From a virus, in IMG/VR virus record IMGVR_UViG_3300028027_000002, positions 1 to 64,000 of that record: a stretch of DNA of 64,000 bases; one strand, given 5' to 3'. The notes under the pieces were generated by a model. It saw only the letters and a program-made list of their open reading frames with translations. It had not been told where the DNA came from and did not search any database. Below are positions 1 to 64,000 of the stretch, piece by piece (within the stretch, counting starts at the first letter, position 1; the number at the start of each line of letters is the position of its first letter). The position numbers and the translations under genes were made by a program.

Positions 1-85
1 CTGAAATAATTTCTCCCTGCAAGGTGCGTGAGAAATACATTTTTCCTACAAGTAGGTTTTCTATTGTATAGACATTTGCTGACAT
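1..85 (-). CDS. Hypothetical early protein, 5' part (MSANVYTIENLLVGKMYFSRTLQGEIIS...), runs off the window
   Basis: Manually translated; ATG at 85-83 preceded by AGAAAGAGG SD and the promoter at 118-140; not in ORF track. Confidence 0.6.
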   Translation of the reverse strand, partial: MSANVYTIENLLVGKMYFSRTLQGEIIS

Positions 86-117
86 TTGCCAACCTCTTTC
101 TTTTTGTTATTAAATCT

Positions 118-140
118 ATCCTACCATGGGGGTCTGACAA
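118..140 (-). promoter_or_regulatory. Phage-type promoter TTGTCAGACCCCCATGGTAGGAT (conserved upstream box plus extended -10)
   Basis: Same 23-nt motif at 978-999 and 2099-2121, each upstream of a minus-strand SD-led ORF. Confidence 0.7.
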
Positions 141-170
141 ATCTTTGTTATTTATTTTTCTTACTATGTA

Positions 171-199
171 AGTTTAGCCTATTAGCCATAAATTATCAA
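171..199 (-). promoter_or_regulatory. Sigma70/SigA-type promoter TTGATA-17-TAAACT
   Basis: Near-consensus hexamers with 17-nt spacer, intergenic. Confidence 0.55.
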
Positions 200-240
200 G
201 TTACTAGCGAGTAAATCCAAATAGTGAGACGCTCAACCTA

Positions 241-256
241 TGTGATAAAACTCACA
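241..256. promoter_or_regulatory. CRP/GlxR-family palindrome TGTGA-N6-TCACA
   Basis: TGTGATAAAACTCACA, exact consensus. Confidence 0.6.
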
Positions 257-330
257 GAGTGGCGACACGCCCGACCGCGACGTCCCAAAAAATTGGGAGC
301 AGTTTTAGATCTTGCTCAGGATTTTATTTA

Positions 331-522
331 TTATGAATTAGTATTTGCTAAATCATTTACGCCACATGCAATTTTAAAAGTCATTGGATTAAATCTTGGG
401 TTATCAGATAAAAACATGTCTGAAAAATCATAGATTAAATCTTCAAAAGTAAATTGGTCAATTAACTCTGAATAACTTTTTAGAATTTCAGCGGTAGCGA
501 CATAGTCCTTGCGTGTCATCAT
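331..522 (-). CDS. Small hypothetical phage protein (MTRKDY...DNPRF type)
   Basis: ORF; TAATG coupling to upstream gene. Confidence 0.75.
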   Translation of the reverse strand: MMTRKDYVATAEILKSYSELIDQFTFEDLIYDFSDMFLSDNPRFNPMTFKIACGVNDLANTNS

Positions 523-728
523 TATTCTGCCACCTTTAGAATTGCATAGGTACCACGCTCATTTAGTTCATCAAGCACTGGCTGAATTTTTGGTGTAAGT
601 AATTCTTTTAGCATTCCTTCAAGAAGTGTTATTTGCATTTCGTTTTCTAGTGCAAGAAGTTGCATACCGATTGGGTGAGTTTCATCAACCTCAGTTACGA
701 ATTTTAGATTGTGTTCGATTTTTACCAT
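522..728 (-). CDS. Small hypothetical phage protein
   Basis: ORF in coupled operon, AGGA SD. Confidence 0.75.
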   Translation of the reverse strand: MVKIEHNLKFVTEVDETHPIGMQLLALENEMQITLLEGMLKELLTPKIQPVLDELNERGTYAILKVAE

Positions 729-746
729 TGTTAGTTTTCCTATTCT

Positions 747-944
747 TTAGTTTGAGTTAGTAAGTGTACGAGTGCCACGAAGTGTGCCACTTAGACCGAG
801 AGCATCGCAAGCGATTTTTACAGATACGCCAACAGGTAATTGTGTTGGGTATTGTGATACGAATTGAGCAACCGCACCCTTAGAGGCAAGGTTGATTTTT
901 TTGACAGAACCATTAAAGGTTTCTAGTGTTAGAGTGTAAGTCAT
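747..944 (-). CDS. Small hypothetical phage protein
   Basis: ORF with GAAAGGA SD, downstream of the promoter at 978-999. Confidence 0.75.
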   Translation of the reverse strand: MTYTLTLETFNGSVKKINLASKGAVAQFVSQYPTQLPVGVSVKIACDALGLSGTLRGTRTLTNSN

Positions 945-977
945 TGAGAGACTTCCTTTCGTTAAGTTGATAAGACT

Positions 978-999
978 ATCCTATCATGGGGGGCTGACA
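978..999 (-). promoter_or_regulatory. Phage-type promoter TGTCAGCCCCCCATGATAGGAT
   Basis: Second copy of the 23-nt motif. Confidence 0.7.
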
Positions 1000-1004
1000 T
1001 TTTT

Positions 1005-1066
1005 GCCACTTATTCGCTAAGGCTCATTGTGATTTACATCACACTTATTTGCTTAGGCTCATTGGC
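1005..1066 (-). ncRNA. Putative structured leader RNA, copy 1 (twin AUGAGCC-N-GCAAAUAAG element)
   Basis: GCCA/TGGC outer stem, two motif copies, inner TGTGAT/ATCACA hairpin; same architecture with different stems at 2480-2541. Confidence 0.6.
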
Positions 1067-1097
1067 TAAACTGTCATTATTTAATTGTTATAGTAGA

Positions 1098-1126
1098 ATA
1101 CTAGCAGATAAAAGTGAAAAAGTCAA
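1098..1126 (-). promoter_or_regulatory. Sigma70/SigA-type promoter TTGACT-17-TAGTAT (extended -10 TGC)
   Basis: Near-consensus hexamers, correct spacing. Confidence 0.65.
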
Positions 1127-1173
1127 GTTTAGACACGCACAAATCGGACATTTTCTATGTGATTTACATCATA

Positions 1174-1187
1174 CGAACATCTGTTCG
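1174..1187. promoter_or_regulatory. LexA (SOS) box, Gram-positive/actinobacterial type CGAAC-N4-GTTCG
   Basis: CGAACATCTGTTCG; abuts CRP-like site 1158-1173. Confidence 0.55.
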
Positions 1188-1218
1188 AAACGACGTCGTT
1201 TTTTTGCAGGGAATTTAT

Positions 1219-1308
1219 TTATTCAGTTACAAATAAATAAAACCCATAACACAAACAGATCATTGAAAACCAAAAGAGTGCATTTCCATTTACAAAAAAG
1301 TCAATCAT
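1219..1308 (-). CDS. 29-aa membrane micro-protein (MIDFFVNGNALFWFSMICLCYGFYLFVTE)
   Basis: Manually translated; abuts upstream stop; GAGG SD; hydrophobic. Confidence 0.55.
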   Translation of the reverse strand: MIDFFVNGNALFWFSMICLCYGFYLFVTE

Positions 1309-1449
1309 TTATTCAACCTCAATTTCTCTATAGTCAATAACATGAAAGTCAAGTTGTCTTTCTAGAGGCATAGCCTTTAGCCATGATAGTGCAGACTCAA
1401 AATCTTCTGCTTCAACATCAACGAATAACTCAAAATTAAAAATAGCCAT
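1309..1449 (-). CDS. 46-aa acidic hypothetical protein (MAIFNFELFVDVEAEDFESA...)
   Basis: Manually translated; AAAGGAG SD. Confidence 0.65.
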   Translation of the reverse strand: MAIFNFELFVDVEAEDFESALSWLKAMPLERQLDFHVIDYREIEVE

Positions 1450-1454
1450 TTTAT

Positions 1455-1619
1455 TTATTCTCCTTTCTTGTATAAAAAATCCCAAGCCTTACGGCATAAC
1501 ACGATAGACTTGCAGTTATCGCAACAGATAACACCATGAGGGTTTAACTCAAGGTCATACATGTCAATTGTGGTAGTTACTGCACCACATACAGATTTAA
1601 TTGGTACAAAGGTACTCAT
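1455..1619 (-). CDS. 54-aa Cys-containing hypothetical protein (..CGA..CCDNC..)
   Basis: Manually translated; ATGA overlap with upstream ORF. Confidence 0.65.
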   Translation of the reverse strand: MSTFVPIKSVCGAVTTTIDMYDLELNPHGVICCDNCKSIVLCRKAWDFLYKKGE

Positions 1620-1795
1620 TTAGAAACCTTCCAATCTGTCCACATAGGTAGACGCTCTGGGTCGGTATCGTTATACCAACGCTCAATGTTTTGTTCACAA
1701 TCTTGGCAGAAAGTGAATTGCTCATCTCCAATTTCTGAGATAGCAGATTTCATTGGATTGTGCTCTACGCACTTTTTATTTTCTAGTGTTATCAT
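1616..1795 (-). CDS. Small Zn-finger-like hypothetical protein (CxxH...CxxC)
   Basis: ORF track 1616..1804; start moved to ATG 1795 after AGAAAGG SD. Confidence 0.7.
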   Translation of the reverse strand: MITLENKKCVEHNPMKSAISEIGDEQFTFCQDCEQNIERWYNDTDPERLPMWTDWKVSK

Positions 1796-1862
1796 TTTTG
1801 ACAACCTTTCTTTTTTTTATTAGTTAATTTTTATTTATTAAGTTTTTTATTTCTCTAATTTC

Positions 1863-2045
1863 TTAGAGAGAGCGACCACATTGTGAGTGGTAGCAAGTAC
1901 GACCATAAGAGTCGCCATTTGTTGTACAAATGTCGTGAATTGTAGCGGGTGCAAGTATTACTTGACCGCATTGGCATAAATTCATCATGCCTTTAGGGTA
2001 ATCGCTAGTAGTAGCGAACCCTTGTCCAAATAGTGAATTACTCAT
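1863..2045 (-). CDS. Small Cys/His-rich hypothetical protein
   Basis: ORF with AGAAAGGAG SD, first gene after the promoter at 2099-2121. Confidence 0.7.
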   Translation of the reverse strand: MSNSLFGQGFATTSDYPKGMMNLCQCGQVILAPATIHDICTTNGDSYGRTCYHSQCGRSL

Positions 2046-2098
2046 TTAGTAACTCCTTTCTGTTAAATAACCTTTATTTAACTTTCTTTATACTAGTA

Positions 2099-2121
2099 AG
2101 TATAGCAGGGGGGTCTGACAA
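2099..2121 (-). promoter_or_regulatory. Phage-type promoter TTGTCAGACCCCCCTGCTATACT
   Basis: Third copy of the 23-nt motif. Confidence 0.7.
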
Positions 2122-2153
2122 ATAGCAGGGTATAAAAGGTATAAATCGGACAT

Positions 2154-2185
2154 TGTGATGTAGCACACATGTGATGTACACCACA
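2154..2185. promoter_or_regulatory. Two tandem CRP/GlxR-like sites
   Basis: TGTGATGTAGCACACA and TGTGATGTACACCACA, one mismatch each. Confidence 0.45.
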
Positions 2186-2189
2186 TTAG

Positions 2190-2209
2190 TTATACACAGG
2201 TTATCCACA
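2190..2209 (+). promoter_or_regulatory. Two tandem DnaA boxes
   Basis: TTATACACA (2190-2198) and TTATCCACA (2201-2209). Confidence 0.6.
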
Positions 2210-2216
2210 GGGGACG

Positions 2217-2370
2217 TCCCCTATATACCCCCCTATATAGGTACCCCTATATGTACCCCCCTATATAGGCGTATACGCCCAAGACTGGTCATGTGCATAT
2301 AGGCCTAAGACCAGTCATGTGCCTATGCACCTAAGATCAGTCATGTGTATATGCGCCTAAGACTGGTCAT
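2217..2370. repeat. Repeat block: 4x CCCCTATAT motif, then about 3.5 copies of a 26-bp tandem repeat (CCtAAGAcyrGTCATGTG...); iteron/origin-like
   Basis: 26-bp units start at 2278, 2304, 2330, 2356; lies at the strand switch. Confidence 0.8.
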
Positions 2371-2382
2371 TTAGACGTCCCG

Positions 2383-2398
2383 TGTGATGCGAATCACA
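2383..2398. promoter_or_regulatory. CRP/GlxR-family palindrome
   Basis: TGTGATGCGAATCACA exact consensus, upstream of the -35 at 2420. Confidence 0.6.
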
Positions 2399-2419
2399 TG
2401 CGACACGCCGTGTTATAAC

Positions 2420-2448
2420 TTGACTTTTGGGGGTAGATGTGTTATTAT
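2420..2448 (+). promoter_or_regulatory. Sigma70/SigA-type promoter TTGACT-17-TATTAT
   Basis: Near-consensus with TG extension. Confidence 0.7.
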
Positions 2449-2479
2449 ACTAGTATAAGAAAAATTAAATAGAGATAAA

Positions 2480-2541
2480 AGGTTATGAGCCTAGCAAATA
2501 AGATAACGAATTGTTATATGAGCCTAGCAAATAAGTGACCT
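2480..2541 (+). ncRNA. Putative structured leader RNA, copy 2
   Basis: AGGTTA/TGACCT outer stem, 2x ATGAGCCTAGCAAATAAG, inner ATAAC/GTTAT hairpin. Confidence 0.6.
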
Positions 2542-2642
2542 AAATCACAAGCCTCACGCTCCACATAGTGAGACTACTAGTGAGTATACTAGACAGTACG
2601 GGAAATGTCTGCTAGTATTACTACTATAACAATTAAATAAAA

Positions 2643-2707
2643 AAGTTTGAGCCTTTAGGGTGAGCCTCTAGAAAATAGAGCAAATAAATCTAAAGCAAAT
2701 AAAACTT
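2643..2707 (+). ncRNA. Putative structured leader RNA, nested variant
   Basis: Hairpin with two GAGCC/GCAAATAA internal loops separated by paired stems. Confidence 0.55.
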
Positions 2708-2747
2708 AGCCCCTATTAACTAATAAAAAAAGAAAGGTGGTCTATAA

Positions 2748-2954
2748 ATGACTACATTAAGTAACTACTCTAACATAGAGGTAGGCGATACCATTACCCT
2801 ACCTAATTGCATGAACCTTGTTAAATCAGGGGTAATTGTAAAAATTAGAAAATGGAATGGTAGCGCAATGCGTGTTATCTGCTCCAATGGTGCTATTTTT
2901 GAGTTAAATAAGCACAAGCGTGATTTTATCCTCACTAGAGAGGAGAATAACTAA
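2748..2954 (+). CDS. Small hypothetical protein (possible SH3/KOW-like beta fold)
   Basis: ORF with AGAAAGGTGG SD. Confidence 0.7.
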   Translation: MTTLSNYSNIEVGDTITLPNCMNLVKSGVIVKIRKWNGSAMRVICSNGAIFELNKHKRDFILTREENN

Positions 2955-3043
2955 TGAGCCTACCCCTTATTGTCCTAGCCTTGTCAGTGCTATCCGCTAT
3001 AATTGTGCTTATCCCTACTATGTTAGATAAGAGTGAATTCTAA
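2954..3043 (+). CDS. 29-aa membrane micro-protein (MSLPLIVLALSVLSAIIVLIPTMLDKSEF)
   Basis: Manually translated; GAGGAG SD; TAATG coupling at both ends. Confidence 0.65.
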   Translation: MSLPLIVLALSVLSAIIVLIPTMLDKSEF

Positions 3044-3147
3044 TGCACTTATACTTATGCTCATCATGCAACACGCTTGCAATCGTTACCCAAAAAGGAA
3101 AACAAATAACAATCAACCCCTGCTCATGCACTAAAGAAAAGAGATAA
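3043..3147 (+). CDS. 34-aa Zn-ribbon-like micro-protein (CSSC...CSC)
   Basis: Manually translated; TAATG coupling. Confidence 0.6.
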   Translation: MHLYLCSSCNTLAIVTQKGKQITINPCSCTKEKR

Positions 3148-3151
3148 ATAA

Positions 3152-3361
3152 ATGAACACAAATACATGCAAGGTAATTAACTGCGACTCAACAGAGTTGG
3201 TCTATAGTGGAACAGATGCCTTTATGCTAGGCATCAACACAGAAACCTATTGCTATAAGTGCGCTAATGCTTATGCACAAATAGATAGAGTTATGTCTAA
3301 GGTAAGACAAGATTACCTAGACTCGCTCACTCCTCCATCAACACTCACTACATCAGACTAA
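3152..3361 (+). CDS. Small Cys-containing hypothetical protein
   Basis: ORF; CxxxxC...CxxC. Confidence 0.7.
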   Translation: MNTNTCKVINCDSTELVYSGTDAFMLGINTETYCYKCANAYAQIDRVMSKVRQDYLDSLTPPSTLTTSD

Positions 3362-3370
3362 GGAGAATAA

Positions 3371-3661
3371 ATGTTCGATTTTATTTCTGCACCATTTGAG
3401 TGGTTTGCCAATGTTGTGCAATACTCGCTCATTTTTATGGCGGTAATGATGCTAGTGCTAACAATAGGCGCGGTGGTTGCAATTCCTTTAGGTCTAAAAC
3501 TTTTAGGTGTTGCATTCGCTAAAACTATTGTAGTAGAAACTAGCAAGGTACTAAGAGACATAGGTATTACTAACATAGACCTCAAGCAAGCAAAAGAAAA
3601 CGAAAAAATGAAGGCTTGGGTAGATCGCAAGGTGGTACCGATACTAAGTAAATCTGGTTAG
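3371..3661 (+). CDS. Hypothetical membrane protein
   Basis: AAGGAG SD; long hydrophobic segment. Confidence 0.75.
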   Translation: MFDFISAPFEWFANVVQYSLIFMAVMMLVLTIGAVVAIPLGLKLLGVAFAKTIVVETSKVLRDIGITNIDLKQAKENEKMKAWVDRKVVPILSKSG

Positions 3662-3686
3662 CACCACCCAGTAGTATTTATTAAGT

Positions 3687-3721
3687 AGGTACCAGTAGTT
3701 AAATAAAAATTGCTGGTACCT
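3687..3721. terminator. Hairpin ending the rightward early operon
   Basis: AGGTACCAGTA/TGCTGGTACCT inverted repeat. Confidence 0.55.
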
Positions 3722-3906
3722 CTTACTAAATAAAATAAAAATAAATAAAAAAATAAATTAACATCAAAATTTTGGGACGTTTATGTGCTCACTATATTTT
3801 TGCCCTACTTTTTTTAAAACCCTGCATCATACATCTGGTAAAAATATTCAGATTTTGGGGTATTTGAATTTTTGAAATTTTTTCAGAATGGTGCTATAAT
3901 TGGTCC

Positions 3907-3993
3907 ATGACCGAAGAAAAGTTAACCCTGTGTTGCGATGCATGCACATGCACCAACTCACACAGATCAGCACCACCAACAGACCAAGAATAG
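3907..3993 (+). CDS. 28-aa Cys-rich leaderless micro-protein (MTEEKLTLCCDACTCTNSHRSAPPTDQE)
   Basis: TGCTATAAT at 3892-3900, ATG 6 nt later. Confidence 0.55.
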   Translation: MTEEKLTLCCDACTCTNSHRSAPPTDQE

Positions 3994-4019
3994 TCAAGGC
4001 TGTTTAGGGGTATCCTGAC

Positions 4020-4664
4020 ATGTACATACACATAGAATCACTTGAAAGAAGTGGCAGCACCTTCTTTGCCTATGCAATTTCTTTGGCAACTGGGATAGAC
4101 GTTAAATCAAGTCCAGATCACAAACTATACCCACTACAAACATATGACGGTATAGATCCTTTTATAATCACATTAAGAGATGCTCTTCCATCCATAGTGT
4201 CTGCAAAAATATATAGAGATTATTTTTACAACAACAAACTCTCTAACTCCTATGACATAGAAAACACACTCTTAGAGAACATAATTGCCAGGTATAAAGA
4301 GTACACCCAATACCTAATAGACAACCCTAAATTCTTTATAGCACCATTTCAAGAATTTACAAAGGATCATAACAAGGTAATAGATCTAATAGCCTACACA
4401 TATCCAAGCATAAAGAATGTAAGGCCAGTAACCTATGAAGATATTGCTGAGAGAGCAGCCCATGTAATTAAAACAGTATATCAGCCTGAAATTGGAAACC
4501 TTCCAAGAGAAAAGCATGAGAAAAAGGACGAAATAGAAAAACTTATTTTAAAAGATTATTCAGATGATATAGATTATATTCAGTCTAACATAAACAAACT
4601 ATATAATAAATATTATGCTCTAGAGTTAGAGTATAACAAAAATACGACAGGAGATAAAAAATAA
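4020..4664 (+). CDS. Sulfotransferase-like (P-loop) protein
   Basis: ERSGSTFF (5'-PSB-like) and LRDALPSIVS (3'-PB-like); paralog of 5447..6043. Confidence 0.55.
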   Translation: MYIHIESLERSGSTFFAYAISLATGIDVKSSPDHKLYPLQTYDGIDPFIITLRDALPSIVSAKIYRDYFYNNKLSNSYDIENTLLENIIARYKEYTQYLIDNPKFFIAPFQEFTKDHNKVIDLIAYTYPSIKNVRPVTYEDIAERAAHVIKTVYQPEIGNLPREKHEKKDEIEKLILKDYSDDIDYIQSNINKLYNKYYALELEYNKNTTGDKK

Positions 4665-4874
4665 ATGGGAATACTAGAAAATTTTGAAAACGCCTGGGAC
4701 ATAGATTTCCAGGAAGAACCAAAGGCTCCTGAATTCGAATCTAAGCCTATGCCAATAACAGATAACATGGGAAGAGAATTATTTTGGGAAGATGCAGGAC
4801 GCCCAGAAGAGACATCACTGTCTGTAAAATTATTTTCAGATACTGTTTGTTCTAACTGTTCTTGTAAAGACTAA
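4665..4874 (+). CDS. Hypothetical protein, C-terminal CxxCxC
   Basis: ORF, AGGAG SD. Confidence 0.7.
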   Translation: MGILENFENAWDIDFQEEPKAPEFESKPMPITDNMGRELFWEDAGRPEETSLSVKLFSDTVCSNCSCKD

Positions 4875-4877
4875 AGC

Positions 4878-5426
4878 ATGCAAGAACTTGCTCCAGGTAT
4901 AGTGCTATATAGTGATGTAATTAAAAATTATTCTGAAGTAAGGGATAGAATACAATCAACTGAGCCTATCTGGGAAGCAGCAAAGACAATGTCTGGTGAG
5001 GAAAAAGAATATAGAGATACCGATCTATCTGTTGTTAAATATAAAATTTCAGAAAACACTAATGATTTTGCTAAAGACATATCTAGAACCTTTTCCAATT
5101 CTTTTGAAAAAATAGAAAAAGAGTACATGGCCTCCTATAAAACCTATTGTCCAGATCACACAAACTATGCAATATTAAGATACGGCAAAGGTCAATTTTT
5201 TACAGATCACATTGATGATTTTCACGGTATAGACAGGCGCATATCTTCAGTGTATTATCTAAATGATAACTTTACTGGAGGGGTAATATCGTTTCCAAGA
5301 TTTAATATATCTTATCAGCCAGTTGCAAACGAGTTACTCTTATTTCCGTCTGCATACGTATACAATCACTCGATAAGCCCAGTAGAAGAAGGAACCCGAT
5401 ACTCTGTTGTTTCTTGGATGAAATAA
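4878..5426 (+). CDS. 2OG-Fe(II) oxygenase, prolyl-4-hydroxylase-like
   Basis: HID...YYLND.F.GG.I.F...H...V..G.RYS. Confidence 0.85.
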   Translation: MQELAPGIVLYSDVIKNYSEVRDRIQSTEPIWEAAKTMSGEEKEYRDTDLSVVKYKISENTNDFAKDISRTFSNSFEKIEKEYMASYKTYCPDHTNYAILRYGKGQFFTDHIDDFHGIDRRISSVYYLNDNFTGGVISFPRFNISYQPVANELLLFPSAYVYNHSISPVEEGTRYSVVSWMK

Positions 5427-5446
5427 CTTAGTGGTAAAATAATAAT

Positions 5447-6043
5447 ATGAAAATATACATTGACGGTTTAGAAAGATCTGGTAACACATTTTTGGCGGGA
5501 TCAATAGGTTACACACTTGGTATACAAGCAGTACCACTATGGTCACATAAGGTTGAAACATTAGAAAACAGAGATATAGAATATCCATTTGTAGTTCCTT
5601 TGAGAGACGTGTTACCATCTATAACATCTGCAAAGTTGTACAGAGACTATGTTACTGCTAATAACATTCAGACTAACAAAAGAACTGGTGAACCAGAAGA
5701 ACTTATTGAAAGGTATTCGTCTTATATAAAATATCTTAAAAGCGACACAGATTTATTCATTGCTCCATTTTCAGAATTTACAAAAGATCATAATGCTGTA
5801 GTTAATGTTATTGCTAAAGAAAATAACTTGCCAATAAATCAAATATATACATCAGAAGAAATTATTAAGAAAATAGGAGAAAACCCAAAGTTGGATAATC
5901 CATACACTGGAAACTTCCCAAGAGAACATGCAAAAGAATACAAGGATGTAGAAAACTTGTTTCTTTCAAAATATAAATCAGATATAGACTATATGCAAAA
6001 AAATATAAATATACTATATCAAAGGTATTACGAAAAGTTATAA
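5447..6043 (+). CDS. Sulfotransferase-like (P-loop) protein
   Basis: GLERSGNTFL and LRDVLPSITS motifs; leaderless promoter 5432-5440. Confidence 0.55.
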   Translation: MKIYIDGLERSGNTFLAGSIGYTLGIQAVPLWSHKVETLENRDIEYPFVVPLRDVLPSITSAKLYRDYVTANNIQTNKRTGEPEELIERYSSYIKYLKSDTDLFIAPFSEFTKDHNAVVNVIAKENNLPINQIYTSEEIIKKIGENPKLDNPYTGNFPREHAKEYKDVENLFLSKYKSDIDYMQKNINILYQRYYEKL

Positions 6044-6055
6044 AATAAACTTGGT

Positions 6056-6092
6056 TTGGTGATCGACCCTATACTCTTGATCGATCAACCAA
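6056..6092. terminator. Hairpin between convergent genes
   Basis: TTGGTGATCGA/TCGATCAACCAA. Confidence 0.45.
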
Positions 6093-6109
6093 TCCTTGTT
6101 TGTAAGTTA

Positions 6110-6319
6110 CTACTCTTCGATGCGGTCTAATTCCCACATACGAAGATCTGTCATTCCTGATCTAATTTCTCTAGACTGCTCTGGACTGTCAGCAACAACA
6201 ATTAGTTCTGCATTAAATGCTTCTCGCTCTTCTTCTGTTTTGAAGAATTCTCTTCCTGCGTTTTGAAGATATAGATCTTCCATAGGCTGCATAGCAACCT
6301 TATATATGTACTTAGGCAA
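6110..6319 (-). CDS. Hypothetical protein
   Basis: ORF in minus-strand operon, TTG start. Confidence 0.65.
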   Translation of the reverse strand: MPKYIYKVAMQPMEDLYLQNAGREFFKTEEEREAFNAELIVVADSPEQSREIRSGMTDLRMWELDRIEE

Positions 6320-6497
6320 TTACTCCAGCCTCCTTTAGTTTTTTGTATAGATTTGCTGTAATAAAAGTAAGTGCTGGCTGACTCTGATCGATCTGCTTCT
6401 TAGTCTCTTCTTCGTTTAGGCCATTGTTCTTACACATTTCTCTATTATCCGAATTGATGCTATCTAGCATGAAGTCGATAATTTCTTCTTTGTTCAT
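6312..6497 (-). CDS. Hypothetical protein
   Basis: ORF in operon. Confidence 0.7.
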   Translation of the reverse strand: MNKEEIIDFMLDSINSDNREMCKNNGLNEEETKKQIDQSQPALTFITANLYKKLKEAGVIA

Positions 6498-6501
6498 TTT
6501 T

Positions 6502-6708
6502 TTACCATCTCTCTATTGGACATTTTGCTTCTTGTAATGTGGTCTTTAGTTTCATAAAGCATCCACACTTCCTACACTTTTGAAGTGATTTTTTAAACCA
6601 CTCACACTCATTACATATTTTTAGGCGGGATTCAATGAGTTCACGATTTGATCTTGGTTGATTAGGATCAAACAAGTCAGTAAACTTAACATCATCACTC
6701 ATTTCCAT
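6502..6708 (-). CDS. Small Cys-rich metal-binding protein (DUF6171-like)
   Basis: CxxC...CxxCGC...CPxxxW; paralog of 14181..14426. Confidence 0.7.
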   Translation of the reverse strand: MEMSDDVKFTDLFDPNQPRSNRELIESRLKICNECEWFKKSLQKCRKCGCFMKLKTTLQEAKCPIERW

Positions 6709-7469
6709 TCCACCTCTTGATCATATGTAACCGAATACTCGCCTCCGAATATCTCAGCATAAGATATGATATCTCTATTATACCTTATAACGGTATTGAC
6801 ACCAACTTTATCGCACATGTACTTCATACCCTGGACTAGTGGCTCAAAAGCCATCTCCTGGCCTGCTAGGGCATTGTTTAGGGTATCTAGGTATCTTTCT
6901 TTGCCGTATCTTTTAGATACAAATGCTTGGTCTACATATTCAAATCTTGCATCCCTATCATTATCCCTTGCAATGTCCGAATTGTCTGTTATGTACTTTA
7001 CTGCAGGATGATCCATCCGTGTAGACCAGTTTCGCATGTTATCGCTGTATTTCTCCATGTTCTTTAGAGTTGAGTCAGCGAAAGCCATGCGTATAAGGTC
7101 TATATCGGAGGTTTTAACCTCTGTTGCGAAACTTATCAAAAAAGCGGTTGCATATGGAAACTTGTCAGTATATGTCGTCACGCCGAAATGAACATTAGGG
7201 TTAAACGACTCGACTGACATATTGTCGTCAAGCAAGCGCATATGATTTCCGAGAGATACATACTCTTGTCGATTCATATCGCAGTCAACGAACAAGCATT
7301 CTTCTGGATTGATTCCGTCGGCGAGACATAAAATATTTTTGTCATATGAACCAACTATTTTCGAACCGTTAAAACGCTCTAATAATTTTGCGGTCATAAA
7401 ACCATCCATGTCGGGGGATATAATTAAATTTTTAGAATACTCAAGTGTTTCGAGTATGGCTGTTTTCAT
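6699..7469 (-). CDS. DHH-phosphoesterase-like protein
   Basis: IISPDMDG, FVDCD and GNH motifs resemble DHH motifs I-III. Confidence 0.4.
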   Translation of the reverse strand: MKTAILETLEYSKNLIISPDMDGFMTAKLLERFNGSKIVGSYDKNILCLADGINPEECLFVDCDMNRQEYVSLGNHMRLLDDNMSVESFNPNVHFGVTTYTDKFPYATAFLISFATEVKTSDIDLIRMAFADSTLKNMEKYSDNMRNWSTRMDHPAVKYITDNSDIARDNDRDARFEYVDQAFVSKRYGKERYLDTLNNALAGQEMAFEPLVQGMKYMCDKVGVNTVIRYNRDIISYAEIFGGEYSVTYDQEVEWK

Positions 7470-7501
7470 TTTTGTAAAATACCCCTTATAATAATCTAGT
7501 T

Positions 7502-7771
7502 ATGACAATCCAAGACTGGGCTTCGTTAATCGTCGCAATACTTACAATTGTATCATCAATCGGTCTATCTATCAAGTGGATGGTAAAACATTATTTAAGC
7601 GAACTTAAGCCGAATTCTGGATCAAGTTTAAAAGACCAGGTTTCAAGATTAGAAAGTGCTTTGGACGAACAAAGAATAGATTCTGAAAGATCAAGAGATA
7701 GACAAGAAAAGAAACTCGACGAAATGTATAGAATTTTAATTGAGCATATTGCCAAAGTCGATAAGAATTAA
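7502..7771 (+). CDS. Membrane protein, N-terminal TM plus coiled coil (holin-like)
   Basis: TM segment, then PNSGSSLKD and heptads. Confidence 0.55.
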   Translation: MTIQDWASLIVAILTIVSSIGLSIKWMVKHYLSELKPNSGSSLKDQVSRLESALDEQRIDSERSRDRQEKKLDEMYRILIEHIAKVDKN

Positions 7772-7972
7772 TTCTCCTATATACTATATATAAGATATCT
7801 TGTAAATACAAAACTTAAAGATAGTTCTTCTTTCTTATATATTTTAAGTATACACTATCCGACATCCTGACTATTAAGACTTATTATGACAAAACGGACA
7901 TTACCTATTATAACAATTTTATAACTTTAAATATCACTGTCCGAATTGTACTGATATGATATACTTTAATCT

Positions 7973-8028
7973 GACTAGTACTCTGGTTTGTCTCTCATAC
8001 CCACCAGCCTGAGTACTAGTCTTTTTTT
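7973..8028 (+). ncRNA. Putative stand-alone small hairpin RNA
   Basis: TGATATACT promoter 7957-7965; 11-bp stem GACTAGTACTC/GAGTACTAGTC; T7 tail. Confidence 0.5.
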
Positions 8029-8044
8029 ATGGTATAATCTCAAT

Positions 8045-8425
8045 ATGAGTCTTTGTTCACCTGAGATATTTGGAGCAGATCCTGCTCGAATCAAATGGAA
8101 TATTGTTAGAGGAGATACCTCTCCGCTTCGTGTTGAGTTTTTAGAAGATGACGAAGTAACATATTTTGATACCTCTGATTGGACCTTTGAGGCTACTACA
8201 TATGATCCTCAGTCTGACTTTCTTGATTCCCTGGAGGTTTCACGTGGAACAGGATATGTAGATATTATGGCTCCAGCATCTATTACTCAATTTTGGGGTA
8301 CTGGATTTAAGTCAGTTGTAACAGAATTAACATTTGATCTTCAAGTAACTATTAATGAAGAAACAATATGGACACCTTTGATTGGAACTATCTCTGTAAT
8401 AGGAGATATTACAGGTAGCCTATAG
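8045..8425 (+). CDS. Virion structural protein, BppU-N-like beta domain
   Basis: IVRGDT motif shared with 11047 and 17707 proteins; leaderless start at 8045. Confidence 0.6.
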   Translation: MSLCSPEIFGADPARIKWNIVRGDTSPLRVEFLEDDEVTYFDTSDWTFEATTYDPQSDFLDSLEVSRGTGYVDIMAPASITQFWGTGFKSVVTELTFDLQVTINEETIWTPLIGTISVIGDITGSL

Positions 8426-8511
8426 TGGCAGTCATAAAAGTAACAACTCCAAGACCTGAGTTGCCACCAGTAATTAAAATTAAGAACAAAGTATTTAAAG
8501 TAAATAAGTGA
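8425..8511 (+). CDS. 28-aa basic micro-protein (MAVIKVTTPRPELPPVIKIKNKVFKVNK)
   Basis: GTG overlapping upstream TAG; fills the intergenic gap exactly. Confidence 0.5.
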   Translation: MAVIKVTTPRPELPPVIKIKNKVFKVNK

Positions 8512-8523
8512 TATAATCTAGTC

Positions 8524-8796
8524 ATGACAACTCACGCCCTTACAACTCTTAGTAGCACTTCTGCTACTCAACTAACTCCAAACGGAATGCACTCTGGAAT
8601 GGATATTACAATTCAAAATGTAGATGCTTCTGCATATGTATACCTTGGAGGAGAAGGAGTGACAGCATCTAGTTACGGATACCGTCTTGCTCCTGGATCA
8701 GCGTGGTCTGTTGAACTACCACCGCTTGATGCACTGTATGCAATCACAGATACAAACAACTCTAAGGTTGCATTATTTAAAATGGGACTTGAATAA
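8524..8796 (+). CDS. Small beta-rich putative virion protein
   Basis: ORF; leaderless promoter 8509-8517. Confidence 0.7.
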   Translation: MTTHALTTLSSTSATQLTPNGMHSGMDITIQNVDASAYVYLGGEGVTASSYGYRLAPGSAWSVELPPLDALYAITDTNNSKVALFKMGLE

Positions 8797-8798
8797 TC

Positions 8799-10289
8799 AT
8801 GGCACGTTTTAGTACAACAGGCGGTAGCGGAGACGGTACTCCAGGAGCACCTGGTGCCCCAGGAGAAGACGGAGCAGACGCTCTTTGGAATTATACTGGA
8901 GAATATAACGGTGGAGCATCATATGCCGTTGGAGATTTAGCAACATACGATGGACAACTTTGGTACCGTGCTAATGCAAACGGTGGAAACGTTGGAGACA
9001 CTCCTTCCCCAGGACTTTGGAACTTGCTTGCAGCAAAGGGTACAGATGGAACAAACGGCTCTAGTGGACTTGTATACTTAGGAAACTATATCTCAGGCAA
9101 TGGATACATTACAGATCTTGCGGTTGTAAGAGGAAGCGATAATAATTTATACATCGCAAAAGCAAATGGTGGTTTAGCAGATCCAGTTGGTAACACTGCG
9201 GAGTGGGATATATTCTCTACTAACACTGGTGGAGGAACTGCAAACATTGCAGACTTTGTTTTTACAAATGTTGATGATGGTGAAAGTTCAATAAGTCTTC
9301 CTGGCGACAAAGCAATGCGAATTGAAGCAGGAGTAGATAGCGATCTATTTTTAACTGCTGGAGATGATCTTTATATCCAAACTCTTGGCGCAGGAGATGA
9401 CATTCAAATCCAAGCAGCAGATGATATTCGTTTTACAACAAATAACGAAGATTCTGAGATTGGCATAGTTCCACAATGGACTATGAATTCAGAAGGCGAG
9501 TTCCACTTACCTGGAAATGGTATTATCTGGAATCCAGCAAACTCATCTGGTGATGGATATGGTAACGATACAATCCACCTTGTCCCAAACGATGTAGATA
9601 ATGAAACAGAACAAAGAATTATTATTGATCCAACTGCACCAAACCACATTCATATTCGTGCTGGCGGAGTACAAGATTATTCTTCTGCAGAACTTATTCT
9701 TGGTGGAGAACGTGCAGGAGTTAGAGTTTCTGACGCAACTGGAACCACCGTTGTTCAGTCAAAACAAGAAGACTACAGTTGGTCATATCAGAATGTAAAT
9801 AGCGAAGGTGGTCAGATTTATGTAGTAGCGACTGCAGATGCTGAACCAGATTATAATGACTTTACAATCATTAGTGGCCAGAAGTATGTAATTACTGACG
9901 TAGTTAGAGATGTACCAAATGGAACTACATCTTACGAAACTACGCCAAGTTTTGGCTTTATGCCATTTGATAACTATACTTTTATAAGAGATAGAGGAAA
10001 CCATGTCTGGAACTTTAACAGAGCAGGATACCTAAATGGACCTACAGAAACAGGTCATCTACGTGTCACAGGTATTATAAATGATGACGGTAATTTAGAA
10101 GTTTGGGCAGACCAAAATCTTATTATTAGTGGTGGAGAAAGTAATGGAGAGTACTTGCATGACTCATCTAACCCAGCAAACCAGATTGCAACTGTTGGCG
10201 ATTTACCAACGGGAGCAACAGGAACATTTACTTCTCAAGATAACAAAATAGTAACAGTAACTAACGGAATTATTACAAGCATAGTTTAA
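8799..10289 (+). CDS. Fibre/spike-like protein with CBM5/12-like carbohydrate-binding module
   Basis: SYAVGDLATYDGQLWY...W motif; short Gly-X-Y; C-terminal VTVTNGIITSI. Confidence 0.6.
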   Translation: MARFSTTGGSGDGTPGAPGAPGEDGADALWNYTGEYNGGASYAVGDLATYDGQLWYRANANGGNVGDTPSPGLWNLLAAKGTDGTNGSSGLVYLGNYISGNGYITDLAVVRGSDNNLYIAKANGGLADPVGNTAEWDIFSTNTGGGTANIADFVFTNVDDGESSISLPGDKAMRIEAGVDSDLFLTAGDDLYIQTLGAGDDIQIQAADDIRFTTNNEDSEIGIVPQWTMNSEGEFHLPGNGIIWNPANSSGDGYGNDTIHLVPNDVDNETEQRIIIDPTAPNHIHIRAGGVQDYSSAELILGGERAGVRVSDATGTTVVQSKQEDYSWSYQNVNSEGGQIYVVATADAEPDYNDFTIISGQKYVITDVVRDVPNGTTSYETTPSFGFMPFDNYTFIRDRGNHVWNFNRAGYLNGPTETGHLRVTGIINDDGNLEVWADQNLIISGGESNGEYLHDSSNPANQIATVGDLPTGATGTFTSQDNKIVTVTNGIITSIV

Positions 10290-10310
10290 AAGCCGTGAGA
10301 TAATCTAATT

Positions 10311-11039
10311 ATGGCTGCTTCTAAATCTATGGACTTTCCAGGTGCAAAAAAATCAAGTTATGCTGCACAAGTAGAACAAAGTCAAGCATCTCCATATCAA
10401 GAAAATACTCTTTCCTTCCTTCCTGTCCCTGGACCAGTAGGGCCACAGGGACCCGCAGGTAGAGACGGTAAAGATGGAAAGCAAGGACCTGAAGGACAAG
10501 AAGGAAAGCCAGGTCCAAAAGGATTACAGGGTCCATCAGGCAAAGATGGCCTAAGTTCTTTATCTTCTTCAGGTCAGCAAGCAGGATGGGCTTCATACCA
10601 TAACAAACTAGAAAAACCTTTCAAACTTGGTATTTCTGAAGGAGAAGATGGTTGGGTAACAACTTTTGTTTTATCTGAAGAACTGTCAAACGAGAAATAT
10701 CTTCCAAAAGGCTGCACACCTCTTTGGAATGACCATGCCAGAGCATTTAGTTTTAGGGGATTAAAAGAAGGCGCTCAAGTATTTATAACATACAGTTTTG
10801 AACTAACAACATATAGTAGCAATACTGAGGCATGGATTAGAACCTATTCCCAAAACAGTGATTTAGATATCTCTCAGTTTATAGGATCAATGAAATACCA
10901 GCACACATATCCAATAACTGTAACACAACAGGTATTTATTGAAAACCAGAAAATCTGGGGTAACGGAGCAGTCCCTCAAATTAGAACCGACTATGATGCA
11001 TCAGTAATTCTCAAATCTATATATGTCAGCGTGGTATAA
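10311..11039 (+). CDS. Collagen-like (Gly-X-Y) virion protein
   Basis: GPVGPQGPAGRDGKDG... repeat. Confidence 0.75.
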   Translation: MAASKSMDFPGAKKSSYAAQVEQSQASPYQENTLSFLPVPGPVGPQGPAGRDGKDGKQGPEGQEGKPGPKGLQGPSGKDGLSSLSSSGQQAGWASYHNKLEKPFKLGISEGEDGWVTTFVLSEELSNEKYLPKGCTPLWNDHARAFSFRGLKEGAQVFITYSFELTTYSSNTEAWIRTYSQNSDLDISQFIGSMKYQHTYPITVTQQVFIENQKIWGNGAVPQIRTDYDASVILKSIYVSVV

Positions 11040-11046
11040 TAAAACT

Positions 11047-11931
11047 ATGGCATTTCCAGGAGAACTCAATATAAATTACTACAAGGGCGATACCCATGAA
11101 TTTAAGGTATACCCTCAAAAAACTGATGGGTCTATTTTTTATCTAGACGACTACAGTAATGCTACTTTTACAATTGCTACAGAGCGTGGATCTTCTCCAA
11201 CTCCAAATACATTGATGCCAGAAGGCAGAATATTTGGAAGTGCAAGAATTTCATTAGATGGAACAAATATAACCTGTGCAATCACTCCTGAAAATGGAGC
11301 AAAGATGGAATCTGACAAAACATATTTTTATGATGTTCAGGTTTATAAGCAGGGTTCAAATACTTATGACTATGTATTTACTATCTTGACTGGATCTATA
11401 TCGGTAACAGACGATGTTACTCAAAATATTGGAAATCCTAACAGAGCAATTCCTACATATAGGGTTATTTATCACAATACAGACGCAACAAGTGGAGAAG
11501 TTCCAGTAGATACAAACGAATATCGTCCAAACCAAAATGTTGTTGTTGCAAACAATGGAACACTTGCAAGAGTTGGATATACTTTTGCTGGATGGACAAA
11601 GTTTGCAGATAATACGGGTACTGTTTATACTTCAGGGTCTTCCATACCTATTTCAACATCAGACATAAAACTTTATCCTAAGTGGCTACCACCAACAGTT
11701 ACCTATGACAATCAAAGCGCAACAACAAGTCAAGTTGGAGGATCAACATCTTATATTCCACAATCAGCAATTTTATCAATTCCAACAACAGCACCAATTA
11801 GAACAGGTTATGTATTTGGTGGATGGTTTACTGGACCAGCAGGTTCTGGAGTACAGGTTACAAATAATTCTTATACCCCTTTATCTCCATATGATCCAGT
11901 TACACTTTATGCTAAGTGGACGGTAGCATGA
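11047..11931 (+). CDS. Virion protein: BppU-N-like domain plus two Listeria/Bacteroides (InlB B-type) repeats
   Basis: YYKGDT; RxGYxFxGW...LYAKW twice; leaderless start at 11047. Confidence 0.7.
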   Translation: MAFPGELNINYYKGDTHEFKVYPQKTDGSIFYLDDYSNATFTIATERGSSPTPNTLMPEGRIFGSARISLDGTNITCAITPENGAKMESDKTYFYDVQVYKQGSNTYDYVFTILTGSISVTDDVTQNIGNPNRAIPTYRVIYHNTDATSGEVPVDTNEYRPNQNVVVANNGTLARVGYTFAGWTKFADNTGTVYTSGSSIPISTSDIKLYPKWLPPTVTYDNQSATTSQVGGSTSYIPQSAILSIPTTAPIRTGYVFGGWFTGPAGSGVQVTNNSYTPLSPYDPVTLYAKWTVA

Positions 11932-12515
11932 CAGAAGTATTTGTATCAACTGACGATGTAAAAGTTATTGGTGGCACAGCCAATGTAAATGTTGAAGTTG
12001 ATTTTGGTCCGCAGGGAGATAGAGGAAATTTATTTTTAGTGGGCTATGGAGATCCAAACGGTATAACCCATTCTACAGAGGTGCAAGTTTTAGATTTATA
12101 CATAAATATAGAAACAACCGATGAAAAATATTTGATGATCTATCAACTACAAAATGTCAACGATACAGAGCAATGGGAAGAAGTTTCTAAATTAACTACA
12201 GATAAATATAGTACGATAAGAGATGTTGCATTTTTAAACGGAGTATCAGAAGATAGTGAAGATTTTAAAGTTTCAAACATAATCCCAGCAAGCCTTTTTA
12301 GCACTGTCTCTGAATCAACATTTAATATTCAGTGTACATTTTCAAATCCTACAAAGCCAATTGCCCACTCTATAGTTGTTAAGCCAATAACCACAGAGCC
12401 AGTAAGTGGTGATATTGTGTTGCCAGTAAGCATAAATGCTGCTGAATTTTCAGGAAGTAGTTGGTCTGGACTAAGTGGAACCCATAAAGTGCATTTCCTA
12501 ATTACGGTGGTATAA
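11928..12515 (+). CDS. Putative virion structural protein
   Basis: ORF; ATGA overlap; GPQGDRG. Confidence 0.65.
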   Translation: MTEVFVSTDDVKVIGGTANVNVEVDFGPQGDRGNLFLVGYGDPNGITHSTEVQVLDLYINIETTDEKYLMIYQLQNVNDTEQWEEVSKLTTDKYSTIRDVAFLNGVSEDSEDFKVSNIIPASLFSTVSESTFNIQCTFSNPTKPIAHSIVVKPITTEPVSGDIVLPVSINAAEFSGSSWSGLSGTHKVHFLITVV

Positions 12516-12534
12516 TCTAAGATGGTGATATGTA

Positions 12535-14154
12535 ATGGCTGCTGAATATATTGATGGTCCTCTAGATGGCAATGGGCAATACCCAACCCTTATTCCTGGC
12601 TATGAAGATGCGGCCGATATACAAGAGGCTTTAAGACTTTACCATTATGGATCAACAACCATTCCTACAGATAATACCCTTGGAACAGCAAATGGTATAA
12701 ATACAAAGTCTATAGCAGGACACCTACAGTCCTTGTCAAACAGAATTTCAACAGAAGTAACTGATAGGACTAATGCTGACACAAACATTCAAAATCAAAT
12801 TAACAAAATGTCATCAGTCATTACAAAAGGTACAGATTTTACTTTACAGATTGAGGATATATCAAAAACAATTTTATTATCAACAGCAGGAAGCATAAGC
12901 CTAACAGTTCCCGTAAATTCATCTGTAGCAATTCCAGTAGGATCTAGATATATTTTAATTGAAATGGGCTCAGGAATAACAACTTTTACACCTGCAGTAG
13001 GAGTAACAATTAATAGCAAAAATTCACAACTATTTATTGATGAACAGTATGGCCAAGTAACTTTGTTAAAGGTTGCAGAAAATTCTTGGGTTGCTTATGG
13101 AGACATATATGAAGGAGGGCCAGCACCTACACCAGTTGCCCCAACACCTGTTGCTCCTACTCCAACCGCTCCGACACCTACAGCACCTACTCCAACGGCT
13201 CCTACTCCAACCGCTCCGACACCTACAGCACCTACACCAACAGCACCTACACCAACGGCTCCAACACCAACGGCTCCAACACCAACGGCTCCAACACCTG
13301 TTGTAGTTACTTGTGGAGACTGTGAGTCTTATACAACAACTTCTTCAACTTGTAATGGAGAAGATAGTTATGTAGGTATTTATACTGGAACTAGAAGAAC
13401 ATGTAGCGATGGATCTTATCAAATTTGTACAGAGCCAACCTTTACTTCATTTGGTGATTGTATTGCAGTTAATGTTGGTGCTTGCGGAGGTTCTGGTGGA
13501 GCGGGAACATCCTGTACAGCACCAACACCCACCGCTCCTACCCCTGTAGCATTGACATATTGCCCTTCACTTGGTTACAATGTTCCAACAAGTGGTTACC
13601 CAGGAAACTGTCCTGGAGCATCTCCTACACCAACTGCTCCTACACCAACTGCGCCAACACCAACTGCGCCAACACCAACTGCGCCAACACCAACAGCGCC
13701 TACACCAACTGAAGGTGGACCATATTGTAGAAATGAAGTAAGAATAGTTCCTCAGTCACAGTGTATAGCATATCAAGGAAACTTTACAGTTTGCTACTCT
13801 GACCCAGCGTATGTAAATCAAACATCTGCAACCTTTGAAAGTTGTGTTGGCAGCACTCCAACACCTGTAGCGCCTACACCAACCGCTCCAACACCAACAG
13901 CACCTACACCAACCGCTCCAACACCAACAGCACCTACACCAACCACATATACCTGTGCTGAACTTGGCGAACAAGGAACATGGCCTGATTGTTATCCAAT
14001 AGGAACACCAACACCAACACCAACAGCACCTACACCAACAGCACCTACACCAACGGCGCCAACACCTACAGAGCCTACACCAACTGCGCCAACACCTGTT
14101 TCACCAGACTTCTCTCCATTCTTCCCATCCTTTACAGTACCAGGGGCAGTATAA
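12535..14154 (+). CDS. Pro/Thr-repeat (PTAPT)n fibre-like protein with Cys-rich modules and C-terminal [12 protein letters not shown]
   Basis: Five PT-rich blocks; domain shared with the C-terminus of 21154..23262. Confidence 0.8.
13120..14100 (+). repeat. 15-bp coding tandem repeats (PTAPT) in five blocks
   Basis: Seen in DNA and protein; synonymous variation between units. Confidence 0.9.
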
Positions 14155-14180
14155 AGCGGGAGTTGGTGTATAATTAAAGT

Positions 14181-14426
14181 ATGACAAGCAGAATAGAAAA
14201 AATAAAAGAAATAATTGAAAACAACAAAGCCTCTGAAGTAAGTCCTATGGACTTGTTTCGATCCGACACTGTTTGGGCTGATGAGTCTAAGGCCTCTGAA
14301 AGATATGATATTTGCAAATCTTGTCCAGAATTAATAAAATTAACAAAACAATGTAAAAAATGTGGTTGCCTTATGAATAAAAAAACAAAGTTGGAATTAG
14401 CAACTTGTCCTCTAGGCAAGTGGTAA
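14181..14426 (+). CDS. Small Cys-rich metal-binding protein (DUF6171-like)
   Basis: CKSC...CKKCGC...CPLGKW. Confidence 0.75.
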   Translation: MTSRIEKIKEIIENNKASEVSPMDLFRSDTVWADESKASERYDICKSCPELIKLTKQCKKCGCLMNKKTKLELATCPLGKW

Positions 14427-14427
14427 T

Positions 14428-15009
14428 ATGAAGGCTCCATATTTATTAAAAAATGTTTTGCCACCAGCAGAACATAAAGAGTTACAAAACCTAACAATGA
14501 GTCTTTGGTCAACAGATAAAACTACTTTTGATGAAGGATTTGGAAGACATCAATGGGCAGTTTGGGATGATACTCATAAAGAAAACATAGAACCACTCAG
14601 AAGGTTTCATAAAATGTTATTACCACTAGCAAGAGAAGAGTTTGAGTCAGAAACCCTTTTACCATCTTGGTGTCTTATAAGCATTTACGAAGGGGATAAA
14701 GCCAGACTGTGGAAGCACAAAGACGACAATGCTTGTACATATCACATGAACTATACTATTTTCCATAAAACCCCTTGGGATTTTTATGTCGAAGGAGAAA
14801 AGTTTCAGCCAGAAGAAAATGACATGGTTATTTCTTATGGAAACGATCAAGAACACTGGAGAGAAGAATTTCCAAACCCAGAAACAAACCTTGTTGCAAA
14901 TGCTTTTTTCTTTTACGTAGAGCCAGACCATTGGTTTTTTACAGAAGGACCAAATTATCTTTACACAAATATACGTGCAAAGAAAGATGCAGAAACTAGT
15001 GTAATGTAG
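14428..15009 (+). CDS. 2OG-Fe(II) oxygenase-like protein
   Basis: HKD...C, distal HWRE motif. Confidence 0.7.
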   Translation: MKAPYLLKNVLPPAEHKELQNLTMSLWSTDKTTFDEGFGRHQWAVWDDTHKENIEPLRRFHKMLLPLAREEFESETLLPSWCLISIYEGDKARLWKHKDDNACTYHMNYTIFHKTPWDFYVEGEKFQPEENDMVISYGNDQEHWREEFPNPETNLVANAFFFYVEPDHWFFTEGPNYLYTNIRAKKDAETSVM

Positions 15010-15011
15010 TT

Positions 15012-15791
15012 ATGAATAATGGACTGGTCTATTCTATAGTAATTGATGAAAAATATGATATCGAGCAACATAATTTGTACAGACAACTGTCTCACTCATT
15101 GAATACTTTGAGAAAAGTAAATAAAGATATAGGCGTAAAAGTTTACTATTCTTATAAAAAGGGATTGCCAGAAAACCACGACATCTATTTTCCAGAAGAC
15201 CTAAATACAGAGTTCATACCTTTTGAAAATAGCGTAAGCCCATCTTGGCATCCATCATTTTGGAGCGTAGACATAGTTGAGCATAGATGGGTTAATGCTT
15301 TTAAAGGATTGGAAGATTTTAATTTCGACAACATCCTTACTATGGATACAGATACTGAGTTTTTTAGAGATCCAGAAGAACTTTTTAAAAAATATGGGAA
15401 CACAGAATTTCTTTGGAGCAGAGAAGACAACTGTGATGATTTAACAAAAACATTAAGAATATATCCTGCTATAAATGATGGGGTAAGCCTTATTAGCAAA
15501 AATATTTTAAAACATAGATACCCCTGTTTGTTAGCAATGAAACAATATATTAACTATACTTTAGAAAAATATAAAACACTTCTTTCTGAAAAAGATTACC
15601 GTCAGTTGCCATGGGTAATAATTCCGTATTCAGTATATGACTACTTTCATCAAAGAGACATCAATAGATATTTTGATAAAGATGATGTATTAATGCATAT
15701 TGAAGATAGAAAAGACACGCATGTTGTTCGTCATTATTTTTCTTCAAATGCTTCAAAGTTTCTTCCAAAATGGTTAGGTGGTACACAGTAA
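15012..15791 (+). CDS. Glycosyltransferase-like protein (GT-A fold)
   Basis: ILTMDTDTEF DxD motif, INDGV, terminal HY. Confidence 0.6.
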   Translation: MNNGLVYSIVIDEKYDIEQHNLYRQLSHSLNTLRKVNKDIGVKVYYSYKKGLPENHDIYFPEDLNTEFIPFENSVSPSWHPSFWSVDIVEHRWVNAFKGLEDFNFDNILTMDTDTEFFRDPEELFKKYGNTEFLWSREDNCDDLTKTLRIYPAINDGVSLISKNILKHRYPCLLAMKQYINYTLEKYKTLLSEKDYRQLPWVIIPYSVYDYFHQRDINRYFDKDDVLMHIEDRKDTHVVRHYFSSNASKFLPKWLGGTQ

Positions 15792-16460
15792 ATGGCAACT
15801 ATAGGCATACTTCCAGCAAGTGGAAGAGCCTCAAGAATTGGTGGTATTCCAAAATTTTGTTTACCAATTTCAGATGAAAGATCATTGCTACAATGGCATG
15901 TAGAACAAATGCTTGAGGTTTGCGATGAGATTAGAGTATCTACAAAAGCCGAATGGGTTCCAATTATTAAAAACATGGATATGAATATTAAACTTATTGT
16001 TAAAGAACCATCTACAATGTCGGACGCAATTAATTTTATGGTGGGAGAATATAATGATACTGTTATTGTTGGAATGCCAGACACATATGTTTTAGATGCT
16101 CCAGGAAACATATATAAGGAAATGCTTAAAGAAACAAATGCTGACTTGGTTTTAGGGGTTTGGGAGTGCAACGATGAACTAAAAGGTCGTGTAGGACAGG
16201 TACTGTTATCTGAAGATAAAGTTATTGCTTCTGAAGACAAATCAGATAACTGTGATTATCTGGATATGTGGGGCATTATGATGTTTAGAAAGAATATGAT
16301 TAGATATTTAGACTCAAGTTTAGAACACCCTGGAAAACAAATAAAAGACTGGATATCAGAGGGCAAAAATATAAGGGCAGTAAGACCAGGTGGCAAGTAT
16401 ATGGATATTGGAACTTTAAAGGGTCTTAAGAATTTATATAAAGAAATGGATTTAAAATAA
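15792..16460 (+). CDS. Sugar-phosphate nucleotidyltransferase (RmlA/GalU-like fold)
   Basis: GILPASGRASRIGGIPKFCLP; YMDIGT. Confidence 0.85.
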   Translation: MATIGILPASGRASRIGGIPKFCLPISDERSLLQWHVEQMLEVCDEIRVSTKAEWVPIIKNMDMNIKLIVKEPSTMSDAINFMVGEYNDTVIVGMPDTYVLDAPGNIYKEMLKETNADLVLGVWECNDELKGRVGQVLLSEDKVIASEDKSDNCDYLDMWGIMMFRKNMIRYLDSSLEHPGKQIKDWISEGKNIRAVRPGGKYMDIGTLKGLKNLYKEMDLK

Positions 16461-16463
16461 AAA

Positions 16464-16491
16464 TACCCCCAAGGATTTCTCCAAGGGGGTA
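16464..16491. terminator. Bidirectional intrinsic terminator
   Basis: TACCCCC/GGGGGTA hairpin between convergent genes. Confidence 0.65.
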
Positions 16492-16504
16492 ATTTATTTA
16501 TAAA

Positions 16505-17068
16505 CTACTTAGGAAATTTGCTCATCCAAAATTTGGTTCTTGGAGTGATACCCTTCCATGAGGACCAATCTTCTCCACCATTTGTCATGTAGTATGCAAT
16601 CTCTGCATTCTTGACGGGATTGAATAGTTCAGCGTTAGAGTCAAGATCAAACTTGGTTCTACGATCAGGACCAAGAGCATCAATCATGTTTATTTGGAAC
16701 ATTCCATAAGATGAGTCACCAGTCTTGTGGTTGCCATTAAAAGCCAATGGACGGCCATTAGACTCCTTTTTAGCCACCGCCCAAGCAACAACAAGGTCTT
16801 TGCCCTTGAAGCCTACTAGGGAAAGCAGTTCCTTTAGTTCTAGATCAGTCAGAGAAACCTTGTTCTCAAAACTCTCTAGTTTTTTTGCCTTAGAAACCAA
16901 AAAAACCTCTTTCGAGGTGGTTTTCGATGTCTGAGCCTGTTCCAGGCTAAGGTTGTTCTTTGTATCAAGATCTGAAATAGCATTAGCAGAGTTAGACATA
17001 ACCGTTACTAATGCTACGATACTGAGTGTGCTAATGATCTCTTTGTTTCTTTCGATAAATTTAATCAT
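16505..17068 (-). CDS. Lysozyme-like/SLT transglycosylase (Rpf-like) with N-terminal signal anchor
   Basis: AKKESNG catalytic Glu, YGMFQIN, WSSW; AAGGAGG SD places start at 17068. Confidence 0.8.
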   Translation of the reverse strand: MIKFIERNKEIISTLSIVALVTVMSNSANAISDLDTKNNLSLEQAQTSKTTSKEVFLVSKAKKLESFENKVSLTDLELKELLSLVGFKGKDLVVAWAVAKKESNGRPLAFNGNHKTGDSSYGMFQINMIDALGPDRRTKFDLDSNAELFNPVKNAEIAYYMTNGGEDWSSWKGITPRTKFWMSKFPK

Positions 17069-17115
17069 AGTTTCCTCCTTAGAAAACAATAACACCCTGG
17101 TAGGTGTCTATACCA

Positions 17116-17145
17116 AGTATAACATAATTTTGAGTCAAAAGTCAA
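17116..17145 (-). promoter_or_regulatory. SigA-type promoter TTGACT-18-TATACT for the transglycosylase gene
   Basis: Hexamers plus TG extension; back-to-back with TATAAT at 17155. Confidence 0.6.
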
Positions 17146-17169
17146 ATCTGGGTGTATAATTATTTTATT

Positions 17170-17694
17170 ATGAGCACATACGATTTTTCAGCCACGGGAA
17201 TTAAATATCCTCTTGAGACATCCCCAGTAAATGTACATGGAGACTTCAAGAAATTGGCAGAATCTCTTGACGCAATCCTTCCAGCATATGGCGTATCATA
17301 TTTTCAAATTGATGTTCACAACAATAGTGGTGGACCAATAGGTGCTGGAGTACCAGTTTATGCAACAAATGGCAAAGTAAATGACAAAGTTACAATAGCA
17401 AAAGCAGTTCCATCAACAACATCTCCAATACTTGGTTTGTTGAAAAATCTTAAAAATAATGGAGAGGATGGAGTTGTTGTTGTTGCTGGAGTGATGGAGG
17501 GGCTAAACACTTCTAGTTTTCTTGCAGGACAAACATTATATGTTGGTCCATCTGGAGGTTTAACAAATGTTAGACCAGAAGGAGGCTCTGCAGCAGTTGG
17601 AATTTGTGCAGTTGCAGATAATGTTAATGGAATAGTTATAGTAGAGGCAAAAGGAAACGGTACCTGGGGAGCACTCAGAGACGGTTTGTCGTGA
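17170..17694 (+). CDS. Putative virion structural (decoration/cement-like) protein
   Basis: ORF; G/V-rich beta motifs; start after TATAAT. Confidence 0.65.
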   Translation: MSTYDFSATGIKYPLETSPVNVHGDFKKLAESLDAILPAYGVSYFQIDVHNNSGGPIGAGVPVYATNGKVNDKVTIAKAVPSTTSPILGLLKNLKNNGEDGVVVVAGVMEGLNTSSFLAGQTLYVGPSGGLTNVRPEGGSAAVGICAVADNVNGIVIVEAKGNGTWGALRDGLS

Positions 17695-17706
17695 TATAAT
17701 AAACAA

Positions 17707-18123
17707 ATGGCAACTTTAAGAGGATCTCAATCACTATACGATATTGGTAATAAACCACCTACAGTTATTTGGACTGTTGTTCGTGGAGATACTTCTGGTT
17801 TTAAGGTTTATGTAACAGACGATGCTAAAGAACCTTTGATCCTAAAGGGTGAAGGATCTGAATGGGATATTGCTATGAAGATTAAAAGACCCAACAATAC
17901 TTCTGATCTTGGAGTAATTACAGATGATGCAACAGTTGTTATGTCTTTATATCCCGTCGCAGATGAAGATGATCTTGTCGGAGAGTTTACAGTTTGGCTT
18001 ACAGCAGAAGAATCAGTGCAACTTGAAACAGGAGACATCTTTGATATTCAGGTATCAGACCCAACAAGAGTTTGGACAGTTGCTCAGGGCAGCATGAGAA
18101 TTCTTGAAGATGTAACAGATTAA
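17707..18123 (+). CDS. Virion structural protein, BppU-N-like
   Basis: VVRGDT motif; leaderless. Confidence 0.65.
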   Translation: MATLRGSQSLYDIGNKPPTVIWTVVRGDTSGFKVYVTDDAKEPLILKGEGSEWDIAMKIKRPNNTSDLGVITDDATVVMSLYPVADEDDLVGEFTVWLTAEESVQLETGDIFDIQVSDPTRVWTVAQGSMRILEDVTD

Positions 18124-18347
18124 TGGCAACAGCAGTAATCCTTGATGACCTGCAAAACAAAACAGAACGAATCTTTCCAATAGATTATGCAGTAGTACAA
18201 TTAGAAGACTTTACAAGAAAAACAGTTATAACTGAGGTTTTACCCTTTAGAGTTAAGTTCACAGCGATTCAAATTCAGGCTATTGGTTTGGGAAATACCC
18301 CAGCAATTCCTTTGCAGGTTATTGGTTATAGCAACTATATTCTCTAA
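18123..18347 (+). CDS. Hypothetical structural protein
   Basis: ORF, TAATG coupling. Confidence 0.7.
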   Translation: MATAVILDDLQNKTERIFPIDYAVVQLEDFTRKTVITEVLPFRVKFTAIQIQAIGLGNTPAIPLQVIGYSNYIL

Positions 18348-18380
18348 TTATCTTATTTAAATGGGTGATATAATTACGAC

Positions 18381-18827
18381 ATGGCTAAAATATCAATTGC
18401 ATCAGTTAAAAGTCTATTCCAAACTGGAGATAGACCTACTCAAGAAAATTATGTAGATTTAATCGATACCCTATCTGCTCAGTCAACCGAGTTAGGATCA
18501 GCGGGTAACAATGAAAACACAATCACTGGCATTGAGAACGTAACTGTTATTGATAACTTTGATGCTACAGTTTGGCGTATGGTGAAGTATATTATTTCAA
18601 TATCAAAGACTTCAGCAGGTGACAATAAGTTCTACGCAACTGAAATGACAATTCTTGTTGACGGTGCAAATGTATCTGTCAGCGAGTATGGAACAATCGA
18701 CAATGATGGGAATATTGGCACCATTAATGTCTCTCGCACTGGAAATACCGTGGCTATATCAGTCACTCCAGATTCTGCGATCAAGCCAGTCACAGTACGA
18801 TATGCTCGTATTGGACTTAAGGCATAA
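18381..18827 (+). CDS. Putative tail-fibre-associated protein
   Basis: FQTGDRPT N-terminus; C-terminal domain resembles that of 18844..20610 (SEYG/TEYA). Confidence 0.65.
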   Translation: MAKISIASVKSLFQTGDRPTQENYVDLIDTLSAQSTELGSAGNNENTITGIENVTVIDNFDATVWRMVKYIISISKTSAGDNKFYATEMTILVDGANVSVSEYGTIDNDGNIGTINVSRTGNTVAISVTPDSAIKPVTVRYARIGLKA

Positions 18828-18843
18828 CTAAGGAGATATAAAA

Positions 18844-20610
18844 ATGGCAACAAACAATAAAGACTTTAAAGTAAAGCATGGGTTAGTCGTTGAAGGACTA
18901 CAAGGTACTATCAACGGAGAAACAATCCTTACAGAAAACGCAGGAGATCAATACATCCTTGACCTCATTAGCGGAGAAACACTAGTCAAGTCAGTATCAA
19001 ATGAATTTGATGTTTCAGCAGGTGGAGAACTTTCACTTGATCGTACAGTAGTAGATGCTTACTATGATGCAGCAGGATCTGCAGGGGATGTAGCATCAGA
19101 TCTTACAGATCACGAAAATGCTACAGCAGCACACGGTGTAACAGGTGCGGTAGTTGGAACAACTAATACACAGACACTAACTAACAAGACAATTTCTTAT
19201 GCAGACAACACAATCACAGTTCAGGTTGCAAATGTTTCAGATCTAACAGCATCTGCAGCAGAACTTAATACTCTTGATGGAATTACTGCAAGCACATCAG
19301 AACTTAACCTTCTTGATGGCGTAACAGCAACAACAGCAGAATTAAACATTCTTGATGGTGTGACTGCTACTGCAGTAGAGTTAAACATTCTTGATGGAGC
19401 GACTGTTTCAACAGCAGAACTCAATCTTCTTGATGGAGTAACTGCAACAACTGCTGAATTGAACTATGTGGACGGAGTAACATCTGGCATTCAGGGTCAA
19501 CTTGACGATAAGGCACCACTTGCATCACCAGCACTTACTGGTGTACCAACTGCCCCAACAGCAACAGCAGGAACAAACACTACACAGGTAGCAACAACAG
19601 CATTCGTAGGAACAGCAGTAGCAAACCTTGTTAATGGTGCTCCAGACCTTCTTAATACTCTAGATGAGTTGGCTTTGGCACTTCAGGACAATCCAGATAT
19701 TATTGGAGATCTTCAGGATATTGCAGCAGGAAAGCAAGATACGCTAACTGCAGGAGCAAATATTGACATTACAGGAGCAACAATTTCTGTAACTGGTCTA
19801 GATGCAGCAGATATTTCAGATTTCTCATCTGCAGCACTTGCAGCAACTGCAGCAGCATACGATGTTGCAGGAGCAGCAGCGCAGGCTCTTGAAGATGCAG
19901 AAGCATACGCAGATGGACTTACAACATCTGACATTGCAGAAGGCACAAACCTTTACTTCACAAACCAGCGAGCAATTGCCGCTGTTGGTGGAACAATTGA
20001 AGATCAGATTAATCTTCTTGATACAGATGACATTGAAGAGGGTGCAATAAACCTTTACTTCTCAGACTCTCGTGCAAAGGATTCAGCAGGAGATCTTCTT
20101 GCAGGAGCAACAAAGGAAAACATTCAAATCAGTTACATTGGTGGAGTTCTAAGCATCTCTGCAGAAAACGGTGTAGCAGACTCTGACACTGATGACCTTG
20201 ATGAAGGTACAACAAATAAGTACTTCACAGATGTTCGTGCAGTAGATGCTCTTGAAGCAGTCGTTCCAAACTTTACAGCAGTTGAGGTTAATTCGGTTGC
20301 TAAGCAAGTTGCTTCGACTATGTCAGCAGCAAGCGCAGGCACACATGTTGGACACGCATTTGCTAAGGCAGATTACCGTTCAGCAGAGTTCCTTGTAAAG
20401 GTTGCATACGGTGCAAACACTGAAATTTCAAAGGTCCTTTTGACACTTGACTCTTCAGACAACATTTCAATTACTGAATACGCAATGGTTGGAACTAATA
20501 CTTCTACATCAACAATTTCAGCAAATGTTAATGGAGCAAATGTACAACTTCTAGTAACAACCGCTAACAATACCTCAGAGGTAACTGTTGTCGGAACATT
20601 ACTTAAGTAA
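18844..20610 (+). CDS. Tail fibre protein
   Basis: 6x 13-aa TAELNxLDGV repeats, APLASPALTGVPTAPT, LNTLDELA, EGTNLYFT repeats. Confidence 0.75.
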   Translation: MATNNKDFKVKHGLVVEGLQGTINGETILTENAGDQYILDLISGETLVKSVSNEFDVSAGGELSLDRTVVDAYYDAAGSAGDVASDLTDHENATAAHGVTGAVVGTTNTQTLTNKTISYADNTITVQVANVSDLTASAAELNTLDGITASTSELNLLDGVTATTAELNILDGVTATAVELNILDGATVSTAELNLLDGVTATTAELNYVDGVTSGIQGQLDDKAPLASPALTGVPTAPTATAGTNTTQVATTAFVGTAVANLVNGAPDLLNTLDELALALQDNPDIIGDLQDIAAGKQDTLTAGANIDITGATISVTGLDAADISDFSSAALAATAAAYDVAGAAAQALEDAEAYADGLTTSDIAEGTNLYFTNQRAIAAVGGTIEDQINLLDTDDIEEGAINLYFSDSRAKDSAGDLLAGATKENIQISYIGGVLSISAENGVADSDTDDLDEGTTNKYFTDVRAVDALEAVVPNFTAVEVNSVAKQVASTMSAASAGTHVGHAFAKADYRSAEFLVKVAYGANTEISKVLLTLDSSDNISITEYAMVGTNTSTSTISANVNGANVQLLVTTANNTSEVTVVGTLLK

Positions 20611-20645
20611 TAAAAAATAAAAATAGTTGGAAGAAGGAGTAGTAA

Positions 20646-21095
20646 ATGGCAACAGTCGATAAAGACTTCAAGGTCAAGAATGGATTAGTCGTAGCAAACG
20701 GCGGTACATTCGGAGATGCAGTAACAGTAGGAGCACCAACTCTTGCTAACCATGCAACAACCAAGGAGTATGTCGATAGTCGCTCAATGGCCGTAGGCTC
20801 TACTGCTCCTTCTTCACCAACTAACGGAACACAGTGGTTAGACACTATAACAAATAGAGTCAACTTCTATTATGAAGGTTCTTGGTATACCCAAGCAACT
20901 ATTGATGATACGAACAACTTACCACAGCACATTCACGATACCGCAATTGATGGAACTGGTTTCATAGTATCTCAGTTCTATGAAGGTGGATCATTCAACA
21001 GCCCATTGGGTGTAGGTTTGGATGCTGGAGGACCAGGTACAGAAACTTGGACTGTAGTATTCGATGGCGGTAGTGTAGTAGATAACTTCAATTAA
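20646..21095 (+). CDS. Tail-fibre-associated protein
   Basis: KDFKVKNGL N-terminus shared with 18844; HATTKEYVD. Confidence 0.65.
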   Translation: MATVDKDFKVKNGLVVANGGTFGDAVTVGAPTLANHATTKEYVDSRSMAVGSTAPSSPTNGTQWLDTITNRVNFYYEGSWYTQATIDDTNNLPQHIHDTAIDGTGFIVSQFYEGGSFNSPLGVGLDAGGPGTETWTVVFDGGSVVDNFN

Positions 21096-21153
21096 AAACT
21101 GATGTTATAATAAGATAAGTTAATGGGCAGCCCCCATAAGGAGAAATAAAAAT

Positions 21154-23262
21154 ATGGCAACAAGAATGCAACAGCGCAGAGGAACTGCAGCACAATGGAC
21201 GGCTGCAAACCCAGTTTTAGCAGCAGGTGAAATCGGATTTGAAACCGACACAAACAAATTTAAGATTGGTAATGGAGCAACCGCATGGTCGGCACTTGAT
21301 TACTTTGCTAACTCATCAGCACTAACAGCGCTCCTTAATGGAGCACCTGGCACACTAGATACTCTTAATGAACTAGCAGCAGCAATTAACGATGATCCAA
21401 ACTTCTTCTCAAGCGTTGCAGACCAGATTGCAGATGCAATCGCTGGCGCTGAAGTAGATCAGGCAGCCCTTGCTGGCGCAGGAATCGACTGGAATGCTGG
21501 AACTAACGCATTTGATATAGATTCAACAGTTGCCACAAAGACATATGCAGATAACGCTGTAACTGTCCACAACCAGGATTCAACTGGTGTTCATGGAATT
21601 ACTGACACAGCAGCCCTTGTAACATTGTCAGGTACACAGCAATTAGCAAACAAGACATTGATGAGCCCACTTATCAATACTCCTTCAGGCTTAACAAAAA
21701 CAGATGTTGGCCTTGCAAACGTAGATAACACTTCAGATGCCAGCAAGCCAGTCTCAAGCGCCGCACAGACAGCCCTTGACTTAAAGGCACCAATTGCTGA
21801 CCCAACATTTACTGGTACAGTATCTGGCATTACAAAGGCTATGGTAGGACTTGGACAGGTAGATAACATCTCAGATTTAAATAAGCCAATTTCAACTCTT
21901 GCACAGGCAGCACTTGATGCAAAGGCTCCACTAGCAAACCCTGAATTTACAGGTGTTGTATATGGTATTACAAAGGCAATGGTTGGATTAGATCAGGCAA
22001 ACAATACAGCAGATCTAGACAAGCCAGTATCAAATGCTACACAGGTAGCACTAGATAACAAACTTGCACTATCTGGAGGAACTCTTGTTGGATATTTGAC
22101 AACACACGCAAATCCAACAGACTCTATGCATGTAGCAAATAAGAGATATGTAGATGCTATTGCAGAAGGACTTCACATTCACGCAGCAGTTGTCGCAGCA
22201 ACAACTGCAAATGTCACACTTGCCTCAGCAGTAGATAATGGTAAGACACTTGATGGTGTTACATTGGCAACTGGAAATCGTATTTTAGTTAAGAACCAAA
22301 CAACTGAATCAGAAAATGGTATTTACATCGTAAGTGCTTCTGGTGCACCAACTAGAGCAGCCGACTTTAACTCTGCAGCAGAAATTCATGGTGGAGACTT
22401 TGTTTTCGTAACAGGTGGAACTCAGTACAATAACACTGGCTGGGTACAAACAGAAACTGTAACAACAGTTGGTACAGATGCTATAGGATTCACACAGTTC
22501 TCAGGCGCAGGAACATACTTAGCAGGAAATGGTTTGTCTCTAACTGGATCAACATTCTCTGCTGATCTAACAGTTCTTGCACCAAAGGACAGTCCAGCAT
22601 TTACAGGAACAGTTACAGGTGTTACAAAGGCAATGGTTGGATTACAGAATGCTGACAATACATCTGATGCAGCAAAGCCAGTTTCAACTGCTACTCAGAC
22701 AGCACTTGACCTAAAGGCTAACCTAAATGCACCAACATTTACTGGCACTGTTGCTGGTATTTCAAAGAGCATGGTTGGCTTGGGCAATGTTGATAACACA
22801 ACAGATGCAGGAAAGCCAGTTTCAACTGCTACTCAAACAGCACTTGATCTAAAGGCCCCAATTGCAAACCCAACATTTACTGGAACAGTAACAGTCGGTG
22901 CACCTGGAGTAGCATTTTCAGACGGAACACAGACAAAGGAAGGCGTTCCATCTAGAACAACAATTATACAAAGAACAGACTCTTACACACTGGCTTCACT
23001 GACAGAAAGAGATTCTTTGATAGAAATAAATAAGGCAACAGCATCAACCTTGACTATTCCAACTAATGCAACAGTTGCATGGCCAATTGGAACATCAATT
23101 GATATCCTTCAGACTGGAGCAGGACAGGTTACAATTGCTGGCGCAGCAGGAGTAACTGTAAATGCAACACCAGGATTAAAACTACGCACACAGTGGTCAT
23201 CAGCCTCGCTTTTGAAGCGAGGAACTGATTCATGGGTAGTCGTAGGCGATCTAACAGCATAA
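21154..23262 (+). CDS. Tail fibre with Mtd/hyaluronidase-type N-terminal domain
   Basis: QQRRGTAAQW..NPVLAAGEIGFETDT; 5x VGLxNVDNTSDxxKPVS repeats. Confidence 0.8.
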   Translation: MATRMQQRRGTAAQWTAANPVLAAGEIGFETDTNKFKIGNGATAWSALDYFANSSALTALLNGAPGTLDTLNELAAAINDDPNFFSSVADQIADAIAGAEVDQAALAGAGIDWNAGTNAFDIDSTVATKTYADNAVTVHNQDSTGVHGITDTAALVTLSGTQQLANKTLMSPLINTPSGLTKTDVGLANVDNTSDASKPVSSAAQTALDLKAPIADPTFTGTVSGITKAMVGLGQVDNISDLNKPISTLAQAALDAKAPLANPEFTGVVYGITKAMVGLDQANNTADLDKPVSNATQVALDNKLALSGGTLVGYLTTHANPTDSMHVANKRYVDAIAEGLHIHAAVVAATTANVTLASAVDNGKTLDGVTLATGNRILVKNQTTESENGIYIVSASGAPTRAADFNSAAEIHGGDFVFVTGGTQYNNTGWVQTETVTTVGTDAIGFTQFSGAGTYLAGNGLSLTGSTFSADLTVLAPKDSPAFTGTVTGVTKAMVGLQNADNTSDAAKPVSTATQTALDLKANLNAPTFTGTVAGISKSMVGLGNVDNTTDAGKPVSTATQTALDLKAPIANPTFTGTVTVGAPGVAFSDGTQTKEGVPSRTTIIQRTDSYTLASLTERDSLIEINKATASTLTIPTNATVAWPIGTSIDILQTGAGQVTIAGAAGVTVNATPGLKLRTQWSSASLLKRGTDSWVVVGDLTA

Positions 23263-23292
23263 AAAATAAATAAGTAAATTGGAGAAATATAA

Positions 23293-24150
23293 ATGGCAAA
23301 GAAAGAATTAGGATCGAAGTCTTTACAACAAAACGACTTCCTAGAACCAAAGGCACCAGTTAGCGTTGTAGCGACAGATGTTGGAACAAATAGAGCGTTC
23401 TCAAGCGCAGCAGCATCTGTTTCATTTTCTTTGCCAGGAGACTCTCCAGCAGCGACATCATATACAGTAACTTCTTCACCAGGAGGGTTTACTGGTACAG
23501 GCTCAGGATCACCTATAACAGTTGCAGGATTGAGTCCTGCCACATCTTATACATTTACAGTAACAGCAACTAATGCTTCAGGAACTTCTCCTGCATCAGC
23601 AGCATCATCTGCAGTAACAGTAACAACTGTTCCAAACTCTGTCTCTGTTACAGCAACAACAGGTGTTAACCAAGATACAATTTCCTGGCTCGCACCAGCA
23701 ACGGGTGGAAAGGCAATCATTGATTACTCTTGGGTATCTTCTGATGGAAAGTCTGGAACAACAGCATCAACATCCGTTAATGTTGTACAAGAAGGAAGCA
23801 CCGCTCAGACATATACAGTAACAGTAAGAAATGCAAATGGTTCTTCTCTTGTATCTGCACCATCAAACAGCGTTACTACTACACCACCATTCTTCCCACC
23901 ATCATTCCCATTCTTCCCACCAGCATTTTGTCCGTTCTTCCCGAACTTCTGTCCGTTCTTCCCGAACTTCTGTCCAACGTTCTGTCCGTTCTTCCCGAAC
24001 TTCTGTCCATCATTCTGTCCGTTCTTCCCGAACTTCTGTCCAGCATTTTGTCCAGCATTTTGTCCAGCATTCTGTCCAGCATTCTGTCCAGCATTCTGTC
24101 CATCATTCGCTCCATTCTTCCCATCCTTTACGGTACCAGGAGCAGTATAA
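23293..24150 (+). CDS. Fibronectin type III protein with C-terminal Pro/Phe/Cys repeat tail ending [12 protein letters not shown]
   Basis: GLSPATSYTFTVTATNASG (FN3) and a second FN3-like repeat; 12x FCP. Confidence 0.85.
   Translation: MAKKELGSKSLQQNDFLEPKAPVSVVATDVGTNRAFSSAAASVSFSLPGDSPAATSYTVTSSPGGFTGTGSGSPITVAGLSPATSYTFTVTATNASGTSPASAASSAVTVTTVPNSVSVTATTGVNQDTISWLAPATGGKAIIDYSWVSSDGKSGTTASTSVNVVQEGSTAQTYTVTVRNANGSSLVSAPSNSVTTTPPFFPPSFPFFPPAFCPFFPNFCPFFPNFCPTFCPFFPNFCPSFCPFFPNFCPAFCPAFCPAFCPAFCPAFCPSFAPFFPSFTVPGAV
23884..24147 (+). repeat. Coding repeats PFFPNFC / PAFC (21- and 12-bp units)
   Basis: Seen directly in DNA and protein. Confidence 0.9.
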
Positions 24151-24207
24151 TAAAATAATAAATAGGGTATACCACGCTTATTAACTAGGTGTGGTATACT
24201 TTATTTT

Positions 24208-24903
24208 ATGGAAAAAAGATATGAGTGGTATGACGCTCCAAGACTAGAAAATACAAAAACTAGGCTTGAAAAGCGTACAATTGCAAACGATGTTGAAGTT
24301 TTAAACCTAGAGTATGGAATCAATCTATATAGAAATGCTATACCTAAAGATCAATGCTTAAGCATAATAAATAGACTTGAAGATGCTTCAGAAAAAAACT
24401 CACCCCATCTTTCTTGGAGGGGCGCACAGATTAATGACAAAGAGGATTCTGACCATGTTAGAAATTGCCTAGATATTAAATACAAAAGAGAACATCTTGG
24501 AAAATTCTTACCATTTGATCAGGACATGTTTGATATACATAAAGAAGTAGAAGATTATTTGGATAATTGTTTAAGAGATTACGAATCCTTATGGCACTTT
24601 CAAATGGCATACAAAGAAGCATTTAACTTCGTAAAGTATCTGCCTGGAAAATATTTTAAACTTCATGGCGACCACGGACCATACTATACGTGTACAGTCT
24701 CTGCCGTTATTTATTTAAACGATGACTATACTGGAGGAGAAATAGAGTTTCCAAGACAAGGCCTTAAAATAAAGCCAGAAGCAGGAGACATTGTTGTTTT
24801 TCCATCAAACTTTGTTTACGAGCATGCATCTTGTGAAATTTTTGAGGGAACAAAATATTCAGTAGTAATAATGACAGATTACAACGACTTACACCACAAG
24901 TAA
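24208..24903 (+). CDS. 2OG-Fe(II) oxygenase, prolyl-4-hydroxylase-like
   Basis: HGD...YLNDDYTGGEIEF...H...GTKYS. Confidence 0.9.
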   Translation: MEKRYEWYDAPRLENTKTRLEKRTIANDVEVLNLEYGINLYRNAIPKDQCLSIINRLEDASEKNSPHLSWRGAQINDKEDSDHVRNCLDIKYKREHLGKFLPFDQDMFDIHKEVEDYLDNCLRDYESLWHFQMAYKEAFNFVKYLPGKYFKLHGDHGPYYTCTVSAVIYLNDDYTGGEIEFPRQGLKIKPEAGDIVVFPSNFVYEHASCEIFEGTKYSVVIMTDYNDLHHK

Positions 24904-24940
24904 AAATAGTGATAGAATATATATAGAAAGAAGGTAAAAA

Positions 24941-25639
24941 ATGGATAAGGTAATTAATACAAGTTCTGATGAAACAAAAGACTATGAAACACCAACGTGG
25001 TCTTCATTTGAAAATTTGGGAAGTGGAATTTTTGTTTACAGAGATGTTCTTCCAAAAGAACTAGATATAATCAAAAGGCTTGAAGACAATCTTAGCGACG
25101 ACCATCCTAGATATAAGTGGACGGAAGCATTTGTTGGATATTTTCAGAGCATGCCAGAGTACAGAGACTGTGTTGATTTTAAGTTTAAGAAATCAGATAT
25201 CGCACTAGACACAAGTGAGACATCCCTAAATCTTCAAGCATTATGGCAAGACTGCTACGACAGACAAAAAGCAGCGGTAAACCATTATCAGAAAATGTTT
25301 AATCTTGGAGAACTAAGATATTGGGAGGCAATGAACTTTGTTAAGTACAATAAGGGTCAGCATTTCCAATACCACCATGATCACGGATTTTCTTACAACT
25401 GTACAGTATCTTTAGTTGCTTATCCTAATGATGACTATACTGGAGGAGAGTTGTCCTTTCAGCATCAAGGATTAATGATAACTCCGAAGGCTGGAGATCT
25501 ATATATTTTCCCATCAACATATATGTACAGCCACAGAGCAATGCCAGTTCATTCTGGAACAAAATACTCTATTGTCACAATGCTAGACTATAGCGCTAAG
25601 TTTCATACACCAGAAATGTATAGAGAAACTGGCGACTAG
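24941..25639 (+). CDS. 2OG-Fe(II) oxygenase, prolyl-4-hydroxylase-like
   Basis: HHD...YPNDDYTGGEL...H...GTKYS. Confidence 0.9.
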   Translation: MDKVINTSSDETKDYETPTWSSFENLGSGIFVYRDVLPKELDIIKRLEDNLSDDHPRYKWTEAFVGYFQSMPEYRDCVDFKFKKSDIALDTSETSLNLQALWQDCYDRQKAAVNHYQKMFNLGELRYWEAMNFVKYNKGQHFQYHHDHGFSYNCTVSLVAYPNDDYTGGELSFQHQGLMITPKAGDLYIFPSTYMYSHRAMPVHSGTKYSIVTMLDYSAKFHTPEMYRETGD

Positions 25640-25640
25640 T

Positions 25641-26348
25641 TTGAAGATTGACGTTTATAGAAAAAGAGATTTTGATTCAGATTTCTATCCTTTGCCACCA
25701 AAAAGAGACTGGATGGATGACACATTTGATAAACACGCATATAGATGCTTTCCAGTAAATATTGCAAATACATTAGGGTGGACATTCTCTTTTCCAAAAG
25801 ACATATCTTTTATTTGGGACGGAAACTCAACATCAGAAGATGGACACGTAAAGGTTCTTTCTGGAGAAGAATATGTCTTTACTAACAGGGCAAATGCAAC
25901 AATAAGTTTTAACAGTGGTTTAACTTTTATGACAGAGGAAAATGTTAGTTTACTTATGATGCCTGTTCCAAATCAGTTTATTGATGGTGTTCAGGGTTTT
26001 ACAACAATGATAAGTACTTCTGTACTAACAACTCCAATTCCATATGCTTGGAAAATAACAAAGGCTAATGAAGTAATAACTATTCCAGCAAATACGCCTA
26101 TTGTTTCAATAATTCCAATAAGTTTAACAGATGTCCAAAACACTGAAGTTCACCTTTATGTAGAAAATTTTCCATATGAGCATTTTAAAAAAATCTCTGA
26201 TTATGCAAATGCTTCTCATGAAATATCTAAAAAACAATCCTGGACAAACTTCTATAGGGATGCAGTAGACCATGAAGGAAATCAACAGGGTAACCATGAA
26301 CTAAAGAGTTTAAAGTTAAAGATTACAGATCATAGAGATAGCAATTAG
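25641..26348 (+). CDS. DUF6065-like protein
   Basis: RDWMD...HAYRCFP..IAN..GW signature. Confidence 0.65.
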   Translation: MKIDVYRKRDFDSDFYPLPPKRDWMDDTFDKHAYRCFPVNIANTLGWTFSFPKDISFIWDGNSTSEDGHVKVLSGEEYVFTNRANATISFNSGLTFMTEENVSLLMMPVPNQFIDGVQGFTTMISTSVLTTPIPYAWKITKANEVITIPANTPIVSIIPISLTDVQNTEVHLYVENFPYEHFKKISDYANASHEISKKQSWTNFYRDAVDHEGNQQGNHELKSLKLKITDHRDSN

Positions 26349-27079
26349 TGAATACAGAAAATATTAAGTTTATAGCAAATAAAACATGGCTATCAAAAGA
26401 AAGTAACTCTGCTCCAAAACCAATAATAAGAACAATTCCAGACTGGTTTAGAAAAGCAGACAGGTTTGCTAAAAGACCAGACGGAGAATTCTGGATAGGT
26501 CCAGATAAAGGTAAAGTTCCTACGTGGAAAGCGTGTCCTGCAATTTTTGACATTATGGGTACTGGATATTCGTTAAATCTGCCATGTGATATTGAGTTTT
26601 ATATGACTGAGTCTGGACTTAAGCACAAAGTTTTAAGCAATAAATATCAAGACTTTATACAGGTAAGAGATGAGATGCCACAGTTTGAGCATCCACGTGG
26701 ATATTACAAAAATCATTTCGCATTGACTCCAGACTGGCAAATAAAAACTCCTTCAGGATATAGTGTTTTGTATACTCAGCCATTTAATAGATTTGAATTA
26801 CCATTTTTACTAACTACGGGAATTGTAGATAACGATAAAGTCCACATGCCTGGATCTTTTCCATTTTTTATTGTTGAGGGATTTGAGGGTATTATTCCAG
26901 CAGGAACTCCATATGCACAGTTAATTCCATTTAAAAGAGAAAACTGGACATCTGAAATTATTGAGCAGGATGATGCCTCAGAGTTAATGAGACAGGCAAT
27001 GGACAATGCAAGTATTTATAGAAAGCCAGATGGTGGAATATATAAAAATGAAATATGGGAACAAAGAAAATATGAATAA
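26348..27079 (+). CDS. DUF6065-related / dUTPase-like-fold protein
   Basis: PDWF...KACPAIFD..GY; TGIVDND; IPAGTPYAQLIPFKRE. Confidence 0.55.
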   Translation: MNTENIKFIANKTWLSKESNSAPKPIIRTIPDWFRKADRFAKRPDGEFWIGPDKGKVPTWKACPAIFDIMGTGYSLNLPCDIEFYMTESGLKHKVLSNKYQDFIQVRDEMPQFEHPRGYYKNHFALTPDWQIKTPSGYSVLYTQPFNRFELPFLLTTGIVDNDKVHMPGSFPFFIVEGFEGIIPAGTPYAQLIPFKRENWTSEIIEQDDASELMRQAMDNASIYRKPDGGIYKNEIWEQRKYE

Positions 27080-27099
27080 AAAAATGGTACAATGTTAAT

Positions 27100-27774
27100 A
27101 TGGACAACGTAGAATATTCAAATAACTTCGTTACTGATAGAGTATCAATAACACCCTCTGGTTATTTTGGTAAAGATAAGTCAAACATCCAATCTAGAGA
27201 AAATTTTATTAGTAAAGAAGATTTAAAGTTTTTAGAAAATGCTGCAAAGAATATAAAAATTTGGGATGTCACAGAAACCCACTATGACGAGAATGGAACA
27301 ATGATTTATGATTCATCTTACTGGGCAGATCGTGTTGCTACATCAAGATCTCTAAACCTTAACGATGAAAAAATTAATCCAGTTATTGAAAAACTACAAC
27401 AAGCCCTTAAAAAAGAGGTAGATTTATTTTTTGGTGTCGATGCTTGGCCAACAAGCCCAGCAATAGTTAGATGGCTTCCAGGGCAGTTTCAACAACCACA
27501 TGCAGACAAAGAGTTGCATGAAGGAGAAAATGCAGGAAAGCCAAACGACTTCCCATATTATGATATCGCAGGATTGTTTTATTTGAACGACGATTATGAA
27601 GGTGGAGAGTTATATTTTCCAAATCAAAAAATACAGTTCAAGCCTAAATCAGGTGCAGCATATTTTTTCCCAGGGGACCTAAATTATATACATGGAGTAA
27701 CCCAGATCACAGAAGGCATAAGATATGTTGTTCCATTTTTCTTTACTATTTTGTCTCATAAGGAGGGCCAATAA
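27100..27774 (+). CDS. 2OG-Fe(II) oxygenase, prolyl-4-hydroxylase-like
   Basis: HAD...YLNDDYEGGELYF...HGV...GIRY. Confidence 0.9.
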   Translation: MDNVEYSNNFVTDRVSITPSGYFGKDKSNIQSRENFISKEDLKFLENAAKNIKIWDVTETHYDENGTMIYDSSYWADRVATSRSLNLNDEKINPVIEKLQQALKKEVDLFFGVDAWPTSPAIVRWLPGQFQQPHADKELHEGENAGKPNDFPYYDIAGLFYLNDDYEGGELYFPNQKIQFKPKSGAAYFFPGDLNYIHGVTQITEGIRYVVPFFFTILSHKEGQ

Positions 27775-28580
27775 TGCAAGAAGATATAGTTTTAAATTTT
27801 AACAAAATAGAAGATAAAATTTTTGTTTACAAAAATCCATTTAACGATTTAGAAAAAATAATTTCATCCCTTGATGATAGAAAGTGGGATCAGTGGTACA
27901 CCTTTGGAAATATTCATCACATACCCCTTCCTGGGAGTGTCGAGTCAGATTCTTTCCCAAGCACCGTTGATTGGGAATCTTACACCAACAAGATTCAGGA
28001 TAAGGACAAAGACCTAGACATCGTTAATGTTTTTTATAATACTACCAAGCACTACATTGAAGAAATCAACCTGACTTCAAATAACTGGATGCTTGGAAAA
28101 ATAGATATAGCAAAGTACCCAGATGCAAAAAATATAACTGATCCAAATGCAAAGCCATTTTTTAATGAAATTGGCAAAAATTACACAATGTCTTTTCACA
28201 CTGACTATCCACAAGAAAGTACAAACTCTCCAGGAGCAAAACAAATAGTTACCTGCAATATGTACCTAAATGATAATTATGAAGGAGGGGAGATAGAGTT
28301 TAAAGTCTTTTCAGAAGATGGCTCTTATGAGAGAATAACTTATAAGCCAGAGGCAGGAGATGTTGTTATATTTCCATCTACTCCACCCTATTGGCATGGA
28401 GTAAGAGAAACAACAAATGGAGATAAGTATTTTGTTAGATCATTTTGGTATGTAATTGATGGACCATCAGAAGAGTGGATTGAAAATGAAAAGAAGTATG
28501 GCAAAGAGGTTTGGCATGAGATGGAAGAAACAAGAAAACAAGAAGAAAGAATTTCTGGGTTGTACATAAGAAATGGTTAA
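27774..28580 (+). CDS. 2OG-Fe(II) oxygenase, prolyl-4-hydroxylase-like
   Basis: HTD...YLNDNYEGGEIEF...HGV...GDKY. Confidence 0.9.
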   Translation: MQEDIVLNFNKIEDKIFVYKNPFNDLEKIISSLDDRKWDQWYTFGNIHHIPLPGSVESDSFPSTVDWESYTNKIQDKDKDLDIVNVFYNTTKHYIEEINLTSNNWMLGKIDIAKYPDAKNITDPNAKPFFNEIGKNYTMSFHTDYPQESTNSPGAKQIVTCNMYLNDNYEGGEIEFKVFSEDGSYERITYKPEAGDVVIFPSTPPYWHGVRETTNGDKYFVRSFWYVIDGPSEEWIENEKKYGKEVWHEMEETRKQEERISGLYIRNG

Positions 28581-29352
28581 CAAGTCAAACTTTAATTATT
28601 TAAAAGATGAAAAAAATAACAAAGGAGTTTTGGGAATAACTCATAACCGTATTGTAGAAATTCCTAACTTCGTTGATGAAAAAACAGCAAGCAGTATGAT
28701 AGCCTATGTTGAGTCAAAAGGAGAAAACTGGGGAGACATAGCGTTTTATGGTTCACTAGGCATGGGTCTTGCTCCAAACGATCCAGGACTTGCTGAGCAT
28801 GGATTAAGTCTTACATTTTTTGATGATCTTAGAGATAAATTTAAGGAAGCCGTTGAGTTAGTTTTTGAAAGAAAGGTAAGACCTAATACCTCTCATGCCC
28901 AAAAATGGGATGTAGGTGGATATGCTTCACCACATTCGGACAACTCTGATTTTGATGGAAACCCTAATGCTTTTGAAATAAACAAGTATGTTGGAATTTT
29001 GTATTTAAACAACGACTATGAGGGTGGAGAGTTATTCTTTGTTGAGCCATCAGACAAGAAATCAGAAGGATCTGATATGTCTGGAAATGCAGTTCCAGTT
29101 TGGAAAGATCCATATCTTTCTTTTAAGCCAAATGCTTATTCTTATTATGTGTTTCCAGGAGGAGTAGAAAATATCCATGGAGTAACTGAAATACTTGCTG
29201 GAACAAGATACACAATGGTTTCTTTTTGGGACTACGAAGAAATAGAATATAGTCAAGAAACCATTGATAAATGGAAAGAAGAAGAAAAAGAAATTAGAAG
29301 ATTACAGTCTATTCAAAAAGAAGAGTGGACAAAAGGAAATAAATACGCATAG
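28573..29352 (+). CDS. 2OG-Fe(II) oxygenase, prolyl-4-hydroxylase-like
   Basis: HSD...YLNNDYEGGELFF...HGV...GTRY. Confidence 0.9.
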   Translation: MVNKSNFNYLKDEKNNKGVLGITHNRIVEIPNFVDEKTASSMIAYVESKGENWGDIAFYGSLGMGLAPNDPGLAEHGLSLTFFDDLRDKFKEAVELVFERKVRPNTSHAQKWDVGGYASPHSDNSDFDGNPNAFEINKYVGILYLNNDYEGGELFFVEPSDKKSEGSDMSGNAVPVWKDPYLSFKPNAYSYYVFPGGVENIHGVTEILAGTRYTMVSFWDYEEIEYSQETIDKWKEEEKEIRRLQSIQKEEWTKGNKYA

Positions 29353-29448
29353 GGCATAACCCTAAAGTATAAGAAAAGGTAGAGAGTTTTGCTTTTTCAA
29401 AAACTCTGCTATACTTAACACTATTCCGTTTTAGAAAGGACGAAACAC

Positions 29449-31482
29449 ATGTCAGATTTTTTTAGTTTTAAACTTCCAGAGGACTTCGTAGAAAAGTACA
29501 AAGCACAAGAGAGCCCGTTTGGTTTTAAAGATGCAGCAGAAAACTCACTTGGAGAAATTACTTTTATTCGTACATACTCCCGCATGAAGGAAGATGGGAC
29601 TAAAGAACGCTGGCATGAAGTTTGTCGTCGAGTAATCGAGGGTATGTATTCAGTACAGAAGAATCATGCTAAAGAAAACCGTTTGCCTTGGAATGACTAC
29701 AAGGCTCAGAAGTCAGCACAAGAAGCATTCCAAAGAATGTTTGAATTAAAGTGGACACCTCCAGGTCGCGGTATGTGGGCATTTGGAACCCCTATGACTA
29801 TGGAGAAGAAGAACTCGGCAGCACTACAAAACTGTGCGATGGTATCTACAAAGGACCTTGATAAGAATGATCCAGGAGCATTGTTTGCTTGGGTTATGGA
29901 TGCATTGATGCTTGGCATTGGTGTAGGGTTTGATACAGTGGGACAGGATAAGAATTTTTCAATCTATACCCCAACAGAACCAGAACAGGTGTTCGAAATC
30001 CCAGACACTCGTGAAGGCTGGGTAGAGTCTGTAAGACTTCTAATCAACTCCTATCTCAGAGCCAACCAGAGTATTCAGAAGTTTAACTACGACTTGATCA
30101 GACCTCTTGGAGCACCCATTAAGGGCTTTGGAGGCGTTGCTTCAGGGCCTGCACCTCTTATCAAGTTGCACGACCAGATAGACCGTGTAATCGGCTCCAG
30201 AGGCGGAGAAACACTAGATTCTCGTGCTATCGTAGACCTGGTAAACCTTATTGGTACCTGTGTAGTGTCTGGCAATGTTCGCAGATCAGCAACCCTTGCT
30301 TTGGGTACTGCAGGAGATGATACATTCATGAATCTAAAGAATTCAGAGATTTTCCCAGAACGTAACTCATTTGATCCAGAAAATCCAGGATGGGCTTGGA
30401 TGTCTAATAATTCTATTTCAGCAGAGGTAGGAACAAAGTACGAAGACTATGTAGATTTAATTACAGAAAACGGAGAACCAGGTTTTATCTGGCTTGATGT
30501 TGCTCGTAATTATGGACGACTAAAGGATGCGCCAGACGGTAAGGATTATCGTGTGATGGGATTTAACCCATGTGCGGAGCAGCCATTGGAATCATACGAA
30601 CTATGTACACTTGTAGAAGTGCACTTGAATCGTCATGAATCTAAGGAGGACTTCCTGCGTACCCTGAAGTTTGCATACCTTTATGGAAAGACTGTAACAC
30701 TTGTTCCAACACACTGGCCACAAACAAACGGTATCATGCAACGCAACCGTCGTATTGGTACATCACTTACTGGCATTGCATCATTTGCAGATCAAAAAGG
30801 CTTGCCAACCGTTCGTGAATGGATGGATGAAGGATACAACAAGATCCGTCACTATGATCACCAGTATTCTGAATGGCTATGTGTTCGTGAATCAATTCGT
30901 GTAACTACAGTTAAGCCATCAGGATCAGTTTCAATTCTTTCTGGTGCAACTCCTGGAGTTCACTGGGGACCTGGAGGAAACTTCTTCCTTCGTGCAGTTA
31001 GATTTGGAAATACAGATCCAATGATACACCTATTCAAAGCAGCGGGGTACACAATTGAAGATGACGTAGTATCAGCAAACACATCAGTAGTTTACTTCCC
31101 AATCAAGTCAGGTCATCCACGATCTGAAAAGGATGTAACATTGTTTGAAAAGATTGCTCTTGCTGCAACTGCTCAAAAGTATTGGTCCGATAATGGTGTT
31201 TCCGTAACGCTATCCTTTGATAAGGAAACAGAATCAAAGCATGTTGTTCCAGCACTTCATATGTACGAGGGACAACTAAAGGCAGTCTCATTCCTACCAA
31301 TGGGAAATACTGTTTATCCACAACAGCCATACACTCAGATCACTGAAGAAGAATATGAGTCATATATTGGTAAGTTGAAGCATATTGATTTTGCTGCAAT
31401 TTATGATGGAGCAGAAAACCTTGAGGCACAGGGCGAAATGTACTGCACCACAGATTATTGTGAAATTAAAATAAACAAGTAG
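29449..31482 (+). CDS. nrdJ: Class II (adenosylcobalamin-dependent) ribonucleotide reductase, monomeric RTPR type
   Basis: PPGRG, LQNC, NVRRSA, FNPCAEQ, TTVKPSG, C-terminal CTTDYC. Confidence 0.92.
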   Translation: MSDFFSFKLPEDFVEKYKAQESPFGFKDAAENSLGEITFIRTYSRMKEDGTKERWHEVCRRVIEGMYSVQKNHAKENRLPWNDYKAQKSAQEAFQRMFELKWTPPGRGMWAFGTPMTMEKKNSAALQNCAMVSTKDLDKNDPGALFAWVMDALMLGIGVGFDTVGQDKNFSIYTPTEPEQVFEIPDTREGWVESVRLLINSYLRANQSIQKFNYDLIRPLGAPIKGFGGVASGPAPLIKLHDQIDRVIGSRGGETLDSRAIVDLVNLIGTCVVSGNVRRSATLALGTAGDDTFMNLKNSEIFPERNSFDPENPGWAWMSNNSISAEVGTKYEDYVDLITENGEPGFIWLDVARNYGRLKDAPDGKDYRVMGFNPCAEQPLESYELCTLVEVHLNRHESKEDFLRTLKFAYLYGKTVTLVPTHWPQTNGIMQRNRRIGTSLTGIASFADQKGLPTVREWMDEGYNKIRHYDHQYSEWLCVRESIRVTTVKPSGSVSILSGATPGVHWGPGGNFFLRAVRFGNTDPMIHLFKAAGYTIEDDVVSANTSVVYFPIKSGHPRSEKDVTLFEKIALAATAQKYWSDNGVSVTLSFDKETESKHVVPALHMYEGQLKAVSFLPMGNTVYPQQPYTQITEEEYESYIGKLKHIDFAAIYDGAENLEAQGEMYCTTDYCEIKINK

Positions 31483-31507
31483 TCTTCTGTGGTAAAATAG
31501 ACTTATA

Positions 31508-34500
31508 ATGTCTACTCCATCAAACCTGTACGCAGAAAAAATATATGCAGAGCATCCAATGGCCTTTTGGTCATTAGACGATAAAGCAGACTATATTAGT
31601 TTAATTACTGAAAGCCAGAGATGTGTAGGAAATCCAGAGTACTGGGATATATCTGATGAGGCATCTGCAGAAGTTTTTGCTAGTAGTTCTATTGCTTCGG
31701 GCACACCTTTTCCAGAAAGTTTTGTAACAAAACTAATAGGAAGTTTAGGTCAGAATGATTTTGGTCAAGTAGTTTGCATAAGCAAAGATATAGAAAACTT
31801 TAGTTCTCTAAACAAAGAACTATCAACTTTTTCAATAGGTGCCTTTATTAATTCTTTAAGCGTATATTCTTACAGTTTTGAGATAGGTTATGAATATGAC
31901 GATACAACAAGCGGTAGCACAATCCAAAGATTAAAAACATATGTTTCATCAGTTCAAGACAGGTGGATATTTGTTTCAGAAACATTTGACACTCCAGATG
32001 AAAATACAAGTTTTAGAATTGTTATTAAAATTAATTACATAGACCAGGGAAGCAATGCAGATGACTACGAATTTTTAATTAATGGTGTCACCGCTGGTCA
32101 GTGGTCAGAAGAATTTAACTCGTCTTCGCTTGGAGTCGATGGATATTTTGTTCCAAACAATATAGCAATAGAACCCACTTACGGAATTAACGCCAATGCT
32201 TATGGACTACAAGACAAAAAAGGATATTATCTTATGTCAAATAAAAGTCTTATGGCAAAAAATACTGGAATCCCTTTAGTGTATGGTGCTTCGAACCTTA
32301 CAAAACTTTTACCAAATTCAAACTCTTATGGAATGGTACATGAGGTTCGTAGAGATCCTGACGCCTACCTATTTGCTGGTACATCTAATCCAATAGTTAC
32401 AGTTACCCGTGGATCAACTTATACTTTTAGCATGAAGACTCCTGGATACCCACTTGCGATACAAACAGTATCTGGAGAGTACAACTCTGCTAGTGAATAT
32501 AATAATGGAATAAATAATTCTGGAGCAGATGTTGGAGATATTACTTGGGTTGTTCAGGAAGACTCTCCAGACAACCTTTATTATGTTTGCAAAAATAATC
32601 CAGAGATGAGCGGAATAATAAATGTTGTAGATCCAGCCCCGAAACCTTCACTGATTATTCCAGGGCAAGGGTTTTTGGGTGCTGACGGACAATACAAACA
32701 ATACACTTTAGAGGCTTGGGTAAGAATTAACTCAGACTCACAAACATTGAAAAGAATTATTGGGCCAATAGGATCAGATGATGGAGTTTATGTTGAAGGC
32801 CCATTCTTGATTTTAAAAATAGGATCAAACTTTGGTTCCTATTATGTTGGAGAATGGTATCGCCCCATGCTTATGCATATTCGAGTTGGAGAAAATAATT
32901 CTTCTTTGCTTATTAATGGAGAAGAAGTAATATCATTAAGGTATTTAACCGAAGAGTTGAACTTGCCGACCACAATGGATTCCAATAGAAAAAATCAAGA
33001 TTGGATTGGTTTTTATGCATACGAAGATGTATCCCCAATAGAAATTGACTGTGTTGCATTGTATACTTATAATGTTCCTTTGGTCTTGGCTAAGAAAAGA
33101 TTTGTTTATGGACAGGGAGTTGAGTTTCCAGAGGGAATTAATCAAGCCTATAGTGGTTCATCTATTTATATAGATTATCCATTTGCAGAGTATGCAAATA
33201 ATTATTCATACCCCAACATAGGAAACTGGTCTCAAGGAATAGTTGATAATTTAAAAACAGATAGTGGGCTTTTATCTACTCCAGATTATAAGTTGCCAGA
33301 CATTGTTCTGTCAGGGTTTTCTGTAGAAAATCTTTCTTCTAGTTTTTATCCACAAGACGAAGATGGTTTATCTTTTTCTTTTGGAGAACTTCAAGGATCA
33401 TATATGTATTTTGACAACTTAAACTTTTTAAAAGAAAAGGTTAAGTCTTTTTATGGGTCTTTTAAATTTACCTCTGTTCCAGAAACAAAGCAGGTATTGT
33501 TCAGGGCTGAGTCAAAAACATCAACAAACTATTTTGAAATATCTTGTACAGGAACATCAATAGTTTATACCTTAAACTATAATCAAATAGAAGAGGTTCT
33601 GCTAACCTTATCTCCTGTAGCGCTTGAAGAAATATTCTCTGTAGGTGTAGATGTAGAAACTATCTCTAAGTATTTTGGAGGAAATGTTGCATCTTTCTTT
33701 GGTAACTTTAGCAGTCTTGGCTTTTATATTGCAGGAAGTTCAAATCCATCAGAAACATTTTCTGGTAAAGCATACAGGGTGGGTTTTTGTACTTCTAGAA
33801 ATCACAGATACATTAAAGATTTTTTTAATGAAAAGGGTATTGTTATAGAAAATGATAGCGTGTTCTTGGAGTATATTCAAACTCCAGACGTAGAGTACAA
33901 CTCTACAGAAGATTACTTTGGTAATAATCCTGCAGAGTGGGATTCAATTGTCGATTCAGGAATGTTAACTGATGTGTCCGCAAATACCCTTCAATCACAC
34001 ACAGCAAGTTATACCCTGTCTCCAATAATTAATTTTGGATCTTACTCCCTAGACATTGATGTCCAAGGATATTGGGAGGACTATGTCCCACTTACTTATT
34101 TTGCTAAGTATATAACCGATAGTAAAAATAAACCGTACTATGACTTAGATTTTATTCAGTTTAACATAAACTATCCAGCACCATCTGTTTTTATAGAAGA
34201 AGAGCAGTTTGGGTCTTGGACATATGAAGAACTATATGATGAATACAGCGTTCCAGTGCAAAGAGACTATGCTTCATTAGACAATCAACTTTTTAACGGA
34301 TATCTAGATTATACAGACCTAAGAGATAGAGCCTTTAGAAACTATAAGTATGACACATCAAACTCTTTAGTAAAATCTTACATTACATTTCAATATATCA
34401 AGAATGGTGCAAACCTTTCGTCAGAAAATTTTATAAATATTCAAAAACCGTCTAATGATTCTTTTGTTATTCCAGGTGAAGACTGGAGAACAACAAAGTA

Positions 34501-35548
34501 TGAGGTTGTAGATAACATGGTTATATATACTCCAAAAGATGTCAGCAATCTAGATATTGCAATAGTTACACATCTTGAGTTTAATGTAAAGGGTATACTA
34601 AAGAACAAGGTTGCTCTTAGAACGCTAGAGTATTGCTCTCAAGCATTTAACAATACATCTACAAATCCTGTTGGTACCAGGTTTGGTCATAATCTTTATC
34701 CTTATAAAAAATCTGGATTCTACTACGACTACAAGTCTGAAAATCCTTTTACAATTTATAAAGGAACTTCTCCGTATTTATATTTAACAAGATATAGCGG
34801 TATAGGAATAAAGGGAGTAATAGATCCAAAGGTTAACAGAGGACTATCTGTTTCAATTAATAAAGAAAAATCAGACAACTTTAAAGTTATGGCTATGCAA
34901 ATGGCAGTTAGATATGACAAAGACTCTTTCCCATATGGATCTGTAGAGGTGTTCGAAATTAAGTCAAAAGACAGACATATAAAGTTTTACATGTCAGCAA
35001 TTCATCCAACTGGTCAAAGAGCAAAAATCTACGCAGTAGATGTAAATACTGGAAGAATAGAAAACAAGGTCAGGTTTTATCTTAATGGCAGTCCAGTTAA
35101 AGACCCAGTTTTAACAGTCAAAGAGTGGGCCTTTTTGGGAATATCTTTTTCAAAAGTTTTAGATTTCAAGAATAGGGTTGGAACTATTAATTTAAATGGT
35201 CCACTCACATTTAACACAATCTCCTACTATGAATCAACCAACCTTCAAGATGTTCAAGAGACAGAGTTTAGAAAGTGGTTTGGTGTAAAGTATATTGCCC
35301 CAGAAAATATAGAGTGGAATTACTGGCTAACAGGCGGTTCTGACTGGGACGGAGTTGCAGTACTATCTAAAACTAATTATTATGGGGTTGATCCTTCAAC
35401 AATTTATAAGAGTTATACTGGAACAAATAAGATTATTATAGATAGTGAGGCCTCTTTGGTCATTAATAATGAAAGATCTCTAACAGACTATGAGTATAGG
35501 CTCTATTCTGGTATAAAGTCGAAGACAATAACCGTTACTGCTATCTAA
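31508..35548 (+). CDS. Large virion structural protein (LamG-like segments, inserted cupredoxin-like module)
   Basis: 1346 aa; YTLEAWVRI; LYYVC...MSGIINV. Confidence 0.6.
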   Translation: MSTPSNLYAEKIYAEHPMAFWSLDDKADYISLITESQRCVGNPEYWDISDEASAEVFASSSIASGTPFPESFVTKLIGSLGQNDFGQVVCISKDIENFSSLNKELSTFSIGAFINSLSVYSYSFEIGYEYDDTTSGSTIQRLKTYVSSVQDRWIFVSETFDTPDENTSFRIVIKINYIDQGSNADDYEFLINGVTAGQWSEEFNSSSLGVDGYFVPNNIAIEPTYGINANAYGLQDKKGYYLMSNKSLMAKNTGIPLVYGASNLTKLLPNSNSYGMVHEVRRDPDAYLFAGTSNPIVTVTRGSTYTFSMKTPGYPLAIQTVSGEYNSASEYNNGINNSGADVGDITWVVQEDSPDNLYYVCKNNPEMSGIINVVDPAPKPSLIIPGQGFLGADGQYKQYTLEAWVRINSDSQTLKRIIGPIGSDDGVYVEGPFLILKIGSNFGSYYVGEWYRPMLMHIRVGENNSSLLINGEEVISLRYLTEELNLPTTMDSNRKNQDWIGFYAYEDVSPIEIDCVALYTYNVPLVLAKKRFVYGQGVEFPEGINQAYSGSSIYIDYPFAEYANNYSYPNIGNWSQGIVDNLKTDSGLLSTPDYKLPDIVLSGFSVENLSSSFYPQDEDGLSFSFGELQGSYMYFDNLNFLKEKVKSFYGSFKFTSVPETKQVLFRAESKTSTNYFEISCTGTSIVYTLNYNQIEEVLLTLSPVALEEIFSVGVDVETISKYFGGNVASFFGNFSSLGFYIAGSSNPSETFSGKAYRVGFCTSRNHRYIKDFFNEKGIVIENDSVFLEYIQTPDVEYNSTEDYFGNNPAEWDSIVDSGMLTDVSANTLQSHTASYTLSPIINFGSYSLDIDVQGYWEDYVPLTYFAKYITDSKNKPYYDLDFIQFNINYPAPSVFIEEEQFGSWTYEELYDEYSVPVQRDYASLDNQLFNGYLDYTDLRDRAFRNYKYDTSNSLVKSYITFQYIKNGANLSSENFINIQKPSNDSFVIPGEDWRTTKYEVVDNMVIYTPKDVSNLDIAIVTHLEFNVKGILKNKVALRTLEYCSQAFNNTSTNPVGTRFGHNLYPYKKSGFYYDYKSENPFTIYKGTSPYLYLTRYSGIGIKGVIDPKVNRGLSVSINKEKSDNFKVMAMQMAVRYDKDSFPYGSVEVFEIKSKDRHIKFYMSAIHPTGQRAKIYAVDVNTGRIENKVRFYLNGSPVKDPVLTVKEWAFLGISFSKVLDFKNRVGTINLNGPLTFNTISYYESTNLQDVQETEFRKWFGVKYIAPENIEWNYWLTGGSDWDGVAVLSKTNYYGVDPSTIYKSYTGTNKIIIDSEASLVINNERSLTDYEYRLYSGIKSKTITVTAI

Positions 35549-35566
35549 TATGGTATACTTTAGTAT

Positions 35567-35971
35567 ATGAATATGGAAAATCCACGTAAAAAGAAAAAGG
35601 CATTGCCTAAAATGAAGGGGCAAGTGGGTGAGTCCCGTGCAAAAATTATTGAAAAGCACTACGACTGGGGCCTTTATGTATACAAAAAAGCAAATGGCAA
35701 GTGGTTTACTGATGGAAATGGTTCTGTATTAAACATTGAGTCTATGAAGGGTGATATTCTGCAGATATCAAAACTCAAAGATGCTGCTAAATATTACGGG
35801 GATGAAGGAGATGGCGAGTGCATCTTCGTGCCAGGACTAACAAGAATCTCAGAAGAAGAATACTCTGAGCAGAAACAAAGACTTTCAGAAGGCCTGATTC
35901 CTTCTATGAATGACCTTGGAGCAGTACAAGCAGCCAAGGATACTATTGCAAAATATGGAAGTGATGACTAA
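35567..35971 (+). CDS. Hypothetical protein upstream of portal
   Basis: ORF coupled to portal; leaderless promoter 35551-35559. Confidence 0.75.
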   Translation: MNMENPRKKKKALPKMKGQVGESRAKIIEKHYDWGLYVYKKANGKWFTDGNGSVLNIESMKGDILQISKLKDAAKYYGDEGDGECIFVPGLTRISEEEYSEQKQRLSEGLIPSMNDLGAVQAAKDTIAKYGSDD

Positions 35972-37578
35972 TGAGTGAAGACAAAGAATTTTTTATTAGA
36001 GCAAAGACAGATACCCCACTTCCAGAGGATGATACTTTTACAAAGCAGGATCCATTTAATCAGTCTTGGGATGTAATAAAAGATTTGCAGGGACTTGACA
36101 GTAACTTTAAAAGAAGAACTTCTCGAATCATTAAAGGAGAAGCAACTCAGGCATACATGGACAGTTCAAGAGCAGACAGCGTTGGAATCAATGGAGCAAG
36201 ATCTAAAGAGATAAACTCAGGAACTGTATTTAGAAATGCTTATGGTTTGTTTGATGTTATTACCCCACCATGGAACTTGTATGAACTTGCAAGTTTCTAC
36301 GATACATCATTTGCTAACCATGCTGCAATTGATGCTAAAGTAGAGAACATTGTTGGACTTGGGTATGAGTTTAAAATTTCAAAAAGAACTATGCTTAAGT
36401 TAGAGGCATCTGAACCAAAGACTTCAGAAAATGCAAGAAAAAGAATTGAAAGAGCAAAGATTGAAATGACTGATTGGCTTGAGTCACTAAACGACGAAGA
36501 CTCATTTACAACAACCATGGAAAAGGTCTTTACTGATCTTCAGTCAACTGGTAACGCTTACCTTGAAATTGGCAGAACCACTCGTGGAGATATTGGATAT
36601 GTTGGTCATATCCCATCTACAACAATGCGTGTTCGTAGACTTCGTGATGGTTTTGTTCAGGTTATTGCAAACAAGGTTGTTTATTTCCGTAACTTTGGTG
36701 CAACGAATCCCAACCCGCTTGGAACAGATCCAAGACCAAACGAAATCATTCATTTTAAAGAATACTCACCTCTAAATACTTTTTATGGAGTTCCAGACAT
36801 CATGTCTGCAATTGGATCATTGCACGGAGATCAACTTGCGTCACAGTACAACATTGATTATTTCCAAAACAAAGCAACTCCAAGATATGTTGTAACTCTC
36901 AAGGGTGCAAAGTTATCTGCCGAAGCAGAGGACAAGATGTTTAGATTTTTGCAGACAGGGCTTAAGGGTCAAAATCACAGAACTCTTTATATCCCACTGC
37001 CAGGAGACTCTGATACCAACAAGGTAGAGTTTAAGATGGACCCTGTAGAAAATGGCGTTCAGGAAGCATCATTTAGAGAATATAGAAAGCAGAATAGAGA
37101 CGACATTCTTGTTGCTCACCAAGTTCCTCTTTCTAAGATTGGTGGATCTGACTCTTCAGCAATTGCTGCTGCGCTCTCACAAGACCGCACATTTAAAGAG
37201 CAGGTTGCAAGACCAGCACAGAGAAACCTTGAAAAGATGATCAATAAGATCATAAAAGAAAAAACAGATATTCTTGAGTTTAAGTTTAATGAACTTACAC
37301 TTACAGATGAAATTGCTCAATCACAGATTATCGAAAGACTTGTAAAGACTCAGGTAATGCTTCCAAATGAAGGTCGAGAACTTCTTGGTCTTCCGCAGAT
37401 AGAAGGTGGCAACGAGCCTTTTGATCCAAAGCCAGAACAAGCAGCAAACGATAATGCGGACAGAGCAAGGGATACTGAAAGAACTAACAACCAGTCTGAT
37501 GGACCAGCCACAGTAAGTGGAAGAAATCCAAAAGGTGAAGGTCGTAAAGTTGATGATGTGCCCGAAATGTCCAAATAG
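35971..37578 (+). CDS. Portal protein (HK97/PBSX family)
   Basis: TGNAYLEI, NEIIHFK..P...YGVP, HQVPLSKIG, PNEGRELLGL. Confidence 0.9.
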   Translation: MSEDKEFFIRAKTDTPLPEDDTFTKQDPFNQSWDVIKDLQGLDSNFKRRTSRIIKGEATQAYMDSSRADSVGINGARSKEINSGTVFRNAYGLFDVITPPWNLYELASFYDTSFANHAAIDAKVENIVGLGYEFKISKRTMLKLEASEPKTSENARKRIERAKIEMTDWLESLNDEDSFTTTMEKVFTDLQSTGNAYLEIGRTTRGDIGYVGHIPSTTMRVRRLRDGFVQVIANKVVYFRNFGATNPNPLGTDPRPNEIIHFKEYSPLNTFYGVPDIMSAIGSLHGDQLASQYNIDYFQNKATPRYVVTLKGAKLSAEAEDKMFRFLQTGLKGQNHRTLYIPLPGDSDTNKVEFKMDPVENGVQEASFREYRKQNRDDILVAHQVPLSKIGGSDSSAIAAALSQDRTFKEQVARPAQRNLEKMINKIIKEKTDILEFKFNELTLTDEIAQSQIIERLVKTQVMLPNEGRELLGLPQIEGGNEPFDPKPEQAANDNADRARDTERTNNQSDGPATVSGRNPKGEGRKVDDVPEMSK

Positions 37579-37616
37579 TGATACTTTAGCAAAAAAGGGT
37601 ATATAATATAATAACC

Positions 37617-38975
37617 ATGATTATCTCTAAAGCCAATTGGAATACAGATGGAGACAACCTCCGCCTATCTATGCCACTTACTAAGGTGGATAAAGAGCGT
37701 CGAATCGTTTCAGGATTTGCATCTCTAGACAATATTGATAAGCAAGATGATATTGTAACAGCAGAAGCATCAATGGATGCATTTGCAAAATTCCGTGGGA
37801 ACATTAGAGAAATGCACCAGCCATTAGCAGTAGGCAAGATGGTAGACTTTAAAGCAGAAAAGTATTTCGATCCAGAATCAAAGAAGTTTTATAACGGAGT
37901 ATTCGTATCCGCATATGTTTCAAAAGGTGCACAAGATACTTGGGAAAAAGTTCTAGACGGAACACTTGCTGGTTTTTCTATTGGCGGAAGAATGAACAAG
38001 TGGGATGATGCTTATGACGAGAAGTCAGATAAGTCAATCCGTGTTATTAAGCAGTATGATTTAGTTGAGTTGAGTCTTGTAGATTCCCCAGCAAATCAAT
38101 TTGCAAACATCGTATCTGTTGAAAAGGTAGATGGCGTAGATGTAATTAAGGCTGATGAAACAGTTTTAGAAAATGTATTTTATGATAAGGAAAATGGAAT
38201 AGTCCTTGCATCTGAAAATGAATCAGAGTTAAGCCCAATAACTGGTGAGCAAATGGAAAACATAGGTTTCGTTGAAAAAACGGATAACGAAAAACTAAAT
38301 ATGATAAAATTCTTAGTCGATAGTGCTAAAGGCATTAATACTTCTAAGATTAACAAGGAGGAAAACCTTATGGCAAAATCAACAAAAAACACAGTTGAAG
38401 AGATCGTTGAGAAATCTGATATTGCAGTTGAAGTAACAGAGGTCGCTCCAGAGGCAGATGCGAAAGCAGATGTAGTAGAGACTCCAGCAGAAGAAGTTTC
38501 AACAGAGAAGGCTGCGAAAGCACCATCTTCTGGCGAAGAAGATGCTGAAGAAGATGCTGCGGAAACTCCAGCAGATGAAGAGGCAGAGGCTAAGAAGCCA
38601 ATGGCTCCTAAGTCAGATGAAGTAGTTGTAGAAGCACCAGTTGCAGAAACAGTTACAGAAACAACTGATGGTCTTGAAAAAGCCTTTAGCGATCTAGTAG
38701 AAGTTGTCAAATCATTACAAACAGAGGTAGAACTTTTGAAGTCTACCAAGGTTGATATTGAAGTGGCACAAACATCATTTGAAGCAGTTGCAAAAGATAT
38801 TGCATCAGCAACAAGTGTATTTAATGAATTTGGTAAGCGTGTGGAACTTGTAGAGCAAGACACTGCTTTCCGAAAGTCTGGCGATCTCGGCGAGATAGTA
38901 CAGAATCAGCCTGAAACGGTTGAAAAATCCCTATGGGGCGGTAGTTTCCTCAAAACAGCCGACTTATTCAATTAA
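37617..38975 (+). CDS. Prohead protease with C-terminal scaffold domain
   Basis: IREMH, GFSIGG, ELSLVDSPAN; acidic and coiled-coil C-terminal half. Confidence 0.88.
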   Translation: MIISKANWNTDGDNLRLSMPLTKVDKERRIVSGFASLDNIDKQDDIVTAEASMDAFAKFRGNIREMHQPLAVGKMVDFKAEKYFDPESKKFYNGVFVSAYVSKGAQDTWEKVLDGTLAGFSIGGRMNKWDDAYDEKSDKSIRVIKQYDLVELSLVDSPANQFANIVSVEKVDGVDVIKADETVLENVFYDKENGIVLASENESELSPITGEQMENIGFVEKTDNEKLNMIKFLVDSAKGINTSKINKEENLMAKSTKNTVEEIVEKSDIAVEVTEVAPEADAKADVVETPAEEVSTEKAAKAPSSGEEDAEEDAAETPADEEAEAKKPMAPKSDEVVVEAPVAETVTETTDGLEKAFSDLVEVVKSLQTEVELLKSTKVDIEVAQTSFEAVAKDIASATSVFNEFGKRVELVEQDTAFRKSGDLGEIVQNQPETVEKSLWGGSFLKTADLFN

Positions 38976-39011
38976 AAAACAAATAAGTAAAAAATCACAG
39001 GAGGTGACAAT

Positions 39012-40160
39012 ATGTCGGAACAAAATATAGAAAAGAACCAGCCTGGAACATCAGGTAATCTTGGTGGAACAGCACCAGGACTGTATCAGGGACAAGGTGC
39101 ATTCGCATCAGGCTCAGACGCAGGTTCAAACGTACCAGGTAATTACACCGATGGTGGCGTGTTAGGAAATATCCCAACAGCACTATCAGGCGTTACATCT
39201 GGACCAAATGCAGTTAACCCTTCAGGTGAGGCTGGATCAGGTATCCTACGCCCAGAGCAAGCACGTCGTTTTATTGACTACGTGTGGGATGCAACCATTC
39301 TCGCCCAAGATGGCCGTCGCGTTACAATGAGAGCCAACACAATGGAACTCGAAAAGGTAAACGTCGGAGAGCGTGTAATTCGTGCAGCAGCGCAAGCAGT
39401 TGGCGACTACACAAACGCAGGTGCAACATTCTCAAAGGTTGAATTGACTACAAAGAAGATTCGTCTTGACTGGGAAGTATCTGCAGAAGCACTAGAAGAT
39501 AATATCGAAGGAGCAGCACTAGAAGATCACATTGTCCGTTTGATGACAAATGCTTTTGGTAACGATATCGAAGACCTTGCTATTAATGGTACAGGTTCAG
39601 GTAGCGATGCATTCCTTGGAATTATGAACGGTTTCGTAAACCGTGTTAAGACTGATGGAGATGCACATGAGTCTGTTGTAACAGTCGCTAATAACGCCTG
39701 GACACCAGAAGTTATGCAGAACATCATTCTAGCAATGCCACGTAAGTATCGTGCAATCAAGAACAATCTAAAGTTCTATGCTGGTACAGATGTATTCCAG
39801 GGAATCGTTAAGAATAACGGTACTTTGGCAGACGCAGTTGCTGAAGCATTTGCTTCACGTGCTGGTGGTACTCCAGGAAATCGTCAAGCATACCTTGATG
39901 GTGGAGCACAGACATTCGGTGGAGCACGTACAACACGTGTTCTCGGAGTAGACGTACAAGAAGTTCCTTACTACCCTGCAGGATATGTCGACTTGACATT
40001 CCCACAGAACCGTGTATGGGGATTCCAGCGTGACATCACTGTAAACCGTGAATACAAGCCAAAGAAGGATACTGTAGAATACACAGTCTTCGTTCGCTTC
40101 GGTCTTCAGTGGGAAGAGCAAGATGCAATCGCATTCGCTGACGCTGCATCAGATGCATAA
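39012..40160 (+). CDS. Major capsid protein (HK97 fold)
   Basis: GILRPEQARRFID, EALEDNIEG, AINGTG; position after protease. Confidence 0.9.
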   Translation: MSEQNIEKNQPGTSGNLGGTAPGLYQGQGAFASGSDAGSNVPGNYTDGGVLGNIPTALSGVTSGPNAVNPSGEAGSGILRPEQARRFIDYVWDATILAQDGRRVTMRANTMELEKVNVGERVIRAAAQAVGDYTNAGATFSKVELTTKKIRLDWEVSAEALEDNIEGAALEDHIVRLMTNAFGNDIEDLAINGTGSGSDAFLGIMNGFVNRVKTDGDAHESVVTVANNAWTPEVMQNIILAMPRKYRAIKNNLKFYAGTDVFQGIVKNNGTLADAVAEAFASRAGGTPGNRQAYLDGGAQTFGGARTTRVLGVDVQEVPYYPAGYVDLTFPQNRVWGFQRDITVNREYKPKKDTVEYTVFVRFGLQWEEQDAIAFADAASDA

Positions 40161-40180
40161 TCTGTAAACAGTACAATTTA

Positions 40181-40213
40181 GGGGGAGTAGGAGTTAGTTC
40201 TCCTGCTCCCCTT
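40181..40213 (+). terminator. Intrinsic terminator after capsid gene
   Basis: GGGGAGTAGGAG/CTCCTGCTCCCC stem. Confidence 0.7.
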
Positions 40214-40250
40214 ATTACTTATAATGATATAATACTAACAAGGAGGAATT

Positions 40251-40700
40251 ATGGAAAACATTAATGAAAATCCAATTGTAGAAGAAACAACATACGAATC
40301 ACCAGTTTTTGAAGCACCCGTTGTAGAAGAACCTGTTGTAGAAGCCCCAGTGGTTGAGCATGTAGAAGAAACTCCAATTGTAGAAGAGGCTGCTCAAGAA
40401 GTAGTTGAAGCACCTGCATACCAGGCACCTGAAGAAGTTCAGGCACTTGGATCAGTAGCAGCAGGAGTCATTGGAGCAACAACAGCACCAAAGGCAACTG
40501 AAAGAAAGAAGAGCGCAAAGGTTGCAGAGCCTAAAGAAACTGTAGCACTTTACTCAACAAAGAATGTAACATGGTCAGAGGTGGGTAAGGTCTATCGTGG
40601 CTATAACATTGTTAGCAAGGATGCTGCTGAAAAGTGGCTTACTCGTTCACACATTCGCATAGCAACCCCAGAAGAAGTTGCCAAGGAATTCGGTAAGTAA
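40251..40700 (+). CDS. Acidic E/P/V-rich hypothetical protein
   Basis: ORF, AAGGAGG SD, own promoter 40225-40233. Confidence 0.75.
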   Translation: MENINENPIVEETTYESPVFEAPVVEEPVVEAPVVEHVEETPIVEEAAQEVVEAPAYQAPEEVQALGSVAAGVIGATTAPKATERKKSAKVAEPKETVALYSTKNVTWSEVGKVYRGYNIVSKDAAEKWLTRSHIRIATPEEVAKEFGK

Positions 40701-40703
40701 TTC

Positions 40704-41624
40704 ATGGAGATATTGAGAGTTCCGCCATACGATGACATTGTTGTAAATTTTGTTGTACCTTCAGGGTACGAAGATGCAGATATTTACGCAAGGGTAACAG
40801 ATATGGCGGACCTTTCAGTACAAACTTTAGATTTTAATGGTTGGTCAACAGGTGATAACATAAACATATATCTTCCTGGAAGGTATGATAATAACTACAG
40901 AGTAGAGATTTTTACAATTGGCGAGGGTGAAGAATTAATTCACGAAGAGTACTACGAACTAGTTCGACCATATGTAGATCCAAACACATTAGGAACAACT
41001 GCATCAGAGATTGCAGAATATAAAATTTTAGAATTAGTAGCAAGATCCATGATAGACACATTTGTGCCAGAAGGATTTTATAACAAAAAGATAACAATAG
41101 TTGGAACTGGTAACGGATCAGATTACTTTTCTTTATGGGAAAAGGTTTACAGAATATTTAAGGTTTATGAGAACAATGTTTTAGTTTATGATAGATCAAA
41201 TCCAGACTTAGGTGACTATCAATATGCAATAACACCAGATAAGACTGCTATACAAAGAGTTCGTGCAGATGTGCTTGAGTTAAATAGGTATGAGTCAACA
41301 GCACAAAATCTACCAGTAGCAAGTGGAGACCTTGGCTACTATGGATACGAAGGAATATCTTTCCCGTCAGGATATGACTACACATTTGTTGTAGACCATG
41401 GATATTTGAATGTTCCTGACGATGTTGTGCATGCAGCCAAGTTATTAATTGAAGATCTTAAGTGTGGAAAGTTAGATTATTACAAGAGATACATAACAGC
41501 ATATAATACAGATCAGTTTAGAATTCAGTTTGATAAGGCAATGCTTGGCGGTACTGGTAACTTCTTAGTTGATAAGATACTTGACAAATATGTTAAGACC
41601 ATTGTCAAGCCAGGGATAATTTAA
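40704..41624 (+). CDS. Head-tail adaptor/connector-like protein
   Basis: GY..VPDDV..AA..LI motif; synteny. Confidence 0.6.
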   Translation: MEILRVPPYDDIVVNFVVPSGYEDADIYARVTDMADLSVQTLDFNGWSTGDNINIYLPGRYDNNYRVEIFTIGEGEELIHEEYYELVRPYVDPNTLGTTASEIAEYKILELVARSMIDTFVPEGFYNKKITIVGTGNGSDYFSLWEKVYRIFKVYENNVLVYDRSNPDLGDYQYAITPDKTAIQRVRADVLELNRYESTAQNLPVASGDLGYYGYEGISFPSGYDYTFVVDHGYLNVPDDVVHAAKLLIEDLKCGKLDYYKRYITAYNTDQFRIQFDKAMLGGTGNFLVDKILDKYVKTIVKPGII

Positions 41625-42070
41625 TGATATGCGAAGAGCCAGACTTTATATTCCCAATGCTTGCAGATGTCTATCATCCAATAGTTGAGCAGGGAGTTTA
41701 CGGTAACGTAGAAAAGACATGGATTCTAGATAGAACAATTGCCTGTTCTTTCGCACCAGCAGGCGGAGCATTTAAAGAAGAAGTAACTCCCAATGTAAAT
41801 ATAACACAAGATAAAATTCTTATTGGCAGAGCAAAGACAGACATAAGAATGTCAAGCCTTGAAGCAAAAAACTCAATTACAAATGTTATAGTTACAAACC
41901 TTAGAGACAAAAACTGTAACGAAATACACTTAGAAACATCTGGTCCCCGTGCAGGCAAGTCTACTATCTTTGAGATTGCAACACAAGATCCTTTCGTAGG
42001 TCCATTCGGTTCAACAGAGTATTACAAGTTAATCATAAGAAGGTCTGAGAATCAGGCGGTAGATGTATGA
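41624..42070 (+). CDS. Putative head closure (stopper) protein
   Basis: Size and synteny. Confidence 0.5.
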   Translation: MICEEPDFIFPMLADVYHPIVEQGVYGNVEKTWILDRTIACSFAPAGGAFKEEVTPNVNITQDKILIGRAKTDIRMSSLEAKNSITNVIVTNLRDKNCNEIHLETSGPRAGKSTIFEIATQDPFVGPFGSTEYYKLIIRRSENQAVDV

Positions 42071-42741
42071 TTAAAGTAAAGTTTAACAATAGACAGTTTA
42101 ATAAAGATATGAAAAACATTATTGATTACTCAACTGGTTTTGCCGAAGGGATACAAAAAGGTAAAAAAGATTTTCTTAATAATCTAGGTGCTGACGTATC
42201 AGAAATAGCCTCACAGTTCATTGATACAAATGCTAGAGTGTCTCCAGATACCCTGCATCACGTATACGAGTGGTATAAAAACGGTAGCCCAGAAGCAAGA
42301 CTATTTGACATACAGTATACAGTTAGCAACATAGGGCTTTCTTTTATATCACAGTTTAAACAATCTAACTCAGTTAAAGAAGGGTCTAATGAACCTTTTC
42401 GTGATAAGGCTATAATCATGGAAACTGGTACTTCTGTCGTAATAAGGCCACGTAATGCAGAGGCTTTAAGGTTTGAAGTTGATGGACAAATAGTTTATAC
42501 AAAGAACCCAGTTGTTGTTCAGAATCCAGGTGGAAACACTCAGGGAGAGTTTGAAAAAGCATTTGATATGTTCTTTAGTAGATATTTTACTCAAGCATTT
42601 TTAAATAGTGGGAATCTTAAACAGTACTTTGAGAACCCATCAGTATACAAGAAAAACTTAGGAAAGGGCAAGCGTGGCGGAAGATCAACTGGTATTTCTA
42701 CAGGGTATCGTTGGGTCGCTAATGCTTCGGTGGCATCATAA
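42067..42741 (+). CDS. Putative neck / tail completion protein
   Basis: Synteny; IRPRNAEALRFEVDG..V..PG motif. Confidence 0.5.
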   Translation: MIKVKFNNRQFNKDMKNIIDYSTGFAEGIQKGKKDFLNNLGADVSEIASQFIDTNARVSPDTLHHVYEWYKNGSPEARLFDIQYTVSNIGLSFISQFKQSNSVKEGSNEPFRDKAIIMETGTSVVIRPRNAEALRFEVDGQIVYTKNPVVVQNPGGNTQGEFEKAFDMFFSRYFTQAFLNSGNLKQYFENPSVYKKNLGKGKRGGRSTGISTGYRWVANASVAS

Positions 42742-43280
42742 TGACAGAGCCTTTATCAACTTTAAATACACCAGTTTTATGGATTAATAAATACCTTCAA
42801 GAAAAGATTGAAGAATTTGCATCTAATGGGGATCCAATAGCATTTTTCCCAACGTCCCCGTCAACAATAGATCAGTTGACACAAAGTTTTCCAGATGGGG
42901 GAGGAGCCTTTTGTGTATATGACAGAATGTTTAGAATGCGTAGAGGACCCTTTCCTCATATCAAATGTGAGCAAATATTGTATTATTTTTATGCACAGGG
43001 TAGTGCCCCAACAGTACAAATGCTTAAGATACAGGAGTCAGTTCTTAGATTGATGGACCGTGGAGATGAAACTGCTGAAGACATAAATGCCTGGGCCAGG
43101 GATAAGACTTTTGACGGTATGACATGCAAGTTCTATTTTCACAACTTTAAGATTTACCAACTAGAAGAAGCAAGAGACATAGTCGATTTTGGAACAGCCC
43201 GAACATATGCGGGTAACAAAATAATTATTGACTACGACTATCATCAAAGACAAGATATTATAGACTCAGTAAACGCTTAA
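42741..43280 (+). CDS. Putative tail terminator protein
   Basis: Synteny before tail tube gene. Confidence 0.45.
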   Translation: MTEPLSTLNTPVLWINKYLQEKIEEFASNGDPIAFFPTSPSTIDQLTQSFPDGGGAFCVYDRMFRMRRGPFPHIKCEQILYYFYAQGSAPTVQMLKIQESVLRLMDRGDETAEDINAWARDKTFDGMTCKFYFHNFKIYQLEEARDIVDFGTARTYAGNKIIIDYDYHQRQDIIDSVNA

Positions 43281-43350
43281 AAAAGGGCTGTATAATTAAC
43301 TTGAGGAAACAAGCCCTTTTAATCCAAAAGAAAAAAAAGAGGTGAAAAAT

Positions 43351-43995
43351 ATGGCATATACACGTGGTAGCAGCAACAATATTATTGTTGGAGCAGCAGC
43401 CCTCTTCACACATGAAGACGGCGTACTAACAGAAGCAGCCCTTCCAGGTTACGTAGCAGGAGACTCTTTCAAGGATACCCTTGAAGCAGATGCTGATTTC
43501 CGTAACATTGGTTACACAATGAATGGTTTGGAAATTCAATTCCAGCCAGACTTTGGTGAGGTTGCAGTAGATCAGGTTCTTGACGTTGCTAAGTTGTTCA
43601 AGCAAGGCATGCAGGTAAACCTAAATACTACATTCGCAGAATCAACACTAGAGAATCTTCTATTTGCATTAGCAGGTAAGGATTCAGATCTAGGTGCAGT
43701 ATCAGGAACAGGACTAGGTGCAGGCTCTGCATCACTTAACCTTTCAGCAGGAGACATTGGCGAATGCCCAGTCGAACGTGGTTTGGTTGCAGTTGGTCCA
43801 GGAACTGGAGATTGCGAAGCAGGATCTTCAATCGAAAGAATCTATGTAGCATACCGTGCACTTTCAATCGAAAGCGTATCAGTATCTGCAAAGAGAGACG
43901 AAGCGACAATGTTCGAAGTATCATTCCGTCTTCTTCCAAACGATAACGCATCATACGGTAAGATCGTAGATCGCACTATCCCAGCAGGCGCATAA
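43351..43995 (+). CDS. Major tail (tube) protein
   Basis: NIIVGAA, IGYTMNG, VDQ, AESTLENL motifs; GAGGTG SD. Confidence 0.8.
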   Translation: MAYTRGSSNNIIVGAAALFTHEDGVLTEAALPGYVAGDSFKDTLEADADFRNIGYTMNGLEIQFQPDFGEVAVDQVLDVAKLFKQGMQVNLNTTFAESTLENLLFALAGKDSDLGAVSGTGLGAGSASLNLSAGDIGECPVERGLVAVGPGTGDCEAGSSIERIYVAYRALSIESVSVSAKRDEATMFEVSFRLLPNDNASYGKIVDRTIPAGA

Positions 43996-44017
43996 TACAA
44001 CTTAATATATACAGTTT

Positions 44018-44046
44018 AGCCCAGGCCCTAAAAAGTCTGGGCTTTT
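44018..44046 (+). terminator. Intrinsic terminator after tail tube gene
   Basis: AGCCCAGG/TCTGGGCT stem plus T run. Confidence 0.7.
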
Positions 44047-44062
44047 CTGTTATACTATATAT

Positions 44063-44746
44063 ATGGCAACAACTGTATATAATACAAAAAATATTGTTCT
44101 ACAAGACGGGGTAGAGATAGAACTGTCTCCATTAAAAATAAAATATCTTAGACAACTAATGGATAACTTTGATGAGGTTAGAAATGCACAAGGAGATCTT
44201 GAGGCAATCGTAGCCCTATCAAAGTGTGCAAGAATTTGTATGAAGCAATTTAGACCAGAGATTACTCAAACACAAGAGATGCTAGAAGAATATGTTAACT
44301 TACAGGACATCTATGACATTCTAGACATAACTGCTGGTATTAAGATTAATGATAAATCAGAAGAGCCAGTAAAAAAACAAGCAGTTGATAGTGGTTCATC
44401 TTGGGAAGAACTTGACCTTGCAAAGTTAGAGTCTGAAGTATTTTTGCTGGGGATTTGGAAAGACTACGAAGAACTAGAAACATCACTATCCATGCCAGAG
44501 TTAATGATAACCCTATCTATTAGCAGAGAGTTAAACTACGATGAAAAGAAATTCCTTGCAGCGATGCAGGGTGTAGACCTAGACAAAAATGCTGAAAAAT
44601 CCAATGCCTGGGAAGAAATGAAAGCCAGAGTGTTTAGTGGTGGTCAAGCATCTAACTCAAAAGACATTGTTGCACTGCAAGGATATAACGCAACAAGGGC
44701 TGGATTTGGAATTGGAATGGGCTTAGACTACGAAAAAGTAGACTAA
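44063..44746 (+). CDS. Tail assembly chaperone, long (GT-like) form
   Basis: Between tube and tape measure; N-terminal half homologous to next gene. Confidence 0.65.
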   Translation: MATTVYNTKNIVLQDGVEIELSPLKIKYLRQLMDNFDEVRNAQGDLEAIVALSKCARICMKQFRPEITQTQEMLEEYVNLQDIYDILDITAGIKINDKSEEPVKKQAVDSGSSWEELDLAKLESEVFLLGIWKDYEELETSLSMPELMITLSISRELNYDEKKFLAAMQGVDLDKNAEKSNAWEEMKARVFSGGQASNSKDIVALQGYNATRAGFGIGMGLDYEKVD

Positions 44747-44794
44747 AAACACGCCTGTTTATGGTATAATTAAACAACTACAATGGAGGAAATC

Positions 44795-45118
44795 ATGGTT
44801 AAAGAAGTAGAAAACAAGAATCAACTGTCCCTTATAGACGGAACAAAGTTTGAGATTAAGCCACTAAAGATATCTCTACTTAAGCCTTTTATGGAGAACT
44901 TTGCTAAACTGCAAGAAGTTGCAGATGATAATAGCAAGTCAATGGATGTTCTTATTGATTGCGTACAAATTGCATTTAAACAATACTTGCCTGCAATTGC
45001 AGACAACAGAGAGGCGATTGAGGAAAATCTAGATCTTCCTACAGTCTACAAGATCATTGATGCTGCTTCAGGAATGCAACTTTCTGATGCAACAGGTCTT
45101 CTAAACTCAATCAAGTAA
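44795..45118 (+). CDS. Tail assembly chaperone, short (G-like) form
   Basis: Paralog of the 44063 N-terminal domain; GGAGG SD. Confidence 0.65.
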   Translation: MVKEVENKNQLSLIDGTKFEIKPLKISLLKPFMENFAKLQEVADDNSKSMDVLIDCVQIAFKQYLPAIADNREAIEENLDLPTVYKIIDAASGMQLSDATGLLNSIK

Positions 45119-45131
45119 AGAGGTGTGCTGA

Positions 45132-48100
45132 TTGGCTGACGTAAATGCAAATATTGGTATTAATTTTGATACCAGTCAAGCCTTAGCACAATTACGTCAG
45201 TTACAGGCTGGTCTCAGCCGTTTTAATCAAACCCTAACTCAGGGTAATGTTGCAGCAATGAATGCACAAAAGGCTCTTAACAGCCAGTTGATGCAGGCCA
45301 TTAATGCAACTGGAAAATTTGTTGCAACTCAGAAAGATGTAGCCACAAGCACATCTTCTTTTACGCAGGCACTTGAAAAAAATCAATTGTCGATGCGACA
45401 ATACTTTAGATACACCGCTGCTGCAGCAACTCAAAATACAAAAGTATTTAAGGGTATGTTTGCACAAGAGCGTGAGACTTTAACACGTGCTAGTAAAGAT
45501 AGAGTAAAACTCCTACAGTCTCAGTATATCCAGATGCAGGCTGCAAATGGAAATATGATCAAGGTTCTTCAGGTTATTCCAAAGCACCTAAAGATGGTCA
45601 ATGGACAGTATGCAGATTATGCAACACGAATGCAAATGGCTGCACAAAGACAGCAATTTTTAAATAAACTATTAAGTCAAGGCTCAACCCAACTCCTGAA
45701 TTTTGGTAAGAATACTCAGTGGGCAGGTCGCCAGTTAATGGTTGGTTTAACTATTCCTCTTACGATTCTAGGATCAACTGCAGCAAAAACATTTATGGAA
45801 ATGGAGCAGGCAGTAACCAAGTTCTCCAGAGTATATGGAGATATGACAACTGGAAATGATGCGACAAACAGAGCAATTGCAGACATTCAACTACTTGCAA
45901 AAGAATTTACAAAGTATGGCATTGCAGTAAAAGATACTGTAGAGATGGCTGCAACAGCAGCAGCAATGGGTTTAACTGGAGGGGCTTTAAATGCACAAGT
46001 AATTCAAGCAACTAGGCTTGCAGTACTTGGACAGGTAGAACAGCAGCAAGCGCTAGAGACAACAATCTCTCTTACAAATGCTTTTGGAATTGCTTCTGAA
46101 GATCTAGCAAAAAAGATTAACTTTCTTAACGCAGTAGAAAACCAGACTGTTCTTTCTATTGAAGACTTAACAATAGCAGTTCCAAAGGCTGGTCCAGTTA
46201 TTAGGCAACTTGGAGGATCTGTAGAAGACCTAGCATTCTTTATGACTGCAATGAAGGAAGGTGGAATTAACGCATCAGAAGGTGCTAACGCACTTAAGTC
46301 TGGTCTTGCTTCTATGATTAACCCTTCTAAGAAGGCTAGTGAATTTCTTGCTGAACTTGGAATTAATATTACAGGAATTGTTAACGCAAATGCTGGAGAC
46401 TTAAAGGGAACTGTTATAGGATTTGCTAGAGCCTTAGATACACTAGATCCCCTTAACCGTGCCCGTGCAATTGAGCAAATGTTTGGTAAGTTCCAGTTTG
46501 CACGTCTTTCAACACTATTCCAAAATATAACAAAAGATGGAAGTCAGGCTTCTAGAGCACTTGGACTTGCTGGTGCATCAGTTGAAGAGTTAGCAATCTT
46601 GTCTGAACGAGAACTTGGCAAGGTTGAAGATATGACTGGTGCTAAGTTTAAGAAGTCTATGGAAAATCTTAAACTTCAGTTAATCCCAATAGGTAAAGCA
46701 TTTTTGCAAGCAGTAACTCCTATAGTTAATTTTGTTGGAAGAATTCTAGAAAAGTTTAATACTTTAAGTGATGGAACTAAAAAAGTTGTAACAGTTATCA
46801 TTGGAGTTATTGGCGGTCTTGCACCAGTTGCGTTGATGACTTTTGGTGTTCTGATGAACGCAGTTGCAAATGGAATTAAATTATTTGCAAAACTTCGTGG
46901 AGGAATTGCTCAACTTAATGGATCAAACAATGTTCTTGGTGGAGGGTTTGAATATTTAACTAACGAGCAAACTGAAAACGTTGCACAGGCTAATGCTTTA
47001 CACACATCTCATAGTCAACTAATTTCTACATTTAATGTTGAAGCAGCATCAGTTCAAGCATTAGCAGCAGCATATCAAACTGCAGCATCTCAGGCAAGAG
47101 CCCTTGCTCAATCATCTCCAGGATTATTTAACACGGTACCAGGACCAACAGGAGCAGTAGCAGGACTACCAAAGAAGTTTGCAAGAGGTGGAGTTGTTCC
47201 AGGTACAGGAAATAAAGATACTGTGCCAGCAATGCTTACTCCAGGAGAAGTTGTTCTATCAAAAGATATGGTCAAAAATAATCCAGAACTTATTGCTGGA
47301 ATTATGAATGGCAGTGTTAAAAAGTATTCACAATCAACAAACGTAGAGGGTGGTGGATTTTCTGCAGAGGGTCTAGCAATACGAGCAGCACAGATGAAGG
47401 AAGTTTACCTTGGCACTGGTAGCGAAGGGTTTGACAAGAGAGTCAAAGGACTTATAGATGGGGCAATTTCTGTTGGAGAGGCAGGAGTTAAAAGAATAAT
47501 TGAGTTTGCTAGAGCATCTGGAGAAGAGATTGTAGCGTCACAAACAGAGGCTATGAATCGTTGGCGAAGCGCAATGCTTGATGAAGCAGATGCAGCCCTT
47601 GCTGCTGTACCAGATAGATCTGCTTCAAAGGATGAAATAAAAGAGTTTTTAAAGACTAGAGCGCTTGGCTCATCAAATGCTTTTGATACGCTGGATACTC
47701 ATGGAGGACAAAACAAAGCAAAAACTTTTGCACATACAGAACTATCAACGCCAGTTTCTTATGAAGAAGCATTGCGTGTGTCTAGCCAAAGTAAAAGAGT
47801 TTCTGACAGAATTAAGTTAATACAAGGGGGGGCAGACTGGGCCAATAATCTTCCAGATAGCGATCCAAGAAAACCTAAAACTCCAATTACACCAGAGTTT
47901 AGAGCAGTTTCTGCTGCAGGTTTTGAGGGAATTACACAAGAAACAAATAAAGAACTAGACCTAGGCACAGCAAGTGTTACTAAGTTTGTTGATGAATTTA
48001 CTAATTTAGATCCAATTGAAAAGTGGGGGACAAGTCTTAGAAATGCTGGACTTGATATTGATGCTCATGCAGAAGATATCAGGCAACTCGATGCAATTTA

Positions 48101-51100
48101 TCAAGAGCACCTAAGAACTTTTGCTGAGAGTAACACCTCTGGTGTAATGAGTGACTCAGACCTAGCAACAATTAGAGAGCAAGCACTAAATGATCCTAGG
48201 TCAAATCCAACTGTAGTCGCAGCAGCAAGAAGATCTTCTAATAATGTTTCAGGAATAAGATCAAGCGGTGTTGGACAAGAGCAAGAAGATATGATTATGG
48301 AGGCATACGCAAATGGAGAGATCCCTCTTCCAGAAGGTGTAGACTCTGTACCTGAAAAATTATTTCCAAAATCAGGCTCAGCAATTGGTGGAGAAGCAGG
48401 AAGAAAGAAAAGACTTGGAGTATTTGATCAAGAAGTAGAAGATCAGTTAGCCCCACTTGTTGTTGCTACTCCAGAAGCAGAAGCAAATGCTGAAGCAGAA
48501 GGTGAAAAGATTGGTAAAGCGGCGACAAGAGGTGTAAAGAAGGGTGCAAAAACAGAATCTCCTTCTACAGATGGAATTGAAGTTGGTAAGGATATTGCAG
48601 AAGGGGTTGTCATTGGTTTGCAAGAAGGAGAGGCTTCAGTTGCTTCTCAGGGTGCACAACTTGGTTCTTCTGCTGTACCTAAAAAACCAAGAACTGCAGC
48701 AGAAACACAAGCAAGAGTTGATAAGATGGATCTTGACAACAAGGCTTTCTACGATGACCTTGATACTCCAGAATTTCGTGATGAAAGACAAGTTCTTAAG
48801 TCTTTAGATAGACAAAGAAGAAAGCGTGGCGCTACGGGAACCGTAGGCAGTGGTCCAGCAACACCACCAGTCCCAGGACCATCTTCTTTAACTGTTGCCT
48901 CAACAGCAAGAACTGAAGCAGCAGCAGAAGATTTAGCGGTAAGTACAGAGCAGGCTGCAACAGCGCAAGCACAAGTTGTGCAGCAAATTAATGATGAAAG
49001 TAGATCAAGAGTTACTATCAAGGGTAATACTGTTAACATTCAAAAGGCTCGTGAAGAAGCAGACAAGGCTGAAAACGAAGCAGCAATTACAAGAGCACGT
49101 GCCCATGCACTTGAAAGTGAGCAGTTAAAGCAAAAGAAGTCTAATTCACCAACCACCATCACTGATGAACAAGTCCTGGCTGCTAAAGAAAAGGCTAATG
49201 CTGCAGAACTAGAGTATGCAAGAATAAGACAAGAACTAGCAGAGCAAGGAATCACTGCAGCACAACCAGGAGAGATGCAAGAAGTTGCTATACAGGATCC
49301 AGTTAAGACTCCAGCAAAGGTTAAAAAAGCAGAAGATATTATTTCTAACGGAACAGTCGAGCAAGGAGATGGCCTAAGACGAATTGTTGATGGCACAGAG
49401 GACACAGCAGATTCAACTCTGCTAGTTGCAGAACAAACAGATGAGATTGCAACAGTAACTGGAGATATTATTCCAGCACAGACAGATAACTTAGATAATG
49501 TGATAACAACAGCATCACTAAACGATGCAATTGTAAACACTACTGGAGATATTCACGGATCAACAATAGAAACAGCAATGTCTCAAGAAGAAATAGTTGC
49601 ACTACAAGAACAAGAACAGGTTTTAAGAGAGCAATTAAATGCAAATCTTAGACGACAAAGTGATGCTGTTTTATCAGGTAGTGACCTTAGCCCAACAGGT
49701 AAAAGGAGACTAACCGAGCAGGAAGCACTAGACGAAGCATTTGGAAGAGATCCAGGAACAAATGGACCAGACGACTTAGGTCAAAAGGGGTACACAAGAA
49801 ATAAAAAGGGAGAAATATTATTTGATCCAGAAACTGGTCAGCCAACAACTATGGATGAAAAACAAATAACTAAAAAGAAACGTGGTATGCGTAAAGAGAA
49901 GGTTGGAAAGTTTTCTGGTAAAGCAGCAGGTGCTTTGGGTATGGCAACAATGGTTGCTGGAGCAGTTGGTGCACCACCACAAGTTACAGCAGCATTAGGA
50001 ACAGCAGCGACAGTTGCACAATTTGCCCCAATGATTGCTGGAATGGGTCCAGTAGGTCTAGCAGTTACTGCAATCGCAGCAGTTGGTGTTGGTCTGATGG
50101 CATTGAATAAGAGACTTCAAGCGTCCTATGATGCTCAAGCAAAGTTTGTTCGTGAAACATCTGCATCAACAAAGAAGATGGCAGAAATCGGAGCAATCAC
50201 TGGTAAAGTTGGTGCTTCTGAAATTATGGCCAAAAAGAGGGCAACTGGAACCACAAGAGACTATATTGTTAGAGAAAGAGCGGGATCTTCATTTGGAGAC
50301 ACCTTTATGCAATCTGATACTGGTAAAGCAATGTCAAAAACTCTTCAGGCAAATATTACAAAGTCTGGAGCAAAAGAAGCAGCAGAAACATTTGCAACTG
50401 AGATCGCAGCATATGTTCAAGATGGAGTTTTAACTGCAGAGCAGGCTCAGGACATTGCATATCAAATTGGTGTTAACTTTAAAGATACATCTCTTGGAAT
50501 TAAAGTTGATGCAAACCTTTCAGCATTAATCGGACCAAATGGAGAAGATCTTGCAAAAGATCCTATGGTTGTCGGAATGAGGCTTGTACAGTCTGCAGAA
50601 AGAGGCTCTTTAAATTCAGTTAAAAGTATTGATGAAGCAAAAAGCCATGGTCTATCTGGAGCAACAGAAGCAGCAGATCTTGGTGCAAGAGAGGCCGTTG
50701 CTATGCAGATGGCTCAGATGCAAGCAGACGCAGTTGCCAGAAGGTACGATGATGAAATCAGAGCATTAGAAGCACAAGTTGCACAAACTAAAAATAAACA
50801 AGAACAGATAAAACTTGAAGATAAACTAACTGCTCTAAAAGAAAAAGCATATGATGCAGAATCTCAGATGAACAACATAGTTGCTAATCAAACAGATATG
50901 GCAATGCAAAGATTTACTGAAGAAATTCAGCACCAAAGTGTAGTTTGGGATGCTGTAACACTTGGACTGTATAAACTTTGGGGAGCAGGAAACCAAAGAG
51001 AAGCAGCATATACTCGAGCACTTAATGGGGCAATAACTGATAAGTATGCAAATACAGAACAAGCAACTGAAGCAGCAACAGTTTCGGACAGACTTGCAAA

Positions 51101-54100
51101 GTTTGCTGATGGTAAGACTCTTGGTTTTGGTACAAATAATTATGAAGACGCAGGGTTTGCAGGGGGCAAAGAGGCTCAGCAGTTTGAAGTAAAGATGAAA
51201 CTATTGATGGCAAATGGAACGCTTACTCCAAACCAAACAACAGCGATGCTTGACTTATTTGAAGGTAACCTTCCAAGACTTGAAACAGTGTTAGATATTG
51301 GAACAAGAATGCACGGAGCATCTGCAACAGCAGAAATTATAATGCTATTGACAAACTTCCAAGATAAAGAGTATGCACAAAAAATAGCCTTAGAAGTAAC
51401 TACACAAGACAATGAGTCATTTAAAAAGTTGTCAGATATTTTTGGACTTGCAGCCCAACTTGATGGTAAAGAAATTAACATGGAAGTTGTTGTTACAGAA
51501 GTGGGTGGGGTTGCTGGATTAGAATACTATATTGAAAGACTTGACGAACTTGAAACAAAAATAAAGGGACTTAAAGGTAAGTCTATAACACAAGAAGATG
51601 TTGCTCAATTTACAAAAGATACAAATGTAAAGGTAGACGACGGTTTCCTTGACTATATAAATACAGAGTTTAAAGGTGATGGAAAGAAGCAAGCAGATGC
51701 AATAAGAGCCTATACCCTTGTATACAAGCAAATTATGTCAATGGACTATGCAAGTGAAGAAGCAAGAGACTACTTTAGATCACAAGCAGGTCAGATGGCA
51801 GTTGATAAATTAAATGAACTTAGAAAAGCAGGAAATGCTCCAGCAGATATTGAGACATATATAAAGAACCAAACAGAAATTGAGATTGATGCTTTAATTA
51901 CAAAAGTAAAGGTCGATCCAACAGCAGTTACAGGTGACAAAGTTGAGACTTATCTAGGAACCAAACCAGTAGTTGATAGCAATACTGGACCTGGCGGTAA
52001 TAAAGATGGAGGAACAAAGAAAGAAGATCCTCTAGCATTCTTAGAATCTCTTGCTATGCGTATCAAGATGGTTAGAGATCAGGCATTTAACGCAAAGAAG
52101 CCAATTGAGTCAATGCTTGCAGCATTCAATAGTCCTGCTGCAAAGAAAAATGTTGCAAACATGTTTACACTATTTGACGGGTTACAACAAAAACTTATTG
52201 CTCTAAAGGTTCCAGAAGAATTTAGAGACTATATTGCAGGATTAGATGCCCAGCAACTTGAGGATTTGAAAAAGGCTGACCTTGACAAAAAGAAAAAGGG
52301 ACAGCAAGGAATATTCCTTTATGGTGAAAAGAAAGACAAAGATGGAAAAACTGTAAAGGATAAAAAGGGTAATGTTGTTTATGATACTTCAAGAATTGTT
52401 GGAATATCAAAAGAAGGTAAGGCTATTATGGCAGCCTATAACGAAGCCCCACTGGACAAATTTAATATTGCACAGCGCAAGGTAGTAACTGACACTGACA
52501 TGCAGTTTAAGGCTTTTAATAAATTAAAGGCAGCAGGAATAGATACAGGAGTTGCTCTAGAAACTGTCTCAGACTCAGTTCTTGCAGCATCCATTGCTTC
52601 AAGTGCTCTACAGGGAACTGACCTAAAAATATTCATTGATGATTTAAAGAAATCTGCATCTGCAGCAGAAAAGGCTGCTGTCATGGCAGACTTACTAAAA
52701 AAGAACGCAGACTTTAAATTTAAGAACGAGACATTCCCTAAACTTGCTTCTTCATTAAAGATTGCAGGGCTTTCTGCTGAAAACATTGCAACAGTACTTC
52801 AAGATCCAGCATTAGCAAAGCAGTTAATGGCAGACCTAGAAGATGGAAAGATAGACTCTAAGGCAATTGCTGATTACTTAAATAGTATAAAAGAAGAAAA
52901 AATTGTTGAGATTCGTGGTAAGTTTAATGCTGGAGATTTTGCTGCAGCAGCAGCACCAGGCATGGAACTTGTTAACAAGATGTTTGCAACGCAGGAAGCA
53001 TTGATTAGAACTGGTATTGATGGTAGATCTAAAGCCATGGTTGCAAGACTTAAGGATTTAAAGGAAGTTAACGAAAACCTACAACTTGATATACAAAAAA
53101 TAACTTTTAATCTAATACGACCACTAGAAAAGGCTATTGAGAAGGCAACTAGAGATCTTGAAATAAAGGTTACTCGGAAGATCGAGGCTTATCAAGAAGA
53201 AGTAAGTGACCTTCAAAGAATTATTGAAATTGCTTTTGAAAGACCAATAGCAGCGATCAATGCAGAAAATACAATCATGTCTAATGACATGGAAATAATG
53301 AACAAGGCTGCAGAAGAAATCAACAAGAGATATGACGAACAGGCAGAAGCGTTGTCTAAGGTTGCAGCAATTAATGCTGAAATTGTTGCCCAAGAAAAGG
53401 AACAACTCGATCTAGCAGACGCACTGTCTAAGGGTGATATAGCAGCAGCAGCAAGAGCAGTTCAGTCTATACGAGCATCACAGGCTGCAAAAAATGCAGA
53501 CAATGCGTCAAAGGCTTTAGAGCAATCACGTAAAAATGAAGTTGATAGTCTTAGAGGTCGTGACTCTGGCCTAAGCAAAGACGAGATTACTGAAAGACAA
53601 TATCAGAATGCTCAGGCAATTTATGATCTAGAAAACAGAGCGACAACAGATGTCAACGGCAAGTTGATGACAAGGCTTCAAATACTAGATGATATTCAAA
53701 AGAAGAATGATGAAATTTATAAACTTGAAGAAGATCGTGAGGCAAGACAACTTGCTATCCGTGCACTTGAAGATAAGATTTACGATATAAATGAACAACA
53801 AATTAAGCCAAAGCAAGATATAATTGACGCCAATGCTCTTCAGATTGCTATAGATGAAGATGCACTACAAGACCTTGTAGACAACATTACAGTACTTGGA
53901 AAAACAAGAGATGTTTGGGATGGCATATCTGCAAAGATTGAAGCGTCATCTCTTGCTGGACAAGACTTTGATGGATTAATGGGTGGAATGCTTGCGTCTG
54001 TTGATCAAATCGATAAGGGCTGGAAGAGCATAGAAAACACACTAAGTAAGTATTCTTCAGAATCCGCTGCAGCAGAAGGCTCAGCAATGGATGCAATGAG

Positions 54101-55607
54101 AGATAGACTCAACGAAGAACTTGCCTTAAATGAAAAAATTGCAAAAGAAAGAGCAGATGCTGCAAAGGCTGCACAACTTGCAGCAGAACAAAAATACGCA
54201 ACTGACAAGGCTGCATACGATGCAGAAGTTGCTAACATCAAAAAACTAAGGGGTTATGGGGTTCCAAGTTTTATTACGGACTCAATGGAGGCAGCACTAA
54301 AGGCACCAGTTGCTCCAGGCCCAACTTCAGCAGCCGATAATCCGAATGTAGACTACAACGACCCTACAAAAAATGCTGCAAATGATATTTATAAAACTGG
54401 ATTATTTGATGGTAAAACAACAAGTAGTGCTGGAGGAAAATCTAGTACTACTGGTGGTGGAACTACTGGTGGTGGAACTACTGGTGGTGGAACAACTGGT
54501 GGTGGAACAACTGGTGGAACAACTGACCCAGTTCCAAGTCCTGGGCAAAAGACTCCTCCAGGAGGGGTAAAGAAAAATACTAATGCTGATACTGCTGCAG
54601 GTACAGCAATGACCCAAGAAGAAAAAGCAATTTTGCAAATGGCATCCACAAAACGAATGGATCAACTAAAAAATATAGCAATTAACAGACCAAAGTTTGC
54701 TCTTAGCAACATGAAAATAAAGTATGGAACTAATACTAAAGATAGTGATATATACAAAAACTTAACTGGAGAAAAAAGAGTATCCTTTGACAAAGACTAC
54801 GCAGCGTATGAGGCTCTTAAAGAAGAGGCCACTAAATGGACAACAACCGATGATGGAGTTACTACTAGTTATGCTTATTCTTCTGCAGCAGGTGAGGCTG
54901 AAGAAGCAAGACTTCTTAAACTTTTACCCGATTGGGTGCAAAAAGCGGTAGAGTTAGTAGACAAAAGAACTGATCTAGCGAATACAGATTTTGCAAAGTT
55001 TAAAGAAGTAAGAGATAGATACTACGATGCAAAAGATGAAATGAAGATTGGGCCCAACTGGTCATTTAAAGACATTGAAGCATACGAACCATTTATGAAG
55101 AAGTATGGAAGTCTATATAGAGAGTATAGAGCAATCCATTCAAAACTACAAGATACAAACAACGCCACGGACTTGGCCAGAGAGAACCTACTTAAGGCTG
55201 GATACAATGACCAAAACTTAGGCTGGGCTTTTAAGAGTGCTACAAGTGCTTACCGATTTACTAATCAAACACCAAAAGGCTTTGTGCCATCTACTAGTTT
55301 TAATTATTATTCTAAGGGTGGGTCTGTTGCTTCTAGATTTGCACAAAGTGGATTAAGTATAGGAACAGACACGGTTCCAGCCATGCTTACTCCTGGTGAG
55401 TTTGTCATGAGTAAGTTTGCTGTACAATCACATGGCACAGAAAAAATGAAGGCAATAAATAATGGCTCATCAGTAGGTGACGCAGTGTATAATTATAGTA
55501 TTAGCGTAAATGTTAAGTCTGAGTCAAACCCAGATGAGATAGCAAGAACAGTCATTGCCCAGATAAAGAGCGTTGACGCACAGAAGATTAGAGGAGTTAG
55601 AATATAA
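45132..55607 (+). CDS. Tape measure protein (3491 aa)
   Basis: TP901-type TMP core in N-terminal 600 aa, helical Ala-rich body, DTVPAMLTPGE motifs. Confidence 0.92.
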   Translation: MADVNANIGINFDTSQALAQLRQLQAGLSRFNQTLTQGNVAAMNAQKALNSQLMQAINATGKFVATQKDVATSTSSFTQALEKNQLSMRQYFRYTAAAATQNTKVFKGMFAQERETLTRASKDRVKLLQSQYIQMQAANGNMIKVLQVIPKHLKMVNGQYADYATRMQMAAQRQQFLNKLLSQGSTQLLNFGKNTQWAGRQLMVGLTIPLTILGSTAAKTFMEMEQAVTKFSRVYGDMTTGNDATNRAIADIQLLAKEFTKYGIAVKDTVEMAATAAAMGLTGGALNAQVIQATRLAVLGQVEQQQALETTISLTNAFGIASEDLAKKINFLNAVENQTVLSIEDLTIAVPKAGPVIRQLGGSVEDLAFFMTAMKEGGINASEGANALKSGLASMINPSKKASEFLAELGINITGIVNANAGDLKGTVIGFARALDTLDPLNRARAIEQMFGKFQFARLSTLFQNITKDGSQASRALGLAGASVEELAILSERELGKVEDMTGAKFKKSMENLKLQLIPIGKAFLQAVTPIVNFVGRILEKFNTLSDGTKKVVTVIIGVIGGLAPVALMTFGVLMNAVANGIKLFAKLRGGIAQLNGSNNVLGGGFEYLTNEQTENVAQANALHTSHSQLISTFNVEAASVQALAAAYQTAASQARALAQSSPGLFNTVPGPTGAVAGLPKKFARGGVVPGTGNKDTVPAMLTPGEVVLSKDMVKNNPELIAGIMNGSVKKYSQSTNVEGGGFSAEGLAIRAAQMKEVYLGTGSEGFDKRVKGLIDGAISVGEAGVKRIIEFARASGEEIVASQTEAMNRWRSAMLDEADAALAAVPDRSASKDEIKEFLKTRALGSSNAFDTLDTHGGQNKAKTFAHTELSTPVSYEEALRVSSQSKRVSDRIKLIQGGADWANNLPDSDPRKPKTPITPEFRAVSAAGFEGITQETNKELDLGTASVTKFVDEFTNLDPIEKWGTSLRNAGLDIDAHAEDIRQLDAIYQEHLRTFAESNTSGVMSDSDLATIREQALNDPRSNPTVVAAARRSSNNVSGIRSSGVGQEQEDMIMEAYANGEIPLPEGVDSVPEKLFPKSGSAIGGEAGRKKRLGVFDQEVEDQLAPLVVATPEAEANAEAEGEKIGKAATRGVKKGAKTESPSTDGIEVGKDIAEGVVIGLQEGEASVASQGAQLGSSAVPKKPRTAAETQARVDKMDLDNKAFYDDLDTPEFRDERQVLKSLDRQRRKRGATGTVGSGPATPPVPGPSSLTVASTARTEAAAEDLAVSTEQAATAQAQVVQQINDESRSRVTIKGNTVNIQKAREEADKAENEAAITRARAHALESEQLKQKKSNSPTTITDEQVLAAKEKANAAELEYARIRQELAEQGITAAQPGEMQEVAIQDPVKTPAKVKKAEDIISNGTVEQGDGLRRIVDGTEDTADSTLLVAEQTDEIATVTGDIIPAQTDNLDNVITTASLNDAIVNTTGDIHGSTIETAMSQEEIVALQEQEQVLREQLNANLRRQSDAVLSGSDLSPTGKRRLTEQEALDEAFGRDPGTNGPDDLGQKGYTRNKKGEILFDPETGQPTTMDEKQITKKKRGMRKEKVGKFSGKAAGALGMATMVAGAVGAPPQVTAALGTAATVAQFAPMIAGMGPVGLAVTAIAAVGVGLMALNKRLQASYDAQAKFVRETSASTKKMAEIGAITGKVGASEIMAKKRATGTTRDYIVRERAGSSFGDTFMQSDTGKAMSKTLQANITKSGAKEAAETFATEIAAYVQDGVLTAEQAQDIAYQIGVNFKDTSLGIKVDANLSALIGPNGEDLAKDPMVVGMRLVQSAERGSLNSVKSIDEAKSHGLSGATEAADLGAREAVAMQMAQMQADAVARRYDDEIRALEAQVAQTKNKQEQIKLEDKLTALKEKAYDAESQMNNIVANQTDMAMQRFTEEIQHQSVVWDAVTLGLYKLWGAGNQREAAYTRALNGAITDKYANTEQATEAATVSDRLAKFADGKTLGFGTNNYEDAGFAGGKEAQQFEVKMKLLMANGTLTPNQTTAMLDLFEGNLPRLETVLDIGTRMHGASATAEIIMLLTNFQDKEYAQKIALEVTTQDNESFKKLSDIFGLAAQLDGKEINMEVVVTEVGGVAGLEYYIERLDELETKIKGLKGKSITQEDVAQFTKDTNVKVDDGFLDYINTEFKGDGKKQADAIRAYTLVYKQIMSMDYASEEARDYFRSQAGQMAVDKLNELRKAGNAPADIETYIKNQTEIEIDALITKVKVDPTAVTGDKVETYLGTKPVVDSNTGPGGNKDGGTKKEDPLAFLESLAMRIKMVRDQAFNAKKPIESMLAAFNSPAAKKNVANMFTLFDGLQQKLIALKVPEEFRDYIAGLDAQQLEDLKKADLDKKKKGQQGIFLYGEKKDKDGKTVKDKKGNVVYDTSRIVGISKEGKAIMAAYNEAPLDKFNIAQRKVVTDTDMQFKAFNKLKAAGIDTGVALETVSDSVLAASIASSALQGTDLKIFIDDLKKSASAAEKAAVMADLLKKNADFKFKNETFPKLASSLKIAGLSAENIATVLQDPALAKQLMADLEDGKIDSKAIADYLNSIKEEKIVEIRGKFNAGDFAAAAAPGMELVNKMFATQEALIRTGIDGRSKAMVARLKDLKEVNENLQLDIQKITFNLIRPLEKAIEKATRDLEIKVTRKIEAYQEEVSDLQRIIEIAFERPIAAINAENTIMSNDMEIMNKAAEEINKRYDEQAEALSKVAAINAEIVAQEKEQLDLADALSKGDIAAAARAVQSIRASQAAKNADNASKALEQSRKNEVDSLRGRDSGLSKDEITERQYQNAQAIYDLENRATTDVNGKLMTRLQILDDIQKKNDEIYKLEEDREARQLAIRALEDKIYDINEQQIKPKQDIIDANALQIAIDEDALQDLVDNITVLGKTRDVWDGISAKIEASSLAGQDFDGLMGGMLASVDQIDKGWKSIENTLSKYSSESAAAEGSAMDAMRDRLNEELALNEKIAKERADAAKAAQLAAEQKYATDKAAYDAEVANIKKLRGYGVPSFITDSMEAALKAPVAPGPTSAADNPNVDYNDPTKNAANDIYKTGLFDGKTTSSAGGKSSTTGGGTTGGGTTGGGTTGGGTTGGTTDPVPSPGQKTPPGGVKKNTNADTAAGTAMTQEEKAILQMASTKRMDQLKNIAINRPKFALSNMKIKYGTNTKDSDIYKNLTGEKRVSFDKDYAAYEALKEEATKWTTTDDGVTTSYAYSSAAGEAEEARLLKLLPDWVQKAVELVDKRTDLANTDFAKFKEVRDRYYDAKDEMKIGPNWSFKDIEAYEPFMKKYGSLYREYRAIHSKLQDTNNATDLARENLLKAGYNDQNLGWAFKSATSAYRFTNQTPKGFVPSTSFNYYSKGGSVASRFAQSGLSIGTDTVPAMLTPGEFVMSKFAVQSHGTEKMKAINNGSSVGDAVYNYSISVNVKSESNPDEIARTVIAQIKSVDAQKIRGVRI
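54447..54524 (+). repeat. (TTGGG)n coding repeat within the tape measure protein
   Basis: 15-bp units, about 5 copies. Confidence 0.85.
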
Positions 55608-56266
55608 TGGCAACTAATGCATATATGGCAGGTCGTAAAAAATATCAAAGACCTCAAGGACTTCTCTTTGCAGATAACCAGGGTATCAAGGTAGACGGAT
55701 TTCATATCCCAGAGGGAGACGAGATAGGGTCATTAGCAGCCTCTACAGACGGATATGGAGAGTTCTTAATACTTTCCGATAATAATAGGTCACCCATAGA
55801 CTTTAAGACCACTAGAATTGAAAAAAGAGAAAGAATGATTAATGGTCGTATGAGGTCTTACCATACTGCTGACAAACTAACTATTACAGTATCCTGGGAT
55901 ATGCTCCCATCAAGAGCCTATGATACATACGCAGGGTTTAATTCTAATGGAGATCCAAACCTAGTAAAAAATATAAATACCAGACCAAACCCATTAGAGT
56001 TTACTACAGATGGTGGAGCAGGTGGAGTAGAACTGCTTGACTGGTATAAAAATCATAGCGGATCATTTTGGGTTTATCTTGCTTACGACAAATACACTAA
56101 CTTTAAAGACACGTACGAGACTGCACCAGATGAAAGATTTAATAATATAAACAAATATAATGAAGTTATAGAAGTATTTTTTTCAGACTTTAACTATTCA
56201 GTTCAAAAAAGAAGCGGATTAAACTTTGATTTCTGGAATGTATCTTTAACTTTGGAAGAAGTATAA
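55607..56266 (+). CDS. Distal tail (Dit)-like protein
   Basis: Synteny; RMINGRMRSY, WNVSLTLEEV. Confidence 0.55.
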   Translation: MATNAYMAGRKKYQRPQGLLFADNQGIKVDGFHIPEGDEIGSLAASTDGYGEFLILSDNNRSPIDFKTTRIEKRERMINGRMRSYHTADKLTITVSWDMLPSRAYDTYAGFNSNGDPNLVKNINTRPNPLEFTTDGGAGGVELLDWYKNHSGSFWVYLAYDKYTNFKDTYETAPDERFNNINKYNEVIEVFFSDFNYSVQKRSGLNFDFWNVSLTLEEV

Positions 56267-59200
56267 TGTTTCAAGACAAAGATTTACTAAATCATATAGA
56301 GACAAGTTCGTCTATTAAGACACAGTCTGCAGTTATTGCTGAATGGAATATGAATATACATACAAATATTCTAGCAGTTGGAAATTATAGGTACCGTCCA
56401 AACCAATCATCTTCTATTTATAGAACAATTCCAAATACTTTTGCTTTAGAAAATAAAAATACTACTACAGCATTCTACTACGGTGCAACTGATGCAGATG
56501 TAGTTGTTGACGCAGGGTTTGAAAACAATGACTTACCAATGAGACTTGTTCCTAAAAAAGATAAACTAAAAATGCTTTACTCTTTAGAAGATTGCTTAAA
56601 GTCATTTAGACCAAGGTCTGGAATCAATAAGGCAATGTTTTTGGACGGAAGATTTCTTCACAATCCAGATATAAACATGGCTAGAAAACCAAGATATTAT
56701 ATGCCAGACAAAAATGATCCATTTAAATATTGGACATCATATAGAACTGAAAATGGAACTGAATATGGCATATCTAATAAGACAATCAATGGAAGACATG
56801 CAATTGAAGATGCTGCTCCATTTGTTGTTTATAAAGAAAAGATTCCAGCAAATAGAATTGTCGTAAAGATGCAAACAAACACAGGAGATATTAATTCTGG
56901 AGTATACACAAAAAAGTCTGGGTCTTTTTCAGATCCCTATTTTGGAGAACTAAATCAAACCACTCCAAGTGTTTGGAAAATTCAAGTATTAAAAAATAAT
57001 AGTTGGGTCGATGCATTATCATTCTCTGATCAAACCAGAAGAAAAGATGGAACACCAATAATACAGTCAGATGGATATGTTGAAATATCTTATGGTCTTG
57101 TAGTACCAAAAATCTATTCAGAAGTTTTTACTTATCGTGGAGAACTTTCATCAGTATCTCTTAAGCCAATTGTTGGAACAAGAGAAGGTGATGCCTTCCT
57201 AGTTATTGAAAATTCTGGGGATATTGGAGAGTATCATATTTGGTATAAGGATGAGTGGAAGATATTCGTTCCAACCTATGGCTGGAAGTTTCAAGAGCCA
57301 GAAGTTGATAGTTTTACAAATTTTGTTACTGAGTTGTCAGATCCTACAAAGTATATAGTAAGCGGAGAAACAAAATATAAAGAGTTTGAATATATTTCTG
57401 GAATAAGAGTTGTTGTTGATAGCATGAAGAAGTTTGACTCATCTTTTGACCTTATCGAACTTTCTCCAAGACTGACTGCAGACCTTTCAGACAGGGTAAC
57501 ATCTTTTAATATTAATAAAAGTGCTTCAGATTTAGGTGTAAGCGGTATGCCAGTAGGACAACTTCTTGCTTCTACTGGTAGCATTTCTTTTTTTGATTTT
57601 GATGATTCATTTAACGATAACAACATAAAAAGCATTGTTGCTAATAAAAAAATAAAAAATGTTCAAATTAAAATATATGAAGTTTTAACAGACGCCATTG
57701 GTATAAGTTACTATGTTCCAGTCAAGACAATGTATTCCGATGGATTTCCAAAAACAAACAATCAGTCAAAAGAGGTTTCTTTAGATTTAAGAGATCTGTA
57801 TTTTTATTTTGAGTCGCAAACTGCTCCAGAAATATTATCTACAAGCACATCCGTAAGTGCTGCAGTGTCATTACTTCTTGACTCTATTGGGTTTTCTAAT
57901 TACATATTTAAAAGGGTAGAGGGAGAATCTGAAATGGTAATTCCATATTTTTTCATTCCTCCAGACAAAAGCGTTGCAGAAGTCCTAGAGTCATTAGCCA
58001 TTTCTACCCAGACAGCAATGTTCTTTGATGAGTATAACAATTTTGTAATGATGAGCAAAGATTATATAATGCCAACAGAAGCACAAAGACCTACGGACCT
58101 AACATTTTACGGTTCATCAGACTCTGACGATGTCGAAGTTATAAAAAATAAAACAATCAAACCTAAACTTTCAAACATTATTGAGTTAACTAGTCAAAAC
58201 AATCAGGTTTATAATGGCGGGCAAATATCCTACACCACAAGGCATATACAAAGATCAGTTGGAACTATTAAAGAAGCCCTTATGGTTGACAGAGAAAGAT
58301 CTTATACATATAAACCAGTTCCTCTTTGGGAAGTCTCTGGGACAGAGTTTACAAAATCAATAAACCAAGAAGTTGGAAACATGTCTAGTTATTCTCTTAG
58401 CGCAATACCTTTAAACTCTTCACTCTCTTCTCTGGTTCCAACAGTTTCTAGCGGTAGGATTATTAACAATACTATCGATCTAGGGGAAGCAATATATTAT
58501 ATATCAAGATACAATGGATATTTTTACGCAAATGCAGAAATTATAAAGTATGATGCAGTTCAGTATAATGTTTCAGGTTCTGGAGATGTATGGATTAACA
58601 GTGTTGAGGAATACAGCAAGTACTTTGCGTCACTGCCTTTTAATGGGAAAATATATCCAACAGGTCTTATAAGAATATACTCTGAGCCAAACTATGAAGA
58701 AGTTAATGGTTTTTCTAGATTAAAAAATGGCGAGGTTGCAAAGCATGGAAGAGGACAGTTTGGAACTCCTGTTGTAGAGCATACGGCTGGACTAAGTGAT
58801 CACTGGTCAAACAATGATAACGTAAGAGGATGTAATATGGAATCTAAGTATTTGTTTAGGTTTAATCAGACTCTTCCAGCAACGACTCAAGATGTCTCAG
58901 CGGGAATCAACAATACTCTTGCTACAAAAACGACTAGAAACGGAATTATTAAAAATTTTTATTCTTCCAAATATATTGCAGAGTCTGAGATTAACAAAAT
59001 GCTTTCAGTTCAGGCAGGCACTGTACAGTCCTCAGCCCTAGTAATGAATGGTGCAGGATTCAAAACAACAGAATCCCCTACAGACTTTATCTCTTATGTA
59101 TACAAACCCCTAGACAACAACTATAAGCATTTTGGAACAAGGCTTAGAGTGATAGGAAGAATTAATGATAATGAAAAAAACGGTCAAACCCCAGTAGGAC

Positions 59201-60564
59201 TGGCAGAACTATACACTGTACCAGGTAAGACAGCGGATGAAAAAATAACTATATCTGGTGGTGGTGGAGGCCTTGGAATCATGGTTGATCCAAAAACAAA
59301 CGCTGGATACTTTTTTGAGATAATTGCTCTTGATGCAACTAAATTAACAGACAAACAAAGACAAAATGTTCATAACATTATTTTTTATAAAACTGCTCGT
59401 AAAGCAACAGAAACTGATCCAACCAAGCCAGCAATTCCAATTAAACTATATGAGGGTCTTGCAAACATATCTGTAGATGGAGGAGATTTTGCAGGACAGT
59501 ATAGGCTATCTGCTGAGCAAGATCCAACTGTGTATGACCTATCAGTAGAGTATCAGGATATTGGGTCAAGAAGAAAGTTTTTCTTATATTTAAATAATAA
59601 TCTTATTGCTACAGTATTTGATGATTCGCCACTAAAGGTATATAACAATGTTGCTCTTTTTGTTAGAGGGTCATCCAGAGTTATGTTTGAAAATGTATAT
59701 GCATTAGCAAATAACTACTCTCAAAATACTTCATTCGAACTAAACACTCCAATATCAAGTGTATTCGGTGACTCGAATGTAAATGCACACGACTCATTTA
59801 GAAAATATTCGATGAGCGGAATGGTTCAGGCATCCTATCTTTCTGGCATAGGTTCTTCACAGCCACCAAAGTTTAGCATGTACTTTGATGAGTTCGGAAC
59901 TATAATGAGAGAAGCCTCATCATTTAATTTTAAATATGATTTGGCATATCCAGCACTTTATGCAGAACTATCTCCGACTTTTAACAAACTAAAAGGATAT
60001 GTAGTTTCTGGATTTAGGGCAAGATCTTATGGAGCAGAGTTTTTAGTTTTCAATACAACAGATACTGCTTTAAATTTAGACGAAACAAGTCAAAACTATT
60101 TGAGAGTTCAGGGAGTTGCTTTTACTAATCAATCTCCAAACAACTTTACTGTTGACGAATACTTTTTAAAAAATAGTGACATGTCAGACCCACAGTTTGA
60201 CTCAACTGGTTTAATAACATCGGTAGGCAAAATAGCAAAGAACTATCAAGACATAAAGGCAAGCAGAATGCTATACGGAAGAAAAGATTTTTCTTTAGAT
60301 GTCCCATATGTTCAATCCAAAGACGATGCTGAATCATTAATGTCTTGGCTTGTACAGAAAATAACAAAGCCAAGAAAGTCTATAGGTCTTAAAATATTTG
60401 CAAACCCTATGATACAACTTGGGGATATTGTAAAGGTAGACTATGTAGAAAAGGGTATAAACAAAATTGACGAGGATGACTCTAGGTTTGTAGTGTACAA
60501 TATAGAGTATTCAAAAACAAAAGATGGCCCAGAAATGTCTATATTCTTAAGTGAGGTATTGTAA
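56266..60564 (+). CDS. Tail tip / hub protein
   Basis: 1432 aa; MFFDEYNNF and NPMIQLGDIV hub-like motifs; synteny. Confidence 0.65.
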   Translation: MFQDKDLLNHIETSSSIKTQSAVIAEWNMNIHTNILAVGNYRYRPNQSSSIYRTIPNTFALENKNTTTAFYYGATDADVVVDAGFENNDLPMRLVPKKDKLKMLYSLEDCLKSFRPRSGINKAMFLDGRFLHNPDINMARKPRYYMPDKNDPFKYWTSYRTENGTEYGISNKTINGRHAIEDAAPFVVYKEKIPANRIVVKMQTNTGDINSGVYTKKSGSFSDPYFGELNQTTPSVWKIQVLKNNSWVDALSFSDQTRRKDGTPIIQSDGYVEISYGLVVPKIYSEVFTYRGELSSVSLKPIVGTREGDAFLVIENSGDIGEYHIWYKDEWKIFVPTYGWKFQEPEVDSFTNFVTELSDPTKYIVSGETKYKEFEYISGIRVVVDSMKKFDSSFDLIELSPRLTADLSDRVTSFNINKSASDLGVSGMPVGQLLASTGSISFFDFDDSFNDNNIKSIVANKKIKNVQIKIYEVLTDAIGISYYVPVKTMYSDGFPKTNNQSKEVSLDLRDLYFYFESQTAPEILSTSTSVSAAVSLLLDSIGFSNYIFKRVEGESEMVIPYFFIPPDKSVAEVLESLAISTQTAMFFDEYNNFVMMSKDYIMPTEAQRPTDLTFYGSSDSDDVEVIKNKTIKPKLSNIIELTSQNNQVYNGGQISYTTRHIQRSVGTIKEALMVDRERSYTYKPVPLWEVSGTEFTKSINQEVGNMSSYSLSAIPLNSSLSSLVPTVSSGRIINNTIDLGEAIYYISRYNGYFYANAEIIKYDAVQYNVSGSGDVWINSVEEYSKYFASLPFNGKIYPTGLIRIYSEPNYEEVNGFSRLKNGEVAKHGRGQFGTPVVEHTAGLSDHWSNNDNVRGCNMESKYLFRFNQTLPATTQDVSAGINNTLATKTTRNGIIKNFYSSKYIAESEINKMLSVQAGTVQSSALVMNGAGFKTTESPTDFISYVYKPLDNNYKHFGTRLRVIGRINDNEKNGQTPVGLAELYTVPGKTADEKITISGGGGGLGIMVDPKTNAGYFFEIIALDATKLTDKQRQNVHNIIFYKTARKATETDPTKPAIPIKLYEGLANISVDGGDFAGQYRLSAEQDPTVYDLSVEYQDIGSRRKFFLYLNNNLIATVFDDSPLKVYNNVALFVRGSSRVMFENVYALANNYSQNTSFELNTPISSVFGDSNVNAHDSFRKYSMSGMVQASYLSGIGSSQPPKFSMYFDEFGTIMREASSFNFKYDLAYPALYAELSPTFNKLKGYVVSGFRARSYGAEFLVFNTTDTALNLDETSQNYLRVQGVAFTNQSPNNFTVDEYFLKNSDMSDPQFDSTGLITSVGKIAKNYQDIKASRMLYGRKDFSLDVPYVQSKDDAESLMSWLVQKITKPRKSIGLKIFANPMIQLGDIVKVDYVEKGINKIDEDDSRFVVYNIEYSKTKDGPEMSIFLSEVL

Positions 60565-61073
60565 TGGCAGTAGATGCAACAGCAAATCAGGCAACAACAA
60601 CTTGGGTATCTGACTTTGGTCGCAGTTCTGTAAAGGATCCAATTAAAGTAGCAACCCCAAATTTGGTAGAAATATTAAATCCACCACTTGACTACAATAC
60701 CATGACAGAACTTATATTTCAGGATATAGGTGGGCAAGAAATGATTAATATTTCTAGGTCTGATGCAATTAATGGACAAAATATTATGTATAGCATTATA
60801 AAAAATTTAAAAAATATAATGCTTGACTATAATTCTAATAATATAATCAAACTTCAGGGCACCTCCGATGTATATTTTAAGAACTTTGCAATAAGGCTTG
60901 AGGACAAACTGCCTATTCAGGCCTCATCAGAGCAGACACCAAACGTATATATTGAAAACAGCACTAACAATATAGTGGTTGAGTTAGTTAATCTTGAAGA
61001 AGATGAGCAGGTAGAGATCGAGATAATAAGCCAAGGATCTTACTTTGATGATATAATTGAGGATGGGGAATAA
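60564..61073 (+). CDS. Minor tail protein (hypothetical)
   Basis: Coupled ORF. Confidence 0.65.
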   Translation: MAVDATANQATTTWVSDFGRSSVKDPIKVATPNLVEILNPPLDYNTMTELIFQDIGGQEMINISRSDAINGQNIMYSIIKNLKNIMLDYNSNNIIKLQGTSDVYFKNFAIRLEDKLPIQASSEQTPNVYIENSTNNIVVELVNLEEDEQVEIEIISQGSYFDDIIEDGE

Positions 61074-61076
61074 TAG

Positions 61077-62240
61077 ATGATAACTAATGAAGGTAAAGGT
61101 ATTTTAGCAAAATATCTTGTAGGTCAGGCTCCAGCATTTGCTTCTTTTATTGCTATTGGTTGTGGAGCAACGCCAGTCTCTTCCTCCCACATTTTTTCAA
61201 ATTCTGAATTAAATGAAATAAAAAATAAAAAATCTTTAGACTTTGAGATGTTTCGTGTACCAGTAACCTCTAGAGGATATGTTACTGAAAACGGTGTAGA
61301 CAAGATTGTCTTTACTGGAGAACTCCCTACACTAGAAAGATATGAAATAACAGAAGTTGGACTTTGGTCAGCAGGATCTAATCCTAGCGCAAACTTTAAT
61401 GACAGTCGACCAATATTTTTGTTTAATGAGAATGAGTCTTGGCAAAATGTTAACACTCCTGGATCAGTAGTTGAACTAACACCATATACTGACAGACTAG
61501 ACTTAGATGGTGTACTAATCCCTACTGAAAAATCATTTATAACAAATTCAGACAACCCAACCTTCTTAAGACCAAAACGCTCTGGTAAGTATGAAGGATC
61601 TAGATTTTTAAATAATGTTATAGTTCTTAGAGGAGACCTATCAAAGATAGATACAGATCCAGATACTGGAATTTTGGAAATAAATCCAACCTCACCTAGC
61701 CATTTAAGACTAACGGCAGCGACACTAGATTTTGACAAGTCATCTCCAAAAGATGAGTTCAGATTGGCATTTTCTGTAATAAACAAAGATGAAGACAGGG
61801 ATAATATACAGCCTGAGAATGTAAAAATTGTTATAGAGTTTTCAGATAAGGATGTATTAGATGATAGTGAAAAAGAATATGCAAGGTTTGAAACAGTTCT
61901 TAATAAAGATGATGTTGACTTTGCAAATCAAAGATACTTTGTTTCTGTTACAAAATTTGAAGATCTATCTAGGAGTCCTGGTTTTACATGGAAGATAGCA
62001 AATTTGGTAAAAATTTATGTAACGATAGAGGAAAAAAATCCAAACACAAATATTGTTGCTATATCTGATCAATACTATGTTTGTCTTGACGCACTAAGAC
62101 TAGAAAATACAACGAACCTTAATCCTATATATGGATTAACAGGGTATTCAATTATAAAGACTGTAGACTCAAAACCTATTGTAAAAATTTCTAACAGTTC
62201 AAACCACATTGAATTTAGATTTGGTCTGGATGTTTTGTAG
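61077..62240 (+). CDS. Minor tail / baseplate-like protein
   Basis: MITNEGK, IAIGCG, ITEVGLW motifs. Confidence 0.65.
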   Translation: MITNEGKGILAKYLVGQAPAFASFIAIGCGATPVSSSHIFSNSELNEIKNKKSLDFEMFRVPVTSRGYVTENGVDKIVFTGELPTLERYEITEVGLWSAGSNPSANFNDSRPIFLFNENESWQNVNTPGSVVELTPYTDRLDLDGVLIPTEKSFITNSDNPTFLRPKRSGKYEGSRFLNNVIVLRGDLSKIDTDPDTGILEINPTSPSHLRLTAATLDFDKSSPKDEFRLAFSVINKDEDRDNIQPENVKIVIEFSDKDVLDDSEKEYARFETVLNKDDVDFANQRYFVSVTKFEDLSRSPGFTWKIANLVKIYVTIEEKNPNTNIVAISDQYYVCLDALRLENTTNLNPIYGLTGYSIIKTVDSKPIVKISNSSNHIEFRFGLDVL

Positions 62241-62740
62241 TGCTAGATCAAGGAATAAAAAAGGCGACAGTGTCAGAAGAAGACTTACCTTCTTTTAATG
62301 CAAGCAACTTGGGATATTTTGTTAGGTATAGAATTATCTCTAGTGATAAAAATAGATATTCACACTGGTCTCCATACTATTTTTTGCTTAAAGGGATAGT
62401 TCCAAAAGTTCCTTGCTCTGTTAGTGTTACAGGCACCTCTCTAAAGGTTATTAATATGGTTTGGCAACATCCAAAAATTTCAGATGATGCCGAAGAAACT
62501 GAAATATCGATATTTAAAGAATATGACATATACATAAGGACAAATCTTACATTTGACCCACTAGATCTTGACGATCCTTTGAATGGTTTTATTAGTATTG
62601 GAAGTTCTTCATCAACTCAGTTTTCAACTCTAGCACCTTCTGGCATATCTTGGTTTCAGGTTGCAATCCAGGTTCCTGTCTATCCAAAAGCCTATTCTTC
62701 AAATGCTGCAATTTTTACTTCAGCACAGACAAGCCTTTAG
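62240..62740 (+). CDS. Minor tail protein (hypothetical)
   Basis: YFVRYRIIS..NRYSHWSP. Confidence 0.6.
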   Translation: MLDQGIKKATVSEEDLPSFNASNLGYFVRYRIISSDKNRYSHWSPYYFLLKGIVPKVPCSVSVTGTSLKVINMVWQHPKISDDAEETEISIFKEYDIYIRTNLTFDPLDLDDPLNGFISIGSSSSTQFSTLAPSGISWFQVAIQVPVYPKAYSSNAAIFTSAQTSL

Positions 62741-62755
62741 TGGTATAATTATAGT

Positions 62756-63199
62756 ATGGCAAAAATACCCTTACCTGAGCGTGGTCAACCACTAGACGTT
62801 ACATATATCTATGAAATGGCACAAGCAATAAATGATTTGTCTAAAGAAGTATCTCCAGCCACCTATGACTATGTGACTGTTCAAACAGCAGACAATGGCC
62901 CACAAAACAGAAAGATTACAGAAGTCAGAATGCTTGGGGCATTGGCCAAGGTTGCAAGCAGCAGATCCGTTCTTGCTGGGGATCAATTGCCATTCAGTGT
63001 TTCTTTTGCTGGAGAGTTTAGGTTTCCACCAATTGTTACTGCAACTGCAGTCAATGCTGGTCAAACCCCAGCAGGTGCAAATGTCACATTAATTTTAAAT
63101 GATCCTTCAACATCTTCTGTTAATGGATTTGTTAAGTTTAACACTTCTGGTCTAGTGTCAGTCAATGTTAACTTAATGATTATGGGAATACCAAATTAA
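62756..63199 (+). CDS. Putative virion protein with H-lectin-like C-terminal domain
   Basis: F...FRFPPIVTAT motif; leaderless promoter 62741-62749. Confidence 0.5.
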   Translation: MAKIPLPERGQPLDVTYIYEMAQAINDLSKEVSPATYDYVTVQTADNGPQNRKITEVRMLGALAKVASSRSVLAGDQLPFSVSFAGEFRFPPIVTATAVNAGQTPAGANVTLILNDPSTSSVNGFVKFNTSGLVSVNVNLMIMGIPN

Positions 63200-63390
63200 T
63201 GCTTAAGTGTACAAAGTGCAAAGGAAGAATGTTTCTTGACAGACAGTACAGCACCATTGGTCACCTTGAAACATATTGCATGTCTTGTGGGAACAGAATT
63301 TTTTTTAATCCACCAACAAGTTCTGCGGAGGGTTTATGGCTATTAAAAAGGGAAGTATCGAGAGCGAAGGCTACAATGTCCTCCCTGTAA
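63199..63390 (+). CDS. Zn-ribbon protein
   Basis: CTKCKG...CMSCG. Confidence 0.7.
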   Translation: MLKCTKCKGRMFLDRQYSTIGHLETYCMSCGNRIFFNPPTSSAEGLWLLKREVSRAKATMSSL

Positions 63391-63878
63391 TTCCAGGGAA
63401 TCAAAAAGTTTGGTTTCTTAATGGAGACCTTGTAAGAGTTTACCATCTAAACAAGTCTAATGGAATAATGTCTGTTTACAATATCACAAAAGATCAGATT
63501 GAAAGTTGTTTAATTTCTGATTTTAAAAAGAATCGTGAAAGAGCATACACTGTTAGAGAGACTGCTGATTTAGTTAATCGTCACAAAAAATATATGCCAT
63601 CATTAATGAAACGAGGAGTCATTCCGTTTCCAATGGGGTCTCAAAAGGGTGGTGCAAGAGGATTTCAGGTAAGATCATATTACTCAGAATCGCAAGTAAG
63701 AGAGATACGTGATATACTTGCTACATACCATATTGGTAGACCAAGAAAAGATAATTTAATAACAAATGATATCACCCCAAGCAAGCAAGAGTTGACACGA
63801 AGAATGGGCGATGGTATACTTACATATACAAGAACTGAAGATGGTCGATTCATTCCAATCTGGTCTGAATCTATTTAA
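63336..63878 (+). CDS. Putative DNA-binding protein (MerR/Xis-like HTH)
   Basis: YTVRETADLVNR...RSYYSESQV; GGAGG SD. Confidence 0.6.
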   Translation: MAIKKGSIESEGYNVLPVIPGNQKVWFLNGDLVRVYHLNKSNGIMSVYNITKDQIESCLISDFKKNRERAYTVRETADLVNRHKKYMPSLMKRGVIPFPMGSQKGGARGFQVRSYYSESQVREIRDILATYHIGRPRKDNLITNDITPSKQELTRRMGDGILTYTRTEDGRFIPIWSESI

Positions 63879-63891
63879 CGAAGGGTATGAA

Positions 63892-64000
63892 ATGGAAAAC
63901 GAAGACACAAAGGTATCTGTTACACTTGGATACACACTTAACCTTGGCAACTTTCAATCGCTAAGACTTGATCTTGGAATTGTTGACTCAAGACGTAATG
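63892..64000 (+). CDS. Phage hypothetical protein, 5' part (..GYTLNLGNFQSLRLDLG..)
   Basis: Open frame to window end. Confidence 0.6.
   Translation, partial: MENEDTKVSVTLGYTLNLGNFQSLRLDLGIVDSRRN

Follow-up and report, generated by a model that had tools for sequence, protein, structure and literature searches.

Both genome arms of this phage are headed by a structured RNA element in which copies of a single asymmetric internal loop are framed by helices of freely varying sequence. The element is almost certainly a real structured RNA family, widespread and strongly covarying in a large clade of uncultured phages whose hosts are probably Actinobacteria, and the family is new as judged from searches of Rfam 15 and the literature, which returned no match. 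Detailed knowledge of structured leader RNAs able to reprogram transcription is, as far as we are aware, limited to a few E. coli phages (nut and put). The design found here is simple and unusual in that one internal loop is reused as a building block, and its position at the head of both arms is conserved. It provides a new RNA module, the partner of which can be captured with a 65-nt bait, and a testable handle on the control of two very long transcription units in hosts whose termination is poorly understood. The freely varying helices can also double as operators for host regulators, the operators in this case being predicted.

Copies of the element in this genome

In the window (the whole stretch of 64,000 nucleotides that was analysed), the motif was found as two exact 18-mers on the plus strand, against an expected count of 0.13 per window with up to three mismatches permitted, and as two copies of a 19-nt variant, with one additional base in mid-motif, on the minus strand. 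Both twins lie where the preliminary description had placed them, with the letters it had quoted (Table 1). The whole 111,870-bp genome contained no other motif copies except a rearranged third element on the plus strand, which matched model R1 only partially (19.3 bits, E 0.008) and for which the minimum-energy fold gave exactly the nesting listed. The XXYY layout of this third element, as well as an XXXYY layout, recurs at other loci with covarying connector helices.

The outer stems of the left and right hairpins begin 31 and 32 nt past the ends of the -10 hexamers, in agreement with the distance of about 30 nt from TTGACT-17 promoters noted earlier. At the second rightward promoter-like site, the -10 and the leader are repeats of those of the left promoter.

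Table 1. Putative promoters, leader boxes and hairpins around the divergent control region (window positions)
Feature	Position	Strand	Details
Leftward sigma-A-type promoter driving the left element	1098..1126	-	TTGACT, 17 nt, TG-extended TAGTAT
First rightward sigma-A-type promoter	2420..2448	+	TTGACT, 17 nt, TG-extended TATTAT
Second rightward promoter-like site	2590..2618	+	TAGACA, 17 nt, TG-extended TAGTAT
A-rich leader box between -10 and left hairpin	1077..1086	-	AATTAAATAA on transcribed strand
A-rich leader box, first rightward leader	2463..2471	+	AATTAAATA
A-rich leader box, second rightward leader	2631..2639	+	AATTAAATA
Left twin-module hairpin	1005..1066	-	model R1 77 bits, E 1.8e-19
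Left hairpin, helices	P1 1063-1066/1005-1008; P2 1052-1056/1017-1021; P3 hairpin 1028-1043	-	P3 a perfect TGTGAT-N4-ATCACA palindrome
Left hairpin, motifs	motif 1, 1044-1062; motif 2, 1009-1027	-	19-nt variant
Right twin-module hairpin	2481..2540	+	model R1 73.8 bits, E 1.5e-18
Right hairpin, helices	P1 2481-2484(5)/2536-2540; P2 2491-2494/2524-2527; P3 2503-2517	+	one U.G pair in P1
Right hairpin, motifs	motif 1, 2485-2502; motif 2, 2518-2535	+	exact 18-mer
Third element	2643..2707	+	two modules nested head-to-tail
Third element, helices	P1 2643-2648/2702-2707; connector helix 2653-2659/2689-2695; hairpin 2666-2680	+	
Third element, loop strands	GAGC 1, 2649-2652; GUGAGC 2, 2660-2665; CAAAUAA, 2681-2688 and 2696-2701	+	

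Fold and covariation of the nested hairpin

It had been proposed that the outer stem and inner hairpin change completely in sequence and yet stay paired, and this was borne out in 96 distinct twins. With counts anchored at the motif edges, P1 positions 1-4 were Watson-Crick paired in 85-90% of these twins, with at least four pair types at each position, and P3 positions 1-5 in 97-100% (position 5: 65/72, about 90%). In a MAFFT alignment made without reference to the fold, pairing was seen in 93.8% of cells compared with 65.4% after shuffling, the covariation score was 0.565 versus 0.121 for shuffled alignments, and slid controls paired in 24-46%; RNAalifold recovered P1, P2 and P3 unaided. A second sample of loci, retrieved via a neighbouring protein and not via the motif, carried the element at 79 of 80 loci, and here 93.4% of cells paired against 72.1% when shuffled (P2 pair GC 50, CG 12, UA 4). 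Covariation among homologues, on which the preliminary description had made its proposal depend, was present in both samples. Together with the absence of an Rfam match and the location on the transcribed strand after promoters, this upholds the view of an undescribed structured RNA.

The notion of two separately presented loops, in contrast, had to be given up. Helix P2 is formed by the central CU(N)AG of motif copy 1 pairing with that of copy 2, with compensatory changes (G-C to C-G in six cases and G-C to U-A in one), and a base inserted in P2 is always complementary between the motif copies (A-U, U-A or G-C). As the two copies pair in this manner, every motif supplies a strand to both of the identical internal loops that P2 joins. 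The repeating unit proper is hence an asymmetric internal loop, with 5'-NUGAGC-3' facing 5'-CAAAUAAR-3', of which each hairpin holds two or three in either orientation. The loop measures 6 x 8 nt and has eleven invariant bases, an invariance that is partly an ascertainment effect because loci were fetched by the exact motif or via close relatives. Within it, U15-A16-A17-R18 faces U2-G3-A4-G5, every base being invariant save R18, while A14, the most variable loop base, faces G5/C6 and has no complementary partner. Modules are nested two or three deep on covarying connector helices, and neither the spacing nor the orientation between them is fixed. The 46 distinct P3 hairpins have freely varying loops, ten of which are GNRA tetraloops, on the sense strand only, and the core pairs include 14 G.U versus 3 A.C.

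Among known modules, UAA/GAN and loop-E (S-turn) motifs (PMC2615604) resemble the element in that an adenine-rich UAA(R) strand faces (U)GAG, and the UAA of the element does lie opposite GAN. On its sequence the loop could adopt a U.A Hoogsteen pair, a sheared G.A pair and an adenine stack. Both modules, which belong to ribosomal and other structured RNAs (Jaeger et al. 2009, PMC2615604), are known docking surfaces. The UAA/GAN consensus (ccUAAg / uGAagg) requires, however, a Watson-Crick pair right beside the U (PMC2615604), whereas in the element the base 5' of U15 is the unpartnered A14, and the UAA/GAN handle (the UA_handle X1:X5 pair on U.A) was consequently rejected; the loop is also larger. 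A kink-turn, defined by a bulge of three bases and then tandem G.A and A.G pairs, needs GA beside the helix on its non-bulged strand, where the element has AG (A17, G18), and a likeness to the hammerhead was ruled out by sequence register. A mini-ORF (AUG ... UAA in the 19-nt motif) was likewise discarded, as the frame is shifted in the 18-nt form and covariation ties the first base to the final one of the partner strand.

Distribution and placement among phages

The view that the element is not a known family was confirmed with cmscan against Rfam 15, in which no family reached its gathering threshold over positions 1-6000, two small regions being searched with lax filters. The best overlapping match, to RAGATH-7-assoc, scored 12.8 bits (threshold 88.5, E 5.3). 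In the literature, a 15-mer of the motif was found in no paper, and 10-mer matches were PCR primers. Searches of the INPHARED cultured phages by blastn, with the region and with the 67-nt element, yielded nothing beyond chance, and model R1 found no copy in the three Streptomyces phages that are closest by portal protein. Among bacterial genomes, the twin pattern matched no isolate genome and only 11 MAG contigs, eight of which scored as twins (36.8-80.4 bits) and resemble phage DNA; two (L132 and L133, from an Alloprevotella-labelled MAG) are tandem arrays of ~33-nt repeats. In IMG/VR, by comparison, over 119 loci carry the motif and hundreds of related phage contigs keep the element.

The element is confined to the central control region. 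The large related genomes carry one to three twin hairpins each, all inside a single stretch of 1.5-2.2 kb, and wherever both strands carry copies these face outwards (35/35 pairs divergent, 0.26-3 kb apart). Leaders hold two (115 cases), three (16), four (18) or five (12) modules, with up to seven per locus. The genes downstream belong to at least 12 unrelated families, the first of them differing between lineages, so the element is not the operator of one gene. On one distant contig three copies share a strand; two of these follow a PafBC-type promoter directly and do not surround an origin.

A promoter of the same sigma-A-type class as the left one precedes the element in 62 of 106 distinct upstream contexts of related loci, and in 86 of them (81%) a sense promoter lies 40-60 nt upstream. 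A T[TA]AATA box is present 8-40 nt upstream in 76/106 contexts (5% in the background), and a same-strand ORF begins 25-400 nt downstream of 154 of the 161 element copies. Many other strong promoters of the left arm, and most other promoters of the phage, lack the element. From this arrangement we infer that the element forms roughly the first 30-100 nt of transcripts that would leave the central control region in both directions. The earlier assignment to both divergent early transcripts stands as regards divergence, but the word early is only partly apt, because the right arm so headed spans 92 kb and includes structural genes (the left arm, 19 kb).

Possible function of the leader

The reading we favour, though tentatively, is that the element acts in cis and co-transcriptionally as a nut/put-like loading site. 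Each copy would form one extended hairpin in which P1, P2 and P3 (and connector helices elsewhere) serve only as a scaffold for two or three copies of the asymmetric loop. The invariant loop nucleotides, probably a non-Watson-Crick stack with exposed adenines, would be the working surface recognised by a trans-acting reader. The nascent leader would load a factor onto the elongating polymerase, or bind polymerase itself, so that transcription of both long arms resists termination. Reading by some factor, the nature of that factor and the effect on transcription are thus presumed, while the placement is nut/put-like by virtue of the uniformly divergent pairs, the single control region, the selectivity among promoters and the unrelated downstream genes.

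The put RNA, which mediates cis-acting, factor-independent antitermination, consists of two adjacent stem-loops with conserved bases specific to put. In the lambdoid phage HK022, putL and putR are paired structured RNAs of ~65-70 nt encoded just past the two divergent early promoters, so that each arm has one in the sense direction whatever genes follow. The element shares these features, and was likewise found on the sense strand past both divergent promoters. In contrast to put, the element is a single nested hairpin (P1-loop-P2-loop-P3) with no likeness in sequence or fold, its copy number per leader varies, and the host is probably an actinobacterium rather than E. coli; antitermination by the element is putative. 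Lambda nutL and nutR (boxA and boxB, read by N and Nus factors) share the leader position on both early arms and the succession of a conserved linear box (A-rich TTAAATA in the element) and a hairpin. However, boxB is a 15-nt hairpin read via its loop by an arginine-rich peptide of the N type encoded nearby, whereas in the element it is the internal loops that are conserved, the hairpin loops varying freely. A lambda nut site was rejected in view of the 46 distinct P3 hairpins, the variable first gene and the lack of a significant fold match for gpL1. A scan for intrinsic terminators found 15 downstream on the right side, compared with 10.7 expected (background level), and only a small number in sense orientation in the left arm, so that a need for antitermination finds no support in these counts.

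No conserved reader gene, and no conserved N-like gene, was found adjoining the element. The two best-conserved neighbours are gpL1 and gpL4, and both were dismissed as readers. For gpL1 (747-944, minus strand), RNA binding is unsupported, as its best PDB matches have E 0.3 or worse; its AlphaFold model (pLDDT 85) has a beta-beta-alpha-beta-beta fold, with a best Foldseek E of 0.34 and AcrIF9 and Dmd as top PDB matches. The gpL4 family (MSANVY...) forms a small SH3/KOW/Tudor-like barrel, but at Z 4-5 its matches are at noise level. Both are missing from G016, a distant MAG whose 85-kb contig carries three good element copies. Since distant phages that keep the module share neither protein, a host factor such as RNA polymerase seems a more likely reader than a phage protein. 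Activation of the host regulator PafBC by the RNA was weakened as a candidate by a published report in which PafBC was not activated by a 12-nt single-stranded RNA (PMC11804915).

In one specific form, which we regard as rather doubtful, the module would be a portable tag with direct affinity for host RNA polymerase or for a universal host factor of elongation or decay. If this is true, phages of Actinobacteria would possess a put-like system that rests on a new modular three-dimensional RNA motif, with the free helices co-opted for host operators (CRP-like, LexA-box and PafBC-type). One 65-nt stretch would then act as both DNA and RNA.

Nut and put sites occur once per operon. Leaders with up to five modules therefore fit better with a sponge or avidity model, in which the leader, perhaps processed free, would act in trans by titrating or redirecting a host or phage RNA-binding protein. 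Conceivable targets of such a sponge, which we consider unlikely overall, include ribonucleases, sensors of a defence system and regulators of translation. The repetition of the module, its free spacing and orientation, which resemble those of independent binding sites, and the strong promoters from which the leaders issue are all consistent with it, and CsrB/RsmZ-type sponges similarly repeat a short conserved site on variable helices (two to five times in the element). Those sponges, however, are made as small RNAs in their own right, each ended by its own terminator and with sites in hairpin loops, whereas the element always forms the 5' part of a predicted mRNA, has no terminator of its own and presents its sites as internal loops. 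Nor would a sponge, for which no candidate partner is known, need the strict outward placement on two arms.

It is also quite improbable that the element is a 5' stabiliser, processing site or translation element that sets the stability or translation of the first genes. Nearly every copy does sit in a 5' untranslated region, and a long quasi-continuous hairpin, counting ~25-28 stacked layers should its loops adopt non-canonical pairs, might, perhaps with bound protein, block 5'-end-dependent decay by RNase J or RNase E. However, the hairpin is not at the extreme 5' end: a single-stranded A-rich leader precedes it, and it begins ~25-30 nt past the predicted start site. Alternatively, a double-strand-specific nuclease could cut the hairpin, as RNase III does with the hairpins of T7 early RNA that contain internal loops. 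Both kinds of hairpin have conserved internal loops and belong to early phage transcripts, but the T7 sites are intergenic, occur once per junction and show modest loop conservation, and cleavage of the element is only putative. Eleven invariant loop bases exceed the needs of a structural barrier or of RNase III, most other promoters of the phage lack the element, and the start codon follows it at anything from 25 to 400 nt.

A riboswitch-like loop that senses a ligand, in tandem for a cooperative response, is very unlikely: a highly conserved asymmetric leader loop is typical of small aptamers, and tandem aptamers are known, but neither a terminator nor a start-site-masking helix follows as an expression platform, the gene distance is variable and the module is tolerated in either orientation.

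A signal at the DNA level is just as unlikely, be it a duplex operator repeat or single-strand initiation hairpins flanking the replication origin (RSF1010-type ssi). The copies flank a DnaA-box/iteron-like stretch (2190-2381) on opposite strands, the helices often carry palindromes for host transcription factors (CRP-like or LexA-box-like), and covariation alone fits RNA and single-stranded DNA equally well. A duplex operator was nevertheless rejected, as it would not need the compensatory changes by which the flanks keep pairing, and it would not survive the division into half-motifs by inserted helices that the nested copies show. Nesting in either orientation, GNRA loops on the sense strand only, the excess of G.U over A.C, sense promoters at a fixed distance and the downstream ORFs argue for RNA, and the three same-strand copies of the distant contig are not arranged around an origin.

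The left-copy P3 contains a perfect CRP/GlxR-type palindrome (TGTGA-N6-TCACA, 1028-1043), and a CRP-like half-palindrome with two mismatches (2534-2549) overlaps the 3' strand of the right-copy P1. The inner hairpin of the left copy is thereby a member of a dispersed family of CRP-like DNA palindromes, putative sites of which the genome holds 17, almost entirely in the control and early region.

Covariation and architecture of the hairpin

According to the preliminary description, the outer stem and inner hairpin of the element vary in sequence yet still pair, and this was borne out by the pair statistics of two samples. Scanning IMG/VR for the motif pattern yielded at least 119 loci, and from these 168 twin copies (96 distinct) were extracted. 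In a first pair count, alignment-free and anchored on the motif edges alone, the four bases flanking the motifs on the outside (outer stem, P1) were paired in 85-90% of copies with at least four pair types per position; in the inner hairpin (P3), the innermost five positions were paired in about 90-100%. A MAFFT alignment of 72 copies, built without reference to any fold, gave 93.8% paired cells versus 65.4% when shuffled and a covariation score of 0.565 versus 0.121, with 24-46% paired in control registers shifted by 1-3 columns; RNAalifold, unaided, recovered the same three helices (P1, P3 and P2, the helix between the two motif copies). As a second sample, avoiding the bias of fetching by motif, 80 loci were retrieved through the neighbouring small protein gpL1. 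The element was present in 79 of these, directly upstream of the gpL1 gene in 78, and 93.4% of cells were paired versus 72.1% when shuffled. Loop-base invariance is less impressive than it appears, since the 80 loci are closely related (78-94% protein identity), but the turnover of helix sequence is real.

The central CUAG of both motif copies pair with each other to form P2, and the hairpin order is therefore P1, loop, P2, loop, P3. An inserted fifth P2 base is always complementary across the copies (A-U, U-A or G-C), and the pair G10-C7' was exchanged for C-G six times and for U-A once among distinct IMG/VR twins (GC 50, CG 12 and UA 4 in the gpL1-fetched sample). Both loops are identical (NUGAGC on one strand, CAAAUAAR on the other) and are related by two-fold symmetry about an axis through P2. 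Covariation links the first base of one loop strand to the last of the other (A.G, G.A, U-A, G.U, C-G), so these bases face each other. Little or no variation is seen at U2, G3, A4, G5, C6, C11, A13, U15, A16 and A17, with A or G at R12, and A14 is the most variable loop base. The third copy of the window and many copies elsewhere have alternative layouts: either two modules (each one internal loop) are nested head-to-tail, as in the third copy, or three modules are present, one nested outside a twin, and the connector helices covary in every case. This reuse of the same loop in varied layouts with covarying connectors thus points to one internal-loop module as the unit of selection, and a single module is predicted to be functional in either orientation.

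Copies in the window and their genomic placement

The phage record comprises 111,870 bp with 99-bp terminal repeats, the window being its first 64 kb. The left and right sequences first reported were recovered letter for letter at their coordinates, together with a third copy, and no additional copy was found elsewhere in the whole genome. For the 18-mer, 0.13 matches would be expected per window, even allowing three mismatches. The promoter-like sites that had been claimed ahead of both copies (TTGACT-17-TA...T) were confirmed; they are TG-extended, lie on the strand of their element and end 31-32 nt ahead of its outer stem. In 72% of contexts (5% background), the stretch from the -10 to the hairpin includes a conserved A-rich box, T[TA]AATA, and AAAUAA is common to this leader box and the long loop strand.

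Features of the element region in the window
Feature	Position	Strand	Basis
gpL1, small conserved early protein	747-944	-	
19-nt motif form, one additional central base	1044-1062, 1009-1027	-	sequence match
Exact 18-mer	2485-2502, 2518-2535	+	sequence match
Third promoter-like site, ahead of third element copy	2590-2618	+	promoter scan
Third, rearranged element copy	2643-2707	+	sequence, folding, match to R1 (covariance model of the twin hairpin)

Rightward genes extend from 2.7 to about 94 kb; the leftward set begins at 2.0 kb, passes the ends and reaches about 95 kb. The three elements therefore head both arms. In the 31 loci that have the element on both strands, every one of the 35 pairs was divergent (spacing 0.26-3 kb). 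R1 found one to three twins in 12 of 14 related genomes of 100-119 kb that are nearly complete, always confined in those 12 to one 1.5-2.2 kb region. As the left arm contains many further strong sigma-70-like promoters that lack the element, and downstream genes come from at least 12 small-protein families unrelated to one another, the element is neither a one-gene operator nor a general promoter appendage. By its placement, it marks transcripts leaving the control region.

Several other features were observed. The -10 hexamers sit within short palindromes (window 2443-2458 and, on the minus strand, 1095-1110; for example TTATAC-TA-GTATAA) readable as -10-like from both strands, and an antisense site at 2611-2583 was flagged by the scan. 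Four leftward promoter-like sites consist of TGTCAG-N-CCCCC and then a TG-extended -10 (window 998, 2119 and 138 (-), genome 110,444 (-)); the one at 998 (-) begins 6 nt past the left RNA element, an adjacency (…aaaatgtcag…) kept in most left-type copies. At the distal end of the left arm (genome 95,222 (-)), facing the right-arm end, a TTGACT promoter-like site with the same ATTAAATAA box as the element leaders occurs without the RNA element. Between the divergent promoters, window 2190-2381 contains repeats of CCCCTATAT, a 26-bp repeat in about 3.5 copies and a sequence resembling a DnaA box, and looks like an origin with RNA elements on both sides.

RNA reading, known families and candidate roles

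Sequence comparison favours a sense-strand RNA over DNA, because a sense promoter lies at a fixed distance upstream in 86 of 106 distinct upstream contexts (TTGACN-17 in 62, TGTCRG in 23), a same-strand ORF follows 25-400 nt downstream in 154 of 161 copies, GNRA tetraloops close 10 of 46 distinct inner hairpins and the reverse form none, core pairs include 14 G.U versus 3 A.C, and a distant contig carries three copies on one strand, two of which lie directly behind a promoter of the type of the host regulator PafBC rather than around an origin. Covariation by itself would also be compatible with single-stranded DNA hairpins; a duplex operator would have no need of compensatory changes and would not survive splitting by inserted helices. 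A DNA-level signal of either kind is very improbable.

The proposal of an undescribed structured RNA stands as regards the covarying fold and the lack of a match to the element in Rfam 15, but not as regards its architecture, since the motif copies are coupled through P2. The motif was not found in the published literature searched, nor the element in cultured phages, including the nearest portal-protein relatives (Streptomyces phages, Stanwilliamsviridae, 48% identity). Among 185,579 species genomes, the twin pattern was matched by only 11 MAG contigs and by no isolate genome. The loop is similar to the UAA/GAN module (consensus from PMC2615604) but fails its UA_handle closing pair. A kink-turn identity of the loop was rejected. 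The loop likewise resembles loop-E/S-turn motifs. Two Alloprevotella-MAG-binned contigs (L132:839-1260 and L133:5470-5880) contain direct repeats in tandem, each about 33 nt long with GATGAGCCTTAGCGAATAA and without twin-hairpin stems (R1 13-49 bits), a similar word in a different arrangement.

The best-conserved neighbours, gpL1 (80 of 114 loci) and gpL4 (68 of 114), were tested as candidate readers. The confident gpL1 model has a beta-beta-alpha-beta-beta fold with a faint likeness to the phage inhibitors AcrIF9 and Dmd, and no significant structural match to this fold was found; gpL4 (L138:17654-17857, minus strand), likewise a conserved early protein, is by predicted structure a small SH3/KOW/Tudor-like barrel, with Z only 4-5. 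The MAG with the distant 85-kb contig, on which three good copies lie, lacks both proteins; this makes a reader encoded by the host somewhat more likely. In position the element comes closest, among functional analogues, to putL/putR of HK022 and nutL/nutR of lambda, and it belongs to neither. A cis-acting, co-transcriptional role of this kind is tentatively ranked first; terminator scans gave no sign that antitermination is needed. A sponge or decoy, ranked second, is rather unlikely, a stabiliser or processing site, ranked third, still more so, and ligand sensing very improbable. A published finding that a short single-stranded RNA does not activate PafBC (PMC11804915) makes it less likely that the element acts by turning this regulator on.

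Helices and DNA-level palindromes

The freely varying helices seem to be reused as DNA-level signals. The TGTGA-N6-TCACA palindrome (CRP/GlxR consensus) has 17 sites with at most two mismatches, almost all within the control region and the early region of the left arm (window 241-2549; genome 95,130-110,500). The CRP-like palindrome at 1028-1043 forms P3 of the left element, and that at 2534-2549 partly coincides with the 3' strand of P1 in the right element; the flank there, tgacctaaatcaca, is kept in dozens of related loci. Upstream of the left promoter, a LexA-box-like palindrome, CGAAC-N4-GTTCG, adjoins a CRP-like box (window 1158-1187), and the LexA-box-like palindrome also forms P3 of the element in other phages (loci L042, L062, L070, L098, L106 and L123). 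In MAG contig L124, the 3' strand of the outer stem doubles as the TGTCGG box of a promoter of PafBC type.

Follow-up and report, generated by a model that had tools for sequence, protein, structure and literature searches.

Why should two phage proteins that are otherwise unrelated end in the same short peptide, each directly upstream of a set of enzyme genes? The question is raised by a stretch of 64,000 nucleotides (the window) of the 111,870-bp genome of a freshwater phage, one of a large uncultured group with isolated relatives that infect actinobacteria. All features described here lie on the + strand. A sequence-only reading had proposed that the peptide recruits tailoring enzymes, in the manner of a RiPP follower peptide. 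On balance we lean towards another explanation, namely that the peptide (the tag) is one of several interchangeable end modules on two virion appendage proteins, which would give both of them matched tips with no recruitment of enzymes.

The tag and its two carriers

The first copy of the tag (14110..14154) encodes residues 526-539 of protein P0001 plus the stop codon, and the second (24106..24150) residues 272-285 of protein P0002 plus the stop codon. The sequence-only reading had reported 37 of 39 identical nucleotides between 14116-14154 and 24112-24150, with both differences synonymous (ACA/ACG and GGG/GGA), and this is accurate in all particulars. The identity widens by 6 nt on the 5' side to 42/45 nt, which adds F-S or F-A; the tag comprises 14 residues and a stop, F[S/A] being followed by a 12-residue core, and the sole replacement between the copies (S/A) lies in the upstream extension, outside the core. 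Since codon bias is strong, the 42/45-nt identity is no clock for the copying event. The identity breaks off exactly at the stop codon, the DNA 3' of the two copies being unrelated. Shuffled sequences gave an expectation of zero chance matches, and a degenerate back-translated pattern found only these two copies in the whole genome. In composition the tag is a final aromatic-proline unit, F-x-P-F-F-P-x-F, which forms its first eight residues, followed by the short cap T-V-P-G-A-V. A cell-surface sorting signal (LPXTG, PEP-CTERM or similar) was rejected, as such signals require a motif, a transmembrane helix and a basic tail; the tag sequence contains neither a hydrophobic helix nor basic residues, and the protein ends six residues past the last Phe.

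As the sequence-only reading had also stated, the carriers have nothing else in common. P0001 (12535..14154; P1 family, 539 aa) starts with a minor-tail-like head (aa 1-192), which is followed by PTAPT-type Pro/Thr linkers with four small Cys modules (aa 194-525; 16 Cys in the modules) and by the tag. The head, for which 101 homologues were found, has matches among minor tail and tail fibre PHROGs, in their C-terminal domains, and is about 30% identical to minor tail proteins of Gordonia phages. Moreover, the C-terminal domain of the 702-aa tail fibre with an Mtd_N domain (21154..23262) is about 30% identical to residues 89-191 of this head. Judged from these matches, the P1 head shares ancestry with the domain that ends tail fibres and minor tail proteins. 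P0002 (23293..24150; P2 family, 285 aa, more than 3600 homologues) consists of a conserved N-terminal peptide and two FN3 domains (aa 1-197), a stretch of PFFP/FCP aromatic-proline repeats (aa 198-271) and the tag. Homology, together with synteny among the fibre genes, suggests that the P1 and P2 proteins are parts of the virion tail.

Variants of the tag, with the pattern P-[FY]-F-P-[SY]-F-[TK]-x-[PGE]-[GN]-[AG]-x, end P1-family proteins whose heads are 98, 68, 67, 56, 46, 45 and 44% identical to that of P0001. The sequence-only reading had held that absence of the sharing in relatives, as after a one-off gene conversion, would speak against it, and here the relatives are divided: the closer ones (G003/G005) have the tag on P2 only, and the distant relative L086/G033 has tag variants on both genes, the two copies in L086 differing at 4 residues with the motif retained. 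The sharing is probably also present in L016 and L003, two fragments of one metagenome. On the tree of head domains, 6 rows with the tag call for 5 changes, and no fewer than 4 of these changes fall on branches with good support. The tag recurs and is under selection, and is no one-off.

Enzyme genes behind both carriers

P0002 is followed by a seven-gene enzyme cluster (24208..29352) with five PF13640 oxygenases (24208-24903, 24941-25639, 27100-27774, 27774-28580 and 28573-29352), all above the Pfam cut-off, a DUF6065 gene (25641-26348) and a gene for an unknown 243-aa protein (26348-27079). The cluster is preceded by a strong hairpin of about -25 kcal/mol with a U-rich tail (24159..24207), kept in L003, L004 and L086, whose 3' arm includes the -10-like word TGGTATACT, 9 nt 5' of the ATG of the first oxygenase. 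Each of the two enzyme sets begins behind a promoter-like TGnTATAAT/TATACT word of its own.

In the case of P0001 this is the word GGTGTATAATTAAAGT (14165..14183), directly 5' of the ATG of a DUF6171 gene; members of this family of words are found at 14165, 17151 and 62740, and the word is kept after the stop codon of P1-family genes in relatives. The DUF6171 gene (14181..14426) encodes a small Cys-rich protein of 81 aa which matches phrog_13558 (E 2.6e-15) and, under the Pfam cut-off, the Pfam family (E 3.5e-5). The next gene (14428..15009) encodes a 193-aa 2OG-Fe(II) oxygenase that is missed by Pfam and was assigned by its predicted fold (pLDDT 86.7; Foldseek matches to PHD2 and AlkB with E about 5e-7) and by the invariant residues H97, D99, H143 and R145, which contain the HxD...H triad. 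The product of 15012..15791 is a probable nucleotide-sugar glycosyltransferase, a lead given by a DTD motif and by Atlas neighbours carrying Glyco_transf_8/Nucleotid_trans, with no Pfam match of its own, and 15792..16460 encodes a MobA-like nucleotidyltransferase (NTP_transf_3; E 1.3e-6, 29.2 bits against a cut-off of 27). That gene sets with oxygenases follow both tagged genes had therefore been recognized correctly, with five PF13640 proteins after P0002 and the 193-aa enzyme after P0001. The genome has ten PF13640 genes and at least 11 2OG oxygenases overall, so that an oxygenase as neighbour is less special than it appears.

What the cluster behind P2-family genes does follow is the aromatic-proline repeats. 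In a set of 46 non-redundant loci, all 25 with 7 or more aromatic-proline motifs have the oxygenase/DUF6065 cluster, and none of the 21 with fewer motifs has it (Fisher 1e-13, Spearman 0.86); on the FN3 tree this association comprises three independent transitions, which all agree but are too few for a sign test. The cluster occurs with every kind of end module provided that the repeats are present. Oxygenases are likewise found in the islet after P1-family genes irrespective of how the protein ends, be it with the tag, a CPSLG loop, a Cys knot or a Hint domain, and the tag-bearing P1 gene of L086 is followed by an islet without an oxygenase. Of the modification system postulated in the sequence-only reading, we thus retain the link that co-occurrence gives of the oxygenase cluster to the FN3 protein with its repeat tail, and not the tag as recruiter of enzymes. 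From this distribution the P4H-type oxygenase cluster probably hydroxylates the aromatic-proline repeats.

There is a parallel in the Chlorella virus PBCV-1, whose prolyl 4-hydroxylase, as summarized in PMC3634087, acts on virus-encoded Pro-rich repeats. In both cases the virus encodes P4H-type 2OG oxygenases (PF13640) along with proline-rich repeat proteins. The phage differs from that giant algal virus in having 5-9 divergent oxygenases and DUF6065 in one cluster and in its repeats, which are Phe/Tyr-Pro (FFPP, FCP) and not PAPK, and the link in the phage is one of co-occurrence. The glycosylation of mycobacteriophage virions (Freeman et al. 2023, cited in PMC11600133) similarly indicates that actinobacterial phages modify their own virion proteins with phage-encoded enzymes, and in the window glycosyltransferase-like and nucleotidyltransferase genes adjoin a Pro/Thr-rich tail protein. 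In contrast to those phages, oxygenases dominate here, the glycosyltransferase is a lead, and the putative targets are appendage tethers and not the capsid or tail tube.

Interchangeable end modules

In both families the N-terminal parts are the conserved ones, as seen from their invariant columns, and the C-terminal module is exchanged often. The end modules comprise the tag, a disulfide-type CPSLG loop, several Cys knots, short Gly/Ala-rich hydrophobic tails and Hint/BIL self-processing domains; the tag, the CPSLG loop, Hint domains, Cys knots and a WG-type end were found on both P1 and P2 proteins. End types change 16 times on the 50 rows of the head-domain tree, and between G005 and the window the neighbouring genes are the same and the end of P1 is different. 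The CPSLG loop can also be internal, as one bead on a string, and a 22-residue internal module of P0001 (13552..13617) recurs in other genomes at the C-terminus of P1- and P2-family proteins, as their end module.

In relatives, a Hint domain of 160 aa sits where the tag stands in the window. It falls under the cut-off with Pfam alone, but AF2 predicts it with a pLDDT of 94 and Foldseek finds BIL2, a C. thermocellum BIL, Hedgehog and inteins (TM about 0.7). With the autoprocessing domains of BIL and Hedgehog proteins (PMC4031507, PMC9163320; PDB 6y75, 2lwy, 1at0) it shares the Hint fold, the invariant first Cys (C1) and the C-terminal H-N, and self-processing of the phage domains is putative; the proteins of the window, unlike these, have no Hint domain, the tag being a plain peptide end.

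Within a genome, the P1 and P2 genes end in the same module far more frequently than by chance. This is not universal (9/21 genomes), and was observed in 7/16 genomes where 1.8 were expected (permutation p about 5e-5), in 6/15 once a near-duplicate was removed (p 2e-4) and in 2/5 further genomes; the p values are optimistic because the genomes are related, although the matches nevertheless involve different module types, at least five in all. Between the shared copies the protein level is conserved and the synonymous sites have diverged. The shared Hint modules show 91 identical codons, 66 synonymous and 29 non-synonymous differences in G023, and 70, 64 and 55, respectively, in G006, and on these codon counts they are old and under purifying selection.

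Mosaic exchange of tail fibre and receptor-binding modules is well known among phages, for instance in the tail fibre genes of P2, T-even and lambdoid phages. As in those genes, the end modules are exchanged horizontally at the distal C-terminus, behind a conserved proximal part; they are replaced between close relatives and occur on unrelated carriers. They differ in that a unit of only 14 residues can be exchanged, placed where a low-complexity Pro-rich tether ends, and in that two appendage genes of one genome tend to the same module, of which we found no description.

What the shared tip may do

If the tag is an end module, the conserved N-termini would fix the P1 and P2 proteins to the tail, the Pro-rich stretch would form an extended tether and the module a free distal tip. 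One gene would have received its 3' end from the other through intragenomic recombination, with the help of the repeat DNA, and the copy would be retained since the two appendages need to meet a common partner, most likely on the host surface. Since the tag includes one aromatic-proline unit, it may be modified as well. Fourteen residues are small for a binding module, and this counts against the explanation.

The tag might instead be a substrate and not a signal, the end of P0001 being a target of the oxygenases that act on the repeats of P0002, so that both tips receive the same chemical finish. The perfect co-occurrence of cluster and repeats and the aromatic-proline unit at the start of the tag are in agreement with this, as is the D/S-F-[SP]-P or Y/F-F-P unit that always precedes the tag on P1 proteins. 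We consider it unlikely, since the evidence is a correlation with three transitions, the tag offers one unit against 7-40 in P2 tails, and some P1 proteins have long FFPP stretches of their own and an islet with no special enzyme content.

In another arrangement the tag would be a docking peptide that fixes both C-termini to the same site of the virion, with the N-terminal domains distal and binding the host. In other fibres the homologues of the P1 head stand at the C-terminus, and so probably at the distal end, and FN3/Ig-like domains are typically decorations that face outwards. Docking of a fibre by a short aromatic-proline peptide has a precedent in the FNPVYPY tail of the adenovirus fibre, which docks in the penton base, and Hint-type ends could in principle ligate the C-terminus covalently (PMC9163320). 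Against this, end modules turn over fast between close relatives whose surrounding structural genes are conserved, which would not be expected of an anchor whose site is itself conserved; in both families conservation is highest at the N-terminus, as in N-terminally anchored fibres; and the Cys knots and CPSLG loops, the latter also found internally, look like independent small modules. This arrangement seems to us quite doubtful.

That the shared tag has no function of its own, having arisen neutrally through gene conversion between two repeat-rich 3' ends that lie 10 kb from each other, is an improbable alternative. Both genes end in repetitive Pro-rich DNA, which favours recombination, and the tag of P0001 is more like that of P0002 than like that of its own orthologue in L018. 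But the identity stops exactly at the stop codon with both core differences synonymous, the tag persists on heads 44-68% identical, the motif outlasts the four replacements in L086, and in other shared end modules synonymous differences are many and non-synonymous ones few.

Least probable of all is the RiPP-like follower that recruits adjacent tailoring enzymes to both substrates: although both tagged genes stand directly 5' of sets with 2OG oxygenases, the tag is conserved in protein sequence across wide divergence, DUF6171 follows 5/5 non-redundant tag-type P1 genes, and RiPP precursors likewise have a repetitive core and a conserved terminal peptide adjoining tailoring enzymes, the same sets follow tagless genes of both families (ending in Hint domains, Cys knots, CPSLG loops or short G/A tails), DUF6171 also follows Hint-ended P1 and Cys-knot-ended P2 genes, the L086 islet pairs a tag with no oxygenase, the sets have their own promoter-like starts (that of P0002 also its hairpin), the carriers are structural proteins of 285 and 539 aa with folded FN3 or minor-tail-like domains and not small precursors, and no Pfam match among the scanned cluster proteins suggested a RiPP recognition element.

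Returning to matched end modules, a more far-reaching proposal is possible, which we put forward tentatively and do not expect to hold in full: an undescribed finishing system in which the battery of 5-9 P4H-type oxygenases and DUF6065 would hydroxylate Phe/Tyr-Pro tethers, by analogy with extensins and mussel glue proteins, and matched end modules would close the two appendages. If true, what the tips adhere to or become ligated to would be set by the end modules, be they the 14-residue tag or, at the other extreme, self-processing Hint caps. Aquatic phages very commonly encode 2OG oxygenases, whose substrates are, to our knowledge, largely unknown; a clean association in the genomes of such a cluster with one specific type of repeat in a virion protein offers a substrate that can be tested directly. 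Abundant uncultured actinobacteria of fresh water are the probable hosts, and for these we know of little on phage adsorption. The matching of end modules within a genome would be a newly noted rule of phage tail evolution, and it would bear on the coordination of host range or of virion assembly.

The tag and its two carriers

The first carrier of the shared C-terminal peptide, P0001 (12535-14154), consists of a 192-aa head followed by PTAPT linkers between four small Cys modules and the tag. Its head resembles domains found at the C-terminus in minor tail and tail fibre families, and is about 30% identical both to Gordonia phage minor tail proteins and to the C-terminal domain of a 702-aa fibre encoded at 21154-23262. 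In the second carrier, P0002 (23293-24150), a conserved peptide at the N-terminus precedes two FN3 domains, and the PFFP/FCP repeats after them, about 75 residues long, continue straight into the tag. The tail of P0002 contains 12 Phe-Cys-Pro units (23920-24105). In heme-regulatory motifs the pattern is Cys-Pro followed by a hydrophobic residue, and these units may bind metal or heme, or may form disulfide cross-links after lysis.

The near-identical stretches pointed out in the sequence-only reading (14116-14154 and 24112-24150) are present as described. A search with the 39-nt pattern allowing up to 3 mismatches returned only these two sites, none being expected from 100 shuffles, and a repeat finder widened the match to 45 nt, 42 of them identical (14110-14154 and 24106-24150). 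Both tag peptides have 14 residues and are followed by TAA, and no likeness between the two genes was found in the DNA beyond the stop codon. With a fully degenerate back-translated pattern only two copies were found in the whole genome, a virus record of 111,870 bp that has direct terminal repeats and is rated complete. For dating the copying event in the window the sample is too small and the codon use too biased.

The portal is 48% identical to the portals of Streptomyces phages of about 130 kb, which is consistent with a phage of actinobacteria. Among isolated phages no match was obtained to positions 12000-25000 (megablast) or to P0002 (tblastn), and a literature search gave no description of such repeat proteins.

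An assembly artefact as the source of the tag was ruled out because the tag is present on independent contigs. A sorting signal was likewise ruled out from the sequence. The possibility that the tag is a one-off was not borne out, since it occurs in relatives from both the P1 family (minor-tail-like head and Pro-rich tail, as in P0001) and the P2 family (FN3 protein with repeat tail, as in P0002), and on both genes in L086/G033. In this last genome, whose P1 head is 45% identical to that of P0001, P1 ends ...PFFPSFTDPNAV and P2 ends ...PFFPYFTIGGAV. The P2 family has more than 3600 homologues, and among the best 120 of these the tag was found only in the closest, P0003 (81%), as PFFPYFTIPGAV. 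Degenerate tag patterns were scanned in IMG/VR and the JGI metagenomes, collections without the contigs of P0124, P0129 and P0154; the matches were limited to P2 orthologues of close relatives, on five contigs from IMG/VR and one from a metagenome, ending ...SFTVPGAV, ...SFTIPGAV or ...YFTIPGAV. Two of the relatives (G003 and G005) also contain a P1 orthologue with VTPP repeats and a Cys-rich C-terminal peptide, without the tag. A search with the P1 head identified the tag on P0124, P0125, P0129 and P0154 (head identity 99, 98, 67 and 44%, respectively), and further tag loci came from IMG/VR (L016, L018, L027-30, L058 and L086). The variant PFFPYFTIPGAV is found on the P1 protein P0124, and the same S-to-Y and V-to-I variant on the P2 protein P0003/L006. 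L016 (P1, ...TVPGAQ) and L003 (P2, ...TVPGAV) come from one metagenome, would abut in the gene order of the window and are probably one phage. On the P1-head tree the 6 rows with the tag call for 5 changes, of which 4 or more fall on branches with good support. As a C-terminal end module, the tag is both conserved and mobile.

A common repertoire of end modules

One common repertoire supplies the ends of the P1 and P2 families. It comprises the tag, a ...TYCPSLG[YR]... loop (also internal in P0001, at 13552-13617), several Cys knots, a ...PYFSxNWGG... end, a ...PRWGSDYRLKD... end and domains of about 160 aa with Cys as first residue and HN last.

The two genes of one genome tend to have matching end modules. 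In the 16 genomes in which both P1 and P2 genes were readable, the last 30 residues agreed within the genome in 7, where random pairing predicts 1.8 (p 5e-5); without a near-duplicate the figure was 6 of 15 (p 2e-4), and 2 of 5 further genomes also matched. These matches are separate events, since the modules concerned differ: the tag, the CPSLG loop, two Hint subtypes and a CxxCxRxYCWxxCPxCC knot. Nor are the shared copies recent conversions; in the pair of genome G023, 91 codons are identical, 66 differ synonymously and 29 non-synonymously, and the corresponding counts for G006 are 70, 64 and 55.

The end ...SPYF[ST]PRWGSDYRLKD.IEEY... is common to P1 proteins (P0135, P0182, P0189, P0194, P0196 and P0201) and P2 (P0023, L172). 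The start of this SPYF..RWGSDYRLKD module may, at a guess, resemble the Ser-Asp...Lys cleavage motif of the S74 intramolecular chaperone domains of tail fibres, but the module has only about 35 aa and had no Pfam match.

Enzyme genes, repeats and possible transcription signals

Downstream of P0002 there are five PF13640 oxygenase genes, a DUF6065 gene and one unknown gene. P0001 precedes four genes, whose products are DUF6171, a 193-aa protein, a glycosyltransferase-like protein and an NTP_transf_3 protein. Fold and an invariant HxD...H identify the 193-aa protein as a 2OG oxygenase, so that the claim of the sequence-only reading that both tagged genes precede oxygenase-containing clusters holds. 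Its further proposal, that the tag recruits these enzymes, is not supported, as the enzyme sets do not follow the tag and are present with other end modules; they are independent of it. The claim about neighbours is qualified by the separate starts of both enzyme sets described below and by the oxygenase content of the whole genome (112 kb), which has ten PF13640 genes and a fold-only oxygenase at 14428-15009. Five oxygenase genes lie outside the two cassettes, and one of these five, at 5172-5420, is flanked by two paralogous genes (4878-5426).

The order g496, collagen-like, g302, g199, P1, variable islet, g180...fibre702, P2 and enzyme cluster is conserved across 80 loci. Oxygenases occur in the islet 3' of P1 whichever end type the protein has. 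In a set of 38 non-redundant loci, an oxygenase was absent in 4 of the 5 whose P1 tails have at most 10% Pro and present in 30 of the 33 richer in Pro (Spearman 0.39, p 0.017, a statistic that ignores phylogeny). DUF6171 is an 81-aa Cys-rich protein (14181-14426 and in relatives), whose gene was found 3' of P1 in 5/5 tag-type, 4/4 Hint-type and 6/29 other non-redundant loci, counts which ignore phylogeny; some P2 genes ending in a Cys knot also have it downstream.

The genes 3' of P2 are oxA, g243, oxB, DUF6065, oxC, oxD and oxE, whatever the end module, and this cluster is missing where the tail consists of FGAFG, FSPFG or YxFTP. The large oxygenase cluster accompanies the aromatic-proline repeats. 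In 46 non-redundant loci, each with 6 kb or more of sequence downstream, DUF6065 and at least 4 oxygenases were found in 25/25 of those with at least 7 aromatic-proline motifs in the P2 tail and in 0/21 of those with fewer (Fisher 1e-13), and the motif count correlated with the oxygenase count (Spearman 0.86). On the FN3 tree the link reduces to three transitions, too few for a test and all concordant, which is suggestive. The clearest individual example of a joint change in repeat and cluster is L177 (IMGVR_UViG_3300031857_000758): its P2 lies within the FFPP-repeat clade, its own repeats are Y-x-F-T-P, and the whole oxygenase/DUF6065 cluster is lost, only DUF6171, g243 and RNR being kept.

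At the start of both enzyme sets a promoter-like word (TGnTATAAT/TATACT) lies a few bases 5' of the ATG. This recurrent extended -10-like word, GGTGTATAATTA / TGGTATACT, is found 7-9 nt before the ATG (14165-14183, 17151-17176 and 62740-62765; 24190-24207), a spacing that looks like that of leaderless starts. Relatives conserve it downstream of the stop codons of P1 and P2, and the enzyme islets therefore seem to form separate transcription units. These words were spotted by eye as conserved words and do not come from the sigma-70 promoter scan, which was at chance level (56 found vs 50 expected). Between P0002 and the first oxygenase lies a hairpin (24159-24207, about -25 kcal/mol) that has a U-rich tail. 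L004 and L086 retain it, with base changes in both arms (GGTATACCAC/GTGGTATAC vs GGTATGCCA../..TGGTATAC). The terminator scan was weakly above chance (17 found vs 10.6 expected, sd 2.9).

Proposed appendages and the Hint domains

We propose that P1 and P2 proteins are tail appendages anchored by the N-terminus, because the N-terminal parts are the conserved parts of both families. In that case the Pro-rich stretch would act as an extended tether that carries the end module as a free tip. The matching of the ends may have come from copying between repeat-rich 3' ends, and could have been retained because the partner is the same for both tips. The oxygenases would hydroxylate the aromatic-proline repeats. 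The nearest precedent is the prolyl 4-hydroxylase of PBCV-1, which according to PMC3634087 acts on viral Pro-rich repeats. In mycobacteriophages the modification of virions by phage enzymes is known (PMC11600133, citing Freeman et al. 2023).

The 160-aa end domains of relatives (L154:10781-11260; L101:793-1272, minus strand; L066:7590-8069) have a Hint fold (model pLDDT 94), with BIL2, the C. thermocellum BIL domain, Hedgehog and inteins as best fold matches; in Pfam no Hint domain was above the cut-off. This module, with Cys1 and a terminal HN, is present in many proteins of the P1 and P2 families (e.g. P0032 and P0144). It directly follows a Phe-rich repeat, and the same subtype is found on P1 and P2 of one genome. 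If the Hint/BIL domain cleaves itself off, the mature protein would be left with a terminal aromatic-proline peptide that closely resembles the tag of the window.

What the first reader, a model, noticed from the sequence alone, without database searches (positions are those of the whole stretch)
23293..29352. Cassette B: FN3 protein with a 12x FCP repeat tail followed by five oxygenases and two DUF6065-like genes
Seen: an approximately 88-aa tail made mostly of Pro, Phe and Cys (PFFPNFC x4, PxFC x8), then seven consecutive putative enzymes. Five have intact HxD...H...R/K motifs but are mutually divergent. The layout of repetitive core, conserved follower and tailoring enzymes mirrors RiPP clusters, but the core is fused to a virion-type FN3 protein. 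Inference: site-specific hydroxylation or cross-linking of Pro/Phe/Asn/Cys to make an adhesive, metal-binding or cross-linked fibre tip. Such oxygenases are usually labelled auxiliary metabolic genes.
Basis: partly seen in the sequence, partly recalled or inferred. Interest (0 to 1): 0.85.

Follow-up and report, generated by a model that had tools for sequence, protein, structure and literature searches.

The report
Phage repeat tail with matched hydroxylases
A freshwater phage gene for a surface-type protein ends in a greasy proline/phenylalanine/cysteine repeat and is followed by five prolyl-hydroxylase-like enzymes plus two proteins of unknown function, and across dozens of related phages this enzyme set always travels with this kind of repeat, which suggests (but does not prove) that the enzymes chemically modify the repeat.

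Summary
ORF 23293-24150 encodes a 285-aa FN3 protein. Its last 88 residues are 29 Phe, 26 Pro and 12 Cys (PFFPNFC x4 plus PxFC x8). Seven tightly packed genes follow: five PF13640 2OG/Fe(II) oxygenases with intact HxD...H...K/R, and two DUF6065 paralogs.

New here:
- The oxygenases are prolyl-hydroxylase-like by profile and by fold.
- DUF6065 has a dUTPase-like fold. It occurs fused to such an oxygenase in three metagenomic contigs.
- The FN3 gene belongs to a family of more than 3,600 proteins with hypervariable aromatic repeat tails, many ending in a Hint/intein-like domain.
- In 64 non-duplicate related loci, Pro-rich PFF-type tails are always followed by the same oxygenase/DUF6065 core (49 of 49). 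Pro-poor tails never are (0 of 15). The two traits switch together 5 times on the FN3 tree.

Best reading (about 45%): a late-expressed module that hydroxylates prolines of this tail, and perhaps of other Pro-rich virion proteins. The precedent is the PBCV-1 prolyl 4-hydroxylase, not RiPPs.

Main rival (about 30%): an accessory-gene island inherited as a block with the adjacent tail.

There is no biochemical evidence. The scan had already noted the shared C-terminal tag in this genome.

The parts
23293..24150 (+). FN3 protein (285 aa): conserved N-terminal peptide, two FN3/Ig-like domains, then the repeat tail
   Evidence: ORF; PF00041 E 2.7e-8. More than 3,600 homologs with a conserved N-terminal ~195 aa and hypervariable tails. 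dN/dS 0.23 against L002.
23884..24147 (+). 88-aa Pro/Phe/Cys repeat tail (PFFPxF, PFFPNFC x4, PxFC x8)
   Evidence: Composition F29 P26 C12; 12 P.FC matches; tandem DNA repeats with periods of 12, 21 and 33 nt. Metagenome contigs break inside it.
24112..24150 (+). C-terminal tag [12 protein letters not shown] plus stop, shared with the protein that ends at 14154
   Evidence: Six-frame motif search. DNA alignment shows a block of about 41 nt that is nearly identical, with unrelated flanks. Paired ends of the same kind occur in L005, L017 and L021.
24208..24903 (+). Prolyl-hydroxylase-like 2OG/Fe(II) oxygenase, orthogroup A, copy 1
   Evidence: PF13640 E 7e-12. Model pLDDT 83. Top Foldseek hits are PHD2, Chlamydomonas P4H, B. 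anthracis P4H and PBCV-1 vCPH. dN/dS 0.04.
24941..25639 (+). Prolyl-hydroxylase-like oxygenase, orthogroup A, copy 2 (40% identical to copy 1)
   Evidence: PF13640 E 1.7e-13; alignment A2; orthogroups; dN/dS 0.04.
25641..26348 (+). DUF6065 protein (paralog lineage 'fam2'), dUTPase-like fold plus a C-terminal helix
   Evidence: PF19541 E 3e-31. Model pLDDT 88. VIA-align Z 9.9 to dUTPases; the top 22 rows are all dUTPase, dCTP deaminase or dUTPase-related viral proteins. dN/dS 0.05.
26348..27079 (+). DUF6065-like paralog (lineage 'fam1')
   Evidence: phrog_7084 E 1e-37. hhalign fam1 against fam2 gives 93.6%. Its start overlaps the stop of the previous gene. dN/dS 0.03.
27100..27774 (+). Prolyl-hydroxylase-like oxygenase, orthogroup B (part of the conserved core A-A-2-1-B)
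   Evidence: PF13640 E 7e-9; orthogroup and synteny.
27774..28580 (+). Prolyl-hydroxylase-like oxygenase, orthogroup E (variable part of the cassette)
   Evidence: PF13640 E 1.4e-13.
28573..29352 (+). Prolyl-hydroxylase-like oxygenase, orthogroup G (variable part), with a 20-aa insert in the barrel
   Evidence: PF13640 E 2e-6; alignment.
12535..14154 (+). Related part outside the given range: 539-aa protein with a fibre-tip-like N-terminal domain, APTPT repeats, Cys islands and the same C-terminal tag
   Evidence: Translation. phrog_8780 / phrog_18179 match to residues 39-191. Tag.
29449..31482 (+). Class II ribonucleotide reductase; marks the downstream end of the island and is not part of the module
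   Evidence: PF17975 E 9e-32; phrog_367 E 7e-142.

Best explanation
Cassette B is a structural-protein modification module of a 112-kb freshwater phage. It sits inside the structural gene block, with fibre-like genes upstream and baseplate-like, portal, protease and capsid genes downstream.

The first gene encodes a protein with a conserved N-terminal peptide, two FN3/Ig-like domains and an 88-residue tail that is very hydrophobic and rich in Pro, Phe and Cys. The seven following genes are read in the same direction, with overlapping or nearly abutting ends.

Inferred mechanism: in the host cytoplasm, late in infection, the five prolyl-hydroxylase-like 2OG/Fe(II) oxygenases convert prolines of the tail to hydroxyproline. 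Each paralog would handle its own sequence context (C-P-F, F-P-N, C-P-A, P-P). Other Pro-rich virion proteins may also be substrates: the APTPT protein that carries the same C-terminal tag, and the collagen-like protein at 10311-11039.

The two DUF6065 proteins would act as non-catalytic partners of the oxygenases, for substrate binding or as a scaffold. Hydroxylation would make a Phe/Pro segment that tends to aggregate more soluble and would stiffen it as a polyproline-II-type rod. The 12 cysteines could then oxidise to disulfides after lysis.

Shown: the gene content, the catalytic motifs, the prolyl-hydroxylase-like fold, the DUF6065 fold and its fusion to an oxygenase, and the co-inheritance of tail type and enzyme set.

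Inferred: that the tail is the substrate, that Pro is the residue modified, that the protein is in the virion, and the physical consequence.
For: 1. Enzyme class.
- A profile of six of the genome's oxygenases matches B. anthracis prolyl 4-hydroxylase over nearly its full length (E 1.8e-13). Further matches are P3H1, algal P4H, PHD2 and PBCV-1 P4H.
- The model of oxygenase A finds only protein prolyl hydroxylases at the top (PHD2-HIF peptide, E 1e-10; Chlamydomonas P4H with (Ser-Pro)5; BaP4H; PBCV-1 vCPH), apart from one small-molecule enzyme, PolD, at rank 14.
- HxD...H...K/R is intact in all five.

2. Coupling to the tail.
- In 64 non-duplicate related loci, PFF/PYF-type tails are followed by orthogroup A and/or B oxygenases in 49 of 49 cases. 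Pro-poor tails (FSFVPFG-type, YNF-type) are followed by them in 0 of 15.
- Both traits change 5 times on the FN3-domain tree. All 3 well-supported independent pairs go the same way.
- The number of oxygenases rises with the number of tail prolines (Spearman 0.78, n=43).
- The shortest PYFPP tails (36 aa) have the minimal set of one oxygenase and one DUF6065.
- In a separate DNA-pattern sample, 46 of 49 FN3-PFF genes have both gene types within 4 kb.

3. DUF6065 partnership.
- DUF6065 genes are interleaved with the oxygenases in a fixed order (A-1-A-2-B or A-A-2-1-B).
- DUF6065 is fused to a complete oxygenase core in P0220 and two further sequences, on three contigs.

4. Link to virion genes. 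In an unrelated phage lineage, DUF6065 genes sit between tail-fibre-like genes, together with an oxygenase and a glycosyltransferase.

5. Functional genes. dN/dS is 0.03-0.11 for all seven enzymes.

6. Expression context. No + strand terminator-like site lies between the FN3 gene and the cluster, and the genes overlap.

7. Precedent. PBCV-1 encodes a prolyl 4-hydroxylase (PDB 5c5t). From my own knowledge (Eriksson et al. 1999, not read here), it hydroxylates Pro-rich repeats found in the virus's own proteins.
Against: - There is no biochemical, proteomic or transcript evidence.
- The tail and the cassette are physically adjacent. Block exchange by recombination would give the same co-switching without any functional link. 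Only 5 switches were inferred, and the sign test cannot reach significance.
- The island also holds a ribonucleotide reductase, so this position accepts non-structural cargo.
- Five further oxygenases lie elsewhere in this genome. A complete genome with a Pro-poor tail still has four.
- PFF repeats also occur at the ends of other large proteins with no oxygenase next to them.
- In the L081-L089 lineage, DUF6065 and an oxygenase occur without PFF tails.
- Bacterial P4H/PHD homologs are known to act on EF-Tu (PDB 4iw3, 5v7y), so host targets are plausible.
- Virion location of the FN3 protein is inferred from gene position only. It has no PHROG hit and no match in GenBank phages.
Confidence: 0.45

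Rival explanations
1. The seven genes are an accessory (auxiliary or host-takeover) island at a recombination hot spot between the fibre genes and the baseplate/head genes. The oxygenases would act on host proteins (for example EF-Tu or ribosomal proteins, as bacterial P4H/PHD homologs do) or on small molecules. The link with the tail would then reflect only physical adjacency and inheritance as a block.
For: [quoted passage not shown] Such oxygenases are widespread in aquatic phages, with no known substrate (PMC12774648).
- An RNR gene lies in the same island.
- The island varies from 2 to about 13 genes between relatives.
- Oxygenases occur at four or five other places in this genome.
- Structural neighbours include the EF-Tu-modifying PPHD and BaP4H.
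Against: - Tail type and oxygenase orthogroups associate perfectly, with no recombinant among 64 loci, in an otherwise mosaic region.
- The number of oxygenases scales with the proline content of the tail.
- DUF6065/oxygenase genes are embedded among fibre genes in a second lineage.
- The cluster has no terminator before it and sits within the structural gene block.
Confidence: 0.3
2. The oxygenases and DUF6065 proteins do serve virion proteins, but the target is not this tail. They would modify or help assemble the fibre proteins encoded upstream (18844-23262), the collagen-like protein, or the APTPT protein. The FN3 tail would be an unmodified sticky or anchoring segment.
For: - In L081-L089, DUF6065 genes directly follow tail-fibre-like genes that have no PFF tail.
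- The window encodes a collagen-like protein (PF01391, E 1.5e-7) and an APTPT-repeat protein. These are classical kinds of P4H substrate.
Against: This does not explain why the A/B orthogroups track the tail type of the FN3 gene in 64 of 64 loci. It also does not explain why minimal loci pair one oxygenase and one DUF6065 with the shortest Pro-rich tails.
Confidence: 0.12
3. The cluster modifies nucleotides or DNA. DUF6065 would be a dUTPase/dCTP-deaminase-type nucleotide-binding protein, and the oxygenases would act like TET/JBP or AlkB enzymes, next to the ribonucleotide reductase.
For: - dUTPase-like fold of DUF6065 (Z 9.9).
- Adjacent class II RNR.
- A weak Tet_JBP hit for the first oxygenase (E 9e-4, below threshold).
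Against: - Profile and fold matches to prolyl hydroxylases are far stronger (E 1.8e-13) than to Tet-like enzymes (E 0.011-0.016).
- DUF6065 is only 7-17% identical to dUTPases, and its invariant residues (W24, C36, G46, T152, P159, Y205) do not recall dUTPase motifs (my own knowledge; not formally tested).
- RNR is absent from many islands that keep the cassette.
- In L083 the DUF6065 genes lie among fibre genes.
Confidence: 0.05
4. A true RiPP-like pathway: the tail is cut off and released as a modified peptide product.
For: A repetitive 'core', a conserved C-terminal 'follower' tag and adjacent tailoring enzymes. Relatives carry a self-cleaving Hint/intein-like domain after the repeat.
Against: - No peptidase, RRE, cyclase or exporter domain was found among the seven genes.
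- The repeat is fused to conserved folded domains in more than 3,600 homologs.
- In relatives, the Hint domain would cut after the repeat, not before it, leaving the repeat on the FN3 protein.
Confidence: 0.03

Closest known systems
PBCV-1 (chlorella virus) prolyl 4-hydroxylase A085R / vCPH and its Pro-rich viral repeat substrates (PDB 5c5t; Eriksson et al. 1999, from my own knowledge)
   Same: A virus-encoded small monomeric-type P4H of the PF13640 class, in a virus whose own proteins carry Pro-rich tandem repeats. It is a structural neighbour of oxygenase A (E 3.8e-9) and a profile match (E 2.2e-5).
   Different: - Here there are five divergent paralogs in a row (ten in the genome), interleaved with two DUF6065 proteins.
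- The host is a bacterium.
- The candidate substrate is an aromatic/Pro/Cys repeat (PFFPNFC, PAFC), not PAPK-type.
- The enzyme set co-varies with the repeat type. Activity is untested.
Bacillus anthracis P4H (PDB 3itq, 5hv0, 5iax) and Pseudomonas PPHD (4iw3)
   Same: The best sequence-profile match (E 1.8e-13 over profile positions 17-211 of 226), with the same metal and 2OG ligands. BaP4H accepts collagen-like peptides.
   Different: These are single-copy cellular genes, and their reported physiological substrate includes EF-Tu (titles of 5v7y and 4iw3). They have no DUF6065 partner and no adjacent repeat protein.
phrog_61 '2OG-Fe(II) oxygenase' genes of aquatic phages, usually labelled auxiliary metabolic genes (PMC12774648 notes their likeness to the human prolyl hydroxylase EGLN3)
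   Same: All five genes match phrog_61 (E 3e-33 to 3e-14).
   Different: No substrate has been proposed for that family in the literature I could search. Here a specific candidate substrate and a partner protein emerge from synteny.
Plant hydroxyproline-rich glycoproteins (extensins, arabinogalactan proteins) with P4Hs and glycosyltransferases
   Same: Pro-rich tandem repeats (AP/TP/SP-type in the 12535-14154 protein) lie next to oxygenase-like, nucleotidyl-transferase (PF12804) and possible glycosyltransferase genes. An algal P4H is a close structural neighbour (3gze).
   Different: This is an analogy only. There is no secretory pathway, the PFF/PxFC tail has no plant counterpart, and glycosylation is not shown.
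RiPP biosynthetic gene clusters
   Same: The layout: a repetitive peptide, a conserved flanking tag and a run of tailoring-type enzymes.
   Different: The peptide is the C-terminus of a large folded protein. No leader, protease, RRE or transporter was found. Relatives put a Hint domain after the repeat.
Bacterial intein-like (BIL/Hint) domains in variable surface proteins (PDB 2lwy)
   Same: Many homologs of the FN3 protein carry a C-terminal Hint-like domain directly after the repeat (profile hit to 2lwy, E 8e-6; PF14890, E 1.5e-6, below the cut-off).
   Different: The window's own protein has no Hint domain. It ends 12 residues after the repeat.

Membership tests
2OG/Fe(II) oxygenase superfamily (PF13640 2OG-FeII_Oxy_3) | Pfam HMM match above the gathering score | tested here: met
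   All five genes score 29.1-52 bits against a cut-off of 27.
2OG/Fe(II) oxygenase superfamily (PF13640 2OG-FeII_Oxy_3) | HxD...H iron triad and a basic residue (K/R) that binds the 2OG C5 carboxylate | tested here: met
   H153, D155 and H206 are invariant. K or R lies in G(T/I/D)(K/R)Y ten residues after the distal His in all six aligned oxygenases.
2OG/Fe(II) oxygenase superfamily (PF13640 2OG-FeII_Oxy_3) | Double-stranded beta-helix fold | tested here: met
   AlphaFold2 model of oxygenase A: pLDDT 83, pTM 0.85. At least 500 PDB matches at E<=1e-3, led by DSBH prolyl hydroxylases.
Protein prolyl hydroxylases (P4H / PHD / P3H group) | Closest relatives by sequence profile and by structure are prolyl hydroxylases | tested here: met
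   BaP4H E 1.8e-13; P3H1 1.3e-9; algal P4H 1.6e-6; PHD2 about 1e-5. The top-50 Foldseek list is almost entirely prolyl hydroxylases.
Protein prolyl hydroxylases (P4H / PHD / P3H group) | Catalyses hydroxylation of peptidyl-proline | not testable with these tools
DUF6065 (PF19541) | Pfam HMM match above the gathering score | tested here: met
   25641-26348 scores 109 bits against a cut-off of 26.6. The second gene, 26348-27079, has no Pfam hit but matches phrog_7084 at E 1e-37, and its lineage aligns to the first at 93.6% hhalign probability.
dUTPase / dCTP deaminase superfamily | Shared beta-barrel (dUTPase-like) fold | tested here: met
   VIA-align Z 9.9-8.2 for 12 dUTPase-type chains. The top 22 rows are all from this superfamily or its viral derivatives. 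Foldseek is weaker (E 3e-3).
dUTPase / dCTP deaminase superfamily | The five conserved dUTPase catalytic motifs | tested here: inconclusive
   Identity to dUTPases is 7-17%. The invariant DUF6065 residues do not resemble dUTPase motifs as I recall them, but no motif-by-motif structural superposition was made.
RiPP biosynthetic cluster | A short precursor with leader or follower, plus a recognition (RRE), protease or cyclase component | tested here: not met
   The precursor would be a 285-aa two-domain protein. No such domains were found in the seven genes with Pfam, PHROGs or NCBIfam.
Fibronectin type III / Ig-like phage surface domains | FN3 HMM match | tested here: met
   PF00041 at 34.4 bits against a cut-off of 25. 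The profile of homologs matches titin and fibronectin FN3 domains.
Fibronectin type III / Ig-like phage surface domains | The protein is present in the virion | not testable with these tools
   Only gene position supports this: fibre-like genes upstream; baseplate-like, portal, protease and capsid genes downstream.
Hint / bacterial intein-like domain | A C-terminal Hint domain with an N-terminal Cys/Ser and a terminal HN | tested here: not met
   Absent from the window's protein, which stops after the tag. Present in many homologs, which end ...GGYLVHNK (2lwy E 8e-6).

The most novel reading that the evidence does not exclude
A large family of freshwater phages carries a modular 'tail chemistry' system. 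A conserved FN3 surface protein bears a hypervariable aromatic repeat tail, and each tail type comes with its own matched set of modifying proteins:
- Pro-rich PFF tails come with P4H-like oxygenases plus a new dUTPase-fold partner, DUF6065.
- Pro-poor FG/YN tails come with a different unknown family that may also be oxygenase-like.

The tail is further capped by interchangeable ends (a short tag shared by several virion proteins, a Cys-rich knob, or a self-cleaving Hint domain). This would be a post-translationally hydroxylated, possibly cross-linkable, adhesive or structural material on phage particles. It would also give a first substrate class for the very common 'orphan' 2OG oxygenases of aquatic phages.
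Probability: 0.3. Interest if true: 0.8.

Novelty: new variant of a known kind. Interest (0 to 1): 0.62.

Why it matters
2OG/Fe(II) oxygenases of the phrog_61 type are among the commonest 'auxiliary' genes of aquatic phages. A recent survey found them to be the phage proteins that most often resemble a human protein, the prolyl hydroxylase EGLN3 (PMC12774648). No substrate is known for them. This locus and its many relatives offer a concrete, testable candidate: the phage's own Pro/aromatic repeat tails.

The locus also gives DUF6065 a fold and a partner, through its fusion to an oxygenase. That family has about 4,000 clusters at 50% identity and no literature that I could find.

If the reading is confirmed, hydroxyproline would join glycosylation as a chemical modification of tailed-phage particles. 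The hypervariable tail, with its matched enzymes, Hint ends and Cys knobs, would become a model for how phages diversify surface chemistry.

Tried and rejected
- megablast of the whole cassette and tblastn of the FN3 protein against 50,697 GenBank phage records: no match. No cultured relative could be used.
Bacterial contexts of DUF6065 therefore remain unexamined.
- No RNA holder was listed for the stretch. The contigs laid were DNA only. They showed that the cassette occurs at roughly 98.5% identity in lake-water metagenomes of 2024 and that assemblies break in the repeat.
- The gene after the 'cassette A' protein (14428-15009) matches phrog_2954, but hhalign against the oxygenase profile gave nothing (0.8%). 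I do not call it an oxygenase.
- fam3 is the family that replaces the cassette next to Pro-poor tails. The protein-atlas feature search points to PF13759 2OG-FeII_Oxy_5 clusters (16 of 30 hits, score 0.96). Pfam scans of 20 members, a PDB profile search and a PF13759 genome search gave no support. It is kept as a lead only.
- NCBIfam gave only sub-threshold PKHD-type hits.
- The promoter scan was at chance level (40 found, 38.5 expected).
- The RiPP reading and the nucleotide-modification reading were considered and ranked low (see rivals).

Full report
**What is there**

The window is the first 64 kb of a 111,870-bp virus record with direct terminal repeats, rated 100% complete. Earlier notes of this scan call it a freshwater actinobacterial phage; I did not test the host.

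ORF 23293-24150 (+) encodes 285 aa. It matches PF00041 fn3 (E 2.7e-8). Relatives show a second Ig/PKD-like domain.

Residues 198-285 form the tail: 29 Phe, 26 Pro, 12 Cys, 8 Ala, 4 Ser, 4 Asn. They are arranged as PFFPxF units, four PFFPNFC and eight further PxFC. The DNA beneath is a tandem array with periods of 12, 21 and 33 nt. The protein ends [12 protein letters not shown], followed by two stop codons.

Seven genes follow on the same strand, with gaps of 0-57 nt or overlaps:
- PF13640 oxygenases at 24208, 24941, 27100, 27774 and 28573.
- DUF6065 at 25641 (PF19541, E 3e-31).
- A paralog at 26348 (phrog_7084, E 1e-37).

A class II ribonucleotide reductase (29449-31482) closes the island. 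Upstream lie three fibre-like genes, one with an Mtd_N domain. Downstream lie a 1,346-aa baseplate-like protein, portal, protease and capsid genes. No + strand terminator-like site separates the FN3 gene from the cluster.

**The enzymes**

The five oxygenases are 24-40% identical to the first. All keep the HxD...H triad and a K/R ten residues after the distal His.

A profile of six of the genome's ten oxygenases matches B. anthracis prolyl 4-hydroxylase over almost its whole length (E 1.8e-13). Weaker matches are P3H1, PKHD/PiuC hydroxylases, Chlamydomonas P4H, PHD2 and the PBCV-1 enzyme. Tet-like enzymes appear only at E about 0.01.

An AlphaFold2 model of the first oxygenase (pLDDT 83, pTM 0.85) finds protein prolyl hydroxylases at nearly every top rank. 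These include PHD2 with HIF peptide (E 1e-10), algal P4H with a (Ser-Pro)5 peptide, BaP4H, PBCV-1 vCPH and the EF-Tu-modifying PPHD.

All seven genes are under strong purifying selection against the relative L002 (dN/dS 0.03-0.11). The FN3 gene evolves faster (0.23).

**DUF6065**

No paper in the searchable library mentions it.

A model built on 38 homologs (pLDDT 88) has a dUTPase-like barrel (residues 1-176) plus a long C-terminal helix. VIA-align gives Z 9.9-8.2 to a dozen dUTPases. The 22 best rows are all dUTPases, dCTP deaminases or herpesvirus dUTPase-derived proteins. Foldseek agrees weakly. Identity is only 7-17%, and I saw no dUTPase motifs. This is a shared fold, not a shown function.

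A profile search finds 4,019 clusters at 50% identity, mostly viral by the atlas labels. Some members are tandem DUF6065-DUF6065 fusions of 443-500 aa.

One cluster (P0220 and two further sequences, on three contigs) fuses DUF6065 to a complete PF13640 core with HxD, His and Arg. Together with the fixed interleaving of the two gene types (below), this makes a physical partnership of DUF6065 with the oxygenases likely.

**The FN3-tail family**

The FN3 protein has more than 3,600 homologs. The first ~195 residues, including an N-terminal peptide with invariant positions, are conserved. Everything after them is hypervariable. The tails fall into these kinds:
- Pro-rich PFFPPFF/PYFPP repeats of 36 to over 170 residues.
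- Cys-bearing versions like the window's.
- Pro-poor FSFVPFGFTPFG-type repeats.
- A YNFYNF type without proline.

The ends also vary:
- Short tags.
- Cys-rich knobs, such as ...CPECTKGCPC.
- In many members, a ~150-200-aa domain that begins with Cys/Ser directly after the repeat and ends ...GGYLVHNK. Its profile matches a bacterial intein-like domain (2lwy, E 8e-6) and an archaeal intein. PF14890 appears below its threshold in one member.

The window's protein has no such domain.

**Test of the proposed link**

I fetched 80 related viral loci and sorted the genes between the FN3 gene and the baseplate-like gene into families and orthogroups.

- Pro-rich tails are followed by a conserved core, written A-A-2-1-B or A-1-A-2-B. 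A and B are oxygenase orthogroups; 1 and 2 are the two DUF6065 lineages. A variable run of further oxygenases follows (C to G).
- The window reads A A 2 1 B E G, then RNR.
- The shortest Pro-rich tails (36 aa) have only A and 1.
- Pro-poor tails are followed by one to three genes of an unrelated 216-aa family (fam3) and by 0-2 oxygenases of other orthogroups.

Among 64 non-duplicate loci, A/B oxygenases are present in 49 of 49 with PFF/PYF tails and in 0 of 15 without. On a tree of the FN3 domains each trait changes five times. The three well-supported independent pairs all agree, which is too few for a significant sign test.

The oxygenase count correlates with the number of tail prolines (Spearman 0.78, n=43, not corrected for phylogeny).

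A separate sample was drawn by a back-translated PFFPPFFPFF DNA pattern. Of 49 non-identical FN3-PFF genes with at least 4 kb downstream, 46 had an oxygenase and a DUF6065 gene within 4 kb.

It is met in the loose sense that related genes occur elsewhere:
- Five more PF13640 genes lie in this genome.
- Four lie in a complete genome with a Pro-poor tail.
- In another lineage (L081-L089), three DUF6065 genes, one oxygenase and a glycosyltransferase are interleaved with tail-fibre-like genes that have no PFF tail.

That last context still points to virion fibres rather than to host metabolism.

**Caveats**

The tail is the 3' end of the gene next to the cassette. A recombination event that swaps one is likely to swap the other. 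The sister pair L051/L071 shows exactly such a swap, with a breakpoint at the junction between FN3 domain and tail.

The absence of any recombinant in 64 loci of a very mosaic region suggests selection for the pair, but it does not prove it. The island also accepts an RNR gene. PFF repeats also end other large proteins with no oxygenase beside them; those genomes may carry the cassette elsewhere.

**How it most likely works**

See Best explanation. In short, the enzymes hydroxylate prolines in the tail while it is still in the cytoplasm. None of the eight proteins has an obvious signal peptide by eye. DUF6065 acts as partner.

The closest precedent is the chlorella-virus prolyl 4-hydroxylase, whose substrates are Pro-rich repeats of viral proteins (my own knowledge; the structure is PDB 5c5t). 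The RiPP comparison fails on its defining features.

A rival of nearly equal weight is an accessory island that is merely linked to the tail. Smaller rivals are other virion targets, nucleotide modification and a released peptide.

**The shared tag**

The same 12 residues end the 539-aa protein at 12535-14154. This protein has a fibre-tip-like N-terminal domain, long APTPT repeats and Cys islands. It is followed by an unassigned gene, another unassigned gene and a nucleotidyl-transferase.

In three other phages (L005, L017, L021) a second ORF likewise shares its last 10-25 residues with that phage's FN3 protein, although the ends differ between phages. So the ends evolve in concert within a genome. 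That fits a common docking site or a common recognition element. The scan had already flagged the tag in this genome (e1-5970516).

**Verdict**

I rate it a new variant of a known kind: a viral prolyl-hydroxylase system with viral Pro-rich substrates, now in phages, multiplied, with a new partner family and a hypervariable aromatic tail. All functional claims remain inference from sequence, predicted folds and synteny.

Noticed in passing
Homologs P0008, P0014, P0028, P0030, P0036, P0043, P0048, P0051, P0058, P0062 and others; loci L019, L025, L032, L035, L049, L060, L077: Many homologs of the FN3 protein carry a C-terminal Hint / bacterial-intein-like domain. It starts with Cys or Ser right after the aromatic repeat and ends ...GGYLVHNK (2lwy E 8e-6; PF14890 E 1.5e-6, below the cut-off). 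Self-cleavage there would leave the repeat as the new C-terminus, possibly as a reactive thioester.
   Followed up: partly
window 14116-14154 and 24112-24150; L005 7923-8729 / 8765-9610; L017 2-607 / 8816-9772; L021 755-1774 / 10001-10888: Within one phage, two different proteins share the same last 10-25 residues, while these ends differ completely between phages ([12 protein letters not shown]; ...FSFYWFSR; a Cys-rich ...CCGGNCGC knob; ...GCPPRC). The C-terminal ends evolve in concert.
   Followed up: partly
L005 9655-10308; L014 10722-12050; L035 2864-3526; L049 11964-12524 and 14666-15978; L055 11292-12583: An unannotated ~216-aa family (fam3) takes the place of the oxygenase/DUF6065 core next to Pro-poor (FG- or YN-type) tails. 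Its conserved motifs are WHDH..G.P.FHGYY, GHPH and RITIAYD. The protein-atlas feature search places it near PF13759 2OG-FeII_Oxy_5 clusters, but no HMM or PDB search supports that.
   Followed up: partly
P0220, P0311, P0312 (375 aa); P0165, P0169, P0184, P0189, P0198, P0250, P0252 (443-500 aa): Natural fusions exist: DUF6065 joined to a complete PF13640 oxygenase core (three sequences on three contigs), and tandem DUF6065-DUF6065 proteins.
   Followed up: partly
L081-L089, e.g. L083 3862-16272: In a different phage lineage, three DUF6065-like genes are interleaved with tail-fibre-like genes (588, 617 and 466 aa). They are followed by one oxygenase and a glycosyltransferase-like gene. No PFF tails are present.
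   Followed up: partly
window 12535-16460: 'Cassette A': a 539-aa protein with a fibre-tip-like domain and about 40 APTPT units interrupted by Cys-containing islands. One island (..[21 protein letters not shown]..) recurs in the tails of the FN3 homologs P0012 and P0025. It is followed by a phrog_2954 protein, an unassigned 259-aa protein and a MobA-like nucleotidyl-transferase. This looks like a separate modification set, possibly for glycosylation.
   Followed up: partly
L046 3393-4139; P0035; window 23831-24184 and 23928-24158 (alternative frames): Some relatives read the repeat in another frame (..LSVLPTELLSVLP.., ..HHTSRISH..). These match the alternative open frames across the window's repeat. 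They may be sequencing errors or real frameshift variants of the tail.
   Followed up: no
window 4020-6043: A sixth oxygenase (4878-5426, PF13640) is flanked by two paralogous genes of about 200 aa (4020-4664 and 5447-6043) that share an N-terminal ..LERSG(S/N)TF.. motif and have no Pfam hit.
   Followed up: no
window 10311-11039: A collagen-like protein (PF01391, E 1.5e-7; about 13 G-X-Y triplets) is encoded among the structural genes. It is another classical type of prolyl-hydroxylase substrate.
   Followed up: no
window 23976-24073: Public metagenome assemblies (subsurface 2017-2019, lake water 2024) hold the cassette, but their contigs break inside the tail repeat. One loose end joins the tag to the 'cassette A' copy. 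The repeat and the duplicated tag are assembly hazards.
   Followed up: partly
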